Part shown: positions 1 to 64,000 of the stretch, one piece after another
Layout of the letters: the number at the start of each line of letters is the position of its first letter
Position numbering within the stretch: position 1 is the stretch's first letter
DNA from: Minisyncoccota bacterium
Lineage (GTDB): Bacteria; Patescibacteriota; Minisyncoccia; UBA6257; JAGOQP01
Direction: 5' to 3'
DNA length: 64,000 nucleotides
Assembly (NCBI GenBank): GCA_041661795.1
Contig: JBAZTS010000002.1
Coordinates: 36,263 to 100,262 of the forward strand
Made by a program: the position numbers and the translations under genes
Notes under the pieces: generated by a model
Told to the model about the DNA's origin: nothing
Database searches by the model: none
The model's input: only the letters and a program-made list of their open reading frames with translations

Positions 1-1468
1 AGAAGTTGAGGAAAAAAGGGCTCATTTGATTGAAAAAATAGTTGAAAAAGATGAGGTCTCAATGGAAAAATATTTAAACGGCCAAGAGGTTGATTTGGAT
101 ACTTTAAGAAAAATTATGCGCAAGGCCACCATTGAAAATGAAATTTTTCCGGTTTACTGCGGTTCAGCTCTAAAAAATAAAGGAACTCAATTGGTTCTGG
201 ACGGAGTAATTGATTATTTGCCTTCTCCTCTGGACATAGGTCATTTAAAACCGATAAAAGGAACAAATCCGAGTACGGGAGAAGAAATAATAAGAAAACC
301 AAGCGATGAAGAACCGTTAACGGCTTTGGCTTTTAAAATAGCCACTGATCCATTTGTCGGAAATCTTACTTATTTTAGAGTCTACAGCGGAATAATAAAA
401 AAAGGGACTTATATTCTTAACTCTTCAAAAGAAAATCAGGAAAGAATCGGTAGAATAGTCCGTATGCATGCCAATCACAGAGAAGATGTGGAGGAAATGT
501 ACGCTGGAGATATCGGCGCTATTGTAGGATTAAAAAATACATCCACGGGGGACACTCTTTGTGACCCTGAAAATCCAATAATTCTTGAAAAGATCATTTT
601 CCCAGAACCGGTTATTAATCTTAAAATTGAACCTAAAACCAAAATTGACCAAGAAAAAATGGGCATGGCTCTTAGGCGTTTGTCCGAAGAAGACCCAACC
701 TTTAGAGTTACGGGAGATTCGGATACTGGAGAAACTATTATTTGGGGAATGGGAGAATTACATTTGGAAATTTTGGTGGAAAGAATGAAAAGAGAATTTG
801 GAGTTGAAGCCGACGTAGGAAGGCCTCGGGTTTCTTATAAAGAAACTATCAAGGGGTCTGCCGAAGCGGAAGGTAAATATATCAGGCAATCGGGAGGACG
901 TGGTCAATATGGACACGTTAAGGTAAAAATTAAACCTCTTGAAAGAGGTAAGGGTTTTGTTTTTGCTAATCAGATCAGAGGAGGTGTTATTCCTCAAGAA
1001 TTTATTTCAGCCGTTGAAAAAGGTATAAAGGAATCTATGGAAAAAGGAGTTGTGGCAGGATATACTTTAACTGACTTTGAAATAACTCTTTTTGATGGTT
1101 CTTATCATGAGGTTGACTCTTCGGAGGCAGCTTTCAAAATTGCCGGGTCTATGGCTTTGCAAGAAGCGGCTAAACAAGCTCAGCCGGTTATATTGGAGCC
1201 AGTTATGAAAATTCAGGTTACTATGCCCGCTGATTTCTTGGGAGACGTTACAGGGGACTTGAACTCAAAAAGAGGTAGAATAGAATCGTTGTCTGACAGG
1301 GCTTTTGCTAAAGTTATTGATGCCAAGGTGCCCTTGTCGGAAATGTTTGGATATGCTACAAAGTTAAGATCAATTACTCAAGGAAGAGGGTCTTTTACCA
1401 TGGAATTTGACCATTATGAAGAGGTTCCTAAAAGCGTTGAACTATTAATTATAGAGGGAAAAAAATAA
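1..1468 (+). CDS. fusA: Elongation factor G, C-terminal portion (5' end lies outside the window)
   Basis: Translation matches EF-G domains II-V (…[12 protein letters not shown]…, …GRGQYGHV…, …[10 protein letters not shown]…); the reading frame is open from base 1; the rplM-rpsI context fits. Confidence 0.9.
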
Positions 1469-1472
1469 ATTT

Positions 1473-1814
1473 ATGGAATATACAATTGATTGCAAGGGGA
1501 GGAGTTTAGGAAGAGTGGCTTCGGAAGTTGCCTCTATTTTGCAAGGTAAAAGGGATCCTTCTTATGAACCGAGATTAGTCGGGGACGATACGGTTGTTAT
1601 CAAAAATGTTGACCAAATTAAACTTACCGGCAATAAGGGTCAGCAAAAAATTTATTATTCTCATACAACTCAGCTGGGACATCTTAAAGAAAGAAAAATA
1701 AAAGACGTTATCCAAAAACACGGAATGAAATTTATTTTGAAAAAATCGATTGTTAATATGCTTCCTAAAAATAAATTGAGAGTTGCGAGAATTAAAAAGA
1801 TGTCATTTGAATAA
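1473..1814 (+). CDS. rplM: 50S ribosomal protein L13
   Basis: 113 aa starting MEYTIDCKGRSLGRVASEVA…; typical L13 N-terminus and length; immediately followed by S9. Confidence 0.9.
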   Translation: MEYTIDCKGRSLGRVASEVASILQGKRDPSYEPRLVGDDTVVIKNVDQIKLTGNKGQQKIYYSHTTQLGHLKERKIKDVIQKHGMKFILKKSIVNMLPKNKLRVARIKKMSFE

Positions 1815-1819
1815 AAAAT

Positions 1820-2245
1820 ATGGAAAAGAAAAAAACAACCAAAAAGGCGGAGAAATATTTTGAGGCGGTCGGGAGAAGAAAAACTTCTACAGCCAGAATC
1901 AGAATATATCTTTCTAAAAAAGGAGACGACGGGTTTTTGATAAACGACAAGAATATATCTTCTTATTTTCCCATAAAAAATCATCAAGATACTGTTTTGA
2001 GCCCATTTAAAAGGTTGGATAATTTAGGCGATTTTTCCTTAACCGTTAAAGTTTCAGGTGGAGGAGTTTCTTCACAAGCCCAAGCTATAAGGCATGGTAT
2101 TGCCAGAGCTTTAATAATATTCAACCCCGATTTTAGAAAAAAGCTAAAATCTCTTGGATACCTTAAAAGGGATCCTCGTATGGTTGAAAGGAAGAAATAT
2201 GGATTGAAAAAAGCCAGACGAGCCCCTCAGTGGTCAAAGAGATAA
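1820..2245 (+). CDS. rpsI: 30S ribosomal protein S9
   Basis: C-terminal …GLKKARRAPQWSKR and GGG…QAIRHGIARAL are S9 hallmarks; conserved L13-S9 operon order. Confidence 0.9.
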   Translation: MEKKKTTKKAEKYFEAVGRRKTSTARIRIYLSKKGDDGFLINDKNISSYFPIKNHQDTVLSPFKRLDNLGDFSLTVKVSGGGVSSQAQAIRHGIARALIIFNPDFRKKLKSLGYLKRDPRMVERKKYGLKKARRAPQWSKR

Positions 2246-2321
2246 TTGGTATCTTGTAGCTTGTGATGTGTATTTTGGATGATAACCAGATACGAGCTAC
2301 TAAATACTAGCTACTAATAAC

Positions 2322-2756
2322 ATGACTGTTTCCCTAAAACCAATAGTTATCTTTTTTGTTGTTGTATTTATCATCTATATACCCACAATGATTTTTCAGT
2401 GGTATGTAGATTTACCTTGGATTGATATCCCTTTGCACCTAATGGGTGGAGCTTGGGTAGCTTTGCTTTTCTTTCGTCTTTTTGGAGACCTGTTTTTTGA
2501 GAAACTCTATGAACACAAATATGAGGCGGCTAGAGTTTTAATTTTGGCTGTGGCCTTTAGTGTATTAATAGGAGTTTTTTGGGAATTCTTTGAATATCTA
2601 CTCACTCAATATACCCCCATTGAATTTCAAGGGAGCTTGACTGATACCATGGGAGATCTTTTAATGGATATATTAGGTTCTCTGGCTATGGCTTATTTTA
2701 TCCTTTTTTATCTTTTCCCCAAGAAGAGGCAGGTCGTCTCTCAATTAGAAGGATAA
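2322..2756 (+). CDS. hypothetical integral membrane protein
   Basis: 144 aa with 3-4 predicted hydrophobic helices; no recognisable motif. Confidence 0.4.
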   Translation: MTVSLKPIVIFFVVVFIIYIPTMIFQWYVDLPWIDIPLHLMGGAWVALLFFRLFGDLFFEKLYEHKYEAARVLILAVAFSVLIGVFWEFFEYLLTQYTPIEFQGSLTDTMGDLLMDILGSLAMAYFILFYLFPKKRQVVSQLEG

Positions 2757-4019
2757 ATTAACTGAAGAAATCTTTCCTTCCTTAAGAAGATAAACAACTT
2801 CTTCTTCTTTGTCGTAAACCCAGGATCCCGGGTTATTTTTTATAGTAAACTTGTTGGCCGGCTTATATATACTTAGGTCTGAAATATCCAGAGTTTTTGA
2901 GGAATAATCTATAATGAAATGAAACGAATCATCAAGCCACTCAATCTGCTTGGTTTTTAGGGCGTCTATTATCTCAATTTTCATAATTTCTCCTTTTTTC
3001 TTTTCCAGTGTTACAATTTCGTCTTCAATAAAATAAATAAACGACTTTCCGTCTTTATCCTGATAAAACACTTTCTTTTCGTCAGGAGATATTTTAGCTG
3101 TTTTACCTGAGTGAGCCAATTGGAAAAAATTCTCATCTTTATTATTATAAAACCATATGCTTCCGTCTTTTAATATAAACAGTTGATAATTTTGACTGAC
3201 ATCAATGTTTTCTATTTGATTTCCGTTGAACGGGAGTTTTATTCTTCTGGTTTCTTCAATTAAATTCAAATCAGTGGTGGTGATAAAAGAGTCGGTTGAT
3301 GTGGAATTTTTTTGTTTTGTTGGTAATTCCACCAAATAAAGATTATTTCTTGCCACTGTCATTTTTTCTAAAATTCCCTCTTTTATTGTTTTAAAACTCT
3401 GTTTATTTATGTCTATCCAATAAATCCCCGTAGAAGTCCTGACTATAATTTTGTTTTCTTCTTGAGGATAAATACGAATGTCTTCTATTTTTTGTCTAAA
3501 AAAAGAGGATATTTTTGAATTAAGATTTATTATATTCGGACTATTTAGATTGTATAAGTAATAAATATTCTTTTGGTCGTCCAGAACAATGATTCTCTTA
3601 TCTTTTTTATCTAAAATAATATTTCCCTTAACGTTGTCGATTAATTGTTGTTCATCTATTTTTTGAGGAGCAAGTATGACATTGGAGATTCTGGCAACCT
3701 GAGAAGGGAAAACTTCTATATTTTTTTCATAATCAAGATATCCCTCCTTTTTTAATTCAAGGCGGTATTTTTTAGGCAAGACATTGGAGATTAAAGTCCC
3801 TTTTTGGATTAACCCTAAAGAACTGTCGTATTTTTTATCATTAAGGAATATATCCAAAGATCTTGGTTGCGCCTCAACATAAACAGCCCCAGTTTTAGTG
3901 GCGCTTAGAGTGGAGAAATCAAATCTATATCCTTGGGAATAATAAATAACCCCGGTTCCTATCAATAGGAAAATGACCAAAAAAGAGTAAAAAAGTTTTC
4001 TTCTGAATGGCAGAGTCAT
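2745..4019 (-). CDS. membrane-anchored PEGA-domain protein with a beta-rich C-terminal region
   Basis: N-terminal TM anchor; the segment …GAVYVEAQPRSLDIFLNDKKY…LPKKYRLELKKEGYLDYEKNIEV resembles the PEGA domain; the remainder is repetitive and beta-rich. Confidence 0.45.
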   Translation of the reverse strand: MTLPFRRKLFYSFLVIFLLIGTGVIYYSQGYRFDFSTLSATKTGAVYVEAQPRSLDIFLNDKKYDSSLGLIQKGTLISNVLPKKYRLELKKEGYLDYEKNIEVFPSQVARISNVILAPQKIDEQQLIDNVKGNIILDKKDKRIIVLDDQKNIYYLYNLNSPNIINLNSKISSFFRQKIEDIRIYPQEENKIIVRTSTGIYWIDINKQSFKTIKEGILEKMTVARNNLYLVELPTKQKNSTSTDSFITTTDLNLIEETRRIKLPFNGNQIENIDVSQNYQLFILKDGSIWFYNNKDENFFQLAHSGKTAKISPDEKKVFYQDKDGKSFIYFIEDEIVTLEKKKGEIMKIEIIDALKTKQIEWLDDSFHFIIDYSSKTLDISDLSIYKPANKFTIKNNPGSWVYDKEEEVVYLLKEGKISSVNLSF

Positions 4020-4117
4020 GTTGTAAAGTTGGCTATTTATGAATATTATTAACTAATACAGTTTTAAGCATACCTTTAAGTTGGGCTGTTTTCAATGACG
4101 ATTTATTTGACATTTTT

Positions 4118-5374
4118 ATGAAATTTATAGTAAACGGTAATAAAAAACTCAACGGGAACGTTGATATTAAGGGAGCTAAAAATGCCGCCTTAAAAATAAT
4201 TCCCGCGTCTATTCTGGCTTCTTCTCTTTGTGTTATAAAAAATATTCCACAAATAACCGATATAGAAAAACTTCTGGAAATATTAAAAGGAATAGGGTCA
4301 AAAGTTGAATTTAAAGACGGAGTACTCAAGATAGGTAATAAAGACATTAATTCTTTCCATCCGGATGAAAAATTGGTTAATAAATTCAGAGGATCTATAG
4401 TTCTAATCGGTCCTCTTTTGGCGAGATTTGGCGAGGCAGTTCTTAGTGAACCGGGGGGATGTTTAATTGGTTCAAGACCGATTGATGACCATTTAGATCT
4501 TTTTGAGCAAATGGGAGTTGGTATTGAATATAAGGATAATAAATTTTATTTTCACGGGAAACCAAAAAGCGGTCACATAGTTCTAAAAAAGATGAGTGTT
4601 ACGGCAACTGAAAATGCCATTATGGCGTCAGTTTTTTCCAAGGGTATTACTAAAATTCATATAGCGGCGGCTGAACCGGAAATAAAAGATCTGGCTGATT
4701 TTCTCAATAAAATGGGAGCTAAAATAAAGGGAGCCGGAACCAATGAGATAGAAATAGAAGGAGTGGATGAATTAAAAGGAGCGGAGTATGAAGTTTTGCC
4801 GGACAGAATTGAGATGGGAACATATTTAATAGCCGGTATTTTGACTAACTCGGAAATTACAGTTGGTCCGATTATTTCTTGCCATTCTGACCTGTTTTTT
4901 AAAAAATTAAAGGATGTTGGGGCAAAATTTGAAATAATAGAGAAAGACGGCAAAAAATATGTAAGAACTTTAAAAAGAGGGGATTTAATTCCTCAAAACA
5001 TAGACCCAAGACCATATCCGGGATTTGCCACCGATCTTCAGCCCCAATACGCGGTCTTAATGACTCAGGCCCAAGGCAAAACGGAAATTTTTGATACTAT
5101 GTTTGAAGGAAGATTTAGGTATATTGAGGAATTAAAATTAATGAAGGTTGAAGCCGAAATTTTAAATCCCAATAAAGCCATTATAAATGGTCCCGCTCAT
5201 CTAAAGGGAGCCGAGGTGTCGTGTTTGGATATTAGAGCTGGAGTAGCAGTGGTTCTGGCTTCTCTTATAGCGGAAGGAAAAACAACCATAAATAACATTG
5301 AATTTATAGACAGAGGGTACGAGGATATAGATGGAAAGCTAAGAGAGTTGGGGGCGGATATTAAGAGGGAATAA
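4118..5374 (+). CDS. murA: UDP-N-acetylglucosamine 1-carboxyvinyltransferase
   Basis: 418 aa; MKFIVNGNKKLNGNVDIKGAKNAALKIIPASILAS… matches the MurA N-terminus and full-length architecture. Confidence 0.9.
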   Translation: MKFIVNGNKKLNGNVDIKGAKNAALKIIPASILASSLCVIKNIPQITDIEKLLEILKGIGSKVEFKDGVLKIGNKDINSFHPDEKLVNKFRGSIVLIGPLLARFGEAVLSEPGGCLIGSRPIDDHLDLFEQMGVGIEYKDNKFYFHGKPKSGHIVLKKMSVTATENAIMASVFSKGITKIHIAAAEPEIKDLADFLNKMGAKIKGAGTNEIEIEGVDELKGAEYEVLPDRIEMGTYLIAGILTNSEITVGPIISCHSDLFFKKLKDVGAKFEIIEKDGKKYVRTLKRGDLIPQNIDPRPYPGFATDLQPQYAVLMTQAQGKTEIFDTMFEGRFRYIEELKLMKVEAEILNPNKAIINGPAHLKGAEVSCLDIRAGVAVVLASLIAEGKTTINNIEFIDRGYEDIDGKLRELGADIKRE

Positions 5375-5378
5375 TAAG

Positions 5379-5990
5379 ATGATTGAATTAGTATTATCTT
5401 GGATTGCCAATATTGTCATAGTAATTATTAACTCTACTGGTTATTTGGGGATTTTTTTGTTAATGGCTTTAGAAAGCGCTAATATTCCAGTGCCTTCGGA
5501 AATTATTATGCCCTTTTCAGGATTTTTGGTTTTTGGGGGAAATTTTAGTTTTTGGTTAGTGGTTTTAGCAGGAACATTTGGAAATCTTTTTGGTTCTCTG
5601 GTTTCTTTCCGGTTTGCCGAGTGGATAGTGGCTAGTCGTTCCAAATTTAAATTAATATCCCATATTTTTTCAGAAAAGTTTTTGTACAAATCTCATGTTT
5701 GGTTTGAGAAGTATGGCTATTGGTCAGTATTTTTTTCCCGTCTCTTACCGGTAGCAAGGACTTTTATTTCTCTCCCAGCCGGATTGGCAAAAATGAACAT
5801 ATGGAAATTTTCCATACTAACTCTTTTCGGGTCGTTTATCTGGTCTTGGATTTTAACTTACATTGGCTTATTTTTAGGGGTTAATTGGCACACTTTGGGT
5901 AAATATTTCAGACAACTTGATTTATTGATATTAGTGATTGTACTTATTCTATTTTTTTGGTGGCTTTATAATCACAATAAACGACACTAA
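5379..5990 (+). CDS. DedA/SNARE-associated family membrane protein
   Basis: LLMALESANIPVPSEIIMPFSGFLV… matches the DedA (VTT domain) signature; multiple TM helices. Confidence 0.75.
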   Translation: MIELVLSWIANIVIVIINSTGYLGIFLLMALESANIPVPSEIIMPFSGFLVFGGNFSFWLVVLAGTFGNLFGSLVSFRFAEWIVASRSKFKLISHIFSEKFLYKSHVWFEKYGYWSVFFSRLLPVARTFISLPAGLAKMNIWKFSILTLFGSFIWSWILTYIGLFLGVNWHTLGKYFRQLDLLILVIVLILFFWWLYNHNKRH

Positions 5991-6043
5991 TGCTCGTGTC
6001 TAAACACCTTTTTTAAAACGATTCTTTCTGGTAAAATTAATAC

Positions 6044-6769
6044 ATGTCTAAATTGGTGGTTTTAAATTGGAAGATGAATTTGCCCGATCTGCCGTCTTGG
6101 AGTGAAGCTTTGAAATTTAAAGGGAATAATAGAATTGTAGTTTGTCCTTCTTTCACTCATATAAATAAGCTAAGGAATTTATTAAAAGGAAAGGGGATAT
6201 ATATTGGGGCCCAAAACGTTTCTTATAAAGAAAATGGAGCTTTGACTGGAGAGGTGTCGGTTGAGATGTTAAAAGATGTCGGCGCTTCATATGCAATTAT
6301 AGGACATTCTGAAAGAAGATATGTTTTTGGAGAAACCGATGAAATTATAGCTAAGAAAGCAAAAGTTGTTCTTGAAGGCAGAATTACTCCTATTCTTTGT
6401 GTGGGAGAAACAAAGAAAATGACTAGAGAAAAATCCTGGAATTTTATCCGCTCTCAACTTCAAAAAGACTTATCTCTTACCCCTTACCCCTTACCCCTTA
6501 CCACTAGTTTAGTTGTGGCTTACGAGCCGGTCTGGTCTATTGGGGGAAATAAAAATATTGATGCGTCACATTCGGCTCATCTAATCGACAGAATAAGAGA
6601 GTTTCTATATACTAACTACAAGATGCGAGCCACCATCTTATACGGCGGAAGTGTTAATAGTAAAAATATTAAATCGCTTTTGTCTGTTGGTGAAATTGAC
6701 GGATTTTTGGTCGGGTCCGCCAGTTTAAAAAAAGAAGAAGTTAAAAAATTATTAAAATTAATAAATTAA
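6044..6769 (+). CDS. tpiA: triosephosphate isomerase, with an in-frame heptamer-repeat insertion
   Basis: …AYEPVWSIGGNK…, …YGGSVN… and IGHSERR motifs; the LTPYPLPLTTS segment is encoded by (TTACCCC)n at 6478-6505. Confidence 0.9.
   Translation: MSKLVVLNWKMNLPDLPSWSEALKFKGNNRIVVCPSFTHINKLRNLLKGKGIYIGAQNVSYKENGALTGEVSVEMLKDVGASYAIIGHSERRYVFGETDEIIAKKAKVVLEGRITPILCVGETKKMTREKSWNFIRSQLQKDLSLTPYPLPLTTSLVVAYEPVWSIGGNKNIDASHSAHLIDRIREFLYTNYKMRATILYGGSVNSKNIKSLLSVGEIDGFLVGSASLKKEEVKKLLKLIN
6478..6505 (+). repeat. (TTACCCC)x3 plus TTACCAC in-frame within tpiA
   Basis: Direct reading. Confidence 0.85.
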
Positions 6770-6773
6770 TAAA

Positions 6774-7553
6774 ATGAACGAACAATCAAAAAATTCTCTT
6801 TTCGGAGCGCTAACTTTATTTGTCTTGGTTCTCACTGTTATTTTTGTTTATTCAATTTTTTGGGGACCTCTTCACAGATATTCTCAATCTTTAATCTCCC
6901 CAAGAACAATGGCGGTTTCGGCCTCGGATAAAGTAACCGTAAAACCGGATATAGCCAATTTATCTTTTTCGGTGATTACCGAGGGGATGGATACAGCCAA
7001 AGTTGTTGATGAAAACAATAAAAAAATAAATTTAGCCATAGATATTATTAAACAAGAAGGAGTAAGCGAGGAGGATATAAGAACATCAGAATACAATCTT
7101 TCTCCCGTTTATACCTATCCTACCAGGAGCTCTTCTGGCGAGTTTGTCCCAAAAATTGCCAAGTATACTCTGACCCAGTCGGTTTCTTTAAAAATCAGGG
7201 ATTTTACAAAAATCTCTGTTGTTTTACAAAAACTTCCGGCGCTTGGTATAAACAAGATTGAAAATATCTATTTTAGCATTGATGATCCAGATATATTTCT
7301 TTCCAGTGCTAGAGAAGGAGCTTTTAAAAAGGCCTTTGAGAAAGCGGATAAAATGGCCAGACAAAACGGAGTTAGCTTGGGAAGAGTCGTAAGCATTTCG
7401 GATTATTCCAATAACTATTATCCTACCTATGAAAAATATGGAATGGGAGGGGATATGATGTCGTCTTCTGCGTCACCCATCAGCGCTCCTGATATTCAGC
7501 CGGGAAGCAAGGAGTTGACTGTTAATGTTAGTGTCGTTTATGAAATCAAATAG
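6774..7553 (+). CDS. SIMPL/DUF541-like secreted protein
   Basis: N-terminal TM or signal; …VTVKPDIANLSFSVITEG…EEDIRTSEYNLSPVY… resembles the SIMPL (BP26-like) domain. Confidence 0.5.
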   Translation: MNEQSKNSLFGALTLFVLVLTVIFVYSIFWGPLHRYSQSLISPRTMAVSASDKVTVKPDIANLSFSVITEGMDTAKVVDENNKKINLAIDIIKQEGVSEEDIRTSEYNLSPVYTYPTRSSSGEFVPKIAKYTLTQSVSLKIRDFTKISVVLQKLPALGINKIENIYFSIDDPDIFLSSAREGAFKKAFEKADKMARQNGVSLGRVVSISDYSNNYYPTYEKYGMGGDMMSSSASPISAPDIQPGSKELTVNVSVVYEIK

Positions 7554-8328
7554 GAAAAAATTTGGAGCTTCTGTTGTTGTTATTTTGGTTGGGTTAATGA
7601 CTATAATCGGACTTTCTGATATCATTTTTATTATTCCCAATCAAAATAACCAAACAGATAATCAAGCCAAAACAATGGAAGAATCCGGTTTCTTAAACGC
7701 CAGCGATGGCAAAAAGATTTCCTATCAATACTTTAAATCTCCAGACCCAAAAGGATGGGTTGTTTATCTACATATGATGCCTTCTACTAAGGAGTCATTT
7801 TTTGATTTAGCCGTAAAACTACAAACTCTTGGATATGAAGGGATAAGTATAGATTTTAGGGGGCATGGGCAATCGGAAGGAGGGCCTGACGGTTATTTGA
7901 ATTTTTCTGATAGTGAGCATCAAAATTATTATAATGATGTTTTGGGAACCGTTGATTTTCTTGTAAGCCAAGGAGCCAAAAAAGAAAAGATATATTTTGT
8001 GGGCGCTTCTATTGGAGCTAATGTTGCTCTAAAATATTTATCTTTAAATAAAGAAACTACAAAAGCAGTCCTGCTTTCTCCTGGGTTTAATTATCGTGGA
8101 ATTACCACAAAAGATTTAGTTGTTAATCTTAGCGAAACAAAAGACATTCTTTTTGTATCCAGCCAAGACGACGAATCTAATTCTGGCGAGGTTGAAGAGT
8201 TATTTTCCTTGGTTCCGCAATCTGCAAAAAAAGATAAAGTTATTTTTGAAAAGGCCGGTCATGGGACTGATATGTTCGCCGTCCAGTCGGATTTATATGA
8301 AAAAATAATTAGTTTTATTACCAATTAA
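7525..8328 (+). CDS. alpha/beta-fold hydrolase (dienelactone-hydrolase-like)
   Basis: GASIGANVAL nucleophile elbow (G-x-S-x-G); IDFRGHGQSEG; C-terminal GHGTD histidine. The annotated start overlaps the upstream gene; an alternative ATG lies at about 7540. Confidence 0.6.
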   Translation: MLVSFMKSNRKKFGASVVVILVGLMTIIGLSDIIFIIPNQNNQTDNQAKTMEESGFLNASDGKKISYQYFKSPDPKGWVVYLHMMPSTKESFFDLAVKLQTLGYEGISIDFRGHGQSEGGPDGYLNFSDSEHQNYYNDVLGTVDFLVSQGAKKEKIYFVGASIGANVALKYLSLNKETTKAVLLSPGFNYRGITTKDLVVNLSETKDILFVSSQDDESNSGEVEELFSLVPQSAKKDKVIFEKAGHGTDMFAVQSDLYEKIISFITN

Positions 8329-8341
8329 ATTAAAAAATAAG

Positions 8342-8956
8342 ATGGCCATAAAAAAGGATTACTTGTTGGTGTCTCTTATTGGACTGCTCTTTGGGTTGTT
8401 CTCGGCTCCTATTATAAAAAATCTAAATCTCTCATTTTTACCTTTTAGCTGGGTCGCTGTCATTGTTATTGTTGTATTGTTTACTTTGGGAGCTCCCGTT
8501 GCTCTTTTTATAGCGTCTTTTGTCGGCAAGAAAATTCCTGTCATTTTTCAATTTGCCAAATTTGCGGCTGTTGGAGCATTAAATACATTCGTTGATTGGG
8601 GAATATTGAACTTTTTAATATTACTAACTGGAACTGTTACCGGAGTAGGTTTTAGTATTTTTAAAGGAATTTCTTTCCTGTTTTCTGCGTCTAACAGTTA
8701 TGTTTGGAATAAATTTTGGACTTTTGGAGCAACTAATAAAGAAAATTCAGGAAAAGAATTTGGTAAGTTTATTATTATTAGTTTGATAGGATTTCTAATA
8801 AATGTAGGAGTGGCTTCTTTCATAGTAAATTATATATCTCCCTTCGGTGGCTTTTCTTTGACTCAGTGGGCTAACTTAGGAGCTTTGGTGGCTACTTTAG
8901 TGGCTCTTGTCTGGAATTTTGTGGGTTATAAGTTCTTTGTGTTTGACAGTAAATAA
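8342..8956 (+). CDS. GtrA-family membrane protein
   Basis: KFAAVGALNTFVDWGILNFLI…YVWNKFWTF is the GtrA-family signature; four TM helices. Confidence 0.65.
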   Translation: MAIKKDYLLVSLIGLLFGLFSAPIIKNLNLSFLPFSWVAVIVIVVLFTLGAPVALFIASFVGKKIPVIFQFAKFAAVGALNTFVDWGILNFLILLTGTVTGVGFSIFKGISFLFSASNSYVWNKFWTFGATNKENSGKEFGKFIIISLIGFLINVGVASFIVNYISPFGGFSLTQWANLGALVATLVALVWNFVGYKFFVFDSK

Positions 8957-9036
8957 AAAAGAGAGTATAATGCCTCTTGAGTGAAGTGCCGAGCAGCCCT
9001 CTGCGATGATATCGATAGAGGATTGCCCTTTCGTTT

Positions 9037-9067
9037 CCCTCCGCCCTCGGGCGGAGGGTTTTGTTTT
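9037..9067 (+). terminator. rho-independent terminator (CCCTCCGCCC-loop-GGGCGGAGGG followed by a T-run)
   Basis: Perfect 10-bp GC stem followed by TTTTGTTTT, downstream of the GtrA-like gene. Confidence 0.7.
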
Positions 9068-9175
9068 CATATATGTTTTTTGTTATTATATTAGTGGTGG
9101 TGGGAGAGCACTCACTCATAATAAAAAAACGGAGGTCACCCCCGCCACCATGAAATATAAGGTTCTCATTTAGTT

Positions 9176-10078
9176 ATGTTTATTAGGAAAAATGTTTTGT
9201 TGAAAAATTACAGCGGTTATAAGATCGGAGGACCAGCCGATTTTTTTTGTGAACCCAAATCAAAAAAAGAGCTTTTAACGGCTCTTAATTTTTCACTTAA
9301 AAAAAATATTCCGGTTTATATGTTAGGCGGAGGATTTAATATTTTAATTTCGGATAGTGGTTTTAGAGGTTTGATAATAAAGCCGAAAATAAATTATCTG
9401 GCTGTTAAAAAGAATGGTATGATCGCCGGAGCTGGTGTTGATTTAGGCAGGGCAATTAAATTTTCTTTGAAAAACGGATTGCTTGGACTTGAAGAATTCT
9501 CTGGAATTCCTGGAACTATTGGTGGGGCTCTTTACATAAATATTCATTATTATCAGGCGCTTTTAAATAATTTTGTAGAATGGATTGAATGTGTCGATAA
9601 TAAATTGAATTCGTACTTAATTAAAGCCAAGAACGAAAATTGGAAATATGAATTCTCTCAAATTCAAAAAAGCGGACTTATTGTTGTCAGGGCTTGTTTT
9701 AAACTAAAGAAAGTTAACCAGGAACAAAAATGGAAAGCAATTGGTAAGGCCGAAGAAATTATCCGGACTCGCTTTTACAAATACCCGCAAGAACCGTCGG
9801 CTGGCAGTGTTTTCCAAAACATTGATTCTAAAAATTTTTATGGGGCTCCTTCAATATCAGCGGCTCATTATATTGATCGCTTGGGTATGAAAGGAACGAG
9901 GGTGGGTGGAGCAGAAATTTCCGGGAGGCACGCAAATATGATTATAAATAAAGGCGGAGCTACCGCTAAAGATGTTATTAAGTTAGCTTCTTTAATCAAA
10001 AAACGAGTGAAGAATAAATTTGGAATTGAGTTTAAGCCAGAAGTTCAGTTTATTGGATTTAAAAGTGATCCTTTTTAA
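9176..10078 (+). CDS. murB: UDP-N-acetylenolpyruvoylglucosamine reductase
   Basis: YSGYKIGGPADFFCEPKSKKELLTAL…VYMLGGGFNILISD (FAD-binding) and the C-terminal MurB domain motifs. Confidence 0.8.
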   Translation: MFIRKNVLLKNYSGYKIGGPADFFCEPKSKKELLTALNFSLKKNIPVYMLGGGFNILISDSGFRGLIIKPKINYLAVKKNGMIAGAGVDLGRAIKFSLKNGLLGLEEFSGIPGTIGGALYINIHYYQALLNNFVEWIECVDNKLNSYLIKAKNENWKYEFSQIQKSGLIVVRACFKLKKVNQEQKWKAIGKAEEIIRTRFYKYPQEPSAGSVFQNIDSKNFYGAPSISAAHYIDRLGMKGTRVGGAEISGRHANMIINKGGATAKDVIKLASLIKKRVKNKFGIEFKPEVQFIGFKSDPF

Positions 10079-10276
10079 GAAAAAAGTTTAAAAAAGAAAA
10101 AATTTTTAACTGTCGTGAAAGTTATCCACAGTTTTGGTTTCCATTTTGTTGTAAAATGTTCTAAAATTAGATTAGTAAAAGGTTAAAAACTTTTTCAACA
10201 TCATAGTTGAATAGTCGGCGGCTCTGGTGTTGGTAAAATTTATTTTTCTTCCATTAATCTTGGGAGAAATCATAAA

Positions 10277-10363
10277 ATGGCTAAGAAAAAAGCGGCCAAG
10301 AAAGGCAAGAAAGTTGCCAAAAAGGCCAAAAAATCAAAAAAATCAAAGAAATCAAAAAGATAA
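10277..10363 (+). CDS. putative 28-aa lysine-rich peptide (MAKKKAAKKGKKVAKKAKKSKKSKKSKR)
   Basis: GGGAGA RBS 6 nt upstream of the ATG; an extended -10 candidate (TGgTAAAAT) upstream; a strong terminator (AAAAACCCC-TTTT-GGGGTTTTTGTTTTTTT) immediately downstream. Confidence 0.3.
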   Translation: MAKKKAAKKGKKVAKKAKKSKKSKKSKR

Positions 10364-10390
10364 ATTTTTGAACTAATTTTTAAGATTTAC

Positions 10391-10420
10391 AAAAACCCCT
10401 TTTGGGGTTTTTGTTTTTTT
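10391..10420 (+). terminator. rho-independent terminator
   Basis: aaaaaCCCCttttGGGGtttttgttttttt. Confidence 0.7.
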
Positions 10421-10421
10421 A

Positions 10422-10450
10422 CCCCCACACTAATGGAATTAGTGTGGGGG
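10422..10450. repeat. hairpin repeat CCCCCACACTAAT-n5-ATTAGTGTGGGGG (family copy a)
   Basis: Perfect 12-bp inverted repeat. Confidence 0.8.
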
Positions 10451-10469
10451 TTTATGGTAATATACTGGG

Positions 10470-10787
10470 ATGAAGATAATAGTAAAATCAACAGGTTTAG
10501 AGCTTTCTGAGGCGCTAAACGAATTTATAAGTATTAAGCTATCTTCTCTGTCTAAATTTATTGTAAAATTTGAGAAGAAATCAGAAGCTATTTTAAAAGT
10601 TGAAGTGGCTAGATCCACTAAGCATCGCCATAAAGGGGATGTCTATTACGTGGAGTTGTCATTAGCGCTTCCAAAAAATGATTTAAGAATAGAACAATAC
10701 GATGAAGATATAAGATCGGGAATTGATAAAGCCAAAAGAAAAATGGCTCTTGAAATAAAAAAGATTGATGACAAGCATTTTAGATAA
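10470..10787 (+). CDS. hpf: ribosome hibernation promoting factor (short RaiA/YfiA type)
   Basis: 105 aa; MKIIVKSTGLELSEALNEFISIKL… is typical of the S30AE family. Confidence 0.7.
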   Translation: MKIIVKSTGLELSEALNEFISIKLSSLSKFIVKFEKKSEAILKVEVARSTKHRHKGDVYYVELSLALPKNDLRIEQYDEDIRSGIDKAKRKMALEIKKIDDKHFR

Positions 10788-13350
10788 AATTTTTTCTCCT
10801 CTTGGTTCTTACCGTAAGAGAGTGGTTAAGATAAATGATTTTGAAAAAGAATTGTCTTTGCTCTCTGATGAGGAAATTAAGAATAAATCTCTTAAATTAA
10901 AAGAGGGTTTTTCCGGTGATCAAGAATATCTGGAAAACAACCTTGAATTGGCTTTTGCTTTAGTTAGAGAATCCTCCAAAAGAAATTTAAAGCAAAGACA
11001 TTTTGATGTCCAGCTTATTGGAGGTTTGGCAATGTCAGATGGAAAAATAGTTGAAATGGCAACGGGAGAAGGAAAAACTTTATCAGCCACACTGCCGGCT
11101 TATCTTTATGGAATCAGTGGAAAAGGAGTTCATGTTATTACTGTCAATGATTATCTTGCCAAAAGAGACGCTGTCTGGATGGGACAGATATATGATTTTT
11201 TAGGATTAACAGTTAGTTGTTTAGTTCATGACGGGGCGTATGTGTATGATTCTAAATATACAAATGAAATTCAAAGTGAAGAAGTGGCAGATGAAAAAAG
11301 AGATGTTGTTGGGGGTTTTAAAGTAATTCAAGAGTTTTTGAAACCAATATCAAGAAGAGAGGCCTATTTGTCAGATATAGTTTATGGAACTAACCACGAG
11401 TTTGGTTTTGATTATCTTAGAGATAATTTGGCTTACAATTCTAAAAATCAGGTCCAACGAGAGCATTATTTTGCTATTATTGACGAGGTAGACAGTATTT
11501 TAATAGATGAAGCCAGAACTCCTTTGATTATTTCAGCTCCAGACGTTGAAGCGGCTCAATACTACAAGGTTTTTGCCAAAGTAGTTAGTTCTTTGGAGAT
11601 TGAAAAGGATTATACAGTTGAAGAGAAAGATAGATCGGCCGTTATGACAGATGATGGTATTGCCAAGGTGGAAAAAATGCTGAATATAGAAAATATTTAT
11701 GATGCTCAATCTGCTTCCCTAGTTCACTATCTTGAAGAATCTTTAAAAGCCAAAGCTCTTTTTAGAAGAGACAGGCATTATGTTGTTAAATCCACTCCTT
11801 CTGGCGAGGGAGAAATTATTATAGTTGATGAATTTACCGGTCGCTTAATGCATGGAAGAAGGTATTCTGGGGGACTTCACCAGGCCATTGAAGCCAAAGA
11901 GGGGGTGAGAATTCAAGAGGAATCAAAAACGTTTGCTCAAATAACTATACAAAATTATTTTCGTCTTTATGAAAAAATAAGCGGAATGACGGGAACCGCC
12001 AAAACCAGCGCTGAAGAATTTAGGAAGGTTTACGGATTGGAAGTTGCTGTTATTCCATCCAATAAGCCCAGAGTAAGAAACGATAAATCGGATTTGATTT
12101 TCAAAACAAAAGAATCCAAATATCAGGCCATCGTGGGTGCTATAAAAGAAATGGTTGAAAAAGGCCAACCGGTTTTAGTTGGCACAACATCAATAGATGA
12201 GAACGAACTTTTATCCTCATATTTTTCCAATGCGGGAATAAAACATGAAGTGCTTAATGCCAAAAACCACGAAAGAGAGGGAGAAATAATTGCTCAGGCC
12301 GGAAGGTCGGAAGGCGTAACTTTAGCCACCAACATGGCTGGAAGAGGAGTGGATATAGTTTTAGGAGGAAATCCTCAAGATGTTTTGGATGCGCAAAAAG
12401 TTAAAGATGCCGGAGGACTTTTTGTTTTAGGAACTCAAAGAAATGAAGCCAGAAGAGTTGATAATCAGTTAAGAGGGCGCTCGGGAAGACAGGGGGATCC
12501 CGGAGAAACACAATTTTTTCTTTCTTTGGAGGATGATATGTTAAGAATTTTTGGAGGAGACAGAATCAAGTCAATGATGAATAGAATGAATATGCCCGAT
12601 GACGTTCCCATAGAATCATCTTTAATCGGAAAAGTAGTGGACGAAGCCCAAAAGAAAGTTGAAGGAATGAATTTTGATATCAGAAAACACCTGTTGGAAT
12701 ATGACGATGTTTTAAACAAACAAAGAAAAGCTGTTTATAGGAAAAGACAAAATATCTTAGAAAGGTTAGAAAAAGGGGAGTTGGAAGATGTTTTAAAAGA
12801 ATTGATTTTAGACGTCCTTAAATTTATTTTTTCAAATCCAACCAAGGATTTGGATTCTATAAAACAATGGTTTGAAGAAGTCGGGTTGGTTAGTAAAGAA
12901 GAAAAAGACAGTTTTAACGTTGAACAAGTGGAAAGCTCAATAAATCAGGGAGTGTTGGATGAATTTATTCTATCTAAAATAAATAACGTCTGTCAGGACC
13001 CGCAAGTTGGATTAAAAATACTTGGGTCCTTGGACGGGTTTTGGACTAATCACTTGGAAAATCTGGAGGCCTTATTGGAATCGGTAAGGATGAGAGCTTA
13101 TGGTCAAAAGGACCCACTGGTTGAATATAAAAGAGAAGGCCATCAGCTTTTTAAGGATTTAATAATTAACGCTCAAGTTTGGGTTGTCTCTAATGTTTTT
13201 AAGGAAATTCAAATCAATCCCAACAAAAATGTTTCTCAGAAATCTTTAGATACGATATACGATATACGAAATACGGATTCCAAATTAGGCCGTAATGACC
13301 CTTGTTATTGCGGAAGCGGTAAAAAATATAAAAAGTGCCATGGAAAATAA
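10765..13350 (+). CDS. secA: preprotein translocase ATPase SecA
   Basis: 861 aa; DEAD-like motor motifs (MATGEGKTL, …DEVDSILIDEARTPLIIS…); C-terminal zinc finger CYCGSGKKYKKCHG. Confidence 0.95.
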   Translation: MMTSILDKIFSPLGSYRKRVVKINDFEKELSLLSDEEIKNKSLKLKEGFSGDQEYLENNLELAFALVRESSKRNLKQRHFDVQLIGGLAMSDGKIVEMATGEGKTLSATLPAYLYGISGKGVHVITVNDYLAKRDAVWMGQIYDFLGLTVSCLVHDGAYVYDSKYTNEIQSEEVADEKRDVVGGFKVIQEFLKPISRREAYLSDIVYGTNHEFGFDYLRDNLAYNSKNQVQREHYFAIIDEVDSILIDEARTPLIISAPDVEAAQYYKVFAKVVSSLEIEKDYTVEEKDRSAVMTDDGIAKVEKMLNIENIYDAQSASLVHYLEESLKAKALFRRDRHYVVKSTPSGEGEIIIVDEFTGRLMHGRRYSGGLHQAIEAKEGVRIQEESKTFAQITIQNYFRLYEKISGMTGTAKTSAEEFRKVYGLEVAVIPSNKPRVRNDKSDLIFKTKESKYQAIVGAIKEMVEKGQPVLVGTTSIDENELLSSYFSNAGIKHEVLNAKNHEREGEIIAQAGRSEGVTLATNMAGRGVDIVLGGNPQDVLDAQKVKDAGGLFVLGTQRNEARRVDNQLRGRSGRQGDPGETQFFLSLEDDMLRIFGGDRIKSMMNRMNMPDDVPIESSLIGKVVDEAQKKVEGMNFDIRKHLLEYDDVLNKQRKAVYRKRQNILERLEKGELEDVLKELILDVLKFIFSNPTKDLDSIKQWFEEVGLVSKEEKDSFNVEQVESSINQGVLDEFILSKINNVCQDPQVGLKILGSLDGFWTNHLENLEALLESVRMRAYGQKDPLVEYKREGHQLFKDLIINAQVWVVSNVFKEIQINPNKNVSQKSLDTIYDIRNTDSKLGRNDPCYCGSGKKYKKCHGK

Positions 13351-13387
13351 AAACCCCGACACTGTCGGGATTTTTATTGATAGAATA

Positions 13388-15280
13388 TTATTGTTCTATA
13401 CAGTAAAGTCTATTAGTCAAGTTGCATGCCTCAATACCAGTGTAAGCCCAGCCACCGATAGCAGTGTTGGTGTATCCATAAGCTCCGTATCCACCCGCAG
13501 AGTTAGTTGTCCAGTTTGAACAGTCACTTGCCCCCTTGTAAAGTCCGGTAAAATCAAAATCTGTCCATACATAATCATTAACAAGAGTTCCATTTTCATC
13601 ATACTCTACTTTATTCATTAGATAATTTGTGCCATCAAATCTTACCCACGGCATTACGTATGGAGAAGTTGTTGTTGCCAAGCTAGAATCGGCGACAACA
13701 TAACCACCCATATTAATTAAACGTATCCAGTTATATCCTATTGTTGTTATTGGTTCTACGGTTGTACTGTATTGTCCAATAATTGCCTCCCACGTTCCGC
13801 CTAAGCTAGCAGCGTTTGCTCGTGCCTGACACTTAGCATGAGCTCCAGAAACTCCACCAAGATTTCCGTCATATAGAGCGGATGTTACAAATACTCTTTT
13901 TGTGAGAGTTGTTGTTGCCGATCCAGAAGCAACAGCCGCGTCAACATAGGCCTTTGTAGTGGCATCGGAATCAGCTGTGGGAGCAGCTAAGTTGGTTAGT
14001 TTGTATGTCGGCGTTGCACCAGTAAGTTTTATATTACCTTTAACTTCAAGCGCTTCTGTTGGAAGAGTTGAAGAAGATAATCCTATCCCAACTTTTGAAT
14101 TAGTTAAGTCCAAAGTCAGTGTTGATGTATCGGATAAAACTTGATAACCGGCAATACAAGGATTTCCAAGACAGATGTCATCTGTAAGAAGAAATTGAAC
14201 ATTTTTTCTACCATAAAATATCATATCATTAAGGGAACTTACTGCCGAAGATGCTCTGCCAAACCACCCTACCGCATAACCTTCATCATCTTCATTGCCA
14301 AAAGAACTTTTTGCTCTACTGGATGAGAATCCATATTGTGGTTCCGATGATACTCCTTCTGCCCACCAATATCCAAAATTATAAGGAGCTCTTGCAGACA
14401 AAACTGATCCGGCCACATCCAGTTTCGCTTTATATGCTGCTGACGTTGATGTTCCTATAACAACTTTATCTCCACTATTACCAACGGTAAAAACAGAAGT
14501 GCTTGAAGCTTTTATTCCCCCTGCGGTTTCTAAACTATAAGACGGAGCTGTTGTGCCTATTCCCACATTTCCTTGCACAATAAGTCCGTTTGAAGGAGCT
14601 GTGCTAGCTCCGGCATATGAAGACCCGATAGCCGCGCCTCCTGCTACGTCCAATTTATTTATTAAAGTTGAAACCCCTATCCCAACGTTTCCGGAAAATG
14701 CAGCGTTCTTCCATCTGGTTGGATTTATTCCAACAGAATATGAGTTGTCCGTTCCGGGAAGCAAATCGGAATCAAATGTCGCTGCCGAAGCTCTGGAAAC
14801 AGCTGATCTCAAACTTCTTGTTACGTTATTTCCTCCAACGTCTTGAGCAGATGATAAAGCCAAATCAATTTGAACCACGTCTTTTCCGGGATATTGAGTT
14901 AACTTCTTAAATTCTAAAGAATCAACCACCACTTTTTCATTAGTAAGCGCTTGAGCTGAATTATTTCCTTCTCTTATGTAAATTTGTCCTCCAGAAAGAT
15001 AAATTGTGGATGTGGTCGTATCTTTCATTCTTAGAACTAAGGAATCAGTGCTGGCTCCCGCTCCTATTTCTATTACGCTGGACTCTTTAACTAATCTTTG
15101 AATGGTATTCATCACAAAATTCAATTGACCCGATAACTCATTTTCAGCAGATTGCTCGACTTGGGTTTTTGTTACCGTTGTCATTATGCCAGTAATAATT
15201 CCTGTAGATATTGCCAAAATACCCACATAAATAAGCACCTCGGTTAAAGTAAAACCTTTGTTTTGTTTGTAGATTCTCAT
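13388..15280 (-). CDS. type IV pilin-like protein (prepilin N-terminal methylation motif) with a large lectin-like C-terminal domain
   Basis: N-terminus MRIYKQNKG|FTLTEVLIYVGILAIS (class III signal: G-FTLxE plus hydrophobic helix); 630 aa; C-terminal Cys-containing region with a WIxL motif; the gene is GC-richer than its flanks. Confidence 0.65.
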   Translation of the reverse strand: MRIYKQNKGFTLTEVLIYVGILAISTGIITGIMTTVTKTQVEQSAENELSGQLNFVMNTIQRLVKESSVIEIGAGASTDSLVLRMKDTTTSTIYLSGGQIYIREGNNSAQALTNEKVVVDSLEFKKLTQYPGKDVVQIDLALSSAQDVGGNNVTRSLRSAVSRASAATFDSDLLPGTDNSYSVGINPTRWKNAAFSGNVGIGVSTLINKLDVAGGAAIGSSYAGASTAPSNGLIVQGNVGIGTTAPSYSLETAGGIKASSTSVFTVGNSGDKVVIGTSTSAAYKAKLDVAGSVLSARAPYNFGYWWAEGVSSEPQYGFSSSRAKSSFGNEDDEGYAVGWFGRASSAVSSLNDMIFYGRKNVQFLLTDDICLGNPCIAGYQVLSDTSTLTLDLTNSKVGIGLSSSTLPTEALEVKGNIKLTGATPTYKLTNLAAPTADSDATTKAYVDAAVASGSATTTLTKRVFVTSALYDGNLGGVSGAHAKCQARANAASLGGTWEAIIGQYSTTVEPITTIGYNWIRLINMGGYVVADSSLATTTSPYVMPWVRFDGTNYLMNKVEYDENGTLVNDYVWTDFDFTGLYKGASDCSNWTTNSAGGYGAYGYTNTAIGGWAYTGIEACNLTNRLYCIEQ

Positions 15281-15334
15281 ATGAGATTATTATATCACAA
15301 TGGTGATTTTTATTCACTAAGATTGTGGATAAAT

Positions 15335-15361
15335 CCCCACACTAATTCTATTAGTGTGGGG
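15335..15361. repeat. hairpin repeat CCCCACACTAAT-tct-ATTAGTGTGGGG (family copy b)
   Basis: Same stem sequence as copy a; between the lepB-like gene and the pilin-like gene. Confidence 0.8.
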
Positions 15362-15367
15362 ATAAAC

Positions 15368-15973
15368 TTACCAGACAACCTTGCCTATGATGTTTTCTTT
15401 GGGTATTAAACCAAATCTGGTGCTATCCAAACTTCCTTCCGGAATGTTTCCTAAAATCAAAAAAGTGTCTTTTGGAATAATGGGATAATCTTTGGTATAC
15501 AACTTGAGCATGGCAGATTTTTGAGTAGATAAAACATAAGGAATAGATTGCTGGTTTCTCAATACTTTTTCGTTAACTATTATTTGATATCCGCTGTTTA
15601 TTTTTTTTAAGTTCCAAGAATCTCCATCTATGGCTTTTACTGTTTTTATGAGCGGTTCAGGATTGCCTGCATATTTGTATATGACAATATCATCTCTTTT
15701 GACTGGATTACACTTATAATATCCTTCCAAAACTTTTATTTTAGTTCCCGACTCTATTAATCCGCTCATGGAAGAACCAACTACGATGTCTTCTTTTTCG
15801 TCGTACGCGCAAGAAGAATTATTGGCAGAAACTATTTGTTTATCAGGGTGTTGGTTAATCTGAATCAGCTGGTCCGTGTTGCTTGATATGTTGAAAATAA
15901 TAATCAACAAAAAAATAACCGAGACGAGAACAAATATTTTGAATGTTTTTTTAAAAATCTTTGAATTTATCAT
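15368..15973 (-). CDS. lepB: signal peptidase I (S26 family)
   Basis: VVGSSMSGLIESGTKI (SM box), RDDIVIYKY, …LGNIPEGSLDSTRFGLIPKENIIGKV (GDN…S.DSR.FG box E). Confidence 0.6.
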   Translation of the reverse strand: MINSKIFKKTFKIFVLVSVIFLLIIIFNISSNTDQLIQINQHPDKQIVSANNSSCAYDEKEDIVVGSSMSGLIESGTKIKVLEGYYKCNPVKRDDIVIYKYAGNPEPLIKTVKAIDGDSWNLKKINSGYQIIVNEKVLRNQQSIPYVLSTQKSAMLKLYTKDYPIIPKDTFLILGNIPEGSLDSTRFGLIPKENIIGKVVW

Positions 15974-16012
15974 AAATTGAACTTGATGCCTATTTAAATT
16001 ATACTTCTTTGT

Positions 16013-18334
16013 ATGTTAAGCGACAATATACGCAATTTTTGTATTATAGCCCACATAGATCACGGCAAATCTACATTGGCTGATAGGTTGCTTGAAATTA
16101 CAGGAACTATAGATAAGAGGAAGATGAAGAACCAATATCTTGATCAATTGGAATTGGAAAGAGAAAGAGGGATAACTATCAAAATGGCTCCTGTCCGCAT
16201 GCTCTATGCGCTGACTAACGCCGACTCTACGCCGACTGACGCAGACAATAAGAAATTAGATAATGCGAGTAGTCAATTATTGTATGAAGATTTAACCTAT
16301 AAAATAAGAGGAGTGTTGTTTGGCGTAAAGAAAAAAATAGGACTTGGTCATAAAGAAGTTATTTACCAAAAGGCCATAGAAGAAGAATTGACAAAAGAGA
16401 ACATACCTTTTGAAAAAGAAAAAATAATTAATATAGAACTTGATAATAAAAGTCTTGGCGTATACAGACCAGATTTTGTTATTGATAATAAAATTATATT
16501 AGAGATAAAATCTTTGCCTTTTATTGGAGATGTTGAGAAAAGGCAAGTTTGGACATATCTTAAGGGATCAGAATATAAATTGGCTTTATTAGTCAATTTC
16601 AATTCTAGAGATATTGATATTAAAAGAGTTGTGTATGATACAGCCAGAGAAATTCAGCGTGAGTCAGCGTTTAGTCAGCGTAAGTCGGCGCAGGTTGAGC
16701 AGTATGTGCTCAACCTGATAGACACTCCCGGGCATCCGGATTTTGGTTATGAAGTTTCCAGAGCTTTGGAAGCGGTTGAGGGGGCAATTTTGTTGGTTGA
16801 TGGAATGCAAGGAATACAAGCACAAACGTTATCTAATTTTTATGCTGCCAAAAAAGCCGGACTTACAATTATTGGCGCGGTTAACAAAGTGGATTTAAAT
16901 ATTCCTGACATAGATAAAGTTGTAATGGAAACAGCGGAGCTAATTGGTTGTGGGCCAGAACAAATTCATAAAATATCAGGAAGAACAGGAGAGGGAGTTC
17001 AACAGCTTTTGGGAGCAGTTATTCTTAGAATCCTACCTCCAAAAGCTGTAATTCCCAATTTCCAATTCCCAATTTCCAATTTTGGAAGGGCATTAATATT
17101 TGATTCTTTTTATGACGACCACAAAGGAATTATAGCCAGTGTCAGGGTATTTAATGGAGAATTTAATCAGTTTGATGATGTGGTTTTGGTGGCTGCTAAA
17201 GAAAAATTTAAAACAAAAGAAGTCGGATATTTTTCTCCGACCCTAAATCCTTCAAAAAGAATTTTAGAGGGAGAGATAGGTTATTTGGTTACCGGGATAA
17301 GAGACCCGTATAAAATAAAAATCGGTGACACGGTAATAGGTCACAAATCACAAGTCGCGCATCACGAATCGTATGCTTTGCCCGGATACAAAGAACCAAA
17401 GCCGGTGGTGTTTGTTTCTTTCTATCCAGACAATCCGGATGAATATGATGATTTAAAAAAATCTTTGGAAAGATTAAAGCTTAACGACTCTTCTTTTGCT
17501 TTTGAGCCGGATTTAAATGAAGTGTTGGGCAGGGGATTTAAAGGAGGATTTTTGGGAAAGCTTCATTTTGAAATAATTTCTCAGCGTCTTGAAAGAGAGT
17601 TTGGAATAAAAACAATCACATCTTTTCCTTCGGTCAGTTATAAAATAAAAACTTCTTCCAAACACTTAGCTCATCTAAAATTGGACGAAGATGGATTTTT
17701 CATAGCGTATAATCCCAAAGATATTCCTGAAGAATTTGAAAAGATATTAGAACCGATGATAAAAGTTGAAATTGTTTCATCACAAAAAATATTGGGAACA
17801 GTTTTGGGACTTAAAGATGCTTTTCGTTGGGAATACATAGAGACCCAACAATTGGGAGAAAAAGTTATTATTAAAACCAGAATGCCCTTGGCTGAGCTTA
17901 TCTCGGATTTTGACGACCAGTTAAAATCGGTTTCAGGTGGATTTGCTTCTTTTAGTTATGAAGAAGACGGCTATCAACAGGGCGATTTAATTAGGATGGA
18001 TATTTTAGTGGCAGACGAAATAGTTCCTGGGCTTTCTAGAATTCTTCCCAAAAAAGACATAGAATATCCGGCCAGGAAAATGGTTGTTCGCTTAAAGGAA
18101 GTATTGCCTCATCAGCAATTTACCCAAGCTATTCAAGCCAAAGTCGGAGGGAGAATTATAGCCAGAGAAACTATTGCGGCTTTAAGAAAAGATGTGACCG
18201 GATATCTTTATGGAGGAGACAGAACAAGAAAAATGAAACTTTGGAAAAAACAGCAAAGAGGCAAAAAGAAACTTCTTTCTATGGCCAAAGTGACCATATC
18301 TCCAGAAAACTTCAAGAAACTTCTTTCAAAATAA
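16013..18334 (+). CDS. lepA: elongation factor 4 (LepA) carrying a ~165-aa in-frame insertion (GxxExxY/PDDEXK_3 domain) in the G domain
   Basis: N-terminal NFCIIAHIDHGKSTLADRLL, …LIDTPGHPDFGYEVSRAL…, NKVDL, and the LepA C-terminal domain; the insertion lies between the ITIK (G2) and DTPGH (G3) motifs. Confidence 0.9.
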   Translation: MLSDNIRNFCIIAHIDHGKSTLADRLLEITGTIDKRKMKNQYLDQLELERERGITIKMAPVRMLYALTNADSTPTDADNKKLDNASSQLLYEDLTYKIRGVLFGVKKKIGLGHKEVIYQKAIEEELTKENIPFEKEKIINIELDNKSLGVYRPDFVIDNKIILEIKSLPFIGDVEKRQVWTYLKGSEYKLALLVNFNSRDIDIKRVVYDTAREIQRESAFSQRKSAQVEQYVLNLIDTPGHPDFGYEVSRALEAVEGAILLVDGMQGIQAQTLSNFYAAKKAGLTIIGAVNKVDLNIPDIDKVVMETAELIGCGPEQIHKISGRTGEGVQQLLGAVILRILPPKAVIPNFQFPISNFGRALIFDSFYDDHKGIIASVRVFNGEFNQFDDVVLVAAKEKFKTKEVGYFSPTLNPSKRILEGEIGYLVTGIRDPYKIKIGDTVIGHKSQVAHHESYALPGYKEPKPVVFVSFYPDNPDEYDDLKKSLERLKLNDSSFAFEPDLNEVLGRGFKGGFLGKLHFEIISQRLEREFGIKTITSFPSVSYKIKTSSKHLAHLKLDEDGFFIAYNPKDIPEEFEKILEPMIKVEIVSSQKILGTVLGLKDAFRWEYIETQQLGEKVIIKTRMPLAELISDFDDQLKSVSGGFASFSYEEDGYQQGDLIRMDILVADEIVPGLSRILPKKDIEYPARKMVVRLKEVLPHQQFTQAIQAKVGGRIIARETIAALRKDVTGYLYGGDRTRKMKLWKKQQRGKKKLLSMAKVTISPENFKKLLSK
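16209..16693 (+). mobile_element. in-frame inserted element: GC-rich terminal inverted repeats (tandem decamers CGCYGACTNA / inverted AGTCRGCG) flanking an AT-rich GxxExxY (PDDEXK_3) nuclease-domain cargo
   Basis: Left TIR 16209-16244 (cgctgactaa cgccgactcta cgccgactgac); right TIR 16661-16693 (gagtcagcgt ttagtcagcgt aagtcggcg); cargo YKIRGVLFGV…GLGHKEVIYQKAIEEEL…YRPDFVIDNKIILEIKS…LALLVNFNS…IKRVV matches the GxxExxY family. Confidence 0.7.
17050..17084 (+). repeat. heptamer array AATTCCC-AATTTCC-AATTCCC-AATTTCC-AATTTTG in-frame within lepA
   Basis: Direct reading; encodes IPNFQFPISNF. Confidence 0.85.
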
Positions 18335-18365
18335 TTTTTATTTGTGTCTTTTTTTAAATAAGCTT

Positions 18366-18462
18366 TAGGAAAGATTTTGAGGCCATGCGGAAGACGGCGG
18401 TCTGAGCTAGAGGGATTTTTCAGCAGAAAAATACCCGTGCCTAAAAATTTTTTCTAAAGCGG
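18366..18462 (+). repeat. ~100-nt MITE-like element, copy 1 (imperfect TIRs GAAAGATTTTGAGG / CCTAAAAATTTTTTC flanking a conserved 60-nt core)
   Basis: Core GGCCATGCGGAAGACGGCGGTCTGAGCTAGAGGGATTTTTCAGCAGAAAAATACCCGTGCC; its reverse complement recurs at 46836-46932. Confidence 0.7.
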
Positions 18463-18472
18463 ATTAGTATTA

Positions 18473-18787
18473 TTGGTTGTAAGTTATTGGCTGTCTTGTT
18501 ATTATTTACTTATGAGTGTTAAGAGGGCTGTTTGGCTGACGGTTTTTGGTTTGTTTTTGCTACTTTTGTGGGTTAATTTATTTGTCATATTTAAAGAATT
18601 AAGAAAGTTGTCTTTGGAATACAAGCAAGTGAGTGAAGATTTTGTGAAACTGGAAGATGAAAACAAGATGATAGAAAGAGATATAGCTTTTTATTCTTTT
18701 CCGGCTAATTTAGAAAAGAATTTAAGAGAGAAATTTAATTATAAAAAAACGGGGGAGAAAATGATTATTGTTGTTCCGGGAAATTAA
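18473..18787 (+). CDS. FtsB/DivIC-like septum formation initiator (small bitopic membrane protein)
   Basis: A TM helix, then a coiled-coil (LRKLSLEYKQVSEDFVKLEDENKMIERDI), then a C-terminal …NLREKFNYKKTGEKMIIV resembling the FtsB C-terminal motif; the true start is probably the internal Met at about 18512. Confidence 0.45.
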   Translation: MVVSYWLSCYYLLMSVKRAVWLTVFGLFLLLLWVNLFVIFKELRKLSLEYKQVSEDFVKLEDENKMIERDIAFYSFPANLEKNLREKFNYKKTGEKMIIVVPGN

Positions 18788-18789
18788 AT

Positions 18790-19374
18790 ATGATTTTGTT
18801 TTTAAACAAGTACAAAAAATTGACCATTATTTTGTTAATAATGGCTCTTGTTGCGTTCGTTTTTATTTTAATTATCGGATTTGGAATTTATCCTTTGGCT
18901 ATAGCTGATGGAAAAATAATCACATCTCGCCAATACTACAAAAGCTATAATTTGGCTTACAATTATTTTAGCTATTTTAATAATTTTTACGGAGTCAAAG
19001 ATTCTCCCGAATTTGAAAAAGAAATGAAATTAACAGTAATGCAAGGATTAATTGACGAAATTATTGTTGATAAAAAACTTGCGCAGGAATTTAAAAAATC
19101 TGAATTACAGCAAAAAGTGAATGAGAAAGTAAATCAGATGTATGAGGGTGAAAACTTCAAAAAGATATTATCTGAAATCACCAAAGTTTCCGAAGATGAT
19201 ATAAAGAATTATTTTATTGAAAATCAGGCAAAAAATGATATATTGGCCGGTAGGCTGGATTTAGAAGGAAAAAACGTTGTCTCTTGGTTAGTTGAAAAAA
19301 GAAAAGAGATTAAAATTTATCTGTTGGCTCCACATATGAAATGGGAGAAAGGAGAAATAGAATGGAAAGATTGA
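18790..19374 (+). CDS. hypothetical membrane-anchored protein
   Basis: N-terminal TM helix and a charged C-terminal domain; no clear family. Confidence 0.35.
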   Translation: MILFLNKYKKLTIILLIMALVAFVFILIIGFGIYPLAIADGKIITSRQYYKSYNLAYNYFSYFNNFYGVKDSPEFEKEMKLTVMQGLIDEIIVDKKLAQEFKKSELQQKVNEKVNQMYEGENFKKILSEITKVSEDDIKNYFIENQAKNDILAGRLDLEGKNVVSWLVEKRKEIKIYLLAPHMKWEKGEIEWKD

Positions 19375-19385
19375 TATATAATTTG

Positions 19386-19456
19386 AGCGGGATACGGGAA
19401 TCGAACCCGCGCTTCAACCTTGGGAAGGTCGTGTATTACCACTGTACTAATCCCGC
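19386..19456 (-). tRNA. tRNA-Gly (anticodon CCC)
   Basis: Reverse complement reads GCGGGAU…CGACC-UUCCCAA-GGUUG…GGGUUCGAUUCCC…AUCCCGC-U: 7-bp acceptor stem, T-loop UUCGAUU, anticodon loop UUCCCAA. Confidence 0.85.
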
Positions 19457-19477
19457 ACTAAGCATCTAGATAAGTTT

Positions 19478-20668
19478 ATGAAATATCTTAGAAATGTCAA
19501 AATAGAAAAGATAAGAAACAAAACCTGCGTTTTAAGGTTGGGTTTGGATATAAAGGATGGTGAGTTAAAAAATTCGTTGAGAGTTATAAAATCTATCCCG
19601 ACACTCAAATTTCTATTAAAAAACGACTGCAAAGTAGTGATAATTTCACATCGAGGTAGACCTCAAGAGGGGAAAGAGGAAAGTGAAAAGAGGAAAGTGA
19701 AAAGAGAAGAAACTTTAAGATCATTTGTGGAGATTTTTGAAAAACTACTAAAAACAAAGATTAGTTTTGATGACTCTTTTGATTTTAAAAAGATGAGTGA
19801 AAAGATTAAAAAACTTCACTCAAAATCTATAGTTATTGTTGAAAATATAAGATTAGTAAAAGGAGAAAAGGATGATAACGATAAGCTAGGGAGAGAATTG
19901 GCTTCTTTGGGAAATTTTTATGTGAATGATGATTTTTCTACCAGTCACAGAAAAAACGCTTCTTTATGTGCGATAACAAAATTCACACCTTCTTATGTTG
20001 GCCTGCAGTTTGAAGAAGAAATAAAGAATTTAGACAAAGTTCTTAAAAATCAAAGGAAGCCAGTTGTTCTGATTGTAGGGGGAGTTAAATTGTCGGACAA
20101 AGTTGGCGTAATAAAAAATTTCTTAAACAAGGCAGATTATGTTTTGACCGGTGGGGGAGTTTCCAATACTTTCTTTGCTGCTAAAGAAATTCCAGTTGGT
20201 GATTCGTTAATTGATAAAGAAATGATGAAAATGGCAAAAACCTTACTTAAATCAAAAAAAATCATTTTACCCCAAGACGTTAGGATAAAAGGAAAATCTA
20301 TATTGGATATAGGGGATAAAACCATTGAAGAATATAAAAAAATAATAGAAAAAGCAGGGACTATTATTTGGGGTGGACCGTTAGGATATTTTGAGGACAA
20401 AAAATTTGCCAAAGGAACATTTGAAATAGCCAGAGCGATTTTAAAATCAAAAGCTTTTTGTGTTATTGGCGGCGGAGAAACTACAGTCGCCTTTCTTAAG
20501 GCAACTCGCGGACTTACACGGACTTCACGCAGAACTACGCGGAAAACAGTCAGCGTCAGTCAGCGTTCAGTCGGCGTTGGTCAGCGCTTGTTTCTGTCTA
20601 CTGGTGGAGGGGCAATGTTGGAATATCTAGCAGGTAAAAAATTACCGGCTTTGGAAGCGCTTAAATAA
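19478..20668 (+). CDS. pgk: phosphoglycerate kinase with two in-frame repeat insertions
   Basis: …KVVIISHRGRPQ…, …YVNDDFSTSHR…, …GGGETTVA…STGGGAMLEYLAGK. Extra segments KEESEKRKVKREE (14-mer tandem repeat) and TRGLTRTSRRTTRKTVSVSQRSVGVGQRL (GC-rich TIR element). Confidence 0.9.
   Translation: MKYLRNVKIEKIRNKTCVLRLGLDIKDGELKNSLRVIKSIPTLKFLLKNDCKVVIISHRGRPQEGKEESEKRKVKREETLRSFVEIFEKLLKTKISFDDSFDFKKMSEKIKKLHSKSIVIVENIRLVKGEKDDNDKLGRELASLGNFYVNDDFSTSHRKNASLCAITKFTPSYVGLQFEEEIKNLDKVLKNQRKPVVLIVGGVKLSDKVGVIKNFLNKADYVLTGGGVSNTFFAAKEIPVGDSLIDKEMMKMAKTLLKSKKIILPQDVRIKGKSILDIGDKTIEEYKKIIEKAGTIIWGGPLGYFEDKKFAKGTFEIARAILKSKAFCVIGGGETTVAFLKATRGLTRTSRRTTRKTVSVSQRSVGVGQRLFLSTGGGAMLEYLAGKKLPALEALK
19668..19713 (+). 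repeat. purine-rich 14-mer (GAGGAAAGTGAAAA)x2 with degenerate flanks, 7-nt periodic, in-frame within pgk
   Basis: Direct reading; encodes KEESEKRKVKREE. Confidence 0.85.
20507..20588 (+). mobile_element. cargo-less copy of the GC-rich decamer-TIR element, in-frame within pgk
   Basis: cgcggactta cacggacttca cgcagaacta cgcggaaaa | cagtcagcgt cagtcagcgt tcagtcggcgt tggtcagcg: the same direct-then-inverted subrepeat architecture as the lepA element; 50-60% GC against a ~35% background. Confidence 0.6.
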
Positions 20669-20673
20669 TTATT

Positions 20674-21522
20674 ATGAAAGATATTGTTGTTTTATATCAT
20701 AAAGATTGCTGGGACGGATTTGGAGCTGCTTGGGCGGCTTGGAAAAAATTTGGCGATAAAGCTCAATATATCCCAGTTGGCTACGAAGAAAATCTACCCA
20801 AGGGTTTAATTAATAAGGAAATATATCTAGTTGATTTTTGCTATGAAGATAATTTAATGAAGAAGATTATTGGTAATAATAAAAAAGTTATAGTTATTGA
20901 CCATCATTTTAGTAGGGAGAAATTTATAAAAAGTGTTAAGGGTTGTATTTATGGAAGAAATAATTCTGGGTCAATTCTCTCTTGGAAATATTTTCATCCA
21001 AACAAAAAAGTTCCCATATTTTTGAAACACATAGAAGACATTGATCTATGGAGTTTTAAATTAAAAGATTCTTACGAAATTATGCTGGCGGTTGATTTAA
21101 AAACTCGCGATTTTAATAGTTGGAGTAAAATTGCCAAAGATTTAGAAGATAAAAAAACAAAAGGTAAATATATAAATGAGGGTAAGATAATTTTAAATTA
21201 TACCAATAGAATCGTAACTGATATTGCAAAAAAAGCTGTTCCTGTTTTGATTGACGGTAAAAAAGCCATGGCGGTTAATGGACCTCATTTTATACATTCA
21301 GAAATAGGAAATGTTTTACACAATAATGAATATCCAATCGGTCTGATTTGGCGAGCGGAAGGAAACAACATTTTTGTTTCTTTGAGGTCAAAAAAAGGAG
21401 GGAAAACAGATGTTTCTAAAATTGCCAAAAAATATGGTGGCGGGGGACATAAATCGGCATCGGGATTCGGGATAAAAAATGGGTTAGGTAAAAAACTTCC
21501 CTGGCGTATTATTAAGCAGTAG
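20674..21522 (+). CDS. DHH/DHHA1 family phosphoesterase (NrnA-like)
   Basis: N-terminal HKDCWDGFGAAW (DHH-type metal site), VIDHH, and C-terminal GGGHKSASGF (DHHA1 GGGH motif). Confidence 0.65.
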   Translation: MKDIVVLYHKDCWDGFGAAWAAWKKFGDKAQYIPVGYEENLPKGLINKEIYLVDFCYEDNLMKKIIGNNKKVIVIDHHFSREKFIKSVKGCIYGRNNSGSILSWKYFHPNKKVPIFLKHIEDIDLWSFKLKDSYEIMLAVDLKTRDFNSWSKIAKDLEDKKTKGKYINEGKIILNYTNRIVTDIAKKAVPVLIDGKKAMAVNGPHFIHSEIGNVLHNNEYPIGLIWRAEGNNIFVSLRSKKGGKTDVSKIAKKYGGGGHKSASGFGIKNGLGKKLPWRIIKQ

Positions 21523-21604
21523 CTTGTATATAGTAGCTCGTATCTTGTATAAGAGAAGATTGTATGCCAACTACTAGCTACAAGATACTAGATACAATTT
21601 TATT

Positions 21605-22030
21605 ATGAATAAAATTATCATTTATACTGATGGAGGTTCTCGGGGGAACCCCGGGCCTTCGGCTCTGGGGGTTTATTTTAAGGATTTAAACAAAAAATAC
21701 TCCCAACATCTTGGCAAAGTCACTAATAATGAAGCTGAGTATCAGGCCATTGTTTTTGCTTTAAAAAAATCCAAACAATTAATTGGGAAGAAAAAAAGCG
21801 ATAAATCTCATATTGAAATTAGGTCCGATAGCCAGCTCATAGTCAACCAGTTGAGCGGAGAGTTTAAGTTGAAAGAAAAAGGCCTATGGAAATATTTTAT
21901 AGAAATTTGGAATTTAAAGCAGGAATTTGAGAAGGTGGATTTTGTTTATATTCCACGGGAGGAAAATAAAGTGGCCGATAGATTAGTTAACGAAGAATTG
22001 GATAAAGCGGGTGCCTCTAAATTATTTTAA
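21605..22030 (+). CDS. rnhA: ribonuclease HI
   Basis: IYTDGGSRGNPGPSALG…NNEAEYQAIVFAL…IRSDSQLIVNQ…ADRLVNE: the RNase H catalytic D/E/D/D arrangement. Confidence 0.8.
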   Translation: MNKIIIYTDGGSRGNPGPSALGVYFKDLNKKYSQHLGKVTNNEAEYQAIVFALKKSKQLIGKKKSDKSHIEIRSDSQLIVNQLSGEFKLKEKGLWKYFIEIWNLKQEFEKVDFVYIPREENKVADRLVNEELDKAGASKLF

Positions 22031-22038
22031 TTTTAGCT

Positions 22039-22067
22039 TTGACTTTTTCGATGTTGAGTTGTATTAT
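22039..22067 (+). promoter_or_regulatory. sigma70-like promoter for the RNase P RNA (TTGACT-N17-TATTAT)
   Basis: TTGACT at 22039-22044, a 17-nt spacer, TATTAT at 22062-22067, placing the TSS at about 22074, the 5' end of the P1 helix. Confidence 0.6.
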
Positions 22068-22071
22068 CTTA

Positions 22072-22418
22072 AAAGATAAGTGAGTGATTGCCCTGACATT
22101 TGTTGGGGAGGAAAGTCCGGACTCCCATCTCCGACGTAACGTCGGAGTAAACGTATTCGCTAACAGCGAACTATCGCAAGATAAGAGGTGCGAACAGAGA
22201 CGAGTCCTAATGGAAACATTAGGGGTGAAACGGTCCCGACGCCTATTTCGGGTTAGGGACTCCGACATCCGCAAGGATCGTCGGAGCTAAATCCTTGCGG
22301 GGTGCAAGACCGTATCCGCCCAGGGCGGGTGAGTCGCTTGAACCTGAGAGTAATTGAAGGTCCAGACAAATAATCACTATCCCGACGTAACGTCGGGACA
22401 CAGAATCCGGCTTATAGC
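22072..22418 (+). ncRNA. rnpB: RNase P RNA (bacterial type A)
   Basis: P4 consensus GGAGGAAAGUCCGGACUCC at 22109-22127; ACAGAAUCCGGCUUAUAG (ACAGARxxGGCUUA) near the 3' end; P1 pairing AGAUAAG/CUUAUCU; GC-rich relative to its surroundings. Confidence 0.8.
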
Positions 22419-22500
22419 TTATCTAAACATATCAAGAATCTCTCCTTAACGGGGGGATTTTTGATTGATTTATTAAGGGTTTTTTGATACTTTTAACAAG

Positions 22501-23556
22501 TTGCTTATGTTTAAAAAATTTCAAGAAACTCTAAGTTTTGATGATGTTCTGCTGGTTCCGATTTATTCTGAAATTGTTTCCAGAAAAGAGGTTTTGTTAC
22601 AAACCAATCTTTCTTTAAAAAGAAAATTTATTTTAGATATTCCTATTTTTTCGGCTGCGATGGATACTGTTACCGAAAGTAAGATGGCAATTGCTTTAGG
22701 GAAAATGGGCGGGATAGGAATAATTCATCGTTTTATCACAACCGAAAAACAAGTAGTTGAAGTCAAAAAATCTAAATCCGCTGGTGTTAGAGTCGGAGCG
22801 GCGGTAGGAGTTAAAAATGGAGAAATGGAAAGAGCTAAGGCATTGGTCAACGCTGGAGTTGACCTTTTGGTTTTAGATATAGCTCATGGGCATTCCAAAT
22901 ATGGACTTGAAAAAACGAAATTGTTGAGAAAAATGTTTCCTAAAACTTTTATTATTGCCGGAACCGTGGCAACAGGAAAAGGATTTTTGGATTTAGCTAG
23001 AGCTGGAGCTGACGCTGTTAGAGTTGGAATTGGAGCCGGTTCCATATGTACTACTCGCATAGTTACCGGATTTGGAGTTCCTCAAATTTCGGCTATTTTG
23101 GATTGTCTTAGCGCTTCTAAAAAAACGGGAGTGGGTCTAATTTCTGATGGAGGAATAAAAAATTCCGGTGATATTGTTAAGGCCTTGGCAGCTGGGGCTT
23201 GTGCGATAATGACCGGAAATATTTTAGCTGGGACCGACGAAGCGCCCGGCAAGTTAATTACCTATCAGGGAAAGAAATTTAAAGTTTATAGAGGAATGGC
23301 TTCTTTACAAGCCAACCTTTCCAGGTTCGATAAAAAGAATAATAAAAATGAAATTATTGCCGAAGGAGTTTCGGGAGCAGTTCCTTATAAAGGAAGTGTT
23401 GTTGATGTTATTAAAAAAACGATCGGAGGCATCAGGTCGGGCCTAAGCTATGCTGGCGCCAAAGACATAAAAACTTTTCAGAAAAAAGCGTCCTTTATTA
23501 GAATTACTCCTTCTGGGTTTAGGGAAAGTAATTTTCATGATATATTTGTTAAATAG
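22501..23556 (+). CDS. IMP dehydrogenase / GMP reductase family protein (no CBS insert)
   Basis: …FDDVLLVP…, [13 protein letters not shown], active-site loop [11 protein letters not shown]; 351 aa, so a CBS-less form (GuaC-like or short GuaB). Confidence 0.8.
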
Positions 23557-23564
23557 TAAAAATT

Positions 23565-23975
23565 ATGAACAATAACAGTGATAAAAACAGTCCATTTTTT
23601 TCAGACATTTTTTGGAGGTATCTTACTCATATTTGGACAGTTGTTTTCATAATTTTAGTTGTCTGTGATTTTTTATACACCGGTAAATTTGAATATCTTC
23701 TTACTCCATTTTCCATTATCTATGGAGCGATTTTAAGCATTTTTGTTGGTACCAAGGAATTTGATAGATGGTATAACGTTTATAAATCAAAACAGCATCC
23801 TGGGGAATTATTTGTCATAGCTTGGAGCATTGTCGTTTTTGGCCTAGTTATCGCTTCTTGGGCTTTAGGGAAGAATTATCAAATTTCTTCCGATGTAATT
23901 TCCGTCTACATAATGGTACTGACAGTTTTTGCTATTACCCAAGGTTCAAAGAGGTTGCATCACAAAAGGAGGTAA
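23565..23975 (+). CDS. hypothetical membrane protein
   Basis: 136 aa with four hydrophobic segments. Confidence 0.35.
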   Translation: MNNNSDKNSPFFSDIFWRYLTHIWTVVFIILVVCDFLYTGKFEYLLTPFSIIYGAILSIFVGTKEFDRWYNVYKSKQHPGELFVIAWSIVVFGLVIASWALGKNYQISSDVISVYIMVLTVFAITQGSKRLHHKRR

Positions 23976-23979
23976 ATTT

Positions 23980-25950
23980 ATGAGTATTTTAAAAAGAACA
24001 TTAATTTTTCTTTTTGGGGCGTTTATTCTTTTTTCTGTCGGAAATTTTGCCTATGCTCAAGGGGCTGATTCTTTAAAATATTACTATTACAAATTAATAG
24101 ACGTTTCTTTGTTTGTTAATTCCGACTCAAGCGTTAATGTAACGGAAAAACAAACGTTCAGTTATCAAGGGAATTTTCATAAAGGATGGAGAAGTATCAA
24201 CTTAGACGGGATTGGCGAAGTGAGTGACGTTTCTATTGTAGATGGAACTACTGGAAAGGCGCTAGAATATTCATATTCAAAACTCAGCCCCGAGGATTCA
24301 TCCAGCTGGGGGAAATTTACTCATTATAAATCTAGTGGAGACGAAGGAGTTTATCAAAATATTGAGTGGTACTATAATCTCTCCGATACTGACCACGATT
24401 GGATTATAAGATATAAAATTGCGGATTCAGTTTCTTTTTATGATAATTATGATCGTCTTTATTTGGATATTTTTTCTGACAGTGCTTATAACGTTCCGAT
24501 AGATCAGGTGGATGTCTCTGTTTATTTCCCCGGGCATACTTTGGACCAAAATTATCAGGCATTATATTACAGGTCTTTTGGCAAAAACGGAGATTTTACA
24601 CTAAATCAAAATAGTAATACTCTCGTGTCAAAGGCCTCCAATTTTTCTTCAAAGGAATTCTTAACTGTTGATGTTAAATTTCCAAAGGGGATTGTTGTTG
24701 AAATTTTTAGACCCAAGGCGTCTTTAGGAGATCTTTGGGGAATATTTGCGTCCATAGCTATCTCAATTATTTGTCTTATCATCGGATTTTTCTATTGGCT
24801 TTTTCAGGAGAAATTTAAAAAGGGCAAAGGAGTTATAATTCCGCAATATGAACCGCCAAAAGGCATTAAGCCGGCCATGGCCGAGTTTGTGATAAAAGAA
24901 TCGGTTGGACCCAAAGGAATATCTGCTACTATTGTGGATTTGATTGTCAGGAAATATATAGAGATTGAAGAAATGCCCGTAAAAAAATCAAAGATGCTTC
25001 TTCTCAAGATATTTGTGGGGATTATTCCTCTTGCTGTTTTAGCATCCTTTCTCGTATCTGTTTTGCTTTCTGACGCCGGAAGTGTTTTTTTTGGACTGTG
25101 GCCCTTCTTTGCCATTATAATTGTTATTTCTTTGGCTAAAATATTTTTCTCTTTTGGAAAGAATTTTTCTAAGACGCGTAAGTCATTTAAAATGATTTTA
25201 ATTAAGGACTATCAAAATGATCTACATTTAAACCATTATGAAAAGAAACTTCTTGATACGATTTTCTCTGAAAATAACAGTTTAATGTTTGGATGGGGTA
25301 TTCCTTTTTCAGAATCCGCAAAGTTTAGAAAAATGTATAGCGGAATTTTGGAATTTAAAAAAGAAGTTGGAGAAGAGTTGGAAAAAATAAGCGGAATATA
25401 CACGGCTTCTCCATCCAAGGAATACAGGTGGAAAGTCAGAGTTTTTCTTTCTTATATATTAGCTACCGGAATATTCATATTTGGTTCGTTCTTTTCTGTC
25501 TTTGTGGGCGGAGTGGAATATTCTCATCAGATGGTAATGTTTTGGGCTTATGGTTTTGCCGCCATTTATTCATTGCGTTCTTTTATAAAATACGAAACCC
25601 GGCTTTCTCACGAGGGGAATATTTTAAAAGAACATCTCTTGGGTTTTAAATATTTTTTGGAAACGGTTGAGGGAAGAAGAATACAGGATCTAACTCCGGA
25701 AATGTTCCAGACATTTTTTCCTTACGCGGTTGTTTTTGGAATAGAAAGCAAGTGGACTAATCATTTTTCATCTTTATTTATTCAAGACCAGCAACTTTCA
25801 GGCGGGTATATTAATCCGTCCATAGCGGTTGGACTTTCTTCGTCTTTGTCGTCTGCTTTTAATGTTGGCGCAACTGGAGGAGGAAGTGGTGGATTTGGAG
25901 GCGGAGGCGCAGGTGGTGGTGGAGGAGGCGGTGGCGGTGGAGCCAGTTAG
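23980..25950 (+). CDS. DUF2207-like large membrane protein with a C-terminal poly-Gly tail
   Basis: AAAGGAGG RBS 7 nt before the ATG at 23980; signal peptide, extracellular domain, a TM cluster, and the C-terminal …GATGGGSGGFGGGGAGGGGGGGGGGAS that is typical of DUF2207 proteins. Confidence 0.45.
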   Translation: MSILKRTLIFLFGAFILFSVGNFAYAQGADSLKYYYYKLIDVSLFVNSDSSVNVTEKQTFSYQGNFHKGWRSINLDGIGEVSDVSIVDGTTGKALEYSYSKLSPEDSSSWGKFTHYKSSGDEGVYQNIEWYYNLSDTDHDWIIRYKIADSVSFYDNYDRLYLDIFSDSAYNVPIDQVDVSVYFPGHTLDQNYQALYYRSFGKNGDFTLNQNSNTLVSKASNFSSKEFLTVDVKFPKGIVVEIFRPKASLGDLWGIFASIAISIICLIIGFFYWLFQEKFKKGKGVIIPQYEPPKGIKPAMAEFVIKESVGPKGISATIVDLIVRKYIEIEEMPVKKSKMLLLKIFVGIIPLAVLASFLVSVLLSDAGSVFFGLWPFFAIIIVISLAKIFFSFGKNFSKTRKSFKMILIKDYQNDLHLNHYEKKLLDTIFSENNSLMFGWGIPFSESAKFRKMYSGILEFKKEVGEELEKISGIYTASPSKEYRWKVRVFLSYILATGIFIFGSFFSVFVGGVEYSHQMVMFWAYGFAAIYSLRSFIKYETRLSHEGNILKEHLLGFKYFLETVEGRRIQDLTPEMFQTFFPYAVVFGIESKWTNHFSSLFIQDQQLSGGYINPSIAVGLSSSLSSAFNVGATGGGSGGFGGGGAGGGGGGGGGGAS

Positions 25951-25960
25951 TTTATTATAA

Positions 25961-26000
25961 AAAAATCCCGTCCCGACAATTCTATCGGGACGGATTTTTT
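25961..26000. terminator. bidirectional intrinsic terminator
   Basis: aaaaaTCCCGTCCCGAcaattctaTCGGGACGGAtttttt: an 11-bp stem flanked by A-runs and T-runs on both sides, between convergent genes. Confidence 0.7.
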
Positions 26001-26002
26001 GA

Positions 26003-26257
26003 TTACATCTTTTCCTCTTCTTTTTTGTCTACTTTACACTCTGGGCAATCTTTGCAATCTTTCCAACTCTTACAGCTTTTACATCCGCACCATGAGCAAC
26101 CCCAACCACTTTTACACTTATGTTTGAAGCACAAACTAATTCCAACAACTATCAAAGCTATGGGCCAAATAAACCCCCAAACGCTTCCGGCCACTATTCC
26201 CAATGTTTCCAAAAGGAATACAGCTCCGATGATAACTAATATCAATCCTAAAACCAT
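26003..26257 (-). CDS. small membrane protein with a Cys-rich C-terminal tail
   Basis: Two TM helices followed by CFKHKCKSGWGCSWCGCKSCKSWKDCKDCPECK (11 Cys in 33 aa). Confidence 0.4.
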   Translation of the reverse strand: MVLGLILVIIGAVFLLETLGIVAGSVWGFIWPIALIVVGISLCFKHKCKSGWGCSWCGCKSCKSWKDCKDCPECKVDKKEEEKM

Positions 26258-26371
26258 ATTTTTATTTGCTATTACAAACCGCGACCTTTTCTGTTACAAT
26301 ACGTCTAATCTAATGTAGTGATTATACAGAGTCGTCTGTATAAATCAATTATCAATAATAAATAAACAAGT

Positions 26372-27334
26372 ATGAGAAAATTATCAGTATTATCATTAGT
26401 TTTAGCGGGTCTTTTGATGGGAACTTTGGCTTTTGCCCAAAATTCTACCGGTACCAATCCGGCTATTTGGGGCATAAAGCAGGATATAAAAGAAGAAAGG
26501 GAAGATTTTAATGACGATACAAATAAGTTGCGGGAGCAAAACAGGGAGGAAATTAAAAATACTCTCAAAAACTCTATTGAACAAAACAAGGAGTTAAAAG
26601 AACAGTTTAGAGAGAAATTTCTTAAAACTGCTACCGCTACAATTGAAGAGATAAAAGATCAAAGAGAGCAGATGACGAAAGTATTAAAGGATAATAGAGA
26701 AGACGCTAAACAGTTTATTGAAGAAAAGAGAGAAGCTCTTAAGGAAAGTTTTGAAAACAGAAGAGAGGCCTTTAAACAAATGGTTGAACAGAAGAGGGAA
26801 GAAATAAAAGATTTAATAGAGCAACGCCGAGAAGAGTTTAAAAATAAGCTTGAAGGATTTAAAGATGAAAAGAAAAAAGAAGTAGCCCAAAGAGTTGATG
26901 ATAATTTGGACAAAATAAACAAAAATCGTTCCGATCATTTTGCCTCAGTTGTTGATAGGTTGGAAAAGATTTTGGCTAACATTGAATCAAGAACTGACAG
27001 GGCTCAAAGTGCTGGTCTTGATGTGACTTTAGTTAGAACCGCAATTACTGAAGCAGAAAATGTTATAGCTTCTGCCCGAACAGCCATAGAAAAACAAGCG
27101 GGAAATACTTACGTAGTTACTTTAACTACCGAAAACAGCTTGGGTCAGGATTTGAAAACTGCCAGAGAGAAACTTTACAACGACTTAAAAGTTGTTAAAG
27201 AGGCGGTGGAAAAAGCTCGTGACGCTGTCCATAAATCAGCCACCACTCTTGGACAAGTTCAGGGAATAAATGATTTGGATGATGACGATGATGATGACGC
27301 AACTGCAACTTCAACAGCTACATCAACAAATTAA
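26372..27334 (+). CDS. secreted coiled-coil protein with a poly-Asp/Thr-Ala C-terminus
   Basis: Signal peptide MRKLSVLSLVLAGLLMGTLAFA; a highly charged heptad-like E/K/R-rich middle; ends DDDDDDDATATSTATSTN. Confidence 0.45.
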   Translation: MRKLSVLSLVLAGLLMGTLAFAQNSTGTNPAIWGIKQDIKEEREDFNDDTNKLREQNREEIKNTLKNSIEQNKELKEQFREKFLKTATATIEEIKDQREQMTKVLKDNREDAKQFIEEKREALKESFENRREAFKQMVEQKREEIKDLIEQRREEFKNKLEGFKDEKKKEVAQRVDDNLDKINKNRSDHFASVVDRLEKILANIESRTDRAQSAGLDVTLVRTAITEAENVIASARTAIEKQAGNTYVVTLTTENSLGQDLKTAREKLYNDLKVVKEAVEKARDAVHKSATTLGQVQGINDLDDDDDDDATATSTATSTN

Positions 27335-27357
27335 AATTAATCAACTCAAATAAAAAT

Positions 27358-27654
27358 ATGGAACAGATGCAAAATCAAACTCCTAATATGGAAAATATGT
27401 CATCGGGAGAAAAATCAAAGTCATGGGTTTATGTAGTTGTTGCTGTAATTGCGATTCTTGTTTTTTGCTGGTTTTTCTTTGGAGAAAGGATAAAGACCTA
27501 TGACTTTAACAACCAATCACTTCTTCCTTCGGAACAGAGTCAGAACACCTCTCCTGATTCTTTAACTTCTATAAATGGTGATTTACAGAGTATTGATTTG
27601 GGAGATTTGAACGTAGAATTTCAGGCGGTGGATAAGGATATAAATTCGTTGTAA
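27358..27654 (+). CDS. small membrane-anchored protein
   Basis: One TM helix (VYVVVAVIAILVFCWFFF); translationally coupled to the upstream gene. Confidence 0.3.
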   Translation: MEQMQNQTPNMENMSSGEKSKSWVYVVVAVIAILVFCWFFFGERIKTYDFNNQSLLPSEQSQNTSPDSLTSINGDLQSIDLGDLNVEFQAVDKDINSL

Positions 27655-27781
27655 TTGGTAGAGGAAAGAGATAAGAGAAAAGGGAAAAGTAATAAGTAAT
27701 AAGCAACAAAACAAGACGCTCTAAACGGGTGTTTTGTTGATATTTATCGGGTTTTGATGTAAATTTTGAAAGGTAACTAAT

Positions 27782-27852
27782 TGGGAGATCGTCTAATGGT
27801 AGGACAGCGGCCTTTGAAGCCGTGAATCGGGGTTCGAATCCCTGTCTCCCAG
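27782..27852 (+). tRNA. tRNA-Gln (anticodon UUG)
   Basis: UGGGAGA…GCGGC-CUUUGAA-GCCGU…CGGGGUUCGAAUCCCUG…UCUCCCA-G: cloverleaf with the T-loop UUCGAAU. Confidence 0.85.
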
Positions 27853-27856
27853 CAAT

Positions 27857-28315
27857 ATGAACATTGTAGATAAGGCCGAATTGTTTGCTAAAGAAAGATA
27901 TTTAGCAAACGACCCAATTCATCAGTGGAGACATATTCAGAATGTAATGGAAAGGGCTCTTTTGATTGCTCAGAATTTTGATGACATTGATTATGAAACT
28001 CTTAAGTTAGCAGTAATTTTTCATGATATAGATTATCGGTCATATGATACACATGTTGATGCAAGCGCAAAAGTTGCAGAGAAATTTCTAAGTGAGAATA
28101 ATTATCCTAGGGAAAGAATTAATAGGGTGAAGGAAGTTATATTTGATCATTCAACGCCACATCGCGAAAAACAAGGAGAAGCGGAGTCTTTAGAAGGAAA
28201 GATAATTTATGATGCGGATAAATCTATATTTATCACTGACAAAAAAACGTACGATAAATATTATCCAAAATTATATTTAAAAGAAACCAAAAATTTGGTT
28301 GTTATCTATAAATAA
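27857..28315 (+). CDS. HD-domain phosphohydrolase
   Basis: H…HD motif (…FHDIDY…) plus a downstream D (YDADKS). Confidence 0.65.
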   Translation: MNIVDKAELFAKERYLANDPIHQWRHIQNVMERALLIAQNFDDIDYETLKLAVIFHDIDYRSYDTHVDASAKVAEKFLSENNYPRERINRVKEVIFDHSTPHREKQGEAESLEGKIIYDADKSIFITDKKTYDKYYPKLYLKETKNLVVIYK

Positions 28316-28414
28316 ATTATTAACCAAGACGCGTCGGGGTTTTTGTTGGAATGTATTTAAAAAAGCTTTATAATACTTACGTATTCTAGTCCTAAACTGG
28401 AATACACCGTAATT

Positions 28415-28918
28415 ATGACAAATAAAATATCACATGATAGTGAAACTTTAGCTGATGGACAGCAGGTTATAACTGCTTGTGCTTTTATCCATCAAAAATT
28501 TAATGGAATTGAAAAAGTTTTTTTACCAAAAAGAGCAACGACAAAAAAGTTTTTGCCGGATGTATATGAACTGCCTGGTGGTCACATTAACTACAGAGAA
28601 GATATTGTTGACGGTCTTAAGCGTGAAATAATGGAGGAATTTAATATGAAAGTAAGAGTTGGTGATCCATTTGCTGTCTTTACATATAATAACGACATCA
28701 AAAAATCTCATTCTATTGAAGTTATTTATTTTGCTGAGTTTTCCGATCCAATAGAAAATATCAAGATTCATCCGGAGGACCATTCTTGTTTTGATTGGGT
28801 TGGAGAGAACGAATTGGATAAAGTTTATACAGAGAATAAGAAATCCGATGACCCGGAAATGCAATCTATACAAAAAGGATTTAAAATTCTAAACGGAGAA
28901 TCGCCAGCGTTTAATTAA
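28415..28918 (+). CDS. NUDIX hydrolase
   Basis: Nudix box LPGGHINYREDIVDGLKREIMEEFNMKV (GX5EX7REUXEEXGU). Confidence 0.75.
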   Translation: MTNKISHDSETLADGQQVITACAFIHQKFNGIEKVFLPKRATTKKFLPDVYELPGGHINYREDIVDGLKREIMEEFNMKVRVGDPFAVFTYNNDIKKSHSIEVIYFAEFSDPIENIKIHPEDHSCFDWVGENELDKVYTENKKSDDPEMQSIQKGFKILNGESPAFN

Positions 28919-28920
28919 AT

Positions 28921-29634
28921 ATGAAAAACATCAAAACAAAAAAGCAGAGTTTAAAAAAAATTGGTCCTGACCGCATGACCACAGAGGGGAGAAAAAAATT
29001 CTTTGGTTTTTATAAAACTAATAGATCAAGAGCTCTAATAGGTTTTTTAAAGGATATTGCAAAAAGCAAGACCAACAGAAAAAGAATTTCTGCTTATTTA
29101 GGAAATAGAGAAAAAATAAACTGTTTGATTATGGGTTGTTCACATTGGGCTAATCCTAGAGACACGGCGAATTTTTTGAAAAGTTTTAATAAAAATTTAA
29201 ATATTAATCTTGCGGTTCTGGACGTATTACCCGATGCTCTTTTGGAAAGTGTTAGACATAATATTGATTGTTTGCCCATCATAACTCCCGCGCAAAAAAC
29301 TCCGTTTTTGGATAATTATTTTGATATTATAATCTGTGACTGTCTTTTGACTTGTTGTAGTTTTGACCAGCACGAACCAGTAATCAAAGAAATGAGTAGG
29401 GTCATAAAAAGAAAGGGTCTACTTATACTGGGAATTGTGCATTCTAAACGTAATATCACTTTTAAAATGACGGAACGACCTATTGTGAACTATTGCAGAC
29501 CGTTTAAGGATTATCAGAAACTTTTTGGTAAATATAACTTCATATTTCCGCCAAACTCTTCGGTTGAAACGCAACTTCCGGGAAAATGGAGCCAGATGAA
29601 AATCGCAAATGGTATTGTGATCAAGAGAAAATAA
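28921..29634 (+). CDS. putative class I SAM-dependent methyltransferase-like protein
   Basis: Weak motif I-like LIMGCSHW, post-I VLDV, FDIIICD and IKRKGLLILG; not a DNA methyltransferase (no D/NPPY). Confidence 0.4.
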   Translation: MKNIKTKKQSLKKIGPDRMTTEGRKKFFGFYKTNRSRALIGFLKDIAKSKTNRKRISAYLGNREKINCLIMGCSHWANPRDTANFLKSFNKNLNINLAVLDVLPDALLESVRHNIDCLPIITPAQKTPFLDNYFDIIICDCLLTCCSFDQHEPVIKEMSRVIKRKGLLILGIVHSKRNITFKMTERPIVNYCRPFKDYQKLFGKYNFIFPPNSSVETQLPGKWSQMKIANGIVIKRK

Positions 29635-29648
29635 TTAAAAGATTCGTT

Positions 29649-29900
29649 ATGTTCTTTGTTTATATTCTCAAATGCTCCGATAAATCTCTTTACGTAGGAT
29701 GTACCAATGACCTTGAGAAGAGATTAAAACAACACAACGAGTCAAAGCAGGGAGCGCATTATACTAAAATCAGAAGGCCGGTCACGTTAAAATATTCTCA
29801 AAAATTCAGGACTCTGGCTCAGGCAAGAAAAAGGGAAGCCGAAATAAAAACATGGCGCAGAAGCGAAAAAATTAAATTAATAAATTCTATAAAAAAATGA
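29649..29900 (+). CDS. GIY-YIG nuclease-domain protein (UPF0213-like, 83 aa)
   Basis: MFFVYILKCSDKSLYVGCTNDLEKRLKQHN…: the canonical GIY-YIG N-terminal motif. The start is the internal ATG of the listed ORF. Confidence 0.7.
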   Translation: MFFVYILKCSDKSLYVGCTNDLEKRLKQHNESKQGAHYTKIRRPVTLKYSQKFRTLAQARKREAEIKTWRRSEKIKLINSIKK

Positions 29901-30015
29901 TTATCCTTGGCCGTATCCCGCGTTAGCGGGTAGACTACAACAACGAAATGTTCACCCCCTGACATTTTTATAAAAATTTATGAGGGTTAACAAAGTGATA
30001 TAATAAGAATTAAAT

Positions 30016-30579
30016 ATGAAAAAGGTTTTATTATTACCAGGGTGGATGAGAACTCTTAGATTATACAAAGCTCACAATGATTTTGATGTGCGCATAGGAA
30101 AACTAGATGATGAATCTGTACTAGCTGATTATGTTATTGGTTTGAGTTTGGGAAGTTTAGCTGTATTGCAACAAGTTGAAAGTATCAAAGGAAAAATAAT
30201 TTTAATAAATCCTCCTCTTCCAAAAAAAAGCATTCTAATTTGGTTTGTTAACTGGCTGAAGTTTATTGTAACCGAGGGTCTATTTTTTGAAAGACAAAAA
30301 TTTACCAGAAATCCGATCAAGTTTATTTCCGCGTTAATTGTCTGTGTAAAATTACTTAATGTAGATTTTTCAAAAACGTTGGACAGCATAAAAGGGCGGT
30401 TATTGATAATTAGAGGAAGAAACGATAGATTTTTCTGTAATGATAAGACTATAAAATTTCTGAGTGCCAGGGAAATTAGAATTATAGAAATTAATGGAGG
30501 ACATAATTGGTGTGAAGAAATAGAAAAAACAATAAACGATCTGACTAAAGACACCGGTTCAGAATTATTGCCAAAGTGA
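30016..30579 (+). CDS. small alpha/beta-hydrolase-like protein
   Basis: GLSLGS (G-x-S-x-G) and a C-terminal GGHNW histidine. Confidence 0.4.
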   Translation: MKKVLLLPGWMRTLRLYKAHNDFDVRIGKLDDESVLADYVIGLSLGSLAVLQQVESIKGKIILINPPLPKKSILIWFVNWLKFIVTEGLFFERQKFTRNPIKFISALIVCVKLLNVDFSKTLDSIKGRLLIIRGRNDRFFCNDKTIKFLSAREIRIIEINGGHNWCEEIEKTINDLTKDTGSELLPK

Positions 30580-30591
30580 TATAATAAACTT

Positions 30592-30903
30592 ATGAGTTTC
30601 ATAAAAAACTACATTAATTATCTGAAAGATAATCCTAATAAATATTGGTTTAAGAGAAAACTGTATGGATGGGGATGGGTGCCGGTTAGATGGCAGGGAT
30701 GGGTTGTTATATTGGCTTTTATTCTTTTTATTGTATTGAGCGGAATGGATATGGAGTCCAATATAACTCCCACAGACGGCCAGTTAATATTGTTTTTTGT
30801 AAAAATTGTTTTATCTGTAGCGGTAGTGATGTGGATTTGCTACAAAACCGGAGAAAAACCCAAATGGCAATGGGGACCGCCTCAAAATTCAAATCAAAAA
30901 TAA
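30592..30903 (+). CDS. small membrane protein
   Basis: Two TM helices. Confidence 0.3.
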   Translation: MSFIKNYINYLKDNPNKYWFKRKLYGWGWVPVRWQGWVVILAFILFIVLSGMDMESNITPTDGQLILFFVKIVLSVAVVMWICYKTGEKPKWQWGPPQNSNQK

Positions 30904-30906
30904 ATT

Positions 30907-31602
30907 ATGCAAATAAAAATTCTTTCTTGGAATATATGGTGGGATTGTCAATTTGAGCAAGTTGCCGAGTTTTTGAATTCTTCCAATGCCGATATTATCG
31001 GTCTGCAGGAAGTATCTCCAGAGGATAAAAATAGGGATGTTATCGGCTATCTAACAAAACTTGGTTATCAATATGTATTTTCTCCAATTGTAGATATACA
31101 AAACAAAGGTTATAAAAAAGAACCTGTAGGGAACGCTATTTTTAGCAAGTTTGATATCTTAAAAAGCGAAACCCATATTTTGTCTGAAGTGGATAGTAGG
31201 ATTGCCATAGAGGCAGATTTCAAAATAGGAGATAAAGAACTCAATGTTTTCAACGTTCACTTGCTCCATACTCATCAAAATCCATCAGAGATACAAGCTC
31301 TTCAAGCCGAAAATCTTATCAAAATTCTTCCTGATAAAAATACTGTTGTTATGGGCGACTTTAACGCCACACCAGAAAGCGATGCAATAAAAAGTATGAA
31401 CAGTGTTTTAAAAAATGTTGCTGATGATTCAAATCCGACCTGGAGTTTGGATGAGAAGGGTTGCCCTGTGTGTAAGGTGGGGGACTTAAAATATTGTTTG
31501 GATTATATCTTTGTTAGCAAAGATATCCAATCACACTCATTCAAAATCGAAAATCCTAAAGGATCTGATCATTTGCCGATTTCGGTTATGATTGAAATAT
31601 AA
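30907..31602 (+). CDS. endonuclease/exonuclease/phosphatase (EEP) family protein
   Basis: ILSWNIWWD…GLQEV…GDFNATPES…GSDHLPI: the canonical EEP motifs. Confidence 0.75.
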   Translation: MQIKILSWNIWWDCQFEQVAEFLNSSNADIIGLQEVSPEDKNRDVIGYLTKLGYQYVFSPIVDIQNKGYKKEPVGNAIFSKFDILKSETHILSEVDSRIAIEADFKIGDKELNVFNVHLLHTHQNPSEIQALQAENLIKILPDKNTVVMGDFNATPESDAIKSMNSVLKNVADDSNPTWSLDEKGCPVCKVGDLKYCLDYIFVSKDIQSHSFKIENPKGSDHLPISVMIEI

Positions 31603-31607
31603 GAATT

Positions 31608-32186
31608 TTGTCATATCTTAAAACAGAGTCAAAAATAAAAATGGAAAAAATAACTCACCAGGGGAAAATAATAGAAGTTGTTCAAAAAGAAGTTGAGCAA
31701 AACGGGAAAGTTAAAACTTTTGAATTTGCGCGCCGTTCTCCCGGGACACGTCTGATTATCCCAAAGGAGGACAAAATTCTCTTGTCAAAAGAATTTAGAC
31801 ATGAAGTAGAAGGATATGACTACCGTCTCCCGGGAGGGAAAGTGTACGACTCTTTGGAAGAATACAATTTGGCTCTTCAATCGGGTGTGGATATTGGCGA
31901 AATGGCAAAAAAGGCGGCCATAAAGGAAGCGCGAGAAGAAACCGGAATTGAAATAAAAGATATTTCATTTATACATAAGTCGGTTTGCGGAGCAACTGTG
32001 GTTTGGGATTTGTTTTATTTTGTTGTAAACGACTTTAGTGAAACATCCAGACAGTTGGAGGATGGCGAAGATATAGAGGTTGAATACGTTTCTCGCGACA
32101 AAGTGAAAGAGATGTGTCTAAACGGAACAATCGGAGAGGAGCGATCCGCCCTTGTTTTGATTAGATATTTGGGTGGTGGATTCTAA
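31608..32186 (+). CDS. NUDIX hydrolase (ADP-ribose pyrophosphatase-like)
   Basis: RLPGGKVYDSLEEYNLAL…AIKEAREETGIE Nudix box. Confidence 0.7.
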   Translation: MSYLKTESKIKMEKITHQGKIIEVVQKEVEQNGKVKTFEFARRSPGTRLIIPKEDKILLSKEFRHEVEGYDYRLPGGKVYDSLEEYNLALQSGVDIGEMAKKAAIKEAREETGIEIKDISFIHKSVCGATVVWDLFYFVVNDFSETSRQLEDGEDIEVEYVSRDKVKEMCLNGTIGEERSALVLIRYLGGGF

Positions 32187-32236
32187 AATGACTATTATAG
32201 AGCTTGTGGAGGTCCAATGTTAGTAGATAAAGATTT

Positions 32237-32863
32237 ATGAGTAAAGAACTATCACATAAAGAAATAACAGACTATTTCCGATCTAATATTTATGAGGCTA
32301 TTTCTTCATATAATGCTTGGAAAATGTTGTCGTATTCTAAATCTAATAAAGTGGTTTCTGATGATATGGCAAAAAGATATCTTGAAATACAAAATTACCA
32401 TCCGGGATTTTTTGCGACAGCAGAGCGTGCCTTTTTAGTTGATTTTGTGATTATGTCACTACATCCATTTGACCACAGAGATGATTCTTATTCACTTTAT
32501 AAAATAAACAAGGAAGATACAGAAGATTTTATTAATAACAATGAGAGTGTGGTAGCCGCTTTACGGAATTTAAGGAATAAACTTTTTGCACATAGAGATG
32601 CTGATATAAATAATACAAAAAACTTAATAATTCCTTCGGTTGTTAATCAAAATAAATATTTTGAAAATTTAATTGATTTTTATAATAAGCTTACTTCTGT
32701 GGTTGACGAGTCATCAACAAATTTCGTTAATGCGAAGGAGATTAAATTAGATATAGAGAATTTATTTATGAATTTATATCGAGGCGAGGCTATTAGGAAA
32801 AAACAAATTGATATTGAATGGTTGTGGGAGAAAGACAATAAAAAAGCTTCAGATATTTTATAA
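32237..32863 (+). CDS. hypothetical protein with an R-x5-H (HEPN-like) motif
   Basis: …LRNLRNKLFAHRD… fits the HEPN Rx4-6H signature in an alpha-helical context; translationally coupled (3-nt gap) to the next ORF. Confidence 0.35.
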   Translation: MSKELSHKEITDYFRSNIYEAISSYNAWKMLSYSKSNKVVSDDMAKRYLEIQNYHPGFFATAERAFLVDFVIMSLHPFDHRDDSYSLYKINKEDTEDFINNNESVVAALRNLRNKLFAHRDADINNTKNLIIPSVVNQNKYFENLIDFYNKLTSVVDESSTNFVNAKEIKLDIENLFMNLYRGEAIRKKQIDIEWLWEKDNKKASDIL

Positions 32864-32865
32864 AT

Positions 32866-33309
32866 TTGATGAATTTAAATAAAATCCAAGAATTCGCTAA
32901 AAAGATATTAAGAAATTCAACTAAGACAAAGAATTCTTTGTCTAGCTTGGCAAAAGATAATTGTAGTGAACTGACTAGATTAGTGGGGTGTTTTATTCTA
33001 AAATCACAAAGTGGAGTTACTGTATATGTGTTAAAAGGGGACAGAGTTTTTGGTAAGAAACAATCTCATGATATATTGGCTTTACATGATAAAAACGGGG
33101 TTTTTGTTATAGACCCATCCGTTTGGCAGTTTTTTCCAAACAAGAAGAGTATTCTTATATCCAACAGTAAGAATATAAAGGACGCTATTAAATCAGCAGA
33201 AAAGATATATGGCGGAAAGTGGAAAGTATCCGAAAAACTGTCGCTGAAGAAATGTTTGAAAAATCAAAAAAAGTGGATTTCTGTCATCCGTAAAAATAAT
33301 CAAAAATAA
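32866..33309 (+). CDS. hypothetical protein (partner of the HEPN-like ORF)
   Basis: 147 aa, basic, no clear family; its start lies 3 nt after the upstream stop. Confidence 0.3.
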   Translation: MMNLNKIQEFAKKILRNSTKTKNSLSSLAKDNCSELTRLVGCFILKSQSGVTVYVLKGDRVFGKKQSHDILALHDKNGVFVIDPSVWQFFPNKKSILISNSKNIKDAIKSAEKIYGGKWKVSEKLSLKKCLKNQKKWISVIRKNNQK

Positions 33310-33311
33310 TC

Positions 33312-33878
33312 ATGAAAACAGCCGTAATCATTCACGGGAGTCCGACTAAAAAAGAATATTTTACACGCAAGAAACCAAGTCAGTCCAATAAACACTGGTT
33401 GTCCTGGATACAAAAAGAACTCAATTTGAAAGGTATTCTTGCTCAAACTCCTGAATTTCCGGAACCCTACAAACCTGTTTACGAAAAATGGTGTTCTGTT
33501 TTTGAGCAATTCAAAATTGATGAAAACACCATGCTTATAGGTCACAGCTGTGGCGGGGGATTTTTGGTAAGATGGCTAAGTGAAAACAAAGTAAAAGTTG
33601 GAAATGTAGTTTTAGTAGCTCCTTGGATAGACCCAAATCATTATTTAAAAACCAATTTTTTTGATTTTAAAATAGACCCAAATTTAGCGAAAAGAACCAA
33701 AAAGCTGATCATTTTTGAATCCAATAATGATTTTAAAGAGATACAGAAAAGCATTGATATATTAAGAACCAAGCTAAAAGGCGCCAATTTTAAAAAATTC
33801 AAAAATATGGGGCACTTTATATCAAGTAGTATGAAAACCGACAAATTTCCTGAATTATTGAAAGAGCTTATAAAATGA
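33312..33878 (+). CDS. serine hydrolase, RBBP9/YdeN-like (alpha/beta fold)
   Basis: MKTAVIIHGSPT…, GHSCGGGFLVRWL nucleophile elbow, C-terminal GHF. Confidence 0.5.
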   Translation: MKTAVIIHGSPTKKEYFTRKKPSQSNKHWLSWIQKELNLKGILAQTPEFPEPYKPVYEKWCSVFEQFKIDENTMLIGHSCGGGFLVRWLSENKVKVGNVVLVAPWIDPNHYLKTNFFDFKIDPNLAKRTKKLIIFESNNDFKEIQKSIDILRTKLKGANFKKFKNMGHFISSSMKTDKFPELLKELIK

Positions 33879-33891
33879 AGTATATAAAAAT

Positions 33892-34470
33892 ATGAACAAA
33901 TTATTTGATAAAAACAAAACTGCGTTAGTTATTATTGATCTTCAAAAAGGAATAATAAACCGACAAACTTATCCACGTAAATCTTCCGTTGTTGTCTCAA
34001 ATGCCACTAAATTAGCCGACGTATTCAGAGAAAATTCTATGCCTGTATTTTTGATTCGGGTTACTGCATCTCCAGATATGAAGGATGGCTTAAAGCCAAT
34101 TACTGACAGTCCGACTGGAACGGAAAATAAAAAAGATCCTGATTGGGCGGACATTGTTTCGGAGCTCGTTCCAAAAGAAGACGATTTTGTAATAACTAAA
34201 AGGCAATGGGGTGCTTTTTATAACACAGAGCTGGATCTTCAGCTAAGAAGACGTAAAATTGAAACCATTGTGCTTTGTGGCATTTCAACTAATATCGGAG
34301 TAGAAAGCACGGCTAGATTTGCCTATGAGTATGGCTATCAGCAAATTTTTGTAGAAGACGCTATGGCATCAGGAAAATCAAAAGAAGAACACGAAGCAAC
34401 AATAAAGTATATTTTTCCAAGAATAGGGCGTGTACGAAAAACCGACGAGATTATCAATGAGTTTAAGTAA
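33892..34470 (+). CDS. isochorismatase-family cysteine hydrolase
   Basis: TALVIIDLQKGII…, …IVLCGISTNIGVESTAR (catalytic Cys), D/K/C triad spacing. Confidence 0.75.
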   Translation: MNKLFDKNKTALVIIDLQKGIINRQTYPRKSSVVVSNATKLADVFRENSMPVFLIRVTASPDMKDGLKPITDSPTGTENKKDPDWADIVSELVPKEDDFVITKRQWGAFYNTELDLQLRRRKIETIVLCGISTNIGVESTARFAYEYGYQQIFVEDAMASGKSKEEHEATIKYIFPRIGRVRKTDEIINEFK

Positions 34471-34515
34471 ATTACATATAAAAATTTATGAAACGGGTTA
34501 TTATAGTCCATTGTT

Positions 34516-35196
34516 ATGCTGAATAAGATATTTAATAGAATCCCCAAACTTCCATTATCCGCTTTAATATTTTATTTGGTTGTTCTTTTGTTTTGGAAAC
34601 TTGGTATTATTCCCAGCCCAGCCAATGCCCTTACCTTTCTTGAGGGGTTGTATGAATCTTACGGATTGGTAGGTCTTTTTATTGCTTCGTTTCTTGAGGG
34701 AGTAGTTTATCTTGGGCTTTATTTCCCTGGTTCTTTTATAGTTGCTTTGACGGTTATTTTGTCCAACGGTTCGTTTCTGTCCTTGCTTTCCATAAGTTTG
34801 GTCGTAGCTTGCGCGCTAACCATAACTTCTCTGATTAATTATCTTATTGGAAAAAGCTTAACCAAAAATAAACCAAATAGTAGTTCGTTGACAGTCAACA
34901 AACAAATTGTATCTAAAGGTTTAGTCGCTTCTATGCTACACCCCAATTCTCTGGCTTTTTATTTTTTAAACTTGGGAATAAAAAAGGAAAATTTACTAAA
35001 AATAGTATTTGTTCCTATTTTTATGACTCTTTACGGTCTTGCTCTGGGGTACCTGCTTTATTCAGTAAAAGAACCTCTAAAAAGAGCGGCCGATAGTCCC
35101 TACGCTCTTATAACCTTAATTTTTATCTGGATAATAATCGCTTTTATCGTGGAGAGTCGCAGAAATAAAGATCTTGAGAAAGATAAACAATTATAA
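34516..35196 (+). CDS. DedA/VTT-like membrane protein
   Basis: LEGLYESYGLVGLFIASFLEGVVYLGLYFPGS resembles the DedA core; multiple TM helices. Confidence 0.45.
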   Translation: MLNKIFNRIPKLPLSALIFYLVVLLFWKLGIIPSPANALTFLEGLYESYGLVGLFIASFLEGVVYLGLYFPGSFIVALTVILSNGSFLSLLSISLVVACALTITSLINYLIGKSLTKNKPNSSSLTVNKQIVSKGLVASMLHPNSLAFYFLNLGIKKENLLKIVFVPIFMTLYGLALGYLLYSVKEPLKRAADSPYALITLIFIWIIIAFIVESRRNKDLEKDKQL

Positions 35197-35201
35197 AACA
35201 T

Positions 35202-35921
35202 ATGAGAAGCATACTAATCAAATCTATTAACGGCAGAAAAATGCCTCTTGTTATGGCGCATATGGGGGGATTGTCTCATGGGAGACCAAATTCCATTCAA
35301 GCTATTAGAAATAGTACAAAATACAATCCTGACATATTTGAAATTGATGTTAGAAAAAGCAGAGACAATATTCTTTTTTGTCACCATGGTTCTTTGCCAT
35401 TCGGTATAATATTTTCTCAAATCCTCTTTCTCTTTCGGTTCAATTTTATAGTTAAATTGCTTGGACAGATAAATACTCTTGATGAGATATTGGAAGCTAT
35501 TCCCCAAAACATTATTGTGTATTTGGATATAAAAAGCGGTTATATTACAAGTGATGACTTATTGAAAGTTATTAACAAATATCCAGCTCATCAAATATGG
35601 ATGGCTGCATATAACTTGAATTATTTAAAAAGATTGCGCGCAAAACTCGGAGAGAATTATGTATATGTTTTTAATCGTCCCATAGTTTTCTTAAATCACT
35701 TTTTAAACAACTCAAAAGGCATTGCTGATATTGTTCAATTGTTTATATGGCAGTGGAAAGAGCGTGTTGTCCAAAAAGTAAACAGTAACGGTATTGAAGT
35801 TCATTTGGCTCACTGGTTCGTTCCTCTGTCCAGAAAATATATAATTGGTAAGAAATATAATAATATATGGCTCACTTATGATGATCTTCGTTTGACACAA
35901 ACATCAAAGCAACTTTCTTAA
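35202..35921 (+). CDS. glycerophosphodiester phosphodiesterase-like protein
   Basis: VMAHMGG…RPNSIQAIRNS…IFEIDVRKSRDNILFCHH parallels the GP-PDE HR…ENT…E.D…HD motifs. Confidence 0.5.
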   Translation: MRSILIKSINGRKMPLVMAHMGGLSHGRPNSIQAIRNSTKYNPDIFEIDVRKSRDNILFCHHGSLPFGIIFSQILFLFRFNFIVKLLGQINTLDEILEAIPQNIIVYLDIKSGYITSDDLLKVINKYPAHQIWMAAYNLNYLKRLRAKLGENYVYVFNRPIVFLNHFLNNSKGIADIVQLFIWQWKERVVQKVNSNGIEVHLAHWFVPLSRKYIIGKKYNNIWLTYDDLRLTQTSKQLS

Positions 35922-35979
35922 TTTATTGAATAAAAAATCAACTATTCTTACAATGTCTTCTTTGCCTCTTTTATAGATT

Positions 35980-36627
35980 TTAGTATCTTAATACCTTATT
36001 AATTCTCTCTACCGCCAAATTCATATTCCTCATTCCCTGACCGACAGGATAGTAGGTTGGATAAACTAAAAACTTTTTGTTTCTGACATTTAAAGTTTCA
36101 CCTTCTTTATTTTTATAATTGCTTACTTTTATTTTTTTATCCAAAAGAATCGAACTTACTTGATTCCCAAAGGTTATAATTTTTTTGGGATTGACCGACA
36201 AAATTTCTCGGAACATCAAATCCAGATATTCTCTAAAAATTCTATCATTAAGGGAATGAGCGTCTATTTGGGTGCACTTTGCTAAATTGGTTATATAAAC
36301 TTTGTTTTCGTTAATTTCTTGATAGATATTTTTTGAAAAGTCATAAGTCCAGTCACCAAACTTGATCTTTTGCGTTTTGTCAAAACTGCTTTTGGAAATA
36401 AACTCTAATTTATATAAAAGCTTCCATATATTTTTTGTTCCCAGCCACGGAGCTCTCAACCCTTTCCAATTTTTATCGGCGGATATGTTCCTTGCCGTGG
36501 GATTCATAAAAATAAGCATAATCTGGGGACTTCTAATACACCCGGCTCCGTATACGGAATTGAGATTAGAATGGCCGTGTAGAACCTGTAGTCGGTCAAA
36601 TCTTTTATGTAGGTGCTTTAACTGCAT
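35980..36627 (-). CDS. uracil-DNA glycosylase superfamily-like protein
   Basis: …MLIFMNPTARN… resembles the MUG/family-6 GxNPG-type motif. Confidence 0.4.
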   Translation of the reverse strand: MQLKHLHKRFDRLQVLHGHSNLNSVYGAGCIRSPQIMLIFMNPTARNISADKNWKGLRAPWLGTKNIWKLLYKLEFISKSSFDKTQKIKFGDWTYDFSKNIYQEINENKVYITNLAKCTQIDAHSLNDRIFREYLDLMFREILSVNPKKIITFGNQVSSILLDKKIKVSNYKNKEGETLNVRNKKFLVYPTYYPVGQGMRNMNLAVERINKVLRY

Positions 36628-36861
36628 TTGTTTTATTATATACTATCAGTGTACAATATCCCTATGGACCAATTGGACCCAAAAATAACAGAAACACTTG
36701 AACAGAAAATAGATAAACTTCAGCGTTCAATAAGCAGATTAAATAAAATATTTCTTTGGACACTGATAATAGGTGTTGTCTTGTTTGTCTTGCCTTTGAT
36801 TGGACTTTTGTTTGTGATACCTCAGCTGTTTTCAAGTTATAGTAATGTATTGAATTTTTAA
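36628..36861 (+). CDS. small membrane protein
   Basis: One or two TM helices at the C-terminus. Confidence 0.25.
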   Translation: MFYYILSVYNIPMDQLDPKITETLEQKIDKLQRSISRLNKIFLWTLIIGVVLFVLPLIGLLFVIPQLFSSYSNVLNF

Positions 36862-36864
36862 TAT

Positions 36865-37176
36865 ATGAAAATAATAAAAAATGCTTTAGTGAGCGCGGTG
36901 CTGGCGGTTTTGTATATAGGATTAGTCGCCACAGTAATGACCAACATAGAAAAATTATTTGGTGAGGGAGATCCAAAAACTGTTTTGGTTCCGATGTCAT
37001 TTTTGATTTTATTCGTATTCTCAGCGGCCTTGATGGGAATAATTATTCTTGGAAAACCGATTTTGTGGTATCTGGACGGATTTAAGAAAGAGGCGGTTAA
37101 ACTTGTTTTTTATACATTAGGATTTCTGTTCATGTTTCTTGTTGTGGCTTTTCTTGTTCTTGTTTTGTTTTTTTAG
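36865..37176 (+). CDS. small membrane protein
   Basis: Three TM helices. Confidence 0.3.
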   Translation: MKIIKNALVSAVLAVLYIGLVATVMTNIEKLFGEGDPKTVLVPMSFLILFVFSAALMGIIILGKPILWYLDGFKKEAVKLVFYTLGFLFMFLVVAFLVLVLFF

Positions 37177-37310
37177 CCATACTATTCTTTTTACACCATC
37201 CTCTCTGCGCTTTTTATCAGCTCTTCCTTTTTTCTTTTGTTTATTGTATACCCTAATCAGTACTAAAAGAGAGCGATAAGGGCTCTTTTTACAGCTCTTT
37301 GACAGATACA

Positions 37311-37369
37311 CCCCCACACCAATTTTGCTTATTATCGTCAAGTGCGTGTTGGCAGAATTGGTGTGGGGG
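37311..37369. repeat. hairpin repeat variant CCCCCACACCAATT-n30-AATTGGTGTGGGGG (family copy c)
   Basis: 14-bp inverted repeat related to copies a and b, with a larger loop. Confidence 0.7.
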
Positions 37370-37418
37370 TAAATAGCGACTCTGCAAATCAGATTTAATA
37401 GAGTTTTAATGCAAAAAT

Positions 37419-38006
37419 ATGAAAAAAATAGCTTTTCTTACGGCTTTTTTGGTCTTGGGAGTAATCTTAGTATCCGGCGTAGCTAAAGCCGAATCTACTG
37501 ACGGAGTAGTAACAGTTGTAAGTCAGGAAGAGGTTTTAACTCCAGAGCTTTCTCAAATTCTTAAAGATGGATTGGATGCTTTGGAAATTACCTTAAATCA
37601 GGTAAAAGCTCGTCTTGACTCTCAGTTGATCTCAGAAGAGAAAAAACCGATTGTTGACCAAAGTTTGGTGATTATAAAAAATAGCTTGGTAACTATTGAT
37701 TATACTCTTGAAACTTTAAGCTTAGCTCCGTCTGCCGATTCGTCCGTTGCTTCCGATGTAAATCTTTCTCCGATTGTTATTAATCCGGCGGAAAATCAAG
37801 AAACATCCAATGTCGCATCTAAAGATAACTTGCTGACAGGAACAGTGTCTAATAAAACAACTTTGACTGTTGTGGGAGCGATTGTGGGATTAGCGCTGAT
37901 AGGACTAATAATGTGGTTTATTATGCGGAAACCAAAATCTAAAACCCTTCAAACAGTTCAGACGCATCAAACTCAAGAATCTTCAGATATTCCAAAACAG
38001 GCCTAA
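37419..38006 (+). CDS. secreted protein with a C-terminal TM anchor
   Basis: Signal peptide, Ser/Thr-rich linker, C-terminal TM; a terminator hairpin follows at 38008-38040. Confidence 0.35.
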   Translation: MKKIAFLTAFLVLGVILVSGVAKAESTDGVVTVVSQEEVLTPELSQILKDGLDALEITLNQVKARLDSQLISEEKKPIVDQSLVIIKNSLVTIDYTLETLSLAPSADSSVASDVNLSPIVINPAENQETSNVASKDNLLTGTVSNKTTLTVVGAIVGLALIGLIMWFIMRKPKSKTLQTVQTHQTQESSDIPKQA

Positions 38007-38007
38007 A

Positions 38008-38040
38008 AATAAATCCTCTCATTTCGAGAGGATTTATTTT
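38008..38040 (+). terminator. rho-independent terminator
   Basis: aaataAATCCTCTCatttcGAGAGGATTtatttt. Confidence 0.65.
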
Positions 38041-38168
38041 TATAATATTTTGTGTAATTTTTATATCTATCATTTCTTGCTACAGCAACCAGATTTATAT
38101 ATAACCGGTACTTAATATGTAATTTTTTGTATATAGTATTTGGTATACGGTATACGATATTCGGTATT

Positions 38169-39272
38169 CTATTTTAGATTCTCTATTATAGCTATCTCAA
38201 AGGGCACCAAGGGGAAAGGATTGTATTTCATTTGGGAGTAGGCGGTGATGAGCGCTTTTATAAGTTTTATCTGCTCGTCCGTATCTATTTTAGCCGAATG
38301 TTTTTTTATTTCTTTTATTTGGCTTTCGGCCAATTCCTTTTCAAATATCTTTTCCAGTTCCGGATTAAGATGTAAAGAAAGAACCCTTCTTAAATATTCT
38401 GTCAGATCTTTGTTAAATTGAAAAAGATTGTATCCCTGACTGTTTATTTCGTATAAAAATTCCAGCGACTTTTGTAAGTCCTTTTTTATGACCAAATCGG
38501 CCATTTTTATTGTTTTTAGAAAATCAACTTTTCCCAAGATGCTTTCCACGTATTCAACGGTAATATTCTTGCCCTTCATGGAAACAATCTGGTCAAAAAG
38601 AGATTCGGCATCTCTTAAACTTCCTTCAGCTAAAAAGGCAATCATTTCCAAAGCTTCTTTTTCGTATTCTACTTTTTCTTCTTTGGCGATAAATGAAAGT
38701 TTTTTTATAATCTCCTGTAGTGTCAGCTTTCTAAAATGAAATCTCTGGGTTCGGGAAACAATAGTGGGAGGGAGCTTGTCGTATTCGGTGGTGGCTAATA
38801 TAAAAACGGCATGGGCTGGCGGTTCTTCTAAAGTTTTTAAAAGAGCGTTAAATGCCTGTGGAGTGAGCATGTGAACTTCATCTATGATAAAGATTTTGTA
38901 TTTAAGATAAGAGGGGAGTGTTTTTATGTTTTCTTTGAGATTTCTTATTTCATCTATTCCTCGGTTGGAAGCGGCGTCAATTTCAACGACATCCAAAGCT
39001 CTGCCTTCTTCAACTTGTAAACAGGCGTGACATTCTCCACAGGGCTCTCCTTGCTTGGCAAAGTTTTCGTCCTCTTGTCTTTTCTGGCAGTTAATTATTT
39101 TGGAAAAGATTCTGGCGATAGTTGTTTTGCCGGTTCCTCTTGAACCGTAGAAAAGATAGGCATGAGAAATTTTACCTTCCTTAACTGAATTTTGAAGTAT
39201 GGTAACCGTATTTTCCTGACCGTAAATATCAGCAAGTTTTTTTGGTCGGTATTTTCTATAAATAGCTAACAT
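38169..39272 (-). CDS. dnaX: DNA polymerase III subunit gamma/tau (short form, 367 aa)
   Basis: KYRPKKLADIYGQENTVTIL…GSRGTGKTT (Walker A), Zn module CGECHAC, DEVHML, SRTQRF sensor. Confidence 0.85.
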   Translation of the reverse strand: MLAIYRKYRPKKLADIYGQENTVTILQNSVKEGKISHAYLFYGSRGTGKTTIARIFSKIINCQKRQEDENFAKQGEPCGECHACLQVEEGRALDVVEIDAASNRGIDEIRNLKENIKTLPSYLKYKIFIIDEVHMLTPQAFNALLKTLEEPPAHAVFILATTEYDKLPPTIVSRTQRFHFRKLTLQEIIKKLSFIAKEEKVEYEKEALEMIAFLAEGSLRDAESLFDQIVSMKGKNITVEYVESILGKVDFLKTIKMADLVIKKDLQKSLEFLYEINSQGYNLFQFNKDLTEYLRRVLSLHLNPELEKIFEKELAESQIKEIKKHSAKIDTDEQIKLIKALITAYSQMKYNPFPLVPFEIAIIENLK

Positions 39273-39278
39273 ATCAAT

Positions 39279-39315
<37 letters not shown>

Positions 39316-39324
39316 GCTATGAAA

Positions 39325-39366
39325 TAAAAAAAGCCCGCCGGTGTCTTCCGAGGAAGTCCTGGCGGG
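39325..39366 (-). terminator. intrinsic terminator of the minus-strand GC-rich transcript
   Basis: Minus-strand RNA …CCCGCCAGGACUUCC-UCGG-GGAAGACACCGGCGGG followed by UUUUUUU. Confidence 0.65.
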
Positions 39367-39922
39367 GTGGAACAGGTGGTGCGACCTTAGCTCACTCGGT
39401 GCTGTCGAGTTCGCTCGCCCGATATACTCTCCGGGTGATACGAGAGCTCGAATCTGCCGAGACGTGACGCGTGGTCACTTTTTGCTAAGGTTTTTTGGGG
39501 TGCTGCTCCTCTTCCTGTTCGGTACTTTCTAAGAACGGTTCCCACACCGTTCTCGCCGGCGAGCTTAGCTCGCGCAGGGTAGAGGCGCCTCCTAAAGGAG
39601 GCAAAACATGAGTACAAATTCGGAATTGGATTTTTGTGAGTTTCCGGACTCACTATCTCGTTTGGTGCACCTCCCGAGAAGTCCTTTTCCTTCCACTTAT
39701 TATTGGGCCAGTTTGAGATCAGCGGTGGACACTCAAACTGTTTGCGTGCTTTCACCGAGCTTGCCGGATTTACTCGGATCTTTGGTGAGATGGCGCAACC
39801 CCACAGTTTTGACCTCCCTCAGCTGCGCGCGCAACTGAGTTGTCAGCTCACCTAGTGACAGAGGCCCCCTTTTTGACCGTTTTTTCTTCTTGGTCCGGAA
39901 GGGTTTCCGTGCTACATTTTTA
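39335..39922 (-). ncRNA. unclassified GC-rich structured transcript (~590 nt) upstream of and co-directional with dnaX; candidate SRP RNA, tmRNA or other ncRNA
   Basis: Consensus promoter (TTGACA-N16-TATAAT at 39930-39957, minus strand) and intrinsic terminator; 55-60% GC; many hairpins (CCUCCuuuaGGAGG, GCGAGCuaaGCUCGC, GAGAACGGUgugggaACCGUUCUU); no convincing long ORF. Confidence 0.4.
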
Positions 39923-39929
39923 TGCCTGT

Positions 39930-39957
39930 ATTATACTCCTTTTGTTTTATTTGTCAA
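39930..39957 (-). promoter_or_regulatory. consensus sigma70 promoter (TTGACA-N16-TATAAT) on the minus strand
   Basis: Reverse complement of 39930-39957 reads TTGACAaataaaacaaaaggagTATAAT. Confidence 0.6.
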
Positions 39958-40020
39958 GTACCCATAATAAAGTTCTAAAAACCTTGGAATTTAGTGTTTT
40001 TGGCTATATAATTAATTAGT

Positions 40021-40737
40021 ATGTTTGAAATGAAGTCGGTTGAGTTCTCTGGGCCCCTGGACAAGCTTTTGGAACTTATTGAGGGGAAAAAAATGGATAT
40101 AACCAGAATCAGTTTAGCCGAAGTGACGGCTGATTTTTTGACATATCTTAAAGACCTAACGCAGGCAAATCAAGAAAATAAAAATGACTCTCTTTCAAGA
40201 ATAATAGCTGATTTTTTAGTGGTGGCTTCTCAATTGATTTTGATAAAATCTAAAGCTATACTGCCCGAGATAGAACTTTCTGAAGAGGAAGAGGAGAGCA
40301 TTCAAGATTTGGAGAAACGCTTGGAGCTTTACAATCAAATCAAACCGATGTTGGCTGTCTTAAAAAAATCGTGGAAAGAAAACAGTCCCTCTTTTTCAAG
40401 AGAAATGTTTTCTTCAATACAACCGGTTTTCTATCCTCCCTTAAAAATTTCAATAAATGACTTAAAACTTTCACTGCAGTCGCTGGTTGATTCGCTGGGA
40501 TCATTTATTCTGGAAACGGAAAAGATAGAAAGACAAATATTTACGCTGGAGGAAAAAGTGGCAGAACTTTCCCAAAGAATTACAGATGGGATTTCAAAGT
40601 TTTCCCAGGTTATTTCAAAGAAATCAAGACAGGAGGCGATTGTTATGTTTTTAGCCCTGCTTCACTTGTTAAGAGATCAGGTTCTAAGAGTCAAACAATC
40701 GGAAATTTTTAAAGAAATAGAATTAGAAAGAGTATAA
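40021..40737 (+). CDS. scpA: segregation and condensation protein A
   Basis: MFEMKSVEFSGPLDKLLELIEGKKMDITRISLAEVTADFLTYL…: ScpA N-terminal consensus. Confidence 0.75.
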   Translation: MFEMKSVEFSGPLDKLLELIEGKKMDITRISLAEVTADFLTYLKDLTQANQENKNDSLSRIIADFLVVASQLILIKSKAILPEIELSEEEEESIQDLEKRLELYNQIKPMLAVLKKSWKENSPSFSREMFSSIQPVFYPPLKISINDLKLSLQSLVDSLGSFILETEKIERQIFTLEEKVAELSQRITDGISKFSQVISKKSRQEAIVMFLALLHLLRDQVLRVKQSEIFKEIELERV

Positions 40738-40746
40738 AATAATTTC

Positions 40747-41325
40747 ATGGAAGAAAATAAACAAAATCAAAATAATGTGGCGGCTTTGGAGGCGGTAATG
40801 TTTTTATACGGGGAACCGATGGATTTGGAAAAATTGTCCAAGGTTATGAAAATTTCTACAGAGGAAGCCAAGACGGCTCTGGAGGAATTGAAAAATAATC
40901 TCTTGTCGGAAAATAGGGGACTTATCCTTATTGAAAAAGGAGGGTCTTTTGTCTTGGCCACTAAGCCGGAGTTTTCATCTTTTTTGGATAACTTTGTCAG
41001 AGAAAATTTAAAAGAGGATTTAACTCCCGCGTCCTTGGAAACTCTCTCTTTAATCGCTTATTTTTCTCCAATTTCCAGAGCTCAAATTGATTATATCAGA
41101 GGAGTCAATTCCAGCTTTATATTAAGAAACCTACTAATAAGAGGTCTTGTGGATAGAAAAATGAAAGGTAATATGTATCTTTACGAACCAAGTTTTGATT
41201 TCTTAAAACATCTTGGACTGGAGAACATTTCCCAGCTTCCAGAATTTGTTCGCTTCCAACAGATAAAAGATAATTATTTTTCTGCAGAATCAAGTAAATC
41301 CGAAAATCAACCAGCATTCATATGA
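40747..41325 (+). CDS. scpB: segregation and condensation protein B
   Basis: ALEAVMFLYGEPMDLEKLSKVM…: tandem winged-helix ScpB pattern; follows scpA. Confidence 0.75.
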   Translation: MEENKQNQNNVAALEAVMFLYGEPMDLEKLSKVMKISTEEAKTALEELKNNLLSENRGLILIEKGGSFVLATKPEFSSFLDNFVRENLKEDLTPASLETLSLIAYFSPISRAQIDYIRGVNSSFILRNLLIRGLVDRKMKGNMYLYEPSFDFLKHLGLENISQLPEFVRFQQIKDNYFSAESSKSENQPAFI

Positions 41326-42269
41326 AATTACAAGCTCTTATTTTAATATTTGTCATTGTGATTTCTTTTTATGTATTAAAGGAAGGATCGTCCATATCCC
41401 AAGGCAAATCCGAAATTGACCAGTCGGTCGGCATGGCTTCTTTGGGGGAAATTAATAATGGTGAACCAATAGTGGTAAAAGAAGAAATTACTGTTATCCC
41501 TGCCAACGCTGTTGTTGAGTCGCCTAAAATAGAAAAAGATGAAGAGCTTCCGATAAATTGCCGGTCGGTTAGTTCTAAAATTTTTGCCATAAAAGATTTG
41601 GATGATAATAAAGTTATTTTAGAAAAAAATCCTGATAACCATTGGCCGGTCGCTTCTATTACCAAGTTGATGACGGCCATAGTTGCTTTAGAAAATCTTA
41701 ATCTTTCCAGTGTCGTGGAAATAACTCAGGAAGCTATTTTGTCGGCTGACGGTTTTAGTACGCTGGCGATAAAAGAAAAGTATTCAGTTGAAGATTTATT
41801 GGAGGCCTCTTTGGTTTTTTCCAGTAACGACGCTTCTTATGCTTTAGCGCAGGGGTTAGGGCAAGATATATTTGTTCAAAAGATGAACGACAAAGCCAAA
41901 GAAATAGGTATGAGTCAAACATCTTTTGTTGAGCCGTCGGGACTCTCTTATCTTAATCAATCAACCGCCAATGATCTGGCTACACTACTATCATATATAT
42001 ACAGAAACCATCCTCTTATTTTAAATATGACCAGGCAGAAAACCGCTTCAATAAAAGAAAGAGTTTCTGGGAAAACAAAAAAGTTTTCCAATATAGATTT
42101 GTTTGCCGGACAATCCAACTTCTTTGGAGGAAAAACTGGGTTTATAGACCAGTCGGGAGGAAATTTGGTTACTTTATTTCAGAAAGGTGGTAAGATGTTT
42201 TTTGTAGGAGTTTTGGGAAGTCAGGACAGATTTGGAGAAGTGAGTAAATTATTAGAGTGTATTGAATAA
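41322..42269 (+). CDS. D-alanyl-D-alanine carboxypeptidase (S11, PBP5-like)
   Basis: SxxK = WPVASITKLMT, SxN = SSND, KTG = GKTGF; signal peptide. Confidence 0.75.
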   Translation: MKLQALILIFVIVISFYVLKEGSSISQGKSEIDQSVGMASLGEINNGEPIVVKEEITVIPANAVVESPKIEKDEELPINCRSVSSKIFAIKDLDDNKVILEKNPDNHWPVASITKLMTAIVALENLNLSSVVEITQEAILSADGFSTLAIKEKYSVEDLLEASLVFSSNDASYALAQGLGQDIFVQKMNDKAKEIGMSQTSFVEPSGLSYLNQSTANDLATLLSYIYRNHPLILNMTRQKTASIKERVSGKTKKFSNIDLFAGQSNFFGGKTGFIDQSGGNLVTLFQKGGKMFFVGVLGSQDRFGEVSKLLECIE

Positions 42270-42271
42270 TT

Positions 42272-43321
42272 ATGTTAAGTTCCCAGGTCATAAGAGTTTT
42301 AATGTTGATGGGCGTGTCGTTCGTAACGGCTTTGCTTTTAACACCCTTGGTAACCAAGTTTCTTTATCGTTACAAAATGGGAAAGCAAATCAGGCAAAGT
42401 GCCGAAACCCCCATATTTTCCGCTTTACATAAAAACAAAGAAGGAACGCCAACTATGGGCGGAATAATAATTTGGGCAACCGTTCTTGGTTTGTCTCTTA
42501 TCTTTTTTATTCTTAATCTTATTTTTGACGGATTTTGGGATTATTTTAATTTTGTTGACAGAGCGCAAACTTATCTTCCGATTGCAGCTATGTTGATTGC
42601 CGCTATCTTAGGACTAGTAGATGATTTGTTTGGAGTTTTTAAAAGAGGGCCTAATGGCGGGGGAATGTCTGCTAAAAGAAAGTTAATAATTTATCTTGTT
42701 ATATCTTTGATTGGTGCTTATTGGTTTTATTTCAAACTTAACTGGACGATTCTTCATATTCCTTTTTTAGGGAGCTTTGAAATTGACGGATGGTATATTC
42801 CCTTGTTTATATTTATTATTTTTGCCTCGGCTTTTTCGGCTAACGAAACTGATGGCTTAGACGGGCTTTTGGGCGGAGTTTCTCTTTTTTCATTTGGCTC
42901 GTTGGCGGTTGTCTCTTTTGCTTTGGGAAGATACGAGCTGGCGGCTTTTTCTACTGTAGTGGCTGGAGCCCTGTTGGCTTTCTTGTGGTTTAATATTTAT
43001 CCGGCCAAGTTTTTTATGGGGGACACTGGTTCTATGGCTCTTGGTATTACCATGGGAGTTATAGCTTTGCTCACCAATACCATTATATTCTTACCTTTAT
43101 TTGCTCCGATATTGGTTATTGAATCGCTGTCCGTAATAATTCAGATGATTTCTAAAAAACTTTTTAAAAAGAAAATATTTCTTTCCACTCCCATTCACCA
43201 TCACTTTGAGGCCTTGGGGTGGCATGAATCCAAAGTAACAATGAGATTTTGGATTATAACGGCCGTCTCCAACGGCCTGGGACTAGTCCTGTTTTTCCTT
43301 TCAAGAATCGTGTTGAGATAA
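42272..43321 (+). CDS. mraY: phospho-N-acetylmuramoyl-pentapeptide transferase
   Basis: …NETDGLDGL…, …FMGDTGSMALG…; 10 TM helices. Confidence 0.85.
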   Translation: MLSSQVIRVLMLMGVSFVTALLLTPLVTKFLYRYKMGKQIRQSAETPIFSALHKNKEGTPTMGGIIIWATVLGLSLIFFILNLIFDGFWDYFNFVDRAQTYLPIAAMLIAAILGLVDDLFGVFKRGPNGGGMSAKRKLIIYLVISLIGAYWFYFKLNWTILHIPFLGSFEIDGWYIPLFIFIIFASAFSANETDGLDGLLGGVSLFSFGSLAVVSFALGRYELAAFSTVVAGALLAFLWFNIYPAKFFMGDTGSMALGITMGVIALLTNTIIFLPLFAPILVIESLSVIIQMISKKLFKKKIFLSTPIHHHFEALGWHESKVTMRFWIITAVSNGLGLVLFFLSRIVLR

Positions 43322-43324
43322 ATA

Positions 43325-43930
43325 TTAAAGAAATTCTTTTAGAACTTTAAAATCCTCTTTTAAAGTGTCTTTTGTTTTATTGTTGTAGATAGCAACTGCC
43401 GGGTGGTAGAGAGGAATAATAGTTATTAATCTTCCCGAAAGTGAATTTGTTTTAAAAACTTTCCCATGAAGTTGGCTTATCGGTCCAAGCTCGTTGTGGA
43501 GTCCCATCTTTTCCATTATATAAGCCATAGAAAATCTTCCCAAAGAAGCAATAACTTCTGGTTGAATAATTTCAATTTGTCTGTCTAAAAAAGGTCCATA
43601 TATTTTTATTTCTTCTGGTAACGGGTCTCTGTTTTGTGGGGGTCTGTCTTTAACGATGTTGGTTATGTAAACATTTTCTCTTTTAAGACCTATTGAATCG
43701 CAAAGCTCATCTAAAATCTTTCCTGCCGCTCCGCAAAATGGATGACCTGTTTTTGCTTCGTTTCTTCCTGGACCTTCTCCTACAAACATTATTTTGGCAT
43801 AGTGGCTCCCTTGCCCGATAACGGGAAAGTAATTATTGTCTACCCGATATTGGTAGAGAGGAGAGTCCTTTAAGTCAATTACCTCATCTCTTATCTTTTT
43901 TAATTCTTCATCTCTATTTGTGTCTTTCAT
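43325..43930 (-). CDS. uracil-DNA glycosylase, family 4
   Basis: FVGEGPGRNEAKTGHPFCGAAGKILDEL (GEGPG…PF.G.AG motif A) and a C-terminal HPA motif. Confidence 0.8.
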   Translation of the reverse strand: MKDTNRDEELKKIRDEVIDLKDSPLYQYRVDNNYFPVIGQGSHYAKIMFVGEGPGRNEAKTGHPFCGAAGKILDELCDSIGLKRENVYITNIVKDRPPQNRDPLPEEIKIYGPFLDRQIEIIQPEVIASLGRFSMAYIMEKMGLHNELGPISQLHGKVFKTNSLSGRLITIIPLYHPAVAIYNNKTKDTLKEDFKVLKEFL

Positions 43931-43992
43931 ATTTTGGACAAATGCTATTTTTTATGTAATTATACCAGAAAGAGTTCTTTTTCAAAATTTTT

Positions 43993-44721
43993 ATGTATAA
44001 AAGAAGTGATCCTTTCAAACAAGGAGAAGATTTCAAATTAAGCCGAAGCAAACTTGAAGCATTTACACAATGCCCAAGATGTTTTTATTTGGACAGACGT
44101 TTAAAAATTCCTCAGCCCTCAGGGCCGGCCTTTACTCTTAATTCGGCAGTTGATGCTCTTTTAAAGAAAGAATTTGATATTCACAGGGCTAAGGGTTCTA
44201 CCCACCCTCTTATGAAGGAGTATGGAATAAAAGCAATTCCTTTTTCCCATGAAAATATAAATATTTGGAGAGAGAATTTTAAAGGTGTGACTTTTTATCA
44301 CGAGCCCACTAAGTTAACAATTTCAGGGGCTATTGATGATATTTGGCAAGACGATTCTGGAAAACTTTTTATAGTTGATTATAAAGCCACCAGCACTACC
44401 GCTGAACTTTCTTTGGATACCGAATACCGTCAGGCCTATAAGAGACAAATGGAAATATATCAGTGGCTTTTTAGGAGAAACGGATTTGATATTTCTGATA
44501 TCGGATACTTTGTTTATGCCAACGGAAGAAAGGATAAGGAGGCCTTTGACGGCAAACTGGAATTTGACGTTCAAATCATTACTTATCATGGAAATGATTC
44601 ATGGGTGGAAAAAACGATAATTGATGCCAGAAAATGCCTTGATTCAGATGATCTTCCTCAAAGTTCTCCAACTTGCCAGTTTTGTGAATATAGGAAAAAG
44701 GCCGTCAAAGTAGAAGAATAA
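43993..44721 (+). CDS. Cas4-like PD-(D/E)XK nuclease (stand-alone, Cys-cluster containing)
   Basis: N-terminal FTQCPRCFY; core …IDDIWQDDSGKLFIVDYKAT… (D…D/ExK); C-terminal CQFCEY Cys pair, so an iron-sulfur-cluster RecB-type nuclease topology; no CRISPR nearby. Confidence 0.55.
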   Translation: MYKRSDPFKQGEDFKLSRSKLEAFTQCPRCFYLDRRLKIPQPSGPAFTLNSAVDALLKKEFDIHRAKGSTHPLMKEYGIKAIPFSHENINIWRENFKGVTFYHEPTKLTISGAIDDIWQDDSGKLFIVDYKATSTTAELSLDTEYRQAYKRQMEIYQWLFRRNGFDISDIGYFVYANGRKDKEAFDGKLEFDVQIITYHGNDSWVEKTIIDARKCLDSDDLPQSSPTCQFCEYRKKAVKVEE

Positions 44722-44730
44722 ATACATGAC

Positions 44731-45426
44731 ATGAAAGTGCATCGATTTTTTATTGACAAAGATCTGTCGGAATACAATCTAAATCTTTCCGATTCAAAAA
44801 TTATTAATCAAATAAAAAATGTTTTGAGATTGAAAATTGGAGAGGAAGTGTCTTTTTTTAATGGCCGAGATGAAGTTTTGGCAAAGATAAATTCATTGGA
44901 AAAAGATAAAATTCTTTTTTCGTGCAAGAAGATATCCATCAAAAAAGACAGAGGAATTATAGTTTCTTTGTACTGTTCCGTTGTCAAAAAGGACAAATTT
45001 GAATGGATTGTGGAAAAAGCATCCGAAGTGGGGATTTTTAAAATTATTCCTGTCATATCTTCCAGAACAATAAAAACATCTCTTAATCTAAAAAGATTGA
45101 ACGATATATCCAAAGAAGCGTCCGAGCAGTCAGGAAGGATAACCTTGCCTCTTATTAGCGATATAATGACTTTTAGCCAATCCATAGAAGATGCCAAATT
45201 CAATAAAATGAATGTTTTTTTAAACACCGATATTGATGATCGAAAAATTCCCAAAATCGGAGATGGAGAAAGTATTGGAATATTTGTAGGTCCAGAAGGC
45301 GGATGGACTCAAGAAGAATCTGATCTTGCCAAAAAGAATGGGTTTTTGGAAAAGTCCTTAGGGAATAATATTTTTAGAACCGAAACTGCTGCTATTGTTG
45401 CTTCCTATTTATTTGCCAATAGCTGA
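44731..45426 (+). CDS. rsmE: 16S rRNA (uracil1498-N3)-methyltransferase
   Basis: MKVHRFFID…; C-terminal GPEGGWTQEE…LGNNIFRTETAAI (SPOUT knot region). Confidence 0.75.
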   Translation: MKVHRFFIDKDLSEYNLNLSDSKIINQIKNVLRLKIGEEVSFFNGRDEVLAKINSLEKDKILFSCKKISIKKDRGIIVSLYCSVVKKDKFEWIVEKASEVGIFKIIPVISSRTIKTSLNLKRLNDISKEASEQSGRITLPLISDIMTFSQSIEDAKFNKMNVFLNTDIDDRKIPKIGDGESIGIFVGPEGGWTQEESDLAKKNGFLEKSLGNNIFRTETAAIVASYLFANS

Positions 45427-45448
45427 AGTTTTGTATTAGAATACAGAC

Positions 45449-45901
45449 ATGACAAGAAAAAAATACTTTATGTTGGCGGGCGTGGTGGTGGTTATTTTAG
45501 TAGGTGTTTTTCTGTTTTTAAATAAAGACGGAGGATTTACGGTTTTGGCTTCTTATAATAATCCGATTTATAAATATAGTTTAGGTATACCCAAAGAGTG
45601 GCAGGGAAAATATGAAATTCAAGAATCGTCAGATTTTAGGACGGCCTCTTTTATTTATTCCAACGACCAAAAAAAGAGTCCTATTATGACTTTGGTTATT
45701 TTTAATAAAAATGAATGGGATTTAATTCCGGATAAATCTGGGGCCGGGACAGAGCTTGGAACAAAAGATAATAATGTCTTTCTATATTTGGCTTATCCTA
45801 TTTCTCAAGGCAATCCTTATGAAGGCCAGGCAGGAAAAGAATTTTCTTCTTTTGTAAAACAAGCTAATTTGGTAGCTAAAACATTTAAATTTGCTGAGTA
45901 A
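45449..45901 (+). CDS. secreted hypothetical protein
   Basis: Signal-anchor and soluble domain; no family recognised. Confidence 0.35.
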   Translation: MTRKKYFMLAGVVVVILVGVFLFLNKDGGFTVLASYNNPIYKYSLGIPKEWQGKYEIQESSDFRTASFIYSNDQKKSPIMTLVIFNKNEWDLIPDKSGAGTELGTKDNNVFLYLAYPISQGNPYEGQAGKEFSSFVKQANLVAKTFKFAE

Positions 45902-46328
45902 TTTTATGTGGCTTTTATACGCTTTTTTGGCATCTGTTTTCGCTGCTTTGGTGGCTGTTTTGGGAAAATTAGGCCTGAAAAATATAGACCCGATTTTGGC
46001 AACTACAGTCAGAGGGATAATTATGGCGATCTTTCTTTTTGTTGTAACTTTAGGTTTGAACAAAATAAATCTGACTAATATTAAATCAATTTCTACAAAA
46101 GATTGGGGGTTTATAGCTGCATCGGGAATAGCCGGAGCTTTGTCTTGGCTTTTCTATTTTGTGGCTCTTAAAAACGGCAGCGCTTCAAAAGTTTCGGCTA
46201 TTGACAGGACCAGTATAATTTTTGTCATTTTTTTGTCCGCCTTATTTTTAGGAGAAAGTTTTGGATGGAAAAGCGCTTTCGGGGCTTTGTTTATAGCTTT
46301 GGGAGCGATTCTTATTACTCTTAGATAA
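45891..46328 (+). CDS. EamA-like (DMT) small transporter
   Basis: Four TM helices; …VLGKLGLKNIDPILATTVRG… EamA-type motif; the real start is probably at about 45906. Confidence 0.5.
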   Translation: MLSNFMWLLYAFLASVFAALVAVLGKLGLKNIDPILATTVRGIIMAIFLFVVTLGLNKINLTNIKSISTKDWGFIAASGIAGALSWLFYFVALKNGSASKVSAIDRTSIIFVIFLSALFLGESFGWKSAFGALFIALGAILITLR

Positions 46329-46331
46329 TTA

Positions 46332-46817
46332 TTATTTTATCTTCTGTATTGAAACATCATCTTCTTTTTGAATGGACAATTTGTCTATAGTTCCGGCATT
46401 TATTTCTAAGACCATATCAATTAATTGCTGAGGTAAAATTGTTATCGGATCTTCTCCGTTTTTTGGGTAATCAACATTTTTATCTACTCTCACCACTTTA
46501 TTGTTATTAATCCAGACAAAGTCCAGCGGGAATTTCATTTCTCTCATTGAAAATCCAACCGCCTGGCTTGTTCCAAAAATGAATAACATTCCTTTATCTT
46601 CTTCCATGAAAACTACTCCAGAAAGGCCTTGCGCTTTTTTATATGAAGAAGCCGAAACTTGAGCTTCTATTTCTTTTCCGTTGATTGATATTATGGCCGT
46701 GTTTTCGTCGTTCCATTCTATTTCTCCCTTTTGATAATAATTACTTACGATAAACCAAATCAAAAACAGCAAAGCAACGGAGATTATTATGATGAATAAA
46801 ATAGTAATCATTTTCAT
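46332..46817 (-). CDS. DUF192-family protein
   Basis: …GMLFIF…FSMREMKFPLDFVWINNNKVVRV… resembles the DUF192/COG1430 core. Confidence 0.5.
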   Translation of the reverse strand: MKMITILFIIIISVALLFLIWFIVSNYYQKGEIEWNDENTAIISINGKEIEAQVSASSYKKAQGLSGVVFMEEDKGMLFIFGTSQAVGFSMREMKFPLDFVWINNNKVVRVDKNVDYPKNGEDPITILPQQLIDMVLEINAGTIDKLSIQKEDDVSIQKIK

Positions 46818-46835
46818 GGGTTTTATTATTTCGTT

Positions 46836-46932
46836 TCAGAAAAGGTTTTGGGGCACGGGTATTTTTCTGCTGAAAAATCCCTCAAGCTCAGCCCGTCGGC
46901 TTCCGCACGGTCCCAAAACCTTTTCTAAAACT
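46836..46932 (-). repeat. ~100-nt MITE-like element, copy 2 (TIRs AGAAAAGGTTTTGGG / CCCAAAACCTTTTCT)
   Basis: Core is about 90% identical to the reverse complement of 18381-18441; 15-bp perfect flanking inverted repeats. Confidence 0.7.
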
Positions 46933-46955
46933 ACAAATATGTTAAAATCATTATT

Positions 46956-47384
46956 ATGAAAAATTATCTATATATAGCAATTGTGTTGGTTTTAGTTATC
47001 GGGGGAATCGTATATAATTCTTATAATAAAAATAACATAAATAATATGAGTAATACACAAGAGGGACTTATTATTGAGGACTTGATAGTTGGCGGTGGAA
47101 AAGAGGCGCAGGTTAAAGATAGTGTGGTGGTGAATTATGTAGGCACTCTTACCGATGGAACTAAGTTTGATAGCTCTTATGATAGAGGTCAGCCATTTCC
47201 TTTTATACTGGGAGCGGGCGACGTCATAAAGGGTTGGGACAAGGGAGTTTTAGGGATGAAAGTCGGTGGTAAAAGAAAATTAACAATTTCTCCCGAACTG
47301 GCTTATGGCGACAGTGGAGCCGGGTCAATTATCCCTCCCAACGCCACCTTGATATTTGAAGTTGAGTTATTAAAAGTTGAATAG
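46956..47384 (+). CDS. FKBP-type peptidyl-prolyl cis-trans isomerase
   Basis: [61 protein letters not shown]…LIFEVELL. Confidence 0.85.
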
Positions 47385-47386
47385 AA

Positions 47387-48235
47387 ATGAAAATGAGGAT
47401 TGGGGCTCATGTTTCTGCTTCCGGAGGTTTAGGAGAAACGATAAAGAGAGCTAAAGAAATAGGTGCTAACACCATTCAAATTTTTGGCGCTTCTCCTGTC
47501 AGATGGCAAGCGTCTTTACCGGATAAAAAAGAGGCGGAAAAATTTTATTTAGAAGCAAAAGAAAACGACATCTTACCTATTTTTCTTCATGCCCCCTATC
47601 TTATTAATTTACCCAGTCAAAAAGAAAATTTACCCTCTCTTTCAAAAAATCTTTTAAAAAAACATTTGGAAATATCAAATGCCATTAAAGCCAATGGTGT
47701 TATTTTTCATATAGGTTCTAGGGGAGACAGGGAAGAAAAAGAAGGTCTAAAAATTGTAATTGATTCAATTAAACAAATATTAGAAGACGTTAAAGAAGGA
47801 AATCTTCTGATAGAAAACAGCGCTGGAGCTGGAAATTTGGTTGGTGACACCTTAGAAGAGATATCGGAAATCATAAAGAGTGTGAAAAGTAATCGCTTAG
47901 GAATGTGTTTGGATACGGCTCACGCTTTTGAATCGGGAATACTTCCCGACTATTCCAAAAAATCCATTGATGAATTTTCAAAAAAAATTGATAAGTTAAT
48001 CGGATTTGATAAGATTTTGGCTGTCCATCTTAACGACAGCAAAACGCCCTCTTTCTCAAACAAAGACAGACATGAAAATATAGGGGAGGGAATGATAGGA
48101 AAAGAGGGTATAAAGAATTTTATTAACCATAAGGACTTTAAAAAACTCCCATTTCTTCTTGAAGTTCCCGGGTTTGACGATAATGGACCGGATAAAAAGA
48201 ATATTGATATAGTCAAATCTCTCGTGGTAGAATAA
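47387..48235 (+). CDS. nfo: deoxyribonuclease IV (AP endonuclease family 2)
   Basis: MRIGAHVSASGGL…IQIF…, …HAPYLINL…, …HLNDSK…: Nfo TIM-barrel metal-site motifs. Confidence 0.85.
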   Translation: MKMRIGAHVSASGGLGETIKRAKEIGANTIQIFGASPVRWQASLPDKKEAEKFYLEAKENDILPIFLHAPYLINLPSQKENLPSLSKNLLKKHLEISNAIKANGVIFHIGSRGDREEKEGLKIVIDSIKQILEDVKEGNLLIENSAGAGNLVGDTLEEISEIIKSVKSNRLGMCLDTAHAFESGILPDYSKKSIDEFSKKIDKLIGFDKILAVHLNDSKTPSFSNKDRHENIGEGMIGKEGIKNFINHKDFKKLPFLLEVPGFDDNGPDKKNIDIVKSLVVE

Positions 48236-48240
48236 GCAAG

Positions 48241-48321
48241 ATGAATAAGAAAAGAAAAATTGCCGGCAGGAAACACGCTAAAAAAGCTGGCAAGAAGATA
48301 AAGTCAATTCGTAACCGTTAA
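48241..48321 (+). CDS. putative 26-aa basic peptide (MNKKRKIAGRKHAKKAGKKIKSIRNR)
   Basis: Short Lys/Arg-rich ORF between nfo and the HAD gene; compositionally like the 10277-10363 peptide; weak RBS. Confidence 0.25.
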   Translation: MNKKRKIAGRKHAKKAGKKIKSIRNR

Positions 48322-48326
48322 GGTTT

Positions 48327-48998
48327 ATGAAACCCCTGGCTATATTTGATATAGACGGAACTATATTTAGAAGCTCTTTAGTTATAGAACTTAACAGGGC
48401 TTTAGTTAAATATGGTGTTTTTCCTCCGATAGTGGAAAAGGAGATAGAACATCATTATATAAAGTGGGTGAATAGAAAAGGTGACTATGATGATTATATC
48501 AATCAAGTTATTAAGGCATTTGATAAAAGGATAGAGGGATGTTCGGTGGAGGATATAAAAAGAGTCAGTGAGGTTGTTATCAAGGAACAGAAAGATAAAG
48601 TATATCGTTTCACTAGAGATCTTATAAAAGAAATAAAAAAGAAGTATGTTTTGGTGGCTATTTCCGGGTCTCCTATTGAAATTGTAAAGATATTTGCAAG
48701 AAAATGGGGATTTGAAGTTTTTTATGGAACTTTCCATTATTCTAAAAATGGAAGATATACCGGTGAAATTAACGTGCCGGCAAGAAACAAAGAGAAAGTA
48801 GTTCTTGATTTGAAAAATAAAACTGGTTGGAGTTTAAAAAACTCTATTGGTGTAGGGGATACTGAAACTGATATCGGATTTTTGAAATTAGTTTCTAAAC
48901 CAATTTGTTTTAATCCCAACAAAAAACTTTACAATATCGCTAAAAAGAACGATTGGAAGATTGTTGTTGAAAGAAAAGACATGGTCTACAAAATATAA
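48327..48998 (+). CDS. HAD-superfamily hydrolase (HAD-IB / phosphoserine-phosphatase-like)
   Basis: Motif I IFDIDGTI; motif III/IV …GVGDTETD. Confidence 0.75.
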   Translation: MKPLAIFDIDGTIFRSSLVIELNRALVKYGVFPPIVEKEIEHHYIKWVNRKGDYDDYINQVIKAFDKRIEGCSVEDIKRVSEVVIKEQKDKVYRFTRDLIKEIKKKYVLVAISGSPIEIVKIFARKWGFEVFYGTFHYSKNGRYTGEINVPARNKEKVVLDLKNKTGWSLKNSIGVGDTETDIGFLKLVSKPICFNPNKKLYNIAKKNDWKIVVERKDMVYKI

Positions 48999-49663
48999 TG
49001 TTATACGTTGTTTCTACTCCAGTCGGTAATTTAAAAGATATTTCGGAACGTGCTTTAGAAACATTGAAAAATGTTGATTTTATAATTGCTGAAAGTCCGA
49101 CCGACTCAATAAAACTTCTTAACGCTTATTCTATAAAAAAAGAAATAGTTAAGTATAACGACAAAAATAACAAGTTGGTTGTTAATAAAATTGTTGAACG
49201 GCTGGAGAATGAAAATGCCGCTTATATAACGTCTGCTGGAACTCCTGGCATAAGTGATCCTGGTGCTGATTTGGTTAAAAAAACAAGAGAAACTGGAGTG
49301 ATAATAAATATAATTCCTGGAGCATCGGCTTTAGTTAGTGCCGTTGCCGTTTCTGGAATAAGAGCCAAGCTGTTTACATTTATTAGTTTTCCGCCAAAAA
49401 AATCGGGGCAGATGAAAAATTTTTTTGATGAATATAAAGAAAGAAAAGAAGTTTTGGTATTTTTTGAATCAACCCATCGTATATTAAAAACTTTAAATAT
49501 TTTAAAAGAAACAGTGCCTGATTGTTATGTTTGTGTAGCCAAAGAAATGACCAAGATATTTGAAAATTATTTTACCGGAAGTCCACAGGAGGTTATTGAT
49601 AAAATTAGTGAATTGCCTAAAAACGTAAGAGGGGAGTTTACGATTGTGATTGACTTTAAATAA
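48998..49663 (+). CDS. rsmI: 16S rRNA (cytidine1402-2'-O)-methyltransferase
   Basis: MLYVVSTPVGNLKDISERALETLKNVDFIIAE… (tetrapyrrole-methylase fold, RsmI N-terminus). Confidence 0.8.
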   Translation: MLYVVSTPVGNLKDISERALETLKNVDFIIAESPTDSIKLLNAYSIKKEIVKYNDKNNKLVVNKIVERLENENAAYITSAGTPGISDPGADLVKKTRETGVIINIIPGASALVSAVAVSGIRAKLFTFISFPPKKSGQMKNFFDEYKERKEVLVFFESTHRILKTLNILKETVPDCYVCVAKEMTKIFENYFTGSPQEVIDKISELPKNVRGEFTIVIDFK

Positions 49664-49698
49664 ATAAAAAGATATTTTTCTGTTAAGGGGGATGGATA

Positions 49699-49926
49699 AT
49701 GGCTAGAAGAAAACCGGCAAGATCGATAACCATAGATAGGATGACAAGGATGATTTGCGGAGTGCTGATTCCGTCAATTATCCTTCCTCGACTACAAGAG
49801 GCGGAAGACATCGCCCTTCGGACTCTGGGGGCTTTAGGAAAGTCCCAGAGTGAAGCTCGTCATCTTTTCTGGGTGGCTATTGAGACACTCGCCAAGAGTG
49901 AGCAGATTTCCAACGGCACGCAATAG
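49699..49926 (+). CDS. GC-rich small hypothetical protein (75 aa)
   Basis: AGGGGGA RBS about 5 nt upstream of the ATG; candidate promoter TTGACT-N17-TATTTT at 49649-49677; hairpin GGCGCGGAACttgtTCCGCGCC downstream; about 50% GC against a ~35% background. Confidence 0.35.
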   Translation: MARRKPARSITIDRMTRMICGVLIPSIILPRLQEAEDIALRTLGALGKSQSEARHLFWVAIETLAKSEQISNGTQ

Positions 49927-49975
49927 ACAGCTCTTTCCAACTATAGGCGCGGAACTTGTTCCGCGCCTTCTGCAT

Positions 49976-51133
<1,158 letters not shown>

Positions 51134-51178
51134 TTATAATAATCATATACCGAATACAGTATACCGTATACCGCAAAA

Positions 51179-52666
51179 ATGACTAAGTATATTAAATCTA
51201 AATTAAATAGTTGCTTTTCTTATCCCGATATACGGTCTACGGTTTACAGTTCCCGTTCCTTCACCCTTGTAGAACTCCTCGTCGTCATAGGTATCCTAGC
51301 AGTCCTTACTACAGCAGTCGTTATCATCCTCAATCCTGCTGATTATCTTGCTCAATCTCGTGACTCTAGAAGAATGAATGACCTCTCTCTCCTCAATAAC
51401 TCTCTCCAGAACTTAGAAGCCATAGACCCTACCATATCTTTTGGAACATCTCTTACCGTCTATATCTCCATCCCAGACGATGCTTCTTCTACCTGTGGAA
51501 CCTTAGGATTACCCAATCTTTCTTCAGGATATACATATAACTGTGTCTCTACAGCTAATCTCACCAAAACAGATGGTACAGGTTGGGTTCCTGTCAACTT
51601 TACTACTCAATCTATTGTTCAATTATCTGCTCTTCCTATAGATCCTACTAATACCCCTACAGATGGACTTTATTATACATATACTCCTGGAGGGAGTTGG
51701 CATCTAAGATCTATTCTTGAATCATCTAAATATCAATCCAAAGCTCTAAACGATGGAGGCACATCAGACAACGCCTTTGAAACAGGAACGAACATGGCTC
51801 TTGCTCCAGCAGTATTCCCCAACAACTGGATAAAGGTTCCCGGAAGCTCCACATACAATACCTCTGATTTTTGGGTTATGAAGTATGAGGCCAAGTATGA
51901 CAAGGATAATGATGGAAAAGGAGATGCAACATCATATTGTAGATACGGTGGTTATAATTCAATTTCTATTGGTTGTGTTACTGGTGGCAGTTTTATATCC
52001 TCAGCTTATGGTTTTCCTGTTGCTACCGCTTATTCTGCTTCTGACGCTAACAATGCCTGTTCTTCTACCGGTGCTCATCTTGTTACAAATAACGAATGGA
52101 TGACGATCGCCAGAAATGTAGAACAAGTTGATTCCAACTGGACAGGCGGTTCTGTTGGTTCCGGAAAATTATTTATTGGCAACTATGGTTATTGTTATGG
52201 AGTTAGTAATTGCTATACCTTTAGTGGCACGTTTCAAGATTATGGAACTAATAGAAACTCAAGAGCAAAGTTGACTCTTTCCAATAAGGAAGAAATATAT
52301 GACTTTTCTGGTAATATGGCCGAAAATGTAAAACTCGGATCTTCTTTTGCTATTACCGAAGCAAATCATCCGGATGCGATCAGTATAGGAGATTGGGCCA
52401 ATAATGATTTTTTATCTCTTACTAGTTATGGAGATTTTTCTTCTTATGATAATCTAGGACCATCTGATGACTCATGGACTAATGCCAGTCAAGGAGTTGG
52501 ATATATGTATCATTGCGATGGATGTTCTTCTGGTGGCGCCTCAACAATAATTAGAGGAGGATCAGTTGATTCTCAAGCCGCTGGAGCTCCTGGAATATAT
52601 ACGATTCGTCTGCGTTATATAGGTGGCGATTATAATGCTTATAGTGGTTTTCGCTGCGCTAAATAA
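51179..52666 (+). CDS. type IV pilin-like protein with a C-terminal FGE-sulfatase/C-type-lectin-like domain
   Basis: …RS|FTLVELLVVIGILAVLTTAVVII (prepilin-type N-terminal helix); C-terminal …NNEWMTIARN…DFSGNMAENV… resembles FGE-sulfatase-domain motifs; C-ending codon bias unlike its neighbours. Confidence 0.55.
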   Translation: MTKYIKSKLNSCFSYPDIRSTVYSSRSFTLVELLVVIGILAVLTTAVVIILNPADYLAQSRDSRRMNDLSLLNNSLQNLEAIDPTISFGTSLTVYISIPDDASSTCGTLGLPNLSSGYTYNCVSTANLTKTDGTGWVPVNFTTQSIVQLSALPIDPTNTPTDGLYYTYTPGGSWHLRSILESSKYQSKALNDGGTSDNAFETGTNMALAPAVFPNNWIKVPGSSTYNTSDFWVMKYEAKYDKDNDGKGDATSYCRYGGYNSISIGCVTGGSFISSAYGFPVATAYSASDANNACSSTGAHLVTNNEWMTIARNVEQVDSNWTGGSVGSGKLFIGNYGYCYGVSNCYTFSGTFQDYGTNRNSRAKLTLSNKEEIYDFSGNMAENVKLGSSFAITEANHPDAISIGDWANNDFLSLTSYGDFSSYDNLGPSDDSWTNASQGVGYMYHCDGCSSGGASTIIRGGSVDSQAAGAPGIYTIRLRYIGGDYNAYSGFRCAK

Positions 52667-52668
52667 TT

Positions 52669-54618
52669 TTATGAAGATGCTTTTTTAATTGCCTCCATTT
52701 CTTTTTTTATTTGAGTAGCTTTTTCAAACTGTAAATTTCTCTGTGCCATTTCCAGTTTTTGCCTTAATTCTTTCAAATAATCCCTCTTAAATTCACTGCT
52801 GATATTTTTGAACTCTTCGCTTTTCTCTTCTTTATTATCTAATAATGTATTTTTTATTTCTTTTATTATGGCCTGTGGCTTTTTATTGTGTTTGCGATTA
52901 TATTCCTGCTGAATTTTTCTTCTTCTGTCCATTTCGGATATTGCTCCTTTCATTGATTTAGTAGTTTTGTCGGCATACATAATCACATGGCTGTTTAAGT
53001 TTCTGGCAGATCTTCCGGCAATTTGAATGAAAGAAGTTTTATCTCTTAAAAATCCTTCTTTGTCGGCGTCTAAAATAGCTATTAATGAAACTTCAGGTAA
53101 ATCCAATCCCTCTCTTAATAAGTTTATCCCAACCAGAACATCAAACTTTCCGGTTCTCAAATCAAAAAGAATTTTTGGTCTTTCCAATGTATCAATTTCG
53201 GAATGTAAAAACTCAGCTTTTATTTTTTTATCCTTAAAATGTTGAACTAGGGCTTCTGACAAGCGCTTGGTAAGAACAGTTACTAAAACTCTTTCTTTCC
53301 TTTTTATTCTTTCTTCTATTTCTTTTATTAAGTCAGGGATTTGATTTTCCGTGGGGCGAATCTCAGTTTCCGGGTCCAAAAGATAAGTTGGTCTGACAAT
53401 CTGTTGGGCAACCAAAGATGATTTTTCCAATTCATATTCAGCTGGGGTAGCCGAAGCAAACAAACATTTATTTATTTTTGAATGAAACTCGTTAAATTTA
53501 AGAGGTCGATTATCTAAGGCCGATGGTATGCGAAATCCGTGTTCTATAAGAGTTTCTTTTCTGGCTTTGTCGCCGTGATACATCCCTCTTACCTGAGGAA
53601 GAGTCATGTGGGACTCGTCTATAATCATCAAAAAATCTTTAGGAAAATAATCAATCAAAGTGAATGGGGGACTGTCTGGTTTTCTTCCCTCAAAATAACG
53701 GGAATAATTTTCAATTCCTTTACACCAGCCAACTTCAGATATCAAAGCCATATCATAATTAGTCCTTCTCTTGAGACGCTCGGCTTCTATCATTTTTCCT
53801 CTTTCCTGAAGTTTTTTAACTTGTTCTTCCAAATCCAAACGTATATTGGATATGGCTACTTGTCTTACACTCTCTTCCGATGACCAGAATTTTGCCGGAA
53901 ATAAATTAATTTCTTTTATATCTTTACTTTTTCCAAACGGCGCTTCCATTTCCACTATTTTCTCAATTGATTCGTGGTTTATCTTAAATCTGTATAAAAT
54001 ATCTCCTCCCGGGGGCCAAACATCTATAAACTCGGCCCTCTGTCTAAAATTTCCTCTCCAAAAACCAAATTCGTTTCTCTCAAACTGTAAAGTTAGTAAT
54101 TTTTTTAGAAGTTCTCTTTTAGTTGTTTTTTGACCCACTTTTATTTTTAAAGAAAGATTTTTGTATGCCTCTGGAGAACCCAAATTATAAATACAGGAAA
54201 CAGAAGCCACGATTATGGTGTTTGGATTTTTTAAAACTGATTGGACGGCCGCGTGTCTTAGTTTGTCTATCTCTTCATTAATTTGAACTTCCTTTTCTAT
54301 ATAAGTATCGGATGTGGGTAAGTAGGCCTCTGGTTGGTAGTAGTCGTAGTAGGAAACAAAATAATGGACATTGTCTTTAGGAAATATCATTTTAAATTCT
54401 TCATAAAGCTGGGCGGCTAAAGTTTTGTTATGGGAAATAACTAAGGTGGGCTTGTTAAGTGCCTGAATGGTGTGGGCCATAGTAAACGTTTTACCGCTTC
54501 CGGTAACTCCCAAAAGTGTCTGGAATTTATTGTTTTTACGGAACCCAGAAACTATCTGTTTTATAGCTTTGGGTTGATCGCCAGCTGGCTTTAGTTTTTT
54601 TGATATATTAAATGGCAT
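52669..54618 (-). CDS. uvrB: excinuclease ABC subunit B
   Basis: …LLGVTGSGKTFTMA…, DESH, helicase motifs, and a C-terminal UVR coiled-coil (…LQFEKATQIKKEMEAIK). Confidence 0.95.
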   Translation of the reverse strand: MPFNISKKLKPAGDQPKAIKQIVSGFRKNNKFQTLLGVTGSGKTFTMAHTIQALNKPTLVISHNKTLAAQLYEEFKMIFPKDNVHYFVSYYDYYQPEAYLPTSDTYIEKEVQINEEIDKLRHAAVQSVLKNPNTIIVASVSCIYNLGSPEAYKNLSLKIKVGQKTTKRELLKKLLTLQFERNEFGFWRGNFRQRAEFIDVWPPGGDILYRFKINHESIEKIVEMEAPFGKSKDIKEINLFPAKFWSSEESVRQVAISNIRLDLEEQVKKLQERGKMIEAERLKRRTNYDMALISEVGWCKGIENYSRYFEGRKPDSPPFTLIDYFPKDFLMIIDESHMTLPQVRGMYHGDKARKETLIEHGFRIPSALDNRPLKFNEFHSKINKCLFASATPAEYELEKSSLVAQQIVRPTYLLDPETEIRPTENQIPDLIKEIEERIKRKERVLVTVLTKRLSEALVQHFKDKKIKAEFLHSEIDTLERPKILFDLRTGKFDVLVGINLLREGLDLPEVSLIAILDADKEGFLRDKTSFIQIAGRSARNLNSHVIMYADKTTKSMKGAISEMDRRRKIQQEYNRKHNKKPQAIIKEIKNTLLDNKEEKSEEFKNISSEFKRDYLKELRQKLEMAQRNLQFEKATQIKKEMEAIKKASS

Positions 54619-54842
54619 AATTTTCTGCCACCTTTTTGGTCAGAAAAAGGTGGCGCCAAAACTGACAACCCTGTATATCCTCTCAAACAAATGAAACAAA
54701 TATCTCGCTTTGTCTTGAACTCGTATCTGCTATACTCACACACTCAAGACACTAAAAGCTCATATTTGCTTTATTTGTTAGTGTTCGGACATACGGGTTG
54801 ATATTTAGCTAATAATAGCCCTAAATCTAGTGTTTGTTAATA

Positions 54843-54871
54843 TTGACTTATTAGTAATAATATGATATACT
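54843..54871 (+). promoter_or_regulatory. consensus sigma70 promoter TTGACT-N17-TATACT preceding the GC-rich membrane-protein gene
   Basis: ttgact tattagtaataatatga tatact; a ~90-nt structured GC-rich leader follows. Confidence 0.55.
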
Positions 54872-54962
54872 CAAAACAAGTTTCGAAACCGCTTCACTGC
54901 CGTGAACAACACTACAGAAAGAGCGGTCGGAGCACTGCTCTTTCACAGAAAGGGGAACTTCG

Positions 54963-55361
54963 ATGAGTGGGATCGCTTGGTTTTTCGAGGTGTTCGCTCT
55001 GCTGTTTTTCGTGGGGACTCTGGGCGTTGCTTTCATCGGACGCCGCATCCTCAAGGCGGAGCAGGAGTCGTCGGTTCTGATGTCTTTCCTCCAGATCTGC
55101 AGTGGAGCGCTCTTCATCTTCTACGTTTTCGGACTGGGTCAACTCATGGCTCTGTCTGGACTGGAAGGTGCAAGGGCGCCCCGGTGGCTGATTCCGGGCA
55201 CCTACATCACTCTCACCATCTTCAGCGCGTTGACTCGGCTGGCTCTTCCAAGGTGGGGCAGTGACAACAAAGCGATGCAACTCTGGAGTGTCGTCAGCGT
55301 CCTGACGTTCCTACTCGGCACGTTCTGCCTCGGGGCGTACTCGTCCAACTACTTCGAGTAG
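54963..55361 (+). CDS. GC-rich (~58% GC) 4-TM membrane protein of unknown function
   Basis: AAAGGGGAAC RBS before the ATG at 54963; four hydrophobic helices; terminator hairpin at 55386-55420; overlapping alternative-frame ORFs were rejected. Confidence 0.4.
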   Translation: MSGIAWFFEVFALLFFVGTLGVAFIGRRILKAEQESSVLMSFLQICSGALFIFYVFGLGQLMALSGLEGARAPRWLIPGTYITLTIFSALTRLALPRWGSDNKAMQLWSVVSVLTFLLGTFCLGAYSSNYFE

Positions 55362-55385
55362 GTCTCCTTCTTCAGCTCTTCAACT

Positions 55386-55420
55386 GGCGGCGTCTCTCAC
55401 GAGGCGCCGCACTGCTTTTT
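55386..55420 (+). terminator. intrinsic terminator (GGCGGCGucucucacgagGCGCCGC followed by a T-run)
   Basis: GC stem followed by ACTGCTTTTT. Confidence 0.55.
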
Positions 55421-55467
55421 ATATGGTTATAAAATTTATATAAATTTCCCCGTCAATATAAATCCGC

Positions 55468-56607
55468 TTAATCGGTATATGTCCGTGACCGACGTAGTCG
55501 GTGGTATCGTATAGCAAATCTGTGGGCTTCGTTTCTTAACGAAAGTAATGTATTTTTAACATCTTCGGGGATTTGGCTCAAGCTGATAGGGGATTTTGAA
55601 TAGGGACTGTAAATCAATCCTTTTGTTTGTGATCTTTTATATTTCTTGCCAACATCGTTAATTAACTTACCATTACAATTAGAACGATCGTTGTAATTGT
55701 AATGGTGTGGATTATTACCCACAGATTGCAATTTGCCCACGTTTAGTTTTGCTAGAGCTATCATCGGAATCTTAATTGTTTTGAGTTGTGAGATTTGTGA
55801 TTTTCCTCCGTCAATGATAATTAAATCCGGATATTTCCATTCTTTGTGGTTAAGGCGTCTTTCTATAATTTCTTTTATTGAAGCCGGGTCATTGGCTCCT
55901 TTTATCGTTTTTATTTTAAATTTTCTGTAAAGATTTTTATTAGGTTTATTTCCGATAAACGTTACCATTGAGCCAACTGACAAACTACCTTGGGTATTGG
56001 AAATGTCGTAGCACTCAATATGTGTTTTTTCTCCATTATATAAACGAAGAAAAGTTTTTAATCCATTAACCACCTGGATGTATTTTTTTACTTCGATATT
56101 ATGAGCGGAACATAACCCTAAGTGATAATACAAGCACGGCTTTTCCGGTTTATTTTTACATGTGCGATAGGGGAATATTCTTCTGATTATCAATAAGAGA
56201 TGCTTAATCTCTTTTGCGTCTACAAACGGGCCAACAAAATCGGCTTTAAATTTTTTTGTTTGGTGTGTTAAAAGCACTCTGGGGTACTTTTCGTCGGTAA
56301 AAGCTATATACAAAAAATCCTTGTCATCTTTAAGTTCAATGTTATATTTTGGCTGATACTGTCTAACTAATTTTCTTTCTAAAATCAAGGCGTCTTTTTC
56401 AGATGGGGTTTCTATAAAATCTAAGTCAGCTACTTGTTTGTAAAAATTAATAGAAGCATTCTCTTGTCTAGAAAAATGCGATTCTATTCTCTTTTTTATA
56501 TTAATAGCTTTTCCGATATACAAAATCTTCTCATTCTTATCTTTGAAAATATATACTCCCGGTTTCTTAGGAAGTGCTTTTATCTTATTCTTCAGGATTG
56601 TTTTCAC
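55468..56607 (-). CDS. uvrC: minimal UvrC-like endonuclease (GIY-YIG, Cys motif and C-terminal endonuclease domain; no UvrB-binding or HhH domains), with a 36-bp palindrome in-frame
   Basis: GVYIFKDKNEKILYIGKAINIKKRIESHF (GIY-YIG); YRTCKNKPEKPCLYYHLGLC; IECYDISNTQG…DLIIIDGGKSQ…NEAHRFAIRYHR matches the UvrC catalytic D/D/H triad region; 379 aa. Confidence 0.7.
   Translation of the reverse strand: MKTILKNKIKALPKKPGVYIFKDKNEKILYIGKAINIKKRIESHFSRQENASINFYKQVADLDFIETPSEKDALILERKLVRQYQPKYNIELKDDKDFLYIAFTDEKYPRVLLTHQTKKFKADFVGPFVDAKEIKHLLLIIRRIFPYRTCKNKPEKPCLYYHLGLCSAHNIEVKKYIQVVNGLKTFLRLYNGEKTHIECYDISNTQGSLSVGSMVTFIGNKPNKNLYRKFKIKTIKGANDPASIKEIIERRLNHKEWKYPDLIIIDGGKSQISQLKTIKIPMIALAKLNVGKLQSVGNNPHHYNYNDRSNCNGKLINDVGKKYKRSQTKGLIYSPYSKSPISLSQIPEDVKNTLLSLRNEAHRFAIRYHRLRRSRTYTD
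55670..55705. repeat. 36-bp palindrome CCATTACAATTAGAACGATCGTTgTAATTGTAATGG (copy 1, in-frame inside the uvrC-like CDS)
   Basis: Near-perfect palindrome; translated as …HHYNYNDRSNCN… within the 379-aa ORF. Confidence 0.85.
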
Positions 56608-56645
56608 TGTTTTTTTATTTTTATCCTTATCTTAATCTTAATCTA

Positions 56646-56681
56646 CCATTACATTTAGAACGATCGTTCTAAATGTAATGG
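56646..56681. repeat. 36-bp perfect palindrome CCATTACATTTAGAACGATCGTTCTAAATGTAATGG (copy 2, intergenic)
   Basis: Between the uvrC-like start and the PaaX-like stop. Confidence 0.85.
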
Positions 56682-56684
56682 TGG

Positions 56685-57245
56685 CTAGATTTTCTTTATA
56701 GTCCCCATTTTTCCTATTTCCAATATCTCCACGTATTCGTTTATTCTCATTTTTTCTAAATCTTCCACAAACTTTTTAGGAATTTTTATTTTTCCTATCC
56801 AGACACTTTTTTGCAACATTTCAAATCCAATATTCTTTACAGCTGATCTTAACCAAGCCCTCTTCCTTTTAAATTTTTCCGGAACATCAAAAGCTATCAA
56901 AATAACATTGTTTCCGGCTTCTTTCTTATAATCTAAAGCTGGAGATTGATTATTGGATACCCGGTTAATAAGTTTTTTGGCTTTTTTAGTAATCTTGATA
57001 ATCAACCCCTCTTTTTGTTCTATGAGTCCGTCTTTCTTAAGACGATAAATCATTACCCTATATCTGTTTCTTATTTTTTCTTTCTCTGTTTTGATAGTCT
57101 CATTTTTAGTGCCGATTCTATTTAAATTGTCTCTTAATATAGACGTTGAGCCCCAAGAGAATAAAAACGCTTCAAAAGCATTAGAGTATGTTTGTCTATC
57201 TACATTATTTAGAAAACTTATTGTTTCTCTATTTCTTGCCCTCAT
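56685..57245 (-). CDS. PaaX-like regulator: N-terminal winged helix plus a C-terminal Cas2/VapD-like domain
   Basis: …RNRYRVMIYRLKKDGLIEQKEGLIIKITKKAKKLI (wHTH) followed by VILIAFDVPEKFKRKRAWLRSAVKNIGFEMLQKSVWIG (PaaX C-terminal-type fold). Confidence 0.45.
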   Translation of the reverse strand: MRARNRETISFLNNVDRQTYSNAFEAFLFSWGSTSILRDNLNRIGTKNETIKTEKEKIRNRYRVMIYRLKKDGLIEQKEGLIIKITKKAKKLINRVSNNQSPALDYKKEAGNNVILIAFDVPEKFKRKRAWLRSAVKNIGFEMLQKSVWIGKIKIPKKFVEDLEKMRINEYVEILEIGKMGTIKKI

Positions 57246-57270
57246 AACAATATTATATCATCATTTATTA

Positions 57271-57306
57271 CCATTACAATTAGAACGATCGTTCTAATTG
57301 TAATGG
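57271..57306. repeat. 36-bp perfect palindrome CCATTACAATTAGAACGATCGTTCTAATTGTAATGG (copy 3, upstream of the PaaX-like gene)
   Basis: Lies 26 nt upstream of the PaaX-like start codon. Confidence 0.85.
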
Positions 57307-57417
57307 AGGGAGTATATATGATTAAGAATATTAAATAATTATCATAGAGTTATTATGATTATAGATTGATTTTATCGTTTTAATTAAAGAGTGCCTTATA
57401 AATTAGCACGGACCGCT

Positions 57418-57570
57418 TTATGGGCGGTCCGGGATGGGTGGAGCGGGTGCGGGCTTGACCACTTTGGCCACGAGGCCGATTAATATGGTCAGCATTGAAA
57501 CGGGTACTACGGTGGCGATGATGACGGACGATTCCACCACCACCAGAGACCACTTGACTAGGTAGTGCAT
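57418..57570 (-). CDS. GC-rich 50-aa hydrophobic peptide (MHYLVKWSLVVVESSVIIATVVPVSMLTILIGLVAKVVKPAPAPPIPDRP)
   Basis: AGGAGG 4 nt upstream of the ATG; single TM; terminator hairpin GGACCGC/GCGGUCC overlaps the stop codon. Confidence 0.3.
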   Translation of the reverse strand: MHYLVKWSLVVVESSVIIATVVPVSMLTILIGLVAKVVKPAPAPPIPDRP

Positions 57571-57689
57571 TCAACCTCCTTTCTTCTGAGAATCTTGGTG
57601 ATCCACAGATAGAGGTTGTATCCTGTTTGAATAACGTGGGCCATCTTTTGGCCCAGTATTGTCGTCCGATGAAACGTTGTTGTAGACAT
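57558..57689 (-). CDS. GC-rich 43-aa peptide (MSTTTFHRTTILGQKMAHVIQTGYNLYLWITKILRRKEVECTT)
   Basis: AAAGGAGAC RBS 5 nt before the ATG; the downstream part of the listed 57558..57860 ORF, whose upstream part is the wrong frame of the neighbouring gene. Confidence 0.25.
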   Translation of the reverse strand: MSTTTFHRTTILGQKMAHVIQTGYNLYLWITKILRRKEVECTT

Positions 57690-57703
57690 CACGTCTCCTT
57701 TGG

Positions 57704-57949
57704 TTAGGCGATGGCGCCGGGGTATTCTTCGGAGATCTTCTCGATCTCTTTTTCCTCTTTCTTCACTTGGTCTGTGAGCACAAGGAAGAAAAAGATGATG
57801 GCCATGATTCCCACAAGAGTGGCAAAGGCCCATGAAAAGCTCTTGGGGAGTTGGAACCATCGTGATAAGTGATATCCTCCAAAAGTGAGAATTACCACGG
57901 CCACGGTCGCTCCAACTTTACGGAGCAAGTTGAGTAGTCCCGGGAACAT
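57704..57949 (-). CDS. GC-rich 81-aa 2-TM protein
   Basis: AAGGAGG RBS 6 nt before the ATG; two hydrophobic helices. Confidence 0.3.
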   Translation of the reverse strand: MFPGLLNLLRKVGATVAVVILTFGGYHLSRWFQLPKSFSWAFATLVGIMAIIFFFLVLTDQVKKEEKEIEKISEEYPGAIA

Positions 57950-58193
57950 TACTCTCCTCCTTTTTGGTGTACATCTTTCGAAGTTTCTCCTGTAGAGCGT
58001 TGAGCCCCGTGAAGACCAGGGCTCCGGTCAGAAACCCGATACAAGCCAACGATCCTCGGATCTCCAATCCTGGAGGCAGTGGAACTCGGTCTGCCCATAG
58101 GACCGTGAAGAAACAGGAAGCAGCAGTTGAAAGGCCAACGAAAGTGAACCAAACCACTCTTGCGATCAACTCCAGAACTTTTCCGATTTTCAT
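57918..58193 (-). CDS. GC-rich 91-aa 2-TM protein
   Basis: GAGGAGG RBS 7 nt before the ATG; first gene of a 4-ORF GC-rich micro-operon. Confidence 0.3.
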   Translation of the reverse strand: MKIGKVLELIARVVWFTFVGLSTAASCFFTVLWADRVPLPPGLEIRGSLACIGFLTGALVFTGLNALQEKLRKMYTKKEESNVPGTTQLAP

Positions 58194-58280
58194 GCTCTGA
58201 TCCTCCTCTGTTTTTCACATTATAATAATCATTGAATTTTGTCCATGTTTGATTTAGAATAACCCTTTGGTTGGCATTTT

Positions 58281-61193
58281 ATGAAAAAAGAGAATCAATC
58301 AATAGAAATAATCGGGGCGCGTGTCCACAACTTAAAAAATGTGGATGTTTCTATACCTAAAAATAAATTGGTAGTTGTTTGCGGAGTTTCTGGTTCCGGA
58401 AAATCATCTTTAGCTTTTGATACTTTATACGAAGAGGGACAGAGAAGATATTTAGAAAGTTTGTCCTCTTATGTCAGACAGTTTTTAGGAGGATTTAAAA
58501 AACCAGATGTTGAAAAAATAATCGGCTTGTCTCCGACTATCGCCATCAACCAAAAAAGCGTTTCTTCCAATCCGCGTTCAACTGTGGGCACAATAACTGA
58601 AATTTACGATCATCTCCGTCTTCTCTTTGCTCGAGTTGGAATTCCTCATTGTCCAAATGACAACATTGTCATAACCGCTCAGACACCACAAGAAATCGCC
58701 AATAGAATTATTGACTTGGCTCATAACAACGAAATTGTTTTGCTGGCTCCAATAATCTCGGGGAAAAAGGGTCAGCACCAGGCGATTTTTGACGAGATTG
58801 AGAGGGGCGGATATTCACAGGTCAGGGTTGATGGGTATTTTTATCCCATTGCCGAAGCCAAAAATATTTCTCTGGATAAAAATAAAAAACACGATATCGA
58901 AGTTACCGTAGGTAAGTTTTTTACTGGAGTAAAAATAGATATCCAAAGAAATATATCCAAAATGGAAAGAGAGGCATTGAAAAACAAAAATAAAAAGATA
59001 GATAAGTTGATAAAAGAAGAAAAGTTAGAACTTTTAGAAAACATCAGAAAAGGACTGGCCATGGGGCAGGGAAATATTGTTGCTCATACCAAGGGGAAGG
59101 ATTTTTCCTTTTCCGAGAATTATTCCTGTTCTAAATGCGGATTTTCTTTACCCAAAATTGAACCCAGAACTTTTTCATTCAACAGTCCTTTTGGAGCTTG
59201 TAAAAATTGTCAGGGATTGGGAACTAAACTTGAAATAGATTTGGATTTGATAATCAACCCGGAAATCTCTTTGGAAGCGGGAGCTATAAAGCCCTGGTTT
59301 TCTTTAAGCCGTATGGGAAGAAGAGCTCTTGGCGCCAATTGGCAGAGATTTGTTACTGAGACCATTATTAGGGATTCTGGGCTGTCCCCAAGAACTCCTT
59401 TTGGAAAACTTCCCAAAGAAGTCCAGGATAAAATTTTATATGGTGATAAAGAAAATTATACTCATCTTAAAGACGGCGATTGGGAAGGAAAAACTTTATT
59501 TGAGGGAATTATTCCTCGCTTGGAGCGACTTTATTACGAAACTGAATCTGATTTTATCAGACAGGAACTTTCTAAATACATGCTTGAAAAAACCTGTCCC
59601 GTTTGTAATGGGTCGCGTTTAAGAGAAGAAGCATTGGCGGTAAGAGTGGGAGGAAAGAACATTTCTGAATTGACTTCAATGGCGGTTTTGGATTTTGTTA
59701 GTTTTTGCCAAAAACATATTTATGAAAAAATGTCGGAAAATCAAAAAACGGTTGCTGTTTCAATAATCAAAGAAATTTCCACTAAATCAAATTTTTTAAT
59801 TAACGTTGGTTTGGAATATATGAACTTGGGAAGGTCAGCGACTACTTTGTCAGTAGGAGAAAATCAAAGAATCCGCCTGGCTACCCAGTTGGGTTCTGGA
59901 TTGTCTGGAGTGATTTATGTTTTAGACGAACCGACTATTGGGCTTCATCCTCGCGACACTGACCGTCTCATAAAAACATTAAAAGAACTTAGAGATTTAA
60001 ATAATACCGTGATTGTGGTGGAACATGATGAGAGGGTTATAGAAAGCGCCGATTGGGTTATTGAAATTGGACCATTAGCCGGAGAAGAAGGTGGCAAGGT
60101 TGTTTTTGAAGGAACGCCATCAGATTTGAAAAAATCAAAAACGTTAACTGGATTATATTTTGCCGGCAAGAAAAAAGCGCAATCGGGACTTTCTAAAAAT
60201 AATTCTGAAAATAAAGAATTTATAAAACTGTATGGCGCTTCACAGTTTAATTTAAAAAACATAAATCTTTCCATTCCTTTAAAAAAATTTGTCTGTGTGG
60301 CAGGAGTTTCGGGCTCGGGTAAAAGCACGTTAATGTTAGATGTTTTTGCCAAGGCCCTTCAGAAAGAAGTTCTTAGGATGAGCGTGGCTGTAGGTGAATA
60401 TAAAAAACTTGAGGGGGAAAGAAATATAGACAAAGTGGTTATTATTGACCAAAGTCCTATCGGCAGAACCCCTCGTTCCAATCCGGCTACTTATACGGGA
60501 ATTTTTACTCCCATTAGACAATTTTTCACTCGCTTGGAAGAGTCGCAGATAAGGGGATATGGGCCATCATATTTTAGTTTCAACGTTAAGCCGGGAAGAT
60601 GTGAGGCCTGCAGAGGGGAAGGATTTAAAAAGGTGGAGATGTATTTTTTGCCGGATATGTACGTAGAGTGTGAAGTTTGTAAAGGCACCAGATTTTCTCC
60701 CGAGGTTTTGGATGTTAAATATAAAAACAAAAACATTGCTGATGTTCTTTCTATGAGCGTTAAGGAAGCGCTGGCGTTTTTTCACCAGTTTCCTTTTATT
60801 GGCGATAAGTTAAAAATTCTTGATGAAATCGGTCTTGGATATATGAAACTGGGACAGCCGGCGACAACTTTGTCGGGAGGAGAAGCTCAAAGGATAAAAC
60901 TTTCCGATGAACTTGCCAAAAGAGCTACAGGAAGGACTATTTATATTTTAGACGAACCGACTGTGGGACTTCACTTTGAAGACACAAAAAAACTTTTATA
61001 TATTTTGCGCTCGTTGGTTCTAAAAGGTAATACGGTTTTAGTTATAGAACACAATCCTGATGTTTTAAAAGAATCGGACTGGATTATTGAACTTGGTCCC
61101 GAAGGTGGAGACAAGGGAGGAAAAATAATTTTTGAGGGAACACTGGAAGAGATAAAAAAGAAAAAAACAATGACGGGGAAGTATTTAATATGA
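58281..61193 (+). CDS. uvrA: excinuclease ABC subunit A
   Basis: 970 aa; two ABC modules ([12 protein letters not shown]…, LSGGE), zinc-finger Cys pairs, C-terminal …[16 protein letters not shown]. Confidence 0.95.
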
Positions 61194-61411
61194 AGATAAT
61201 AATCATCGTAAAACCAAATAAAAAAGAAAATAAGGTTGTGAAAATAGGAGAGAACATTTTTGAAATTTATACGAATCAACCGGCTAAAGAAAATAAAGCC
61301 AATTTGGATATTATTCAACAAATGTCCAAGTATTTTAAAGTATCAAAATCAAAGGTTTCTATATCTTCCGGATTAAAGTCAAAGAAGAAAATTTTGGAAA
61401 TAAATATATAA
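61190..61411 (+). CDS. DUF167 (YggU-like) family protein
   Basis: 73 aa; …KANLDIIQQMSKYFKVSKSKVSISSGLKSKKKILEI matches the DUF167 C-terminal consensus (AN…L…VxKsxVxIxxGxxSRxK). Confidence 0.65.
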   Translation: MKIIIIVKPNKKENKVVKIGENIFEIYTNQPAKENKANLDIIQQMSKYFKVSKSKVSISSGLKSKKKILEINI

Positions 61412-61443
61412 AAAAAGGGGGCTCCCGGTGTTGCTGGGAGCCC
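61410..61443 (-). terminator. intrinsic terminator of the minus-strand GC-rich transcript (GGGCUCCCagcaacaccGGGAGCCC followed by UUUUUUU)
   Basis: Seen on the reverse complement; it also caps the convergent DUF167 gene. Confidence 0.6.
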
Positions 61444-61940
61444 AAAGTGCGGTAAGGAGGTCAATGTACGATGCGGTGCCTGCCGTGCGTCGCTTCGCTC
61501 GTTCGGGTCTTGGTGGTTCAGATCAGGGCCAGTCGTGCCCGAAAACTTAACTTTCTGGCCCATTGCTTCTCGGCACGCATGGTTTCTCCTTGCATGGATT
61601 TTTGGTCCACGCAGCTCTGCCCTCAGCGCTTGACGGTGGCCTCGTCGTTGGTGCGGTGGTTGTTCTGACGCTGTTGCATGGGATTTCTCCTCGCGTGAAC
61701 GTCGTCGGTTGTTGGTGCTAGCTATGGCTCAAGTCAAGCTTTCTTTTCGGTGAGCTTGACGAGCAGTGCTAGCGCCTGTTCTGGGTTTCGTTTTTTATCG
61801 GTATAACCTTCACAAGGTTATACCAGGGTTTCCTTCCTGATTGGCGGTCAAGAAGGTTGTTTAATCATCCAGCATTGTCCTAACTAACGGAACGGCGGTT
61901 CGACGTCCACGTGCATCGCTTTCCTCCTTATGTAGTTTAC
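61443..61940 (-). ncRNA. GC-rich (~57% GC) transcript with only mini-ORFs (10, 18 and 20 codons, each with a strong SD); function unknown
   Basis: Promoter TTGACT-N17-TATCCT (minus strand, 61948-61976); first mini-ORF UAAGGAGGAAAGCG-AUG (MHVDVEPPFR); ends at the terminator at 61410-61443. Confidence 0.35.
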
Positions 61941-61947
61941 TTATTTC

Positions 61948-61976
61948 AGGATAAAACAAAAACGGCTATTAGTCAA
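61948..61976 (-). promoter_or_regulatory. sigma70-like promoter (TTGACT-N17-TATCCT) on the minus strand
   Basis: Reverse complement reads TTGACTaatagccgtttttgtttTATCCT. Confidence 0.5.
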
Positions 61977-61991
61977 ATATTTTTGTGAAAC

Positions 61992-62693
61992 TTACTTTTG
62001 ATGCTGAAACACATCTATTATCAAATTTTGGTCGGGGATAATTTCTTTTTTTAATGCTTTGACAATGACCTGAGCAACTTGATTTGGAGTATGTTTTGGT
62101 TCATGGTCGGGAAAACATGTTTTAAACATTCCAGTATCGGTTGAGCCGGGAGTAATTGTAAAAACGTCTATATTGTATTTGGAAAGTTCGTCTTTTAACG
62201 ACTGAGAAAGATTTATAATCGCCGCTTTAGTTAGAGAATAAATAGAGAGTCCTTCAATCCCGTAAAATCCGGCTCCAGAAGAAATATTGACGATTAATCC
62301 GGATTTCTTTTCTTTCATAATTTCAAGAACCCTTTTTATAACATTTAAAGTTCCTTTGATGTTAACGTCTATAATAAAATTCCAGTCAGGATAATCGGTT
62401 TCTTCAAAATTTTTATTCTGGGCAACAGCCGCATTGTTTACTAAAATATCTATACTTCCGAATTTATCAATCGTTTCTTCAATAACTTTTTCAACATCTT
62501 CTTTTGTTCTTATATCGCCTTGAGTAACTAAAAAATTGGGATTTTTTAAAATCACTTCCGTATCCAAATTATCGGGGATATTAATGGAAACCGTAGAAAC
62601 TTTACATCCTTGGTCAAGCAAGAGTTTGGCTGTTTCAAGACCTATTCCCGACGTTGCTCCAGTTATAAATACAACTTTATTTTTTATGTCCAT
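61992..62693 (-). CDS. short-chain dehydrogenase/reductase (SDR)
   Basis: VVFITGATSGIGLETAK (TGxxxGxG), NNAA, and a S…YxxxK catalytic tetrad arrangement. Confidence 0.8.
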   Translation of the reverse strand: MDIKNKVVFITGATSGIGLETAKLLLDQGCKVSTVSINIPDNLDTEVILKNPNFLVTQGDIRTKEDVEKVIEETIDKFGSIDILVNNAAVAQNKNFEETDYPDWNFIIDVNIKGTLNVIKRVLEIMKEKKSGLIVNISSGAGFYGIEGLSIYSLTKAAIINLSQSLKDELSKYNIDVFTITPGSTDTGMFKTCFPDHEPKHTPNQVAQVIVKALKKEIIPDQNLIIDVFQHQK

Positions 62694-62699
62694 AAGATT

Positions 62700-62734
62700 A
62701 GTATATAGTATTTAGTAGTTAGTATATAGTATAA
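62700..62734. repeat. heptamer tandem array AGTATAT-AGTATTT-AGTAGTT-AGTATAT-AGTATAA
   Basis: Direct reading; in the divergent SDR/rmuC promoter region. Confidence 0.75.
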
Positions 62735-62743
62735 TAGAAACAA

Positions 62744-63790
62744 ATGGATACCCAAAGCTTTGTAATTCTCATAATTATCCAAGCCGCTTTTCTTGCGGGT
62801 ATTTATTTTGTATTTAAAAAATTATCTACAAAAAAGCCGGAGGATTCTTCTTTCTTGATGATCCAAAATCAGCTTAATGAGCTGACTAAAAATATGGACT
62901 CTAAACTGGGGGAATCACATAAGGCCGCTCAGCACCAATTCTCCGAGAGCGCCAAAATTATTCGCGATGTTACCGAACGCTTAACCCGTCTTGATGAAAC
63001 CAATAAGCAGGTTATTGATATCACCGACCAGCTTAAGAATCTTCAAGATATTTTAAAAAATCCAAAACAAAGGGGAGTTCTTGGGGAATATTATCTAGAA
63101 ACAGTTTTAAAAAATGTTTTGCCTCCCGGAGTTTTTCAAATGCAATACGAATTTGCCGACGGCAATATCGTTGATGCGGTAGTTTTTGTGAAAGACAAAA
63201 TAATTCCCATTGATTCCAAGTTCAGTTTGGAAAATTACAACAGAATTCTGGAAGCTAAAACGGATGAGGACAGAAAAAGATTTGAAAACGCTTTTTCCCA
63301 AGATTTAAAAAACAGAATTGATGAAACATCCAAATATGTTCGTCCGGAAGAAAAAACGACCGAGTTTGCTTTTATGTTTATTCCATCCGAAGCGGTGTTT
63401 TACGACTTATTAATAAACAAGGTTGGAGTAATGCAATCCAACACCAGGAGCTTGATTGATTATGCTTCGGGAGAAAAGAAAGTGGTAATTGTTTCTCCAA
63501 CAACATTCTTGGCTTATTTACAAACTGTGCTTCAGGGCCTTAAAGCCATGCAGATAGAAGAATCGGCTAAAGAAATCAAAAAAAGAGTTATTGATTTGGG
63601 AAAACATCTGGCCGGTTACGACAGTTATTTTAGTAAGCTTGGAAATCATCTTTCTACGACCGTTAATGCTTATAACTCGGCTTATAAGGAACTGGGAAAA
63701 ATTGACAAGGATGTTTTGAAAATCTCTGGCGTAGCTCCGGGGATAGAAGTCAGCCAGATAGAAAAACCAAGAGAAGAAGAGGAGGAATAA
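62744..63790 (+). CDS. rmuC: DNA recombination protein RmuC
   Basis: N-terminal TM, a long coiled-coil, and C-terminal …YEFADGNIVDAVVFVKDKIIPIDSKFSLENY… (RmuC nuclease-like domain). Confidence 0.7.
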   Translation: MDTQSFVILIIIQAAFLAGIYFVFKKLSTKKPEDSSFLMIQNQLNELTKNMDSKLGESHKAAQHQFSESAKIIRDVTERLTRLDETNKQVIDITDQLKNLQDILKNPKQRGVLGEYYLETVLKNVLPPGVFQMQYEFADGNIVDAVVFVKDKIIPIDSKFSLENYNRILEAKTDEDRKRFENAFSQDLKNRIDETSKYVRPEEKTTEFAFMFIPSEAVFYDLLINKVGVMQSNTRSLIDYASGEKKVVIVSPTTFLAYLQTVLQGLKAMQIEESAKEIKKRVIDLGKHLAGYDSYFSKLGNHLSTTVNAYNSAYKELGKIDKDVLKISGVAPGIEVSQIEKPREEEEE

Positions 63791-63899
63791 ATTTTTGTTG
63801 ACTTTGTTAAGAATTTGAATAGAATTTTGACTGTAAAGAGCAGGGTCGAAAGCTTAACTTTACAAACCTTTAACTTTATAAACTTTAATAACTAATAAT

Positions 63900-64000
63900 A
63901 TGAATTTAAAACCACTTTCTAATCGTATAGTTCTTGAGCCGGTAGGCGAGGAAAAAGTAACTCAATCGGGGATAGTTCTTCCCGAAAGCTCGGAGGCAAA
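63900..64000 (+). CDS. groES: co-chaperonin GroES, N-terminal part (the gene continues beyond the window)
   Basis: MNLKPLSNRIVLEPVGEEKVTQSGIVLPESSEA: canonical GroES start. Confidence 0.85.
   Translation, partial: MNLKPLSNRIVLEPVGEEKVTQSGIVLPESSEA

What the first reader, a model, noticed from the sequence alone, without database searches (positions are those of the whole stretch)
51179..52666. Second pilin-like protein whose C-terminus resembles an FGE-sulfatase (SUMF1) / C-type-lectin-fold domain, with atypical codon usage
The N-terminal hydrophobic segment (S|FTLVELLVVIGILAVLTTAVVII) is prepilin-like but is preceded by an unusually long, non-canonical leader (no Gly at -1). The C-terminal part contains …AHLVTNNEWMTIARN… and …DFSGNMAENV…, echoing the FGE-sulfatase-domain motifs (TxxEWEYAAR and GNVWEW). 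The gene uses C-ending codons heavily (CTC, ATC, ACC, TCC…), unlike the A/T-ending bias of the core genes, which suggests horizontal origin.
Basis: partly seen in the sequence, partly recalled or inferred. Interest (0 to 1): 0.5.

Follow-up and report, generated by a model that had tools for sequence, protein, structure and literature searches.

The report
Pilin carrying a lectin-fold binding head
This gene encodes a pilus subunit fused to a lectin-fold binding domain, and its relatives in other ultra-small (CPR) bacteria have that domain hyper-mutated by a retroelement, although this copy appears fixed and is not a sulfatase-maturing enzyme or a recent foreign import.

Summary
The ORF 51179-52666 (+, 495 aa) is real. 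It is a two-module type IV pilin.

- **N-terminus:** a class III signal peptide (Pfam N_methyl passes its threshold), with a 27-aa leader that ends in Ser instead of Gly, followed by a ~150-aa pilin head.
- **Not an enzyme:** the FGE catalytic cysteines are absent.
- **Family link to DGRs:** 35 of 58 assessable homolog loci have an adjacent Avd, template repeat and/or reverse transcriptase (24 have all three). Population variants differ almost only in the last ~40 residues.
- **This copy looks fixed:** no DGR lies within ~84 kb, and its variable-region equivalent is degenerate.
- **Codon usage:** it is truly atypical (z=10.6). The signal is avoidance of G-ending codons, which is a family-wide trait.
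- **Not a recent import:** the pilin module is ~94% identical at DNA level to LamG-type pilin paralogs in the same genome, so recent horizontal origin is not supported.

The parts
51113..51140 (+). Promoter-like site TTTAAA-16 nt-TATAAT, about 39 nt upstream of the ATG, in the 51-nt divergent gap between tgt and the pilin gene
   Evidence: 10 of 12 consensus matches. The number of such sites in the region is not above the shuffled expectation, so this is only indicative.
51179..52666 (+). Complete ORF, 495 aa plus the TAA stop: a bimodular type IV pilin (NCBI MFA6136081.1 / MFA6352684.1, annotated there as 'type II secretion system protein')
   Evidence: JGI called only 430 aa, starting from Met66 (P0001), which would remove the signal peptide.
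51179..51259 (+). Leader peptide, aa 1-27 (MTKYIKSKLNSCFSYPDIRSTVYSSRS), ending in Ser at -1. It is unrelated to the paralogs' leaders of 7-12 aa.
   Evidence: The AlphaFold pLDDT is below 50 here.
51260..51343 (+). [quoted passage not shown]
   Evidence: Pfam N_methyl 24.7 bits. Model helix H30-51. The family profile hits geopilin and PilA structures.
51260..51703 (+). Pilin module block, aa 28-175. It is shared at about 94% nucleotide and 96-97% amino-acid identity with the LamG-type paralog P0057 of the same genome. It begins exactly at the Phe+1 codon and ends at GGSW. It includes the invariant Cys106 and Cys122.
51704..51793 (+). End of the pilin head and linker, aa 176-205. Identity to the LamG paralogs drops to 40-53% here, marking the recombination junction region.
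51794..52663 (+). C-type-lectin-fold domain of the FGE-sulfatase subtype, aa 206-495. Motifs: WIKVPG...DFWVMKYEAKY, HLVTNNEWMTIARN, SGNMAENV, RGGS...GFRCAK.
52553..52663 (+). Variable-region equivalent, aa 459-495 (RGGSVDSQAAGAPGIYTIRLRYIGGDYNAYSGFRCAK). It is homologous to the DGR-mutated stretch of relatives but degenerate: 37 aa instead of 35, a PG insertion, and Trp replaced by Val.
   Evidence: It scores 23.9 bits against a scaffold HMM, versus a median of 63.5 for DGR-linked members.

Best explanation
**What the gene encodes.** It is a modular (bimodular) type IV pilin.
- The prepilin is inserted in the membrane through its class III signal peptide.
- The 27-aa leader is presumably removed after Ser27 by a prepilin peptidase that accepts Ser at -1.
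- The ~150-aa pilin module is presumably polymerised into a type IV pilus. Because it carries a bulky extra domain, it is most likely a low-abundance or tip subunit.
- The ~290-aa C-terminal domain is a non-enzymatic C-type-lectin fold of the FGE-sulfatase subtype. It would serve as the ligand-binding head, plausibly for attachment of this Paceibacterota (CPR) cell to a host or surface.

**What the family does.** The gene belongs to a large patescibacterial family in which the last ~35 residues of this domain are the variable region of an adjacent diversity-generating retroelement. The cassette order is target gene, Avd, template repeat, reverse transcriptase. These are pilins whose binding site is reprogrammed by adenine-directed mutagenesis.

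**What this copy is.**
- It has no such retroelement nearby.
- Its variable-region equivalent has drifted, including an indel.
- It is therefore most likely a fixed-specificity descendant.
- Its pilin module is one of at least four near-identical copies in the genome that carry different adhesin heads (LamG or lectin fold), so module exchange or gene conversion between paralogs built the present gene.

**Shown versus inferred.**
- Shown: the architecture, the fold, the family link to DGRs, absence of a local DGR, and the intragenomic mosaic.
- Inferred: cleavage at Ser-1, incorporation into pili, tip location, adhesin function, and loss (as opposed to remote location) of the DGR.
For: **Architecture**
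- N_methyl passes its Pfam threshold.
- The family profile hits type IV pilin structures at the N-terminus and SUMF2, TaqVP and FGE at the C-terminus.
- The AlphaFold model has pLDDT 85.4 and pTM 0.85.

**Not an FGE enzyme**
- There is no Cys between Arg459 and Cys493, where FGE carries its catalytic Cys pair just after the GGS motif (sequence; motif position from my own knowledge of human FGE C336/C341).

**Family is DGR-linked**
- In L003 the homolog is followed by GIY-YIG, bAvd and RVT_1 genes and then pilM, pilB, pilT and pilC.
- It has a 121-nt TR/VR pair in which 10 of 11 mismatches fall on template adenines.
- Of 84 family loci, 35 show RT, Avd or TR evidence (24 have all three), 23 have no DGR despite at least 3 kb downstream, and 26 cannot be assessed.
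- Within clusters of at least 90% identity, variation is confined to the last 45 aa. In the P0068 cluster 21 of 45 columns vary, 10 of them with four or more states, against 8 of 435 elsewhere with none. The residue sets fit AAY mutagenesis.

**This copy**
- No RT or Avd by tblastn, no YxDD ORF, and A-tolerant template scans at the level of shuffled controls, across the window and 10 kb beyond each end.
- The variable-region scaffold score is second-lowest of 69.
- Its 90% cluster holds only the identical sequence.

**Mosaic**
-.

**Modular-pilin precedent**
- PMC8179133; its Dataset S1 lists the architecture IPR012902-IPR005532 for 8 proteins.
Against: - The single sequence fails the PF03781 threshold, so the domain assignment rests on homologs and a predicted structure.
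- Ser at -1 contradicts the stated rule that leaders end in Gly or Ala (PMC10191384), so processing is unproven.
- I did not identify any pilus assembly or prepilin peptidase gene in the window. Only 10 of its proteins were scanned.
- No ligand is known.
- Absence of a DGR is shown for only about 84 kb of a genome whose other contigs (for example 230 kb and 91 kb) I could not scan. Remote DGR targets exist in other systems.
- The lack of variants in the protein cluster rests on few, possibly non-independent, assemblies.
- The cause of the avoidance of G-ending codons is unexplained.
Confidence: 0.75

Rival explanations
1. The gene is an active DGR target in this genome. The reverse transcriptase, Avd and template repeat would lie on another contig and diversify residues 459-495 in trans.
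For: - The family is DGR-linked in 35 of 58 assessable loci.
- The fold is closest to a DGR variable protein.
- Parts of the scaffold survive (RGG, AGA, GFRCA).
- DGRs with remote targets are known (my own knowledge).
Against: - No template repeat, RT or Avd lies within about 84 kb.
- In nearly all DGR-linked loci Avd begins within about 600 nt downstream of the gene and the RT within about 2.3 kb. L106 (cassette upstream), L084 and L058 are arranged differently.
- The region has a 2-aa insertion and the second-lowest scaffold score of 69.
- The gene ends 2 nt from the convergent uvrB stop, leaving no intergenic room for the usual 3' elements.
- Only one sequence variant is on record.
Confidence: 0.1
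2. The gene was recently acquired by horizontal transfer, as the first reader proposed from its codon usage.
For: - Its synonymous codon pattern is the most deviant of the window (z = 10.6).
- Its C3/G3 asymmetry runs opposite to other + strand genes.
- DGR cassettes are mobile in other phyla (bioRxiv 10.1101/2024.11.15.621889).
Against: - GC3 is normal.
- The same depletion of G-ending codons marks family genes in 13 of 20 loci, across host GC3 from 0.15 to 0.82, and also the LamG paralog.
- The N-terminal third is about 94% identical in DNA to paralogs of the same genome.
- The flanking genes tgt and uvrB are ordinary core genes.
- An ancient acquisition of the lectin module is not excluded.
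Confidence: 0.1
3. The C-terminal domain is an enzyme of the SUMF1/EgtB/PvdO family, as NCBI names some homologs, for example an extracellular oxidase or formylglycine-generating enzyme.
For: - NCBI names P0022 and P0113 'SUMF1/EgtB/PvdO family nonheme iron enzyme'.
- FGEs are the top Foldseek hits.
Against: - The catalytic Cys pair is absent.
- The stretch equivalent to the FGE active-site loop is the hypervariable region in relatives, which is incompatible with a conserved active site.
- The best structural neighbours are a DGR variable protein and the non-catalytic SUMF2.
- There is no DinB-like iron-binding domain as in EgtB/OvoA. Pfam finds only N_methyl.
Confidence: 0.03
4. It is a type II secretion pseudopilin, as the NCBI product name suggests, and not a pilus subunit.
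For: - Weak NCBIfam similarities to GspH and GspG are confined to the N-terminal helix.
- The NCBI and JGI names say so.
Against: - All those scores are far below their cut-offs (for example 18 vs 80 bits) and cover only the generic N-terminal helix.
- In L003 the homolog lies beside pilM, pilB, pilT and pilC, including a PilT-type retraction ATPase.
- CPR bacteria lack an outer membrane for a T2SS to cross (my own knowledge).
Confidence: 0.02

Closest known systems
TaqVP, the Thermus aquaticus DGR variable protein (PDB 5VF4), and other CLec-fold variable proteins (TvpA 2Y3C, Mtd 1YU0)
   Same: - TaqVP's C-terminal variable region (residues 345-380, RGGDWGNGGVAGLAALYL...) aligns with the family's RGGxWxxGxxAGxFxLxL stretch.
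- Many homologs of the window gene are true DGR variable proteins.
   Different: - The window protein carries an N-terminal type IV pilin module.
- It has no cognate template repeat, Avd or RT within about 84 kb.
- Its variable-region equivalent is degenerate.
- Sequence identity to TaqVP is only 18%.
Modular type IV pilins such as Streptococcus sanguinis PilB (vWA module) and PilC (lectin/LamG module), and the InterPro architecture IPR012902-IPR005532
   Same: - The design is the same: class III signal peptide, a small pilin module, then a grafted functional module presumed to be displayed by the pilus (PMC8179133, PMC9934059).
- The exact pilin + sulfatase-modifying-factor-domain architecture is listed for 8 proteins in Dataset S1 of PMC8179133.
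- Paralogs in the same genome carry LamG modules like PilC.
   Different: - The extra module is a DGR-type C-type-lectin fold. That paper did not discuss this architecture or link it to DGRs.
- The leader ends in Ser, not Gly or Ala.
- The host is a CPR bacterium.
- Nothing here has been tested experimentally.
DGR-diversified Type V pilus tip adhesins of Bacteroides (BfrT, BthT, BunT; bioRxiv 10.1101/2024.11.15.621889)
   Same: The concept is the same at family level: a pilus subunit whose C-terminal CLec-fold head is diversified by an adjacent DGR.
   Different: - It is a different pilus system: Type V, with lipoprotein-type processing and strand exchange, as opposed to type IV, with a prepilin peptidase and an alpha-helical core.
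- The phylum is different and the N-terminal modules are unrelated.
- The window copy itself lacks the DGR.
SUMF2 / pFGE (PDB 1Y4J), the non-catalytic paralogue of formylglycine-generating enzyme
   Same: - Like the window protein, it has the FGE fold without the catalytic cysteine pair (my own knowledge for SUMF2).
   Different: - It is a eukaryotic ER-lumen protein with no pilin module.
- It has no hypervariable C-terminal stretch.

Membership tests
Type IV pilin (class III signal peptide, PF07963/IPR012902) | N-terminal methylation/cleavage motif recognised by the curated model | tested here: met
   PF07963 scores 24.7 bits against a cut-off of 21.2, residues 25-47. TIGR02532 scores 14.7 against 16.3, just below its cut-off.
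Type IV pilin (class III signal peptide, PF07963/IPR012902) | Leader peptide ends in Gly or Ala at -1 ('invariably', PMC10191384) | tested here: not met
   The residue at -1 is Ser27. Ser is also at -1 in 66 of 108 related proteins, so this is a lineage trait and not an error. Cleavage is untested.
Type IV pilin (class III signal peptide, PF07963/IPR012902) | Glu at +5 and a hydrophobic alpha1-N helix of about 20-25 residues | tested here: met
   The sequence is F-T-L-V-E. The model has helices H30-51 and H53-82.
Type IV pilin (class III signal peptide, PF07963/IPR012902) | Globular pilin head packed on the alpha1 helix | tested here: met
   [not shown]
Type IV pilin (class III signal peptide, PF07963/IPR012902) | Processing by a prepilin peptidase and assembly by PilB/PilC-type machinery in the same organism | not tested
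   Only 10 window proteins were scanned and none is pilus machinery. In L003 a homolog lies next to pilM, pilB, pilT and pilC.
FGE-sulfatase domain superfamily (PF03781; C-type-lectin fold) | Single-sequence match to PF03781 at the gathering threshold | tested here: not met
   10.5 bits, E = 0.48, cut-off 23.3, residues 285-382.
FGE-sulfatase domain superfamily (PF03781; C-type-lectin fold) | Homology shown through family members and profiles | tested here: met
   78 of 83 full-length homologs (36-51% identical) hit PF03781, best E = 1.2e-16. The family profile hits SUMF2 at 2.9e-6 and FGEs at 2-3e-3.
FGE-sulfatase domain superfamily (PF03781; C-type-lectin fold) | FGE-type C-type-lectin fold | tested here: met
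   [not shown]
Formylglycine-generating enzyme (catalytic FGE/SUMF1) | Pair of catalytic, copper-binding cysteines in the loop just after the GGS motif | tested here: not met
   The sequence RGGSVDSQAAGAPGIYTIRLRYIGGDYNAYSGFRC has no Cys before the structural GFRC. The position of the FGE cysteines is from my own knowledge; no direct residue alignment to an FGE was obtained.
DGR variable protein (target of a diversity-generating retroelement) | C-terminal CLec-fold domain with the variable region at its end | tested here: met
   Residues 459-495 align with the variable regions of homologs and of TaqVP.
DGR variable protein (target of a diversity-generating retroelement) | Cognate template repeat differing from the variable region at adenines only | tested here: not met
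   The best A-tolerant matches in the window and in L114, L117 and L118 equal those of shuffled controls. The positive control L003 gives 121 nt with 10 of 11 mismatches at adenines. The rest of the genome was not searched.
DGR variable protein (target of a diversity-generating retroelement) | DGR reverse transcriptase and Avd in the vicinity | tested here: not met
   tblastn with the L003 RT and Avd finds nothing in the window. There is no YxDD ORF. No RVT or Avd Pfam hits appear in the extended flanks.
DGR variable protein (target of a diversity-generating retroelement) | Population-level hypervariation restricted to the variable region | tested here: inconclusive
   The target's 90% cluster holds only the identical sequence plus a truncated call. 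DGR-linked homolog clusters show 10-15 hypervariable columns. However, few assemblies contain this organism.
Modular (bimodular) type IV pilin | A complete pilin module followed by an independently folding module unrelated to pilus biology | tested here: met
   The model has two domains. The same pilin module is joined to LamG, TIGR02145-type or fibrinogen-C modules in other proteins.

The most novel reading that the evidence does not exclude
The window gene may be one cassette of an adhesin-swapping system in CPR bacteria.
- A single pilin 'handle' is kept near-identical in at least four paralogs of one genome. The identity block starts exactly at the prepilin cleavage site and ends at the last strand of the pilin head.
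- This handle would act as the recombination substrate that moves different binding heads (LamG or lectin fold) onto type IV pili.
- The lectin-fold heads originate from DGR-hypermutated genes. A useful specificity can be 'frozen' by losing the retroelement.
- These pilins use a Ser-1 leader, which would imply a prepilin peptidase specificity outside the accepted Gly/Ala rule.
- At family level this would identify type IV pili as the display platform for many CPR DGR variable proteins. Published surveys describe those proteins as lacking recognisable domains (PMC8144416).
Probability: 0.3. Interest if true: 0.75.

Novelty: new variant of a known kind. Interest (0 to 1): 0.55.

Why it matters
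CPR/Patescibacteria are obligate episymbionts. How they recognise hosts is largely unknown. They are also among the organisms richest in DGRs, yet a large survey states that their DGR targets typically show no recognisable transmembrane or other domain (PMC8144416).

The family this gene belongs to gives a concrete answer for many of those targets: the hypervariable lectin-fold head sits on a type IV pilin, often next to a pilus operon. This makes two things testable:
- Pilus-mediated, retroelement-tuned host attachment.
- Whether prepilin peptidases can cleave after Ser.

For the window gene itself the value is more modest. It corrects the database names ('type II secretion system protein' for this gene, 'SUMF1/EgtB/PvdO nonheme iron enzyme' for some homologs) to a probable fixed-specificity pilus adhesin. 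It also shows that atypical codon usage here is a family trait and not a sign of import.

Tried and rejected
1. **DGR inside the window: rejected.** The generic repeat search, an adenine-tolerant template scan, blastn with word size 7 and a YxDD motif search, and tblastn with a family RT and Avd were all negative. The same holds 10 kb beyond each window end.
2. **Alternative start giving a Gly-1 leader: rejected.** There is no in-frame start codon between 51179 and the cleavage site, and the -1 residue is fixed as Ser whatever the start.
3. **RNA hairpin spanning the start codon (51159-51173 pairing with 51233-51250).** It is present in the MFE and centroid structures, but the z-score is -0.96, so it is not significant.
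4. **Genome-contig scan with the full-length alignment.** It was swamped by the generic pilin motif and gave only one full-length relative. I replaced it with a C-domain-only alignment for the metagenome scan.
5. **Mean codon log-likelihood.** It did not discriminate the gene (z = -0.23). The G statistic did.
6. **Synteny test of insertion.** It was not possible because the next-closest Tgt is only 73% identical.
7. **Rfam on the nearby GC-rich patches.** No match even at E <= 1.
8. **Paul et al. 2017 (the CPR DGR survey).** I could not retrieve it, so an earlier mention of pilin-type targets there cannot be excluded. In the searchable library no paper holds both 'diversity-generating retroelements' and 'type IV pilin'. 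One 2024 survey lists a 'GspG-type pilin' domain among scarce VR-holding domains (PMC11661182).
Full report
**1. The observation**

- It lies between tgt (49976-51127, minus strand; Pfam TGT 1.9e-123) and uvrB (52669-54618, minus strand).
- It is 51 nt from the tgt start and 2 nt from the uvrB stop.
- A TTTAAA-16-TATAAT promoter-like site lies at 51113-51140. Such sites are not more frequent here than in shuffled sequence.

The N-terminal motif is real.
- Pfam N_methyl scores 24.7 bits against a cut-off of 21.2.
- Glu is at +5, and the model has a long N-terminal helix.

The leader is 27 aa and ends in Ser.
- There is no in-frame ATG/GTG/TTG between the first ATG and the cleavage site, and an in-frame stop lies just upstream. 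No alternative start gives Gly at -1.
- NCBI and ENA gene calls use the same 495-aa ORF. JGI called only 430 aa, from Met66.

**2. Is the C-terminus an FGE-sulfatase / lectin-fold domain?**

Three independent lines nevertheless support the assignment.
- *Homologs.* A protein search found 375 relatives. About 95 full-length ones (36-51% identical) mostly carry precomputed PF07963 + PF03781 hits. When 83 aligned members were scanned individually, 78 hit PF03781 (best 1.2e-16) and 74 hit N_methyl.
- *Profile against solved structures.* The family profile hits type IV pilins with its N-terminus (geopilin 1.4e-8, PilA 4.5e-7). Its C-terminus hits SUMF2 (7.7e-6; 2.9e-6 with the C-domain profile), TaqVP and FGEs.

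The target scores poorly by itself because its motifs have diverged. The family's AGNVWEHV is SGNMAENV here.

The domain is not a formylglycine-generating enzyme. The loop after the GGS motif, where FGE carries its two catalytic cysteines (my own knowledge), has no cysteine in the target. In relatives this same stretch is hypervariable.

**3. What the family is**

The C-termini of homologs show a fixed scaffold with scattered variable positions (RGGxWxxGxxAGxFxLxLxW...VGFRCAR). This is the look of a DGR variable region.
- *Worked example.* In L003 (NCBI GCA_030693235.1) the 45%-identical homolog is followed by GIY-YIG, bAvd and RVT_1 genes, then pilM, pilB, pilT and pilC. A 121-nt repeat pair links the gene's 3' end to the Avd-RT spacer, and 10 of 11 mismatches lie at template adenines.
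- *Survey.* I fetched 80 more loci with a C-domain-only profile and surveyed 84 loci in all. 35 have RT, Avd or a template repeat, and 24 have all three. The best 50-nt TR/VR windows have almost no non-adenine mismatch (none in most loci, one in L077 and L081) and 1-7 adenine mismatches. 23 loci have no DGR despite at least 3 kb downstream. 26 cannot be assessed.
- *Natural populations.* Clusters of at least 90%-identical proteins differ almost only in the last 45 residues. P0068 cluster: 21 of 45 columns vary, 10 with four or more states, against 8 of 435 elsewhere with none. P0007 cluster: 20 of 45 (10) against 57 of 437 (0). P0011 cluster: 33 of 45 (15) against 64 of 440 (0). The residue sets (D, G, H, N, S, T, Y...) are those expected from AAY codons.

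The family therefore consists of type IV pilins whose lectin-fold head is a DGR variable protein.

**4. This copy**

The window has no RT, no Avd and no template repeat. The identical Tgt lies on a 156-kb ENA contig of the same organism, and the 10 kb beyond each window end is also negative. That makes about 84 kb without a DGR. In nearly all DGR-linked loci, by contrast, the cassette starts within a few hundred bases downstream of the gene; L106, L084 and L058 are arranged differently.

A scaffold HMM trained on 25 DGR-linked variable regions gives these scores:
- DGR-linked members: median 63.5 bits.
- DGR-free members: median 48.8 bits.
- The target: 23.9 bits, second-lowest of 69.

The target's stretch is 37 residues instead of the canonical 35, with a PG insertion and Trp replaced by Val. 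Only one sequence of this protein is on record across NCBI, JGI and ENA.

The most economical reading is a fixed-specificity descendant of a DGR-diversified pilin. A remote DGR on an unseen contig is not excluded.

**5. Codon usage and origin**

The gene is the most deviant of 62 window genes in synonymous usage (G = 138, z = 10.6; the next gene has z = 3.5).
- GC3 is normal (0.27).
- The signal is avoidance of G-ending codons. G at four-fold sites is 0.039, against 0.164 +/- 0.048 for other + strand genes.
- There are excesses of CTC, ATC, GTC, TCT, GGT and CCT.
- The ribosomal protein genes rplM and rpsI do not show this pattern.

The trait is not specific to this genome. In 13 of 20 loci with enough neighbours, the family gene has the lowest G4 of all ORFs in its locus, and it is second-lowest in 3 more. 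Host GC3 in these loci ranges from 0.15 to 0.82. The LamG-type paralog shares the trait. I cannot explain its cause.

The gene is also an intragenomic mosaic.
- Residues 28-175 are 96-97% identical to the LamG pilin P0057, while residues 206-495 are unrelated to it (17%).
- The best full-length homolog is only 51% and 43% identical in those two parts.
- In DNA the shared block (about 440 nt, about 94% identity) starts at the Phe+1 codon and ends at GGSW. Leaders, upstream DNA and downstream DNA are unrelated.
- P0057, P0065 and the target carry accessions from the same two NCBI MAGs. P0057 and the target also lie on contigs of the same ENA assembly. P0106 shares its longest-contig length (230,710 bp) with P0057 and P0065, which suggests the same contig.

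Recent horizontal acquisition is therefore not supported. Module exchange or gene conversion among paralogs is.

**6. Comparison with what is known**

- *Modular pilins.* They are an established concept (*S. sanguinis* PilB and PilC; PMC8179133, PMC9934059). The architecture IPR012902-IPR005532 is listed for 8 proteins in that paper's dataset but not discussed.
- *DGR variable proteins.* Proteins with FGE-type lectin folds are known (TaqVP, TvpA).
- *DGR-diversified pilus adhesins.* These are described for Bacteroides Type V pili.
- *Pilin-DGR link in CPR.* I found no paper joining DGRs and type IV pilins. Roux et al. state that CPR targets typically lack recognisable domains. A 2024 survey lists a GspG-type pilin domain among scarce cases. 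Paul et al. 2017 could not be read.
- *Ser at -1.* It occurs in 61% of this superfamily. This conflicts with the review statement that leaders invariably end in Gly or Ala.

**7. Verdict**

- The structural interpretation is right, but for reasons beyond the proposed test.
- The horizontal-transfer inference is not supported.
- The gene is a new variant of known kinds: a modular type IV pilin whose head is a DGR-type lectin fold, here without its retroelement.
- Interest is moderate for the gene itself and higher for the family-level link.

Noticed in passing
window 54963-55361 (+), within the GC-rich patch 54881-55420: A 132-aa ORF with four hydrophobic segments has GC 0.57 and GC3 0.74, in a genome with GC3 around 0.30. 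It is followed by a strong GC-rich hairpin plus a U-run. The + strand folds with z = -3.66 and the - strand with z = -0.28. There is no Rfam match. It is a much better candidate for foreign DNA than the pilin gene.
   Followed up: partly
window 39301-39920, 49721-49980, 57361-58180, 61401-61940: These GC-rich blocks (0.49-0.52) in a 36% GC window have no convincing long ORF. They show no mutual similarity among the three compared (61401-61940 was not in that comparison). None reaches an Rfam gathering score, and 49721-49980 and 57361-58180 also have no Rfam match at E <= 1. Only RNase P RNA (22072-22430) and two tRNAs were recognised in the whole window.
   Followed up: partly
window 55662-55707, 56638-56683, 57263-57308: There are three copies of a ~38-46-nt near-perfect palindrome (ACCATTACAATTAGAACGATCGTTCTAATTGTAATGGT). 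One lies inside the uvrC ORF (55468-56607), where it encodes ...HHYNYNDRSNCNGK.... The other two flank a PaaX_M/Cas2-like ORF (56685-57245).
   Followed up: no
window 10418-10455 and 15329-15366: A pair of 38-nt palindromic elements (CCCCACACTAAT...ATTAGTGTGGGG), 92% complementary, brackets the block holding a ribosome-hibernation-factor gene (10470-10787), secA, the other pilin gene (13388-15280) and, just beyond, a signal peptidase S26 gene (15368-15973).
   Followed up: no
window 18361-18469 and 46824-46932: A 109-nt inverted repeat, 83% complementary, with arms 28 kb apart.
   Followed up: no
window 13388-15280 (-): The 'first' pilin-like gene of the window (630 aa) has a canonical KG|FTLTE site (Gly at -1), an N_methyl hit and a C-terminal DUF1554 domain. 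The genome therefore encodes both Gly-1 and Ser-1 prepilins, and several kinds of modular pilin.
   Followed up: partly
proteins P0002-P0120 (relatives of the window gene): Ser occupies the -1 position of the prepilin cleavage site in 66 of 108 proteins of this superfamily (Gly 27, Ala 13). A 2023 review states that leaders invariably end in Gly or Ala.
   Followed up: partly
loci L061-L073, L082, L087, L104, L105 (digester metagenomes, GC 0.28-0.33): In these homolog loci TGA stands in frame at 4-9 conserved Trp positions of the family gene (6-9 in most), and TGG is rare. Stop-free coverage rises from 0.36-0.63 under code 11 to 0.74-0.93 if TGA is sense, in the nine of these loci tested. UGA is therefore read as Trp there. 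No tRNA with a UCA anticodon lies in the flanks. This agrees with a May 2026 preprint reporting the first UGA-to-Trp Patescibacteriota, in class Minisyncoccia. The window itself uses the standard code.
   Followed up: partly
L034, L084 (TAG) and L076 (TGA), within the variable region of the homolog gene: Three DGR-linked homologs carry a premature stop exactly at the conserved Trp codon inside the variable region, which truncates the protein (for example P0002 ends ...LLLD). These could be DGR-generated 'off' variants or assembled minority variants.
   Followed up: no
L115 and L116 (Logan contigs carrying the identical tgt): Both short-read contigs end about 100 nt into the pilin gene. This is as expected if the near-identical pilin module of the paralogs breaks assemblies.
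   Followed up: no
L003 11480-11891: In this DGR cassette a small GIY-YIG gene sits between the variable-protein gene and Avd. A 47-nt direct repeat (11772-11818 / 11845-11891, 81%) precedes Avd.
   Followed up: no
window 51179-52666, and family genes in L001, L003, L034-L036, L054, L070, L074, L076, L089, L092, L100: Family-wide depletion of G-ending codons at four-fold sites, independent of host GC content and not shared by ribosomal protein genes. I have no explanation for its cause.
   Followed up: partly

What the first reader, a model, noticed from the sequence alone, without database searches (positions are those of the whole stretch)
55670..57306. 36-bp perfect palindrome family (x3) around the uvrC-like and PaaX-like genes, one copy translated in-frame inside the uvrC-like gene
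CCATTACA(A/T)TTAGAACGATCGTTCTAA(T/A)TGTAATGG occurs at 55670, 56646 and 57271. Copy 1 is inside the UvrC-like ORF, between its DGGKSQ and EAHRFA catalytic motifs, and is read through as HHYNYNDRSNCN. Copies 2 and 3 bracket the PaaX-like regulator gene; copy 3 is 26 nt upstream of its start. The palindromes could be operators for that winged-helix regulator, a hairpin-type mobile repeat, or both. Another in-frame insertion in a repair gene echoes the lepA and pgk elements.
Basis: seen in the sequence. Interest (0 to 1): 0.65.

Follow-up and report, generated by a model that had tools for sequence, protein, structure and literature searches.

The report
Regulator gene bracketed by translated palindromes
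A small DNA-binding protein gene in a candidate-phyla (Paceibacterota) bacterium is flanked by two copies of a 36-bp palindrome, an arrangement kept in ten related lineages; the palindromes are most likely its binding sites, and spare copies have landed inside working genes, where they are translated as a 12-residue loop.

Summary
The 36-bp palindrome occurs at 55670, 56646 and 57271, with none expected by chance. Copies 2 and 3 are perfect; copy 1 has one mismatch.

That mismatch turns a TAG, built into the perfect palindrome in the frame uvrC reads, into TAC. Two further copies on metagenome contigs lie in frame inside rnhB and murF. Each also has its TAG changed (TTG, TAC). UvrC orthologues lack the segment, which models as a disordered loop.

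The main new result concerns the 186-aa "mini-PaaX" gene (winged helix plus Cas2-like domain, no PaaX C-terminal domain). In all 10 lineages examined it sits between two 30-48-bp palindromes. Nine keep a CGATCG centre; one pair is degenerate. The arms differ by lineage but stay Watson-Crick symmetric (95.7% paired, almost no G-T). The upstream copy overlaps the gene's promoter-like site (-35 inside copy 3).

Best reading (0.55): these are the regulator's own binding sites, with the upstream one autoregulatory, and a few copies have spread, some into coding DNA. A selfish gene-plus-palindrome module is not excluded (about 0.2). No protein-DNA binding was tested. I found no description of the arrangement in the literature searched.

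The parts
57271..57306 (.). Palindrome copy 3 (perfect, 36 bp, CGATCG centre). Upstream site of the mini-PaaX gene. Its proximal arm supplies the -35-like hexamer TTGTAA.
   Evidence: Promoter scan: - strand TTGTAA (57279-57274), 16-nt spacer, TG-extended TATAAT (ending 57252), 10 of 12 matches, the joint-best score in 55300-57700. The -10 ends 6-7 nt before the ATG, so the mRNA is probably leaderless.
56685..57245 (-). [quoted passage not shown]
   Evidence: Pfam PF20803 at 45.3 bits (cut-off 24) and PF09827 Cas2 at 24.3 bits. AF2 model pLDDT 88.9. Foldseek best hits are E. coli PaaX 8a39 and then Cas2 structures, all with weak E-values. The wHTH region aligns weakly (E 0.03-0.06) with MarR/PadR recognition helix and wing. 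53 homologues were found; all that carry a source name are Parcubacteria or Patescibacteria.
56646..56681 (.). Palindrome copy 2 (perfect; an A/T variant that is compensated in both arms). Downstream site of the mini-PaaX gene. It lies in the 77-nt spacer before uvrC.
   Evidence: No T-run follows it on the transcribed (-) strand, so it is not a canonical intrinsic terminator.
55670..55705 (-). Palindrome copy 1 (one mismatch), translated in frame within uvrC as HYNYNDRSNCNG (residues 302-313).
   Evidence: The mismatch converts the TAG of the perfect palindrome to TAC. About 92 orthologues lack the segment: the DGG..EAHR distance has a median of 64 aa against 98 aa here (alignment). The AF2 model has only one low-confidence segment, residues 292-326.
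55468..56607 (-). uvrC (short form typical of the clade, without UVR or HhH2 domains). It hosts copy 1 and lies directly downstream of copy 2.

Best explanation
The palindromes are the cognate DNA-binding sites of the adjacent mini-PaaX protein, a dimeric winged-helix regulator whose Cas2-like domain probably serves as the dimerisation module, as in PaaX. Gene and sites form a conserved cassette: palindrome, about 6-100 nt, gene, about 3-130 nt, palindrome. The upstream site overlaps the gene's own promoter (in the window the -35 lies inside copy 3 and the mRNA looks leaderless), so the protein autoregulates. The downstream site is a second binding site. It may act as a roadblock or insulator at the 3' end, and in this genome it sits just ahead of uvrC, so uvrC may be co-regulated. 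A few extra copies have been seeded elsewhere. Where one landed in a tolerant surface loop of a coding gene, in the one hydrophilic frame, it survived once its built-in TAG was mutated, and it is now translated as a 12-residue loop.

Shown: the architecture, its conservation in 10 lineages, the DNA-level dyad symmetry, the promoter overlap by consensus match, the insertions relative to orthologues, and the stop-codon changes. Inferred: protein binding, autoregulation, the role of the downstream site, and how copies spread.
For: 1. In 10 of 10 independent lineages (the window plus loci for P0002, P0005, P0019, P0030, P0032, P0041, P0045, P0008 and P0038) the gene is bracketed by two 30-48-bp palindromes. 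Nine keep an invariant CGATCG centre and one pair is degenerate.
2. The arms are lineage specific but symmetric. On the 17 sites aligned from 7 lineages, 95.7% of cells pair against 29-43% when the partner is slid; 16 of 19 pairs change on both sides; only 1 cell changes on one side (almost no G-T). This indicates DNA-level dyad symmetry and not an RNA fold.
3. Of 24 CGATCG-centred long palindromes in about 250 kb of loci, 20 flank a mini-PaaX gene.
4. The -35 hexamer of the highest-scoring promoter-like site in the region (tied at 10 of 12 with one + strand site) lies inside copy 3. TATAAT-like boxes lie within or right after the upstream palindrome in L009, L013, L017, L019 and L024.
5. The protein has a MarR/PadR-like recognition helix and wing plus a PaaX_M domain. 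E. coli PaaX binds a 39-bp widely spaced inverted repeat, TGATTC-N27-GAATCA, and autorepresses its own promoter (PMC9493321). That footprint is of similar size.
6. The cassette's position is stable. It is the same across assemblies (L019-22, L009-11, L015-16), syntenic between L013 and L017, and partly syntenic between L015 and L025. No homologues occur on plasmids or phages.
7. Coding copies: the perfect palindrome has TAA in frame 1 and TAG in frame 2. All three coding copies use frame 2, and each changes that TAG (TAC, TAC, TTG).
Against: No binding data exist. Perfect symmetry over 18-24 bp per arm, including the spacer between the conserved T..C / TTACA positions and the centre, is more than a dimeric regulator normally requires. 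The two sites at one gene differ at positions that are each compensated in the other arm. In L015 and L019/L020 the downstream copy lies between convergent genes, so it cannot be the promoter operator of a neighbouring gene. An operator does not move by itself, yet 36-bp copies appear as discrete insertions in three unrelated genes. The half-site centres are about 25 bp apart (about 2.4 helical turns), which is awkward for a simple dimer binding one face of the DNA. The Asp at the position I take, from memory, to be Cas2's catalytic Asp (D120) is invariant in the family.
Confidence: 0.55

Rival explanations
1. The cassette (palindrome, gene, palindrome) is a selfish module comparable to a REP/RAYT 'REPtron'. 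In this reading the wHTH targets the palindrome, probably as an extruded hairpin or cruciform, and the Cas2-like domain is an active nuclease that nicks at or near CGATCG. The protein thereby copies or mobilises the 36-bp palindrome, or the whole cassette, to new sites. The solo copies in uvrC, rnhB and murF would be its products.
For: The gene is flanked on both sides in 10 of 10 lineages. The palindromes are perfect, and within-genome variants are compensated in both arms. There are discrete in-frame insertions in three unrelated genes, derived from both master variants. The 6-bp centre is invariant, as at the cleavage sites of hairpin-forming enzymes (my own comparison, from memory). D120 and E123 are invariant or nearly so in the Cas2-like domain. 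The cassette sits in different gene neighbourhoods in most lineages.
Against: Copy number is very low: 3 copies in 74 kb of the source genome, all at one locus. No degenerate relics were found in about 250 kb. No target-site duplication is recognisable. The cassette's position is stable among assemblies and syntenic between some lineages. No presence/absence or inversion polymorphism was seen. There are no homologues on plasmids or phages. PaaX uses the same domain without any known nuclease role. Only 81 protein clusters in 5.8 billion share words with the encoded peptide.
Confidence: 0.2
2. The palindromes act as RNA hairpins at the 5' and 3' ends of the mini-PaaX transcript. They would serve as stabilisers, processing sites or terminator-like structures, possibly bound or cut by the Cas2-like (RRM-like) domain. 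Their DNA symmetry would be a by-product.
For: Each forms a 16-bp stem (DNA fold -13.8 kcal/mol, z = -9.8). Several copies are followed by T-runs (L013 downstream, L019 downstream, L012 upstream, L017 upstream). Downstream copies sit between convergent genes in L015 and L019, where a bidirectional terminator would be expected. Some Cas2 proteins are RNases (PDB entry titles).
Against: There are almost no G-U pairs among 323 cells (1 one-sided change against 106 double changes), which is unlike evolving RNA helices. In the window the best promoter match places the transcription start downstream of copy 3, so the upstream palindrome would not be transcribed with the gene. Window copy 2 has no U-tract on the transcribed strand. 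No Rfam family matches.
Confidence: 0.12
3. The two palindromes are site-specific recombination sites, either Xer/dif-like or protelomerase-like, that allow inversion, excision or resolution of the gene cassette.
For: A perfect palindrome with a conserved 6-bp centre resembles the core sites of tyrosine recombinases and telomere resolvases (a resemblance recalled from memory). A XerC-like integrase gene lies immediately upstream of the cassette in L014 and L017/L018.
Against: No integrase gene lies next to the cassette in the window or in 7 other lineages. No inverted or excised variants were seen among multiple assemblies of the same cassette. The mini-PaaX protein has no recombinase fold.
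Confidence: 0.05

Closest known systems
PaaX repressor of E. coli and Pseudomonas (phenylacetyl-CoA-responsive; PDB 8a39, 3l09)
   Same: Both have an N-terminal winged helix followed by the Cas2-like PaaX_M domain. Both have a long inverted-repeat operator of about 36-39 bp. PaaX autoregulates by occluding its own promoter (PMC9493321), and the same is inferred here from the promoter overlap.
   Different: The C-terminal ligand-binding domain is absent (186 aa against about 305-316 aa). There are no paa genes nearby. The site is a fully symmetric palindrome with an invariant CGATCG centre, not two hexamers separated by a non-symmetric N27. A second copy always follows the gene. Copies also occur inside coding sequences.
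REP elements with their RAYT transposase (REPtrons)
   Same: A gene is flanked on both sides by copies of a short palindromic repeat that also occurs as solo copies elsewhere in the genome.
   Different: The protein is not an IS200/IS605-type HUH/Y1 transposase. Copy number is a handful and not hundreds. The palindromes are perfect and lack the GTAG head. Solo copies are intragenic and translated.
Rickettsia palindromic elements (RPEs)
   Same: Palindromic repeats are inserted in frame into unrelated housekeeping genes and translated as extra surface peptide segments without destroying the host protein.
   Different: RPEs are about 100-150 bp, have many copies and have no associated protein gene. 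Here the element is 36 bp, has few copies, is tied to a regulator gene, and needs a stop-codon-removing mutation to be translated.
Cas2 (CRISPR adaptation protein)
   Same: The C-terminal roughly 75 residues adopt the Cas2 ferredoxin-like fold (Foldseek probability 0.9-0.99, weak E-values). Sources annotate family members as 'CRISPR-associated endonuclease Cas2'.
   Different: No cas1 gene is called in the roughly 10 kb on either side of the gene in the loci examined, and no repeat array was noticed, though none was specifically searched for. The protein has an N-terminal wHTH fusion. The Cas2 annotation is almost certainly a domain-level misnomer.

Membership tests
PaaX-family transcriptional regulators | Central PaaX_M (Cas2-like) domain | tested here: met
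   PF20803, E = 9.6e-12, 45.3 bits against a cut-off of 24. All 53 homologues carry the domain.
PaaX-family transcriptional regulators | [quoted passage not shown] | tested here: met
   The AF2 model has helices 6-71 and a beta-hairpin wing at 75-85. The top Foldseek hit is PaaX 8a39, at a weak E-value of 0.027. The profile aligns weakly (E 0.03-0.06) with the MarR/PadR recognition helix and wing. No Pfam PaaX N-terminal hit passed the threshold.
PaaX-family transcriptional regulators | C-terminal helical effector (phenylacetyl-CoA) domain | tested here: not met
   The protein ends about 10 residues after the Cas2-like domain. It is 186 aa long against 305 aa for 8a39, and there is no PaaX_C hit.
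PaaX-family transcriptional regulators | Binds a long inverted repeat that overlaps promoters, including its own | not testable with these tools
   Only positional evidence is available: the -35 hexamer lies inside copy 3, and the upstream palindromes lie within 6-96 nt of the ATG in 10 lineages.
Cas2 / CRISPR adaptation module | Encoded next to cas1 and a CRISPR array | tested here: not met
   No Cas1 family is listed among the called neighbours in any locus. CRISPR arrays were not specifically searched for.
REP/RAYT (REPtron) | The flanked gene encodes an IS200/IS605-like HUH Y1 transposase | tested here: not met
   Pfam, NCBIfam and fold search give only wHTH plus Cas2-like matches.
REP/RAYT (REPtron) | The gene is flanked by palindromic repeats that are also dispersed in the genome | tested here: met
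   Flanking was seen in 10 of 10 lineages. Solo copies occur in uvrC, rnhB, murF and one intergenic site in L015. Copy number is very low.
In-frame palindromic insertion elements (RPE-like) | The element is inserted in frame in unrelated ORFs and is absent from orthologues | tested here: met
   For uvrC, about 92 orthologues lack the segment. For rnhB, 62 aa occupy a stretch where E. coli has 28 aa. The murF fragment carries the same peptide. For rnhB and murF no close orthologue was available to fix the exact boundaries.
MITE / transposon-derived repeat | Target-site duplication at the insertion boundaries | tested here: inconclusive
   No convincing direct repeat flanks any of the 5 copies. 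There is only a weak AT-rich similarity (TTAAYYTA) on one side.
Intrinsic terminator | GC-rich stem followed by a U-tract on the transcribed strand | tested here: not met
   The stems are AT-rich. Window copies 2 and 3 have no T-run on the - strand. Some downstream copies in other lineages do have T-runs.

The most novel reading that the evidence does not exclude
The mini-PaaX cassette would be a previously unrecognised kind of selfish element. In it, a wHTH plus Cas2-like protein recognises and cuts or copies its own CGATCG-centred perfect palindromes, so that gene and sites are maintained together. It would also occasionally plant 36-bp copies into new loci, including essential genes, where they survive as translated loops. 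This would give a solo Cas2-like domain a DNA-processing role outside CRISPR.
Probability: 0.2. Interest if true: 0.85.

Novelty: new variant of a known kind. Interest (0 to 1): 0.62.

Why it matters
Almost nothing is known about transcriptional regulation in Candidate Phyla Radiation bacteria. This analysis gives a lineage-wide, directly testable pairing of a regulator with its likely site. The site changes from lineage to lineage while its symmetry and its CGATCG centre are kept, so it could serve as a natural series for studying how DNA-recognition specificity evolves. It also shows operator-like palindromes becoming part of housekeeping proteins through a stop-codon-removing mutation, which is a rare, clean example of regulatory or selfish DNA turned into coding sequence. 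It corrects a widespread 'Cas2' misannotation. If the rival reading is right, it would reveal a new mobile-element mechanism built on a Cas2-like domain.

Tried and rejected
1. A peptide-profile search for HYNYNDRS.CNG in 5.8 billion proteins listed nothing at E <= 10.
2. The genome-contig scan with the half-site gave only a chance half-match in a 69% GC Competibacteraceae contig. L003 from the metagenome scan is likewise only a half-site.
3. Viral-contig scans found no copy of the 36-mer. The generic TTACA-N7-CGATCG-N7-TGTAA pattern gave 9 hits that are not symmetric in the N7 stretches, and none has a mini-PaaX gene nearby.
4. There are no homologues of the regulator in the plasmid or phage collections or in PHROGs. 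PADLOC gave only Cas2-domain hits.
5. No Rfam family matches the region.
6. I looked for rnhB or murF in the window, to compare filled and empty sites at high identity. Neither gene is present.
7. The strain-level indel next to the L019/L020 cassette is not at the palindrome: its breakpoint is about 110 nt away, inside a LamG gene.
8. No extra weak sites (TTACA-N20-TGTAA) occur upstream of uvrA, uvrB or other window genes beyond chance, so a LexA-like repair regulon is not supported.
9. The similarity of flanks beyond the palindrome (about 10 nt, AT-rich) was judged too weak to define a longer element or a target-site duplication.
Full report
**Observation.** The 36-bp sequence CCATTACA(A/T)TTAGAACGATCGTTCTAA(T/A)TGTAATGG occurs at window 55670-55705, 56646-56681 and 57271-57306. 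No shuffle of the window gave a single match, even with three mismatches allowed.

- Copies 2 and 3 are perfect palindromes.
- Copy 2 differs from copy 3 by an A/T change that is mirrored in both arms.

A profile search, a scan allowing 10 mismatches and a scan of 10 kb beyond the window's right end found no further or decayed copies in about 74 kb of this genome.

The window is contig JBAYLG010000001.1 of a Candidatus Paceibacterota MAG, GCA_041664185.1. The same locus is also assembled on a 156-kb ENA contig and a Logan contig.

**Gene context.** The order of features is as follows:

| Feature | Coordinates | Strand |
|---|---|---|
| uvrB | 52669-54618 | - |
| GC-rich island | about 54889-55427 | |
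| uvrC | 55468-56607 | - |
| copy 2 | 56646-56681 | |
| PaaX_M-domain gene, 186 aa | 56685-57245 | - |
| copy 3 | 57271-57306 | |
| second GC-rich island | about 57386-58141 | |
| uvrA | 58281-61193 | + |

Copy 1 lies inside uvrC, between the DGGKSQ and EAHRFA motifs of the RNase H-like endonuclease domain. It is translated as HYNYNDRSNCNG, residues 302-313.

**The coding copy is an insertion that had to be repaired.**

- The perfect palindrome contains TAA in frame 1 and TAG in frame 2. Only frame 3, which reads the hydrophobic ITIRTIVLIVM, is open.
- uvrC reads the palindrome in frame 2. The single mismatch of copy 1 is exactly the change TAG to TAC.
- Among 92 UvrC orthologues (the closest about 56% identical), the DGG..EAHR distance has a median of 64 residues (range 61-89), against 98 residues here. 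None carries the motif.
- Against the nearest relatives with 76-residue spacing, the excess is about 22 residues centred on the palindrome.
- An AlphaFold model of the window UvrC is confident overall (pLDDT 85). Its only segment below 50 is residues 292-326, a loop between two strands of the RNase H-like domain.

**The same 36-mer sits in other genes.** A half-site scan of JGI metagenome contigs found two more full copies, both on contigs of sample Ga0172379 with about 36% GC.

- On L004 the copy lies in an RNase HII gene and is read as HYILNDRSKCNG. It is of the copy 2 type, with TAG changed to TTG. It lies just before the conserved VIADG strand, in a stretch that is 62 aa long where E. coli RNase HII has 28.
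- On L002 it lies in a murF fragment and is read as HYNYNDRSKCNG, with TAG changed to TAC.

All three coding copies therefore use the same hydrophilic frame. Each deviates from a perfect palindrome at the TAG codon, through two different substitutions; the L002 copy has one further unpaired position. Each is otherwise intact. Neither contig encodes a mini-PaaX gene. The only similarity of these contigs to the window is the palindrome itself. The stop-codon pattern argues that these copies are translated.

**The palindrome pair is a conserved feature of the regulator gene.** A homologue search with the 186-aa protein returned 53 proteins of about 160-210 aa. All carry PF20803, and all that have a source name are Parcubacteria or Patescibacteria. 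I fetched the DNA around nine of them: P0002, P0005, P0019, P0030, P0032, P0041, P0045, P0008 and P0038.

- In every case the gene is bracketed by two long palindromes: one 6-96 nt upstream of the ATG and one 16-127 nt after the stop.
- In eight of the nine, as in the window, the centre is exactly CGATCG and the arms are 15-24 bp, perfect or with one or two mismatches.
- In the ninth (L023) the pair is recognisable but degenerate, with centres CGACCG and CGGTCG.
- The arm sequences differ between lineages. Four share TTACA-N7-CGATCG-N7-TGTAA. Position -12 is T in 8 of 10 lineages and position -9 is C in 6 of 10 (counted by eye).
- On 17 sites aligned by their centre, 95.7% of arm positions pair, against 29-43% when the partner column is slid. 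Sixteen of 19 pairs show changes on both sides. There are 106 double changes and one one-sided change.
- The near absence of G-T pairs points to symmetry at the level of duplex DNA (or DNA hairpins), not to an RNA helix.
- The two sites at one gene often differ slightly, and each difference is mirrored in the opposite arm.
- Of 24 long CGATCG-centred palindromes in about 250 kb of fetched sequence, 20 flank a mini-PaaX gene. The other four are the three coding copies and one intergenic copy between divergent genes in L015.

**What the protein is.**

- Pfam gives PaaX_M (45 bits) and a weaker Cas2 match. NCBIfam gives Cas2 just above its cut-off, which explains the public 'Cas2' annotations.
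- The AlphaFold model (pLDDT 88.9) shows helices, a beta-hairpin wing and then a ferredoxin-like domain.
- By Foldseek its best PDB match is E. coli PaaX (8a39), followed by many Cas2 structures and the PaaX-like Rv0674. All E-values are weak (0.03 and above), although the Cas2-domain probabilities are 0.9-0.99.
- A family profile aligns the conserved RLKKDGLI...LT.KG stretch with the recognition helix and wing of MarR/PadR regulators, at marginal E-values of 0.03-0.06.
- The PaaX C-terminal effector domain is missing.
- No cas1 gene is listed among the called neighbours, and I did not search specifically for CRISPR arrays.
- E. coli PaaX binds TGATTC-N27-GAATCA, a 39-bp inverted repeat, and represses its own promoter by occlusion (PMC9493321). 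That is the same scale as these palindromes.

**Position relative to promoters.** In 55300-57700, one of the two top-scoring sigma-70-like matches (10 of 12, with a TG extension) is on the - strand: TTGTAA (57279-57274, inside the proximal arm of copy 3), a 16-nt spacer, then TATAAT ending at 57252. That is 6-7 nt before the ATG, which suggests a leaderless mRNA. The total number of promoter-like matches in the region did not exceed the shuffled expectation, so this rests on position and not on enrichment.

In L009 and L013 the mismatches of the upstream copy create TATAAT and TATGAT. In L017, L019 and L024 a TATAAT follows the palindrome directly. This is the geometry expected for autoregulation.

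The downstream copy is harder to explain. In L015 and L019/L020 it lies between convergent genes, so it cannot be the operator of a neighbour's promoter. In the window it lies 38 nt ahead of the uvrC start codon, with no U-tract on the transcribed strand.

**Stability versus mobility.**

- The cassette is found in different neighbourhoods in most lineages.
- L013 and L017 are syntenic (PNPase, NYN, S15, Xer-like integrase, cassette). L015 and L025 share M16 peptidase, MetRS, TatD and a class II tRNA synthetase nearby.
- Multiple assemblies of the same cassette show the same location and orientation. The one strain difference, between L019 and L020, is an indel about 110 nt away from the palindrome.
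- No homologue is present in the plasmid or phage collections.
- No target-site duplication is evident. The flank similarity is a weak AT-rich motif on one side.
- Only 81 protein clusters in the 5.8-billion-sequence collection even share words with the encoded peptide.

The element is therefore not a prolific repeat. Dispersal events are rare.

**Interpretation.** The most economical reading is that the palindromes are the binding sites of the mini-PaaX protein. The cassette would be a self-contained autoregulatory unit, and a few copies have been planted elsewhere by an unknown, rare process. Three of these survive as translated loops. I give this 0.55.

Several features go beyond an ordinary operator:

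- perfect symmetry over up to 48 bp;
- the invariant 6-bp centre;
- mirrored variants within one genome;
- a site at both ends of the gene;
- discrete 36-bp insertions in unrelated genes.

These keep alive a REPtron-like selfish-module reading in which the Cas2-like domain is catalytically active (0.2). An RNA-hairpin role (0.12) and a recombination-site role (0.05) are less well supported.

**Novelty.** Full-text searches for PaaX with Patescibacteria, PaaX/Cas2/palindrome, Cas2-like with winged helix, and palindromic in-frame elements in the CPR found no description of this family or arrangement. I classify it as a new variant of a known kind: a PaaX-type regulator with an inverted-repeat operator. 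There is a minority chance that it is something categorically new.

Noticed in passing
window 10423-10449, 15335-15361, 37312-37368: A second, unrelated hairpin family: CCCCACACTAAT, a short loop, then ATTAGTGTGGGG. Three intergenic copies (the third has one mismatch per arm and a longer loop). Six arm matches were found against 0.29 expected.
   Followed up: partly
window 54889-55427 and 57386-58141 (also 39314-39885 and 61410-61786): GC-rich islands (53-58% GC in a genome of about 35% GC) flank the uvrC / mini-PaaX block. They hold only small membrane-like ORFs without Pfam families: 54963-55361 (+), 57704-57949 (-) and 57918-58193 (-). There is no Rfam match.
   Followed up: partly
window 55468-56607: UvrC here and in its Paceibacterota orthologues is a short form (about 345-380 aa) without Pfam matches to the UVR domain or the C-terminal (HhH)2 domain. 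More distant homologues in the same search carry the UVR domain (PF02151).
   Followed up: no
L004 about 10090-10190 (rnhB residues 35-67): The RNase HII gene that carries the palindrome also has a second extra segment of about 33 aa relative to E. coli RNase HII. Part of it is encoded by locally GC-rich DNA (CCGCCTGCCTGCCGGTAGGCATGG).
   Followed up: no
L035 17991-19587 (about 8 kb beyond the right end of the window): An N6_N4 DNA methyltransferase gene is followed by a DUF6996/DUF6997 gene, possibly a restriction-modification pair. Whether it targets CGATCG or GATC, the invariant centre of the palindromes, is unknown.
   Followed up: no
L009 4653-5840 and 6961-9102; L012 4516-5799; L020 10751-11950: Genes for LamG (Laminin_G_3) surface proteins lie next to the mini-PaaX cassette in three lineages. 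They may be local regulatory targets.
   Followed up: no
L009 6570-6690: Between the mini-PaaX stop codon and the downstream palindrome there is a run of degenerate 9-nt tandem repeats resembling GTTGATCGT.
   Followed up: no
L015 3991-4032: A third perfect copy of that lineage's 42-bp palindrome lies about 6 kb from the cassette. It sits between a divergently transcribed DeoR-like HTH gene and an operon that encodes a 1691-aa SNase/LTD protein. This is the only non-cassette intergenic copy seen, and it would fit a small regulon.
   Followed up: partly

Follow-up and report, generated by a model that had tools for sequence, protein, structure and literature searches.

What is an operon of four genes for tiny, mostly membrane-embedded proteins doing on the minus strand of the uvr DNA-repair cluster of an uncultured Paceibacterota bacterium, and how did it come to be there? 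The genes lie between uvrA and a PaaX/Cas2-like gene, within a 64-kb stretch of DNA that was analysed as a whole (hereafter, the window). On balance, we favour their interpretation as a self-contained accessory operon: one clade of Paceibacterota would carry it in its flexible gene pool, at a variable hotspot bounded by uvrC and uvrA, and its small protein products most likely join in a complex of the cytoplasmic membrane. As an orphan accessory cassette, it represents no recognisable new system.

Organization of the operon and its translation signals

The operon consists of four minus-strand ORFs, given here from ATG to stop: ORF1 (58193..57918; 91 aa), ORF2 (57949..57704; 81 aa), ORF3 (57689..57558; 43 aa) and ORF4 (57570..57418; 50 aa). 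Each is preceded by a Shine-Dalgarno (SD) sequence, i.e. GAGGAGGA (58208..58201), GGAGGAG (57960..57954), AAGGAGA (57700..57694) and AAGGAGG (57581..57575), respectively, at a distance of 4–8 nt from the ATG in all four cases. ORF1 and ORF2 overlap by 32 nt, with the SD sequence of ORF2 placed inside the 3' end of ORF1, and ORF3 and ORF4 overlap by 13 nt. An earlier note on this DNA had described the same series of consecutive, SD-led ORFs, and this description was borne out by a shuffle test (dinucleotide-preserving, n = 5000), in which ORFs of 40 aa or more that start with an ATG behind an SD sequence were counted per strand under one motif definition: the island has four, the maximum reached in the shuffles was two (11/5000), and three or more were never obtained (0/5000). 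Among the core genes of the window (ORFs of at least 120 aa), an SD-like tetramer at positions −20 to −4 was found in just 4 of 61, as against a background of 13.7% ahead of any ATG, so the scarcity of SD sequences, previously ascribed to many core genes, is more pronounced than had been claimed.

Upstream of ORF1, a putative sigma-70-type promoter can be read on the minus strand (58219..58245), composed of the −35 hexamer TGGACA (58245..58240), a 15-nt spacer and the −10 hexamer TATAAT (58224..58219). A promoter-like site of uvrA is located on the plus strand (58232–58260), back-to-back with that of the operon. Transcription of the four genes would start from the TGGACA-15-TATAAT promoter, directed away from uvrA, and their translation would be SD-dependent and coupled from ORF1 to ORF2 and from ORF3 to ORF4, while the core genes would start without an SD sequence.

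At the other end of the operon, the minus-strand segment 57391..57430 contains a GC hairpin (GGACCGC, the loop CCATAAA with the ORF4 stop, and GCGGTCC; 57430..57410) and a second small stem. The hairpin has a 7-bp stem, overlaps the ORF4 stop codon and, with the second stem included, folds at −18.8 kcal/mol (z = −3.54). Of the GC hairpin terminator proposed earlier, the hairpin is present, but no canonical U-tract accompanies it and the terminator scan made no call there; this structure probably marks the end of the transcript as well as that of the GC-rich stretch. At the far border of the spacer, 112 nt downstream of ORF4, lies a perfect 36-nt palindrome, CCATTACAATTAGAACGATCGTTCTAATTGTAATGG (57271..57306), which overlaps a promoter-like site of the PaaX/Cas2-like gene. 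Two further copies of the palindrome were found, at 56643–56684 and, inside uvrC, at 55679–55696.

The encoded proteins and their homologues

Hydropathy profiles (Kyte-Doolittle) assigned two transmembrane (TM) segments to ORF1 (residues 13–32 and 48–67), two to ORF2 and none to ORF3, and ORF4 has one long hydrophobic stretch (residues 3–40) followed by a Pro-rich tail (KPAPAPPIPDRP); three TM-dominated ORFs had also been recognized in the earlier note. The C-terminal tail of ORF1 is basic. The two TM helices of ORF2 make up a hairpin, its tail is acidic/charged, and conserved motifs are present at the N-terminus (MFPGL), in the loop (RWFxLP) and at the C-terminus (E[ED]YPGAIA). Modelled with AF2 (pLDDT 74), the protein takes the form of a helical hairpin, for which a Foldseek search against the PDB returned only generic helical hairpins, none of them significant (best E 1.1). 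ORF3 is basic (6 K/R versus 2 D/E), with an amphipathic helix at residues 19–36 (muH 0.58), and is the least certain gene among the four, being absent from the NCBI, JGI and Logan gene calls. From these features, ORF1 and ORF2 may be expected to insert into the membrane as two-helix hairpins with charged tails, ORF4 to act as a single membrane anchor with a Pro-rich tail, and ORF3 to be a peripheral basic amphipathic peptide.

Searches of Pfam, NCBIfam, PHROGs and PADLOC with all four peptides gave only sub-threshold hydrophobic matches. In PHROGs and Pfam, nothing was found below E 0.01 except a sub-threshold match of ORF2 to DUF3021 (E 0.004, 17.8 bits; residues 16–74 against profile positions 75–128 of 130), which was also the best Pfam match of this protein. 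The DUF3021 family comprises small multi-TM proteins of Firmicutes, and the match, which stays below the gathering threshold of 24.7 bits and covers just two hydrophobic helices, is most likely compositional. A sequence search of the PDB with ORF1, ORF2 (as a profile) and ORF4 yielded nothing below E 1. A word-index search of 5.8 billion protein clusters with ORF1 retrieved only ORF1 itself, while the exhaustive HMMER search of 1.84 billion cluster representatives with ORF2 produced one true homologue, named P0003, and one spurious repeat protein. A combined profile of ORF2 and P0003 recovered only these two proteins in the word-index protein search. Homologues of ORF3 and ORF4 were sought by exact look-up and by local tblastn on the relatives' loci, and those of ORF4 also in viral contigs and the PDB; the 90%-identity cluster of ORF4 has one member. 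No relatives of ORF1, ORF2 or ORF4 were detected in viral contigs, phage and plasmid collections gave no match in either DNA searches or tblastn, and a scan of metagenome contigs with the ORF2 profile gave no confirmed match. No donor of the operon was found in any collection searched. Since no homologue of ORF1, ORF3 or ORF4 was found, these three are predicted to be coding only from their SD sequences, frame composition and hydrophobicity. The idea that ORF1 is a duplicate of ORF2 was rejected (E 0.66).

Base composition of the island

The GC content of positions 57395–58215 is 0.50 (0.46–0.54 in 200-nt windows) and that of the whole window 0.359. The contrast of about 55% with about 35% reported previously was therefore right in that the island is GC-richer than its surroundings, but the figure for the island was too high. 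GC content steps abruptly at both borders of the island, and the GC-rich part runs only from the first SD sequence to the hairpin, the promoter region being AT-rich. At third codon positions (GC3), the values are 0.52 for ORF1, 0.60 for ORF2, 0.55 for ORF3 and 0.71 for ORF4, compared with 0.22–0.38 in 60 of the 61 long ORFs of the window; the one outlier (54963..55361; GC3 0.74) is itself a GC island. These differences, along with SD sequences in 4/4 versus 4/61 genes, agree with the earlier statement that composition and translation signals are unlike those of the core genes. In ORF2 and ORF4, both GC3 and GC1 clearly exceed GC2; ORF1 shows this less strongly and ORF3 not at all.

The 64 kb contain at least five GC-rich, self-contained units of this kind, in which the GC-rich part corresponds to the presumably transcribed part. 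Two neighbouring GC islands, I39 and I61, resemble non-coding RNAs. The islands are not copies of one element, as no mutual similarity was found, and an I61-like unit in one of the relatives (L094) was likewise rejected as a homologue of I61, given that the two showed no alignable similarity. The RNA of the island studied here is moderately over-structured (z = −2.84, from only 20 shuffles). Rfam 15 gave no match for the window at the gathering threshold, nor for 54500–62200 at E up to 1.

A homologue of ORF2 in a second lineage

P0003 is encoded at locus L084, in another Paceibacterota lineage with a UvrA N-terminus just 75% identical to that of the window, and is divergent from uvrA, as ORF2 is. 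Over their full 81 aa, the two proteins are 42% identical (E 5e-15), with the same start, stop and length, and P0003 stands alone behind its own strong SD sequence. Of the 35 positions at which they agree (34 residues plus the stop), 17 have different codons, and synonymous sites are saturated, yet a GC3 of 0.60–0.66 is kept in both copies. The L084 promoter is homologous to that of the operon, and the elements ATGGACAAA, [T/C]ATAATG, GAAAAA and AGGAGGA occur in this order in both. A counterpart of ORF1 was not found in L084; after P0003, just before the contig ends, the residues FHRT..LG are a possible trace of ORF3 conservation. Judged by this pattern of conservation, ORF2 is a real protein, and its family amounts to two 50%-identity clusters among the 1.84 billion representatives.

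These data do not sustain the proposal that the cassette was recently acquired. Its high GC3 points to little amelioration, whereas the saturated, GC-rich copy in L084 points to long residence or repeated exchange. Two copies that are saturated and yet GC-rich, at the same site and behind the same promoter, are not predicted by a simple recent import without amelioration, and the GC excess retained in L084 is not explained simply by foreign DNA that has not yet ameliorated. The converse case considered in the earlier note, namely conserved core CPR genes of normal composition, was not observed either: the single homologue is neither core nor normal in composition.

The uvrC-uvrA slot in related genomes

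Comparison of the uvrC-uvrA gap across 11 relatives revealed that it is empty in three of them (L004, L085 and L094; 38–160 nt from uvrC to uvrA) and that its occupants in the others are unrelated proteins, most of which are of membrane or secreted type. A family with two TM segments plus a beta-domain is present in L086, L087, L088 and L090, and the 131-aa gene in the slot of L093 probably belongs to it, as suggested by size and position only. PT-rich secreted proteins of 524–595 aa are found in L087 and L091, while the L089 slot carries a 245-aa protein with an N-terminal segment that resembles, by eye, a signal peptide. Derivation of ORF1 and ORF2 from the 2-TM plus beta-domain family was ruled out (hhalign probability 2–3%). 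Several of these occupants likewise exceed the rest of their genome in GC: the 245-aa gene of L089 (o245) has a GC3 of 0.54 versus 0.26–0.32 in the uvr genes of the same locus, and o154 of L091 a GC3 of 0.82 versus 0.43–0.45, while other membrane-protein genes in the relatives' genomes have normal, AT-rich composition. SD sequences precede the hotspot genes in L084, L087, L088 and L090, and uvrC and uvrA are without them.

The cassette itself is absent from L004, L085–L091, L093 and L094 and present only in the window and in L084. These two are not each other's nearest relatives, since L085 is nearest to the window and L087, L088 and L089 are nearest to L084. As the content of the slot differs between relatives, the four genes belong to the accessory gene pool. 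Features by which horizontally acquired genomic islets are recognized were observed here, i.e. deviating composition and codon use, absence from close relatives and patchy distribution. Mobility signatures were not found at the island, as there is no integrase, no nearby tRNA and no flanking repeat beyond chance; flanking target-site duplications were looked for and not found.

Alternative explanations

The abrupt GC step at both borders could suggest that a GC-rich fragment of another organism had been joined into an AT-rich contig during assembly, which the earlier note considered less likely. This is effectively refuted: the Logan assemblies of two different runs (SRR18595301 and SRR6484324) are 100% identical from the uvrA junction through the whole island and for 141 nt of AT-rich DNA past ORF4, both breaking only at the 36-nt palindrome, identical proteins occur in two NCBI MAGs with different locus-tag prefixes, and the uvrA-ORF2 adjacency recurs in L084. 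It is also very unlikely that the region is non-coding as a whole, either as a structured RNA or as the remains of a larger gene for a membrane protein that has decayed, with incidental ORFs. The folding of the island RNA, the RNA-like appearance of I39 and I61 and the lack of homologues for three of the four ORFs would fit such a view, but ORF2 is conserved at the protein level through synonymous changes and stands alone behind its own SD sequence in L084, all four ORFs combine a strong SD sequence with an ATG, and even the permissive Rfam search gave no match. A different but unlikely reading is that these are native, long-resident genes and not foreign DNA. They would form a special expression class of small, SD-led transcription units bounded by terminators, and their GC-richness would be kept by selection (for mRNA stability or structure, or for SD-dependent translation in a genome largely without SD sequences) or by gene conversion biased towards GC at a recombination hotspot. 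The retention of GC3, strong SD sequence and homologous promoter by synonymously saturated ORF2 orthologues speaks for it, as do the number of GC-rich self-contained units in the window and the moderate over-structuring of the RNA; the extreme rarity of the ORF2 family, its absence from lineages branching closer to either carrier and the normal composition of other membrane-protein genes there speak against it.

Two further readings concern function, for which the earlier note had suggested that the cassette is perhaps holin-like, a type-I-toxin-like peptide or a membrane-stress module. TisB and DinQ of Escherichia coli are SOS-induced small hydrophobic membrane peptides, i.e. type I toxins of the TisB/IstR and DinQ/AgrB systems. 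The operon might similarly be a membrane-permeabilising module, either a holin/antiholin-like prophage remnant or a set of small membrane toxins, in which ORF1 and ORF2 would perforate the membrane or depolarise it, ORF3 and ORF4 would act as modulators, and a link to DNA damage might exist through the control region shared with uvrA. We regard this as improbable. ORF1 and ORF2 are typical of class II holins in their length, their pair of TM helices and the charge of their C-terminal tails, and the operon is divergent from uvrA and promoter-adjacent in two lineages; however, none of the four ORFs matches PHROG, Pfam or PADLOC, there is no endolysin or other phage gene nearby, and viral contigs and phage records contain no relatives. 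LexA-type boxes (GAAC-N4-GTTC) occur three times in the window (56658, 57283 and 61890), the first two being the palindromes around the PaaX-like gene, but none is located in the ORF1-uvrA spacer (58194–58280). No convincing antisense promoter was seen either, as the plus strand inside the island has one weak promoter-like site (TTGAAA-16-GATGAT, 9/12) and site counts match those of shuffles, and a set of four ORFs with strong, exposed SD sequences does not resemble a type I toxin locus. Leaderless bacteriocins, as in the lacticin Q and aureocin clusters, are accompanied by small membrane immunity or export helpers. ORF3, by its size, net charge of +4 and amphipathic helix, might be such an antimicrobial peptide, with ORF1, ORF2 and ORF4, the small membrane proteins flanking it in the operon, as its immunity/export helpers. 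This is hardly credible, considering that no bacteriocin family of Pfam or NCBIfam was matched at E up to 1, no ABC transporter lies nearby, and ORF3, the least secure of the gene calls, contains little Lys and Trp for a peptide of this class.

Origin, significance and comparison with known systems

We thus return to the accessory operon in the uvrC-uvrA hotspot as the preferred explanation. Genomic islands have been reported in Patescibacteria (PMC12455944), and the cassette enlarges the accessory pool of this group by four small orphan proteins, an addition that is ordinary in kind. It may have reached these lineages, or moved from one to another, through recombination in the conserved uvr genes on either side and not as part of a mobile element of its own. 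By analogy with the other occupants of the slot, the products would serve an accessory function of the envelope or cell surface; like the common complex that they may form, this role is suggested by context only. The cassette also offers a clean case of strongly SD-led genes in a genome without SD enrichment in its core genes, which is relevant to the question of whether the anti-SD interaction is still in use in such Parcubacteria, as raised by the reported presence of an anti-SD motif in only 48% of Parcubacteria (PMC9297842). A bolder view, to which we attach a low probability, is that this lineage of Parcubacteria, with core genes abandoning the SD sequence, harbours a distinct class of small, GC-rich units bounded by a promoter and a terminator, led by strong SD sequences and specifying tiny membrane proteins or structured RNAs. 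Their GC content and SD sequences would be actively maintained and not left over from transfer, and the ORF2 family would represent a conserved membrane module, linked to uvrA and expressed from a control region in common with the repair gene.

With the class II holins and pinholins, such as S21 of phage 21, ORF1 and ORF2 have in common the length of 81–91 aa, two TM segments, a charged C-terminal tail and overlapping genes within an operon. The operon differs from them in that neither sequences nor profiles show similarity, that it has no dual-start motif and is not accompanied by an endolysin or phage genes, and that it lies beside a DNA-repair gene in two lineages. The TisB/IstR and DinQ/AgrB systems share with it small hydrophobic membrane peptides and a genetic tie to the DNA-damage response, but the operon has four co-oriented ORFs of 43–91 aa with strong, accessible SD sequences, without homology to these systems and with no antisense RNA gene or LexA-type box seen in its control region. 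Accessory-gene hotspots between core genes, the islets of which are gained or exchanged through recombination in their flanks, resemble the cassette in atypical composition, absence from the nearest relatives, patchiness and varying cargo, which is enriched in orphan membrane and secreted proteins. Compared with such hotspots and islets, the cassette is very small (about 0.85 kb), has no integrase, tRNA or repeats and is GC-richer, not AT-richer, than its host, and one of its genes, ORF2, is found again at this position in a distant lineage, where it is still GC-rich.

Organization and authenticity of the island

The island (57395-58215) consists of four small minus-strand genes, ORF1 (58193..57918, 91 aa), ORF2 (57949..57704, 81 aa), ORF3 (57689..57558, 43 aa) and ORF4 (57570..57418, 50 aa), lying exactly where an earlier note had placed them. 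ORF1 and ORF2 overlap by 32 nt and ORF3 and ORF4 by 13 nt, and a Shine-Dalgarno site (SD) is found 4-8 nt before each ATG, i.e. GAGGAGGA (ORF1), GGAGGAG (ORF2), AAGGAGA (ORF3) and AAGGAGG (ORF4). If any ORF of 40 aa or more that starts with an ATG 3-10 nt behind GGAGG, AGGAG or GAGGA is counted as SD-led, one strand of the island carries four; none of 5000 dinucleotide-preserving shuffles reached three, the highest count being two. The GC content of the island (0.50) is elevated relative to the window (0.359) but remains below the 55% claimed earlier. Third codon positions show the largest excess (GC3 of 0.52, 0.60, 0.55 and 0.71 for ORF1-ORF4, compared with 0.22-0.38 for other long ORFs, a 132-aa ORF in another GC-rich unit excepted). 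The expectation of mostly membrane proteins held, since two TM helices each are predicted in ORF1 and ORF2, and ORF4 contains a single long hydrophobic stretch; ORF3 is without TM segments and carries a basic amphipathic helix. As for the postulated GC hairpin terminator, a 7-bp GC hairpin overlaps the ORF4 stop codon, but it is not followed by a U-tract and is therefore a plausible, though non-canonical, terminator.

By exact protein look-up, the window maps to contig JBAYLG010000001.1 of a Candidatus Paceibacterota MAG (GCA_041664185.1). The gene order in this region is: uvrB (52669..54618, minus strand), the GC-rich 132-aa membrane ORF (plus), uvrC (55468..56607, minus), a PaaX/Cas2-like gene (56685..57245, minus), the island, uvrA (58281..61193, plus), a DUF167 gene, another GC-rich stretch and an SDR gene. 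The PaaX/Cas2-like protein (186 aa) bears the name Cas2 in the NCBI annotation and PaaX in that of JGI, and combines a winged-helix-like N-terminus with a PaaX_M domain that is Cas2-like (E 1e-11). Neither a CRISPR array nor a further cas gene was found near its gene, and another two CPR MAGs (L005 and L008) encode distant relatives close to uvrA as well.

Chimeric assembly, already considered unlikely, is refuted by two Logan assemblies and two NCBI MAGs. The former (SRR18595301, 5.8 kb; SRR6484324, 1.15 kb) match the window with 100% identity across the uvrA start, the entire island and 141 nt of AT-rich sequence past it. In the latter, which have different locus-tag prefixes, the ORF1, ORF2, 132-aa and PaaX-like proteins are identical. 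Both Logan contigs end within a perfect 36-nt palindrome, where de Bruijn assemblers are likely to break.

Translation signals in the window

The claim that many core genes lack an SD proved even sharper than stated, as an SD-like tetramer is present at -20..-4 in only 4 of the 61 window ORFs of at least 120 aa (6.6%), which is below the background rate for all ATG triplets of the window (13.7%). This scarcity is in line with a published survey (PMC9297842) where an anti-SD motif was detected for just 48% of Parcubacteria 16S rRNAs. Many core starts lie a few bases past a TATAAT-like box, which suggests that these genes may be transcribed as leaderless mRNAs. The two strongest SD-led genes of core composition (7525..8328 and 23980..25950) encode membrane or secreted products.

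ORF2 represents a new and extremely rare family

Searches of ORF1-ORF4 against Pfam, PHROGs, NCBIfam and PADLOC gave no match above noise, Rfam gave none even at E up to 1, and a word-index search of 5.8 billion protein clusters with ORF1 returned the self-match only. When ORF2 was run exhaustively with HMMER against 1.84 billion cluster representatives, P0003 (81 aa, 42% identity over the full length, E 5e-15) emerged as its one true homologue; the ORF2 family is new and extremely rare. Conserved between the two proteins are MFPGL at the N-terminus, RWFxLP in a loop and E[ED]YPGAIA at the C-terminus. They are identical at 35 positions, counting the stop with 34 residues, and 17 of these use different codons, so the conservation is at the protein level. 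Judged from this alignment, ORF2 is evidently a genuine gene whose start, stop and length are fixed; the same conservation and fixed ends ruled out an origin of the four ORFs from the decay of one larger gene. AF2 models ORF2 as a two-helix hairpin (pLDDT 74), for which the PDB offers no significant structural neighbour. ORF1, ORF3 and ORF4 are putatively coding on indirect grounds (SD and ATG, frame-specific composition and hydrophobicity), the case for ORF3 being the weakest.

The P0003 gene is located on a JGI contig of 1181 nt (L084), divergent from a uvrA whose product is 75% identical to that of the window at the N-terminus. It is preceded by AAAGGAGGAG, and the spacer (126 nt) is AT-rich (GC 0.29). 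GC and GC3 are 0.52 and 0.66 for the P0003 gene vs 0.42 and 0.40 for the neighbouring uvrA; the family stays GC-rich and SD-led in both hosts. The two loci have a homologous promoter (ATGGACAAA, 15-17 nt, [T/C]ATAATG, GAAAAA, AGGAGGA), which in L084 stands directly ahead of the P0003 gene, an ORF1 counterpart being absent. Third-position identity of the two genes (0.44) is saturated, like that of uvrA (0.47). Given this saturation and the homologous promoter, the family may either have resided here for long or have been swapped between lineages as a promoter-plus-gene unit. Its distribution is patchy, since UvrA of L084 is 86-88% identical to those of the relatives L087, L088 and L089 vs 74.5% to that of the window.

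The uvrC-uvrA slot is variable among relatives

The uvr regions of eleven relatives (UvrA 72-78% identical) were compared. In three (L004, L085 and L094) the uvrC-uvrA slot is empty, the genes being 38-160 nt apart. In four others it houses a minus-strand gene (L086, 5441-5890; L087, 3539-3934; L088, 2-367; L090, 2818-3231) for a protein of 122-149 aa that has two TM helices and ends in a conserved, beta-rich domain (alignment A5). A minus-strand 131-aa gene in the same position (L093, 4454-4849) probably belongs to this family, judging by size and position only. This orphan family, with the motif PPxxFKVVGE in the C-terminal domain and no Pfam annotation on record, is the commonest uvrA-divergent gene in the relatives, and a strong SD precedes it in L088 and L090. 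The slot also houses PT-rich secreted proteins of 524-595 aa (L087 and L091) and a 245-aa protein with an N-terminal segment resembling, by eye, a signal peptide, together with a 69-aa ORF (L089). None of these occupants is related to ORF1-ORF4. Several are GC-richer than their own genomes (GC3 of 0.54 for the 245-aa L089 gene vs 0.26-0.32 in its uvr genes; 0.82 for L091 o154 vs 0.43-0.45), and several have a strong SD, whereas the adjoining uvrC and uvrA starts do not. The uvrB-uvrC gap and the surroundings of the DUF167 and SDR genes are likewise variable.

Other GC-rich units of the window

At least five GC-rich self-contained transcription units are present in the 64-kb window, two of which look non-coding and strongly structured. 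Directly upstream of dnaX lies a candidate non-coding RNA of ~590 nt (39327-39957, minus; GC ~0.50, fold z-score -3.65), with a consensus promoter TTGACA-16-TATAAT (39957..39930), a canonical intrinsic terminator (39366..39327), no convincing ORF and no Rfam match at E up to 1. At 8-35 nt upstream of the dnaX start, the 7-mer AGTATAA (TTATACT on the dnaX strand) is repeated four times in tandem (39280-39307), forming a row of -10-like boxes. The unit downstream of the SDR gene (61408-61960, minus; GC 0.51-0.56) is strongly structured (z -5.96), ends with a canonical terminator (61443..61408) and has no Rfam match. It contains three tiny SD-led ORFs of 10, 18 and 20 aa (starts 61916, 61679 and 61580), and in its predicted fold the anti-SD-like 3' ACCUCCUUA pairs with 5' AAGGAGG. 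The unit between uvrB and uvrC (54843-55422, plus) has a promoter TTGACT-17-TATACT, a GC-rich 90-nt leader and, as terminator, a strong hairpin (55387-55410, z -4.8), and encodes the orphan 132-aa membrane protein (54963..55361, GC3 0.74), which is missing from the relatives examined. An orphan 75-aa ORF between the rsmI-like and tgt genes (49699-49967, plus; GC 0.50), with SD-like AAGGGGGA, a GC hairpin (49946-49967) and a T-run, is of uncertain coding status because its codon-position GC profile is flat.

Interpretation of the island

The best-supported reading is that ORF1-ORF4 form an accessory operon of the flexible gene pool of the clade. The operon would occupy a slot that is prone to recombination and bounded by conserved repair genes, and by analogy with other slot cargo its products may form a small membrane complex with an envelope-related role. 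The original proposal of a recently acquired cassette stands as regards its accessory, foreign-looking character; its recency is not demonstrable, and a simple un-ameliorated import fits poorly with two ORF2 copies that are saturated at third positions yet GC-rich. The island bears no mark of a mobile element, with neither a tRNA nor an integrase nor a flanking repeat, and phage, plasmid, viral, genome and metagenome collections yielded no donor.

A holin or toxin is suggested by ORF size, topology and charged tails only, but a lysin, phage genes, an antisense RNA and a LexA-type box were sought and none was found. A bacteriocin (ORF3) with the membrane ORFs as immunity proteins is a remote possibility for which nothing positive speaks. 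The island RNA folds somewhat better than shuffles (z -2.84, from only 20 shuffles), as a non-coding island might, but this explanation is contradicted by the protein-level conservation of ORF2. Three oddities remain next to the accessory-operon reading: high GC3 persists in both ORF2 orthologues, strong SDs are confined to accessory membrane or secreted genes, core genes of these genomes showing none, and the window contains the GC-rich units described above. They support a reading to which we assign a low probability, namely that small, SD-dependent, GC-rich transcription units form a class that is maintained as such. An orphan accessory cassette in a hotspot is itself ordinary in kind.

Palindromes around uvrC

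A palindrome of ~40 nt, TACCATTACA[A/T]TTAGAACGATCGTTCTAA[T/A]TGTAATGGTG, occurs in three copies (57271-57306, 56643-56684 and 55670-55707, core 55679-55696), compared with 0.03 expected by chance; a search of metagenome contigs gave no exact copy. Two of them bracket the PaaX/Cas2-like gene, 57271-57306 on its promoter-like site and 56643-56684 positioned 36 nt upstream of the uvrC start. The remaining copy is in frame within uvrC, inside a 29-aa insertion missing from seven related UvrC proteins. The UvrC alignment (A4; L087, L091, L090 and L086) contains other lineage-specific in-frame insertions (10-28 aa) at two further sites, and such repeated small insertions may be common in the clade. 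The palindromic insert of uvrC resembles those of the Rickettsia palindromic element type, and the palindrome core, GAAC-GATC-GTTC, fits the Gram-positive LexA-box pattern.
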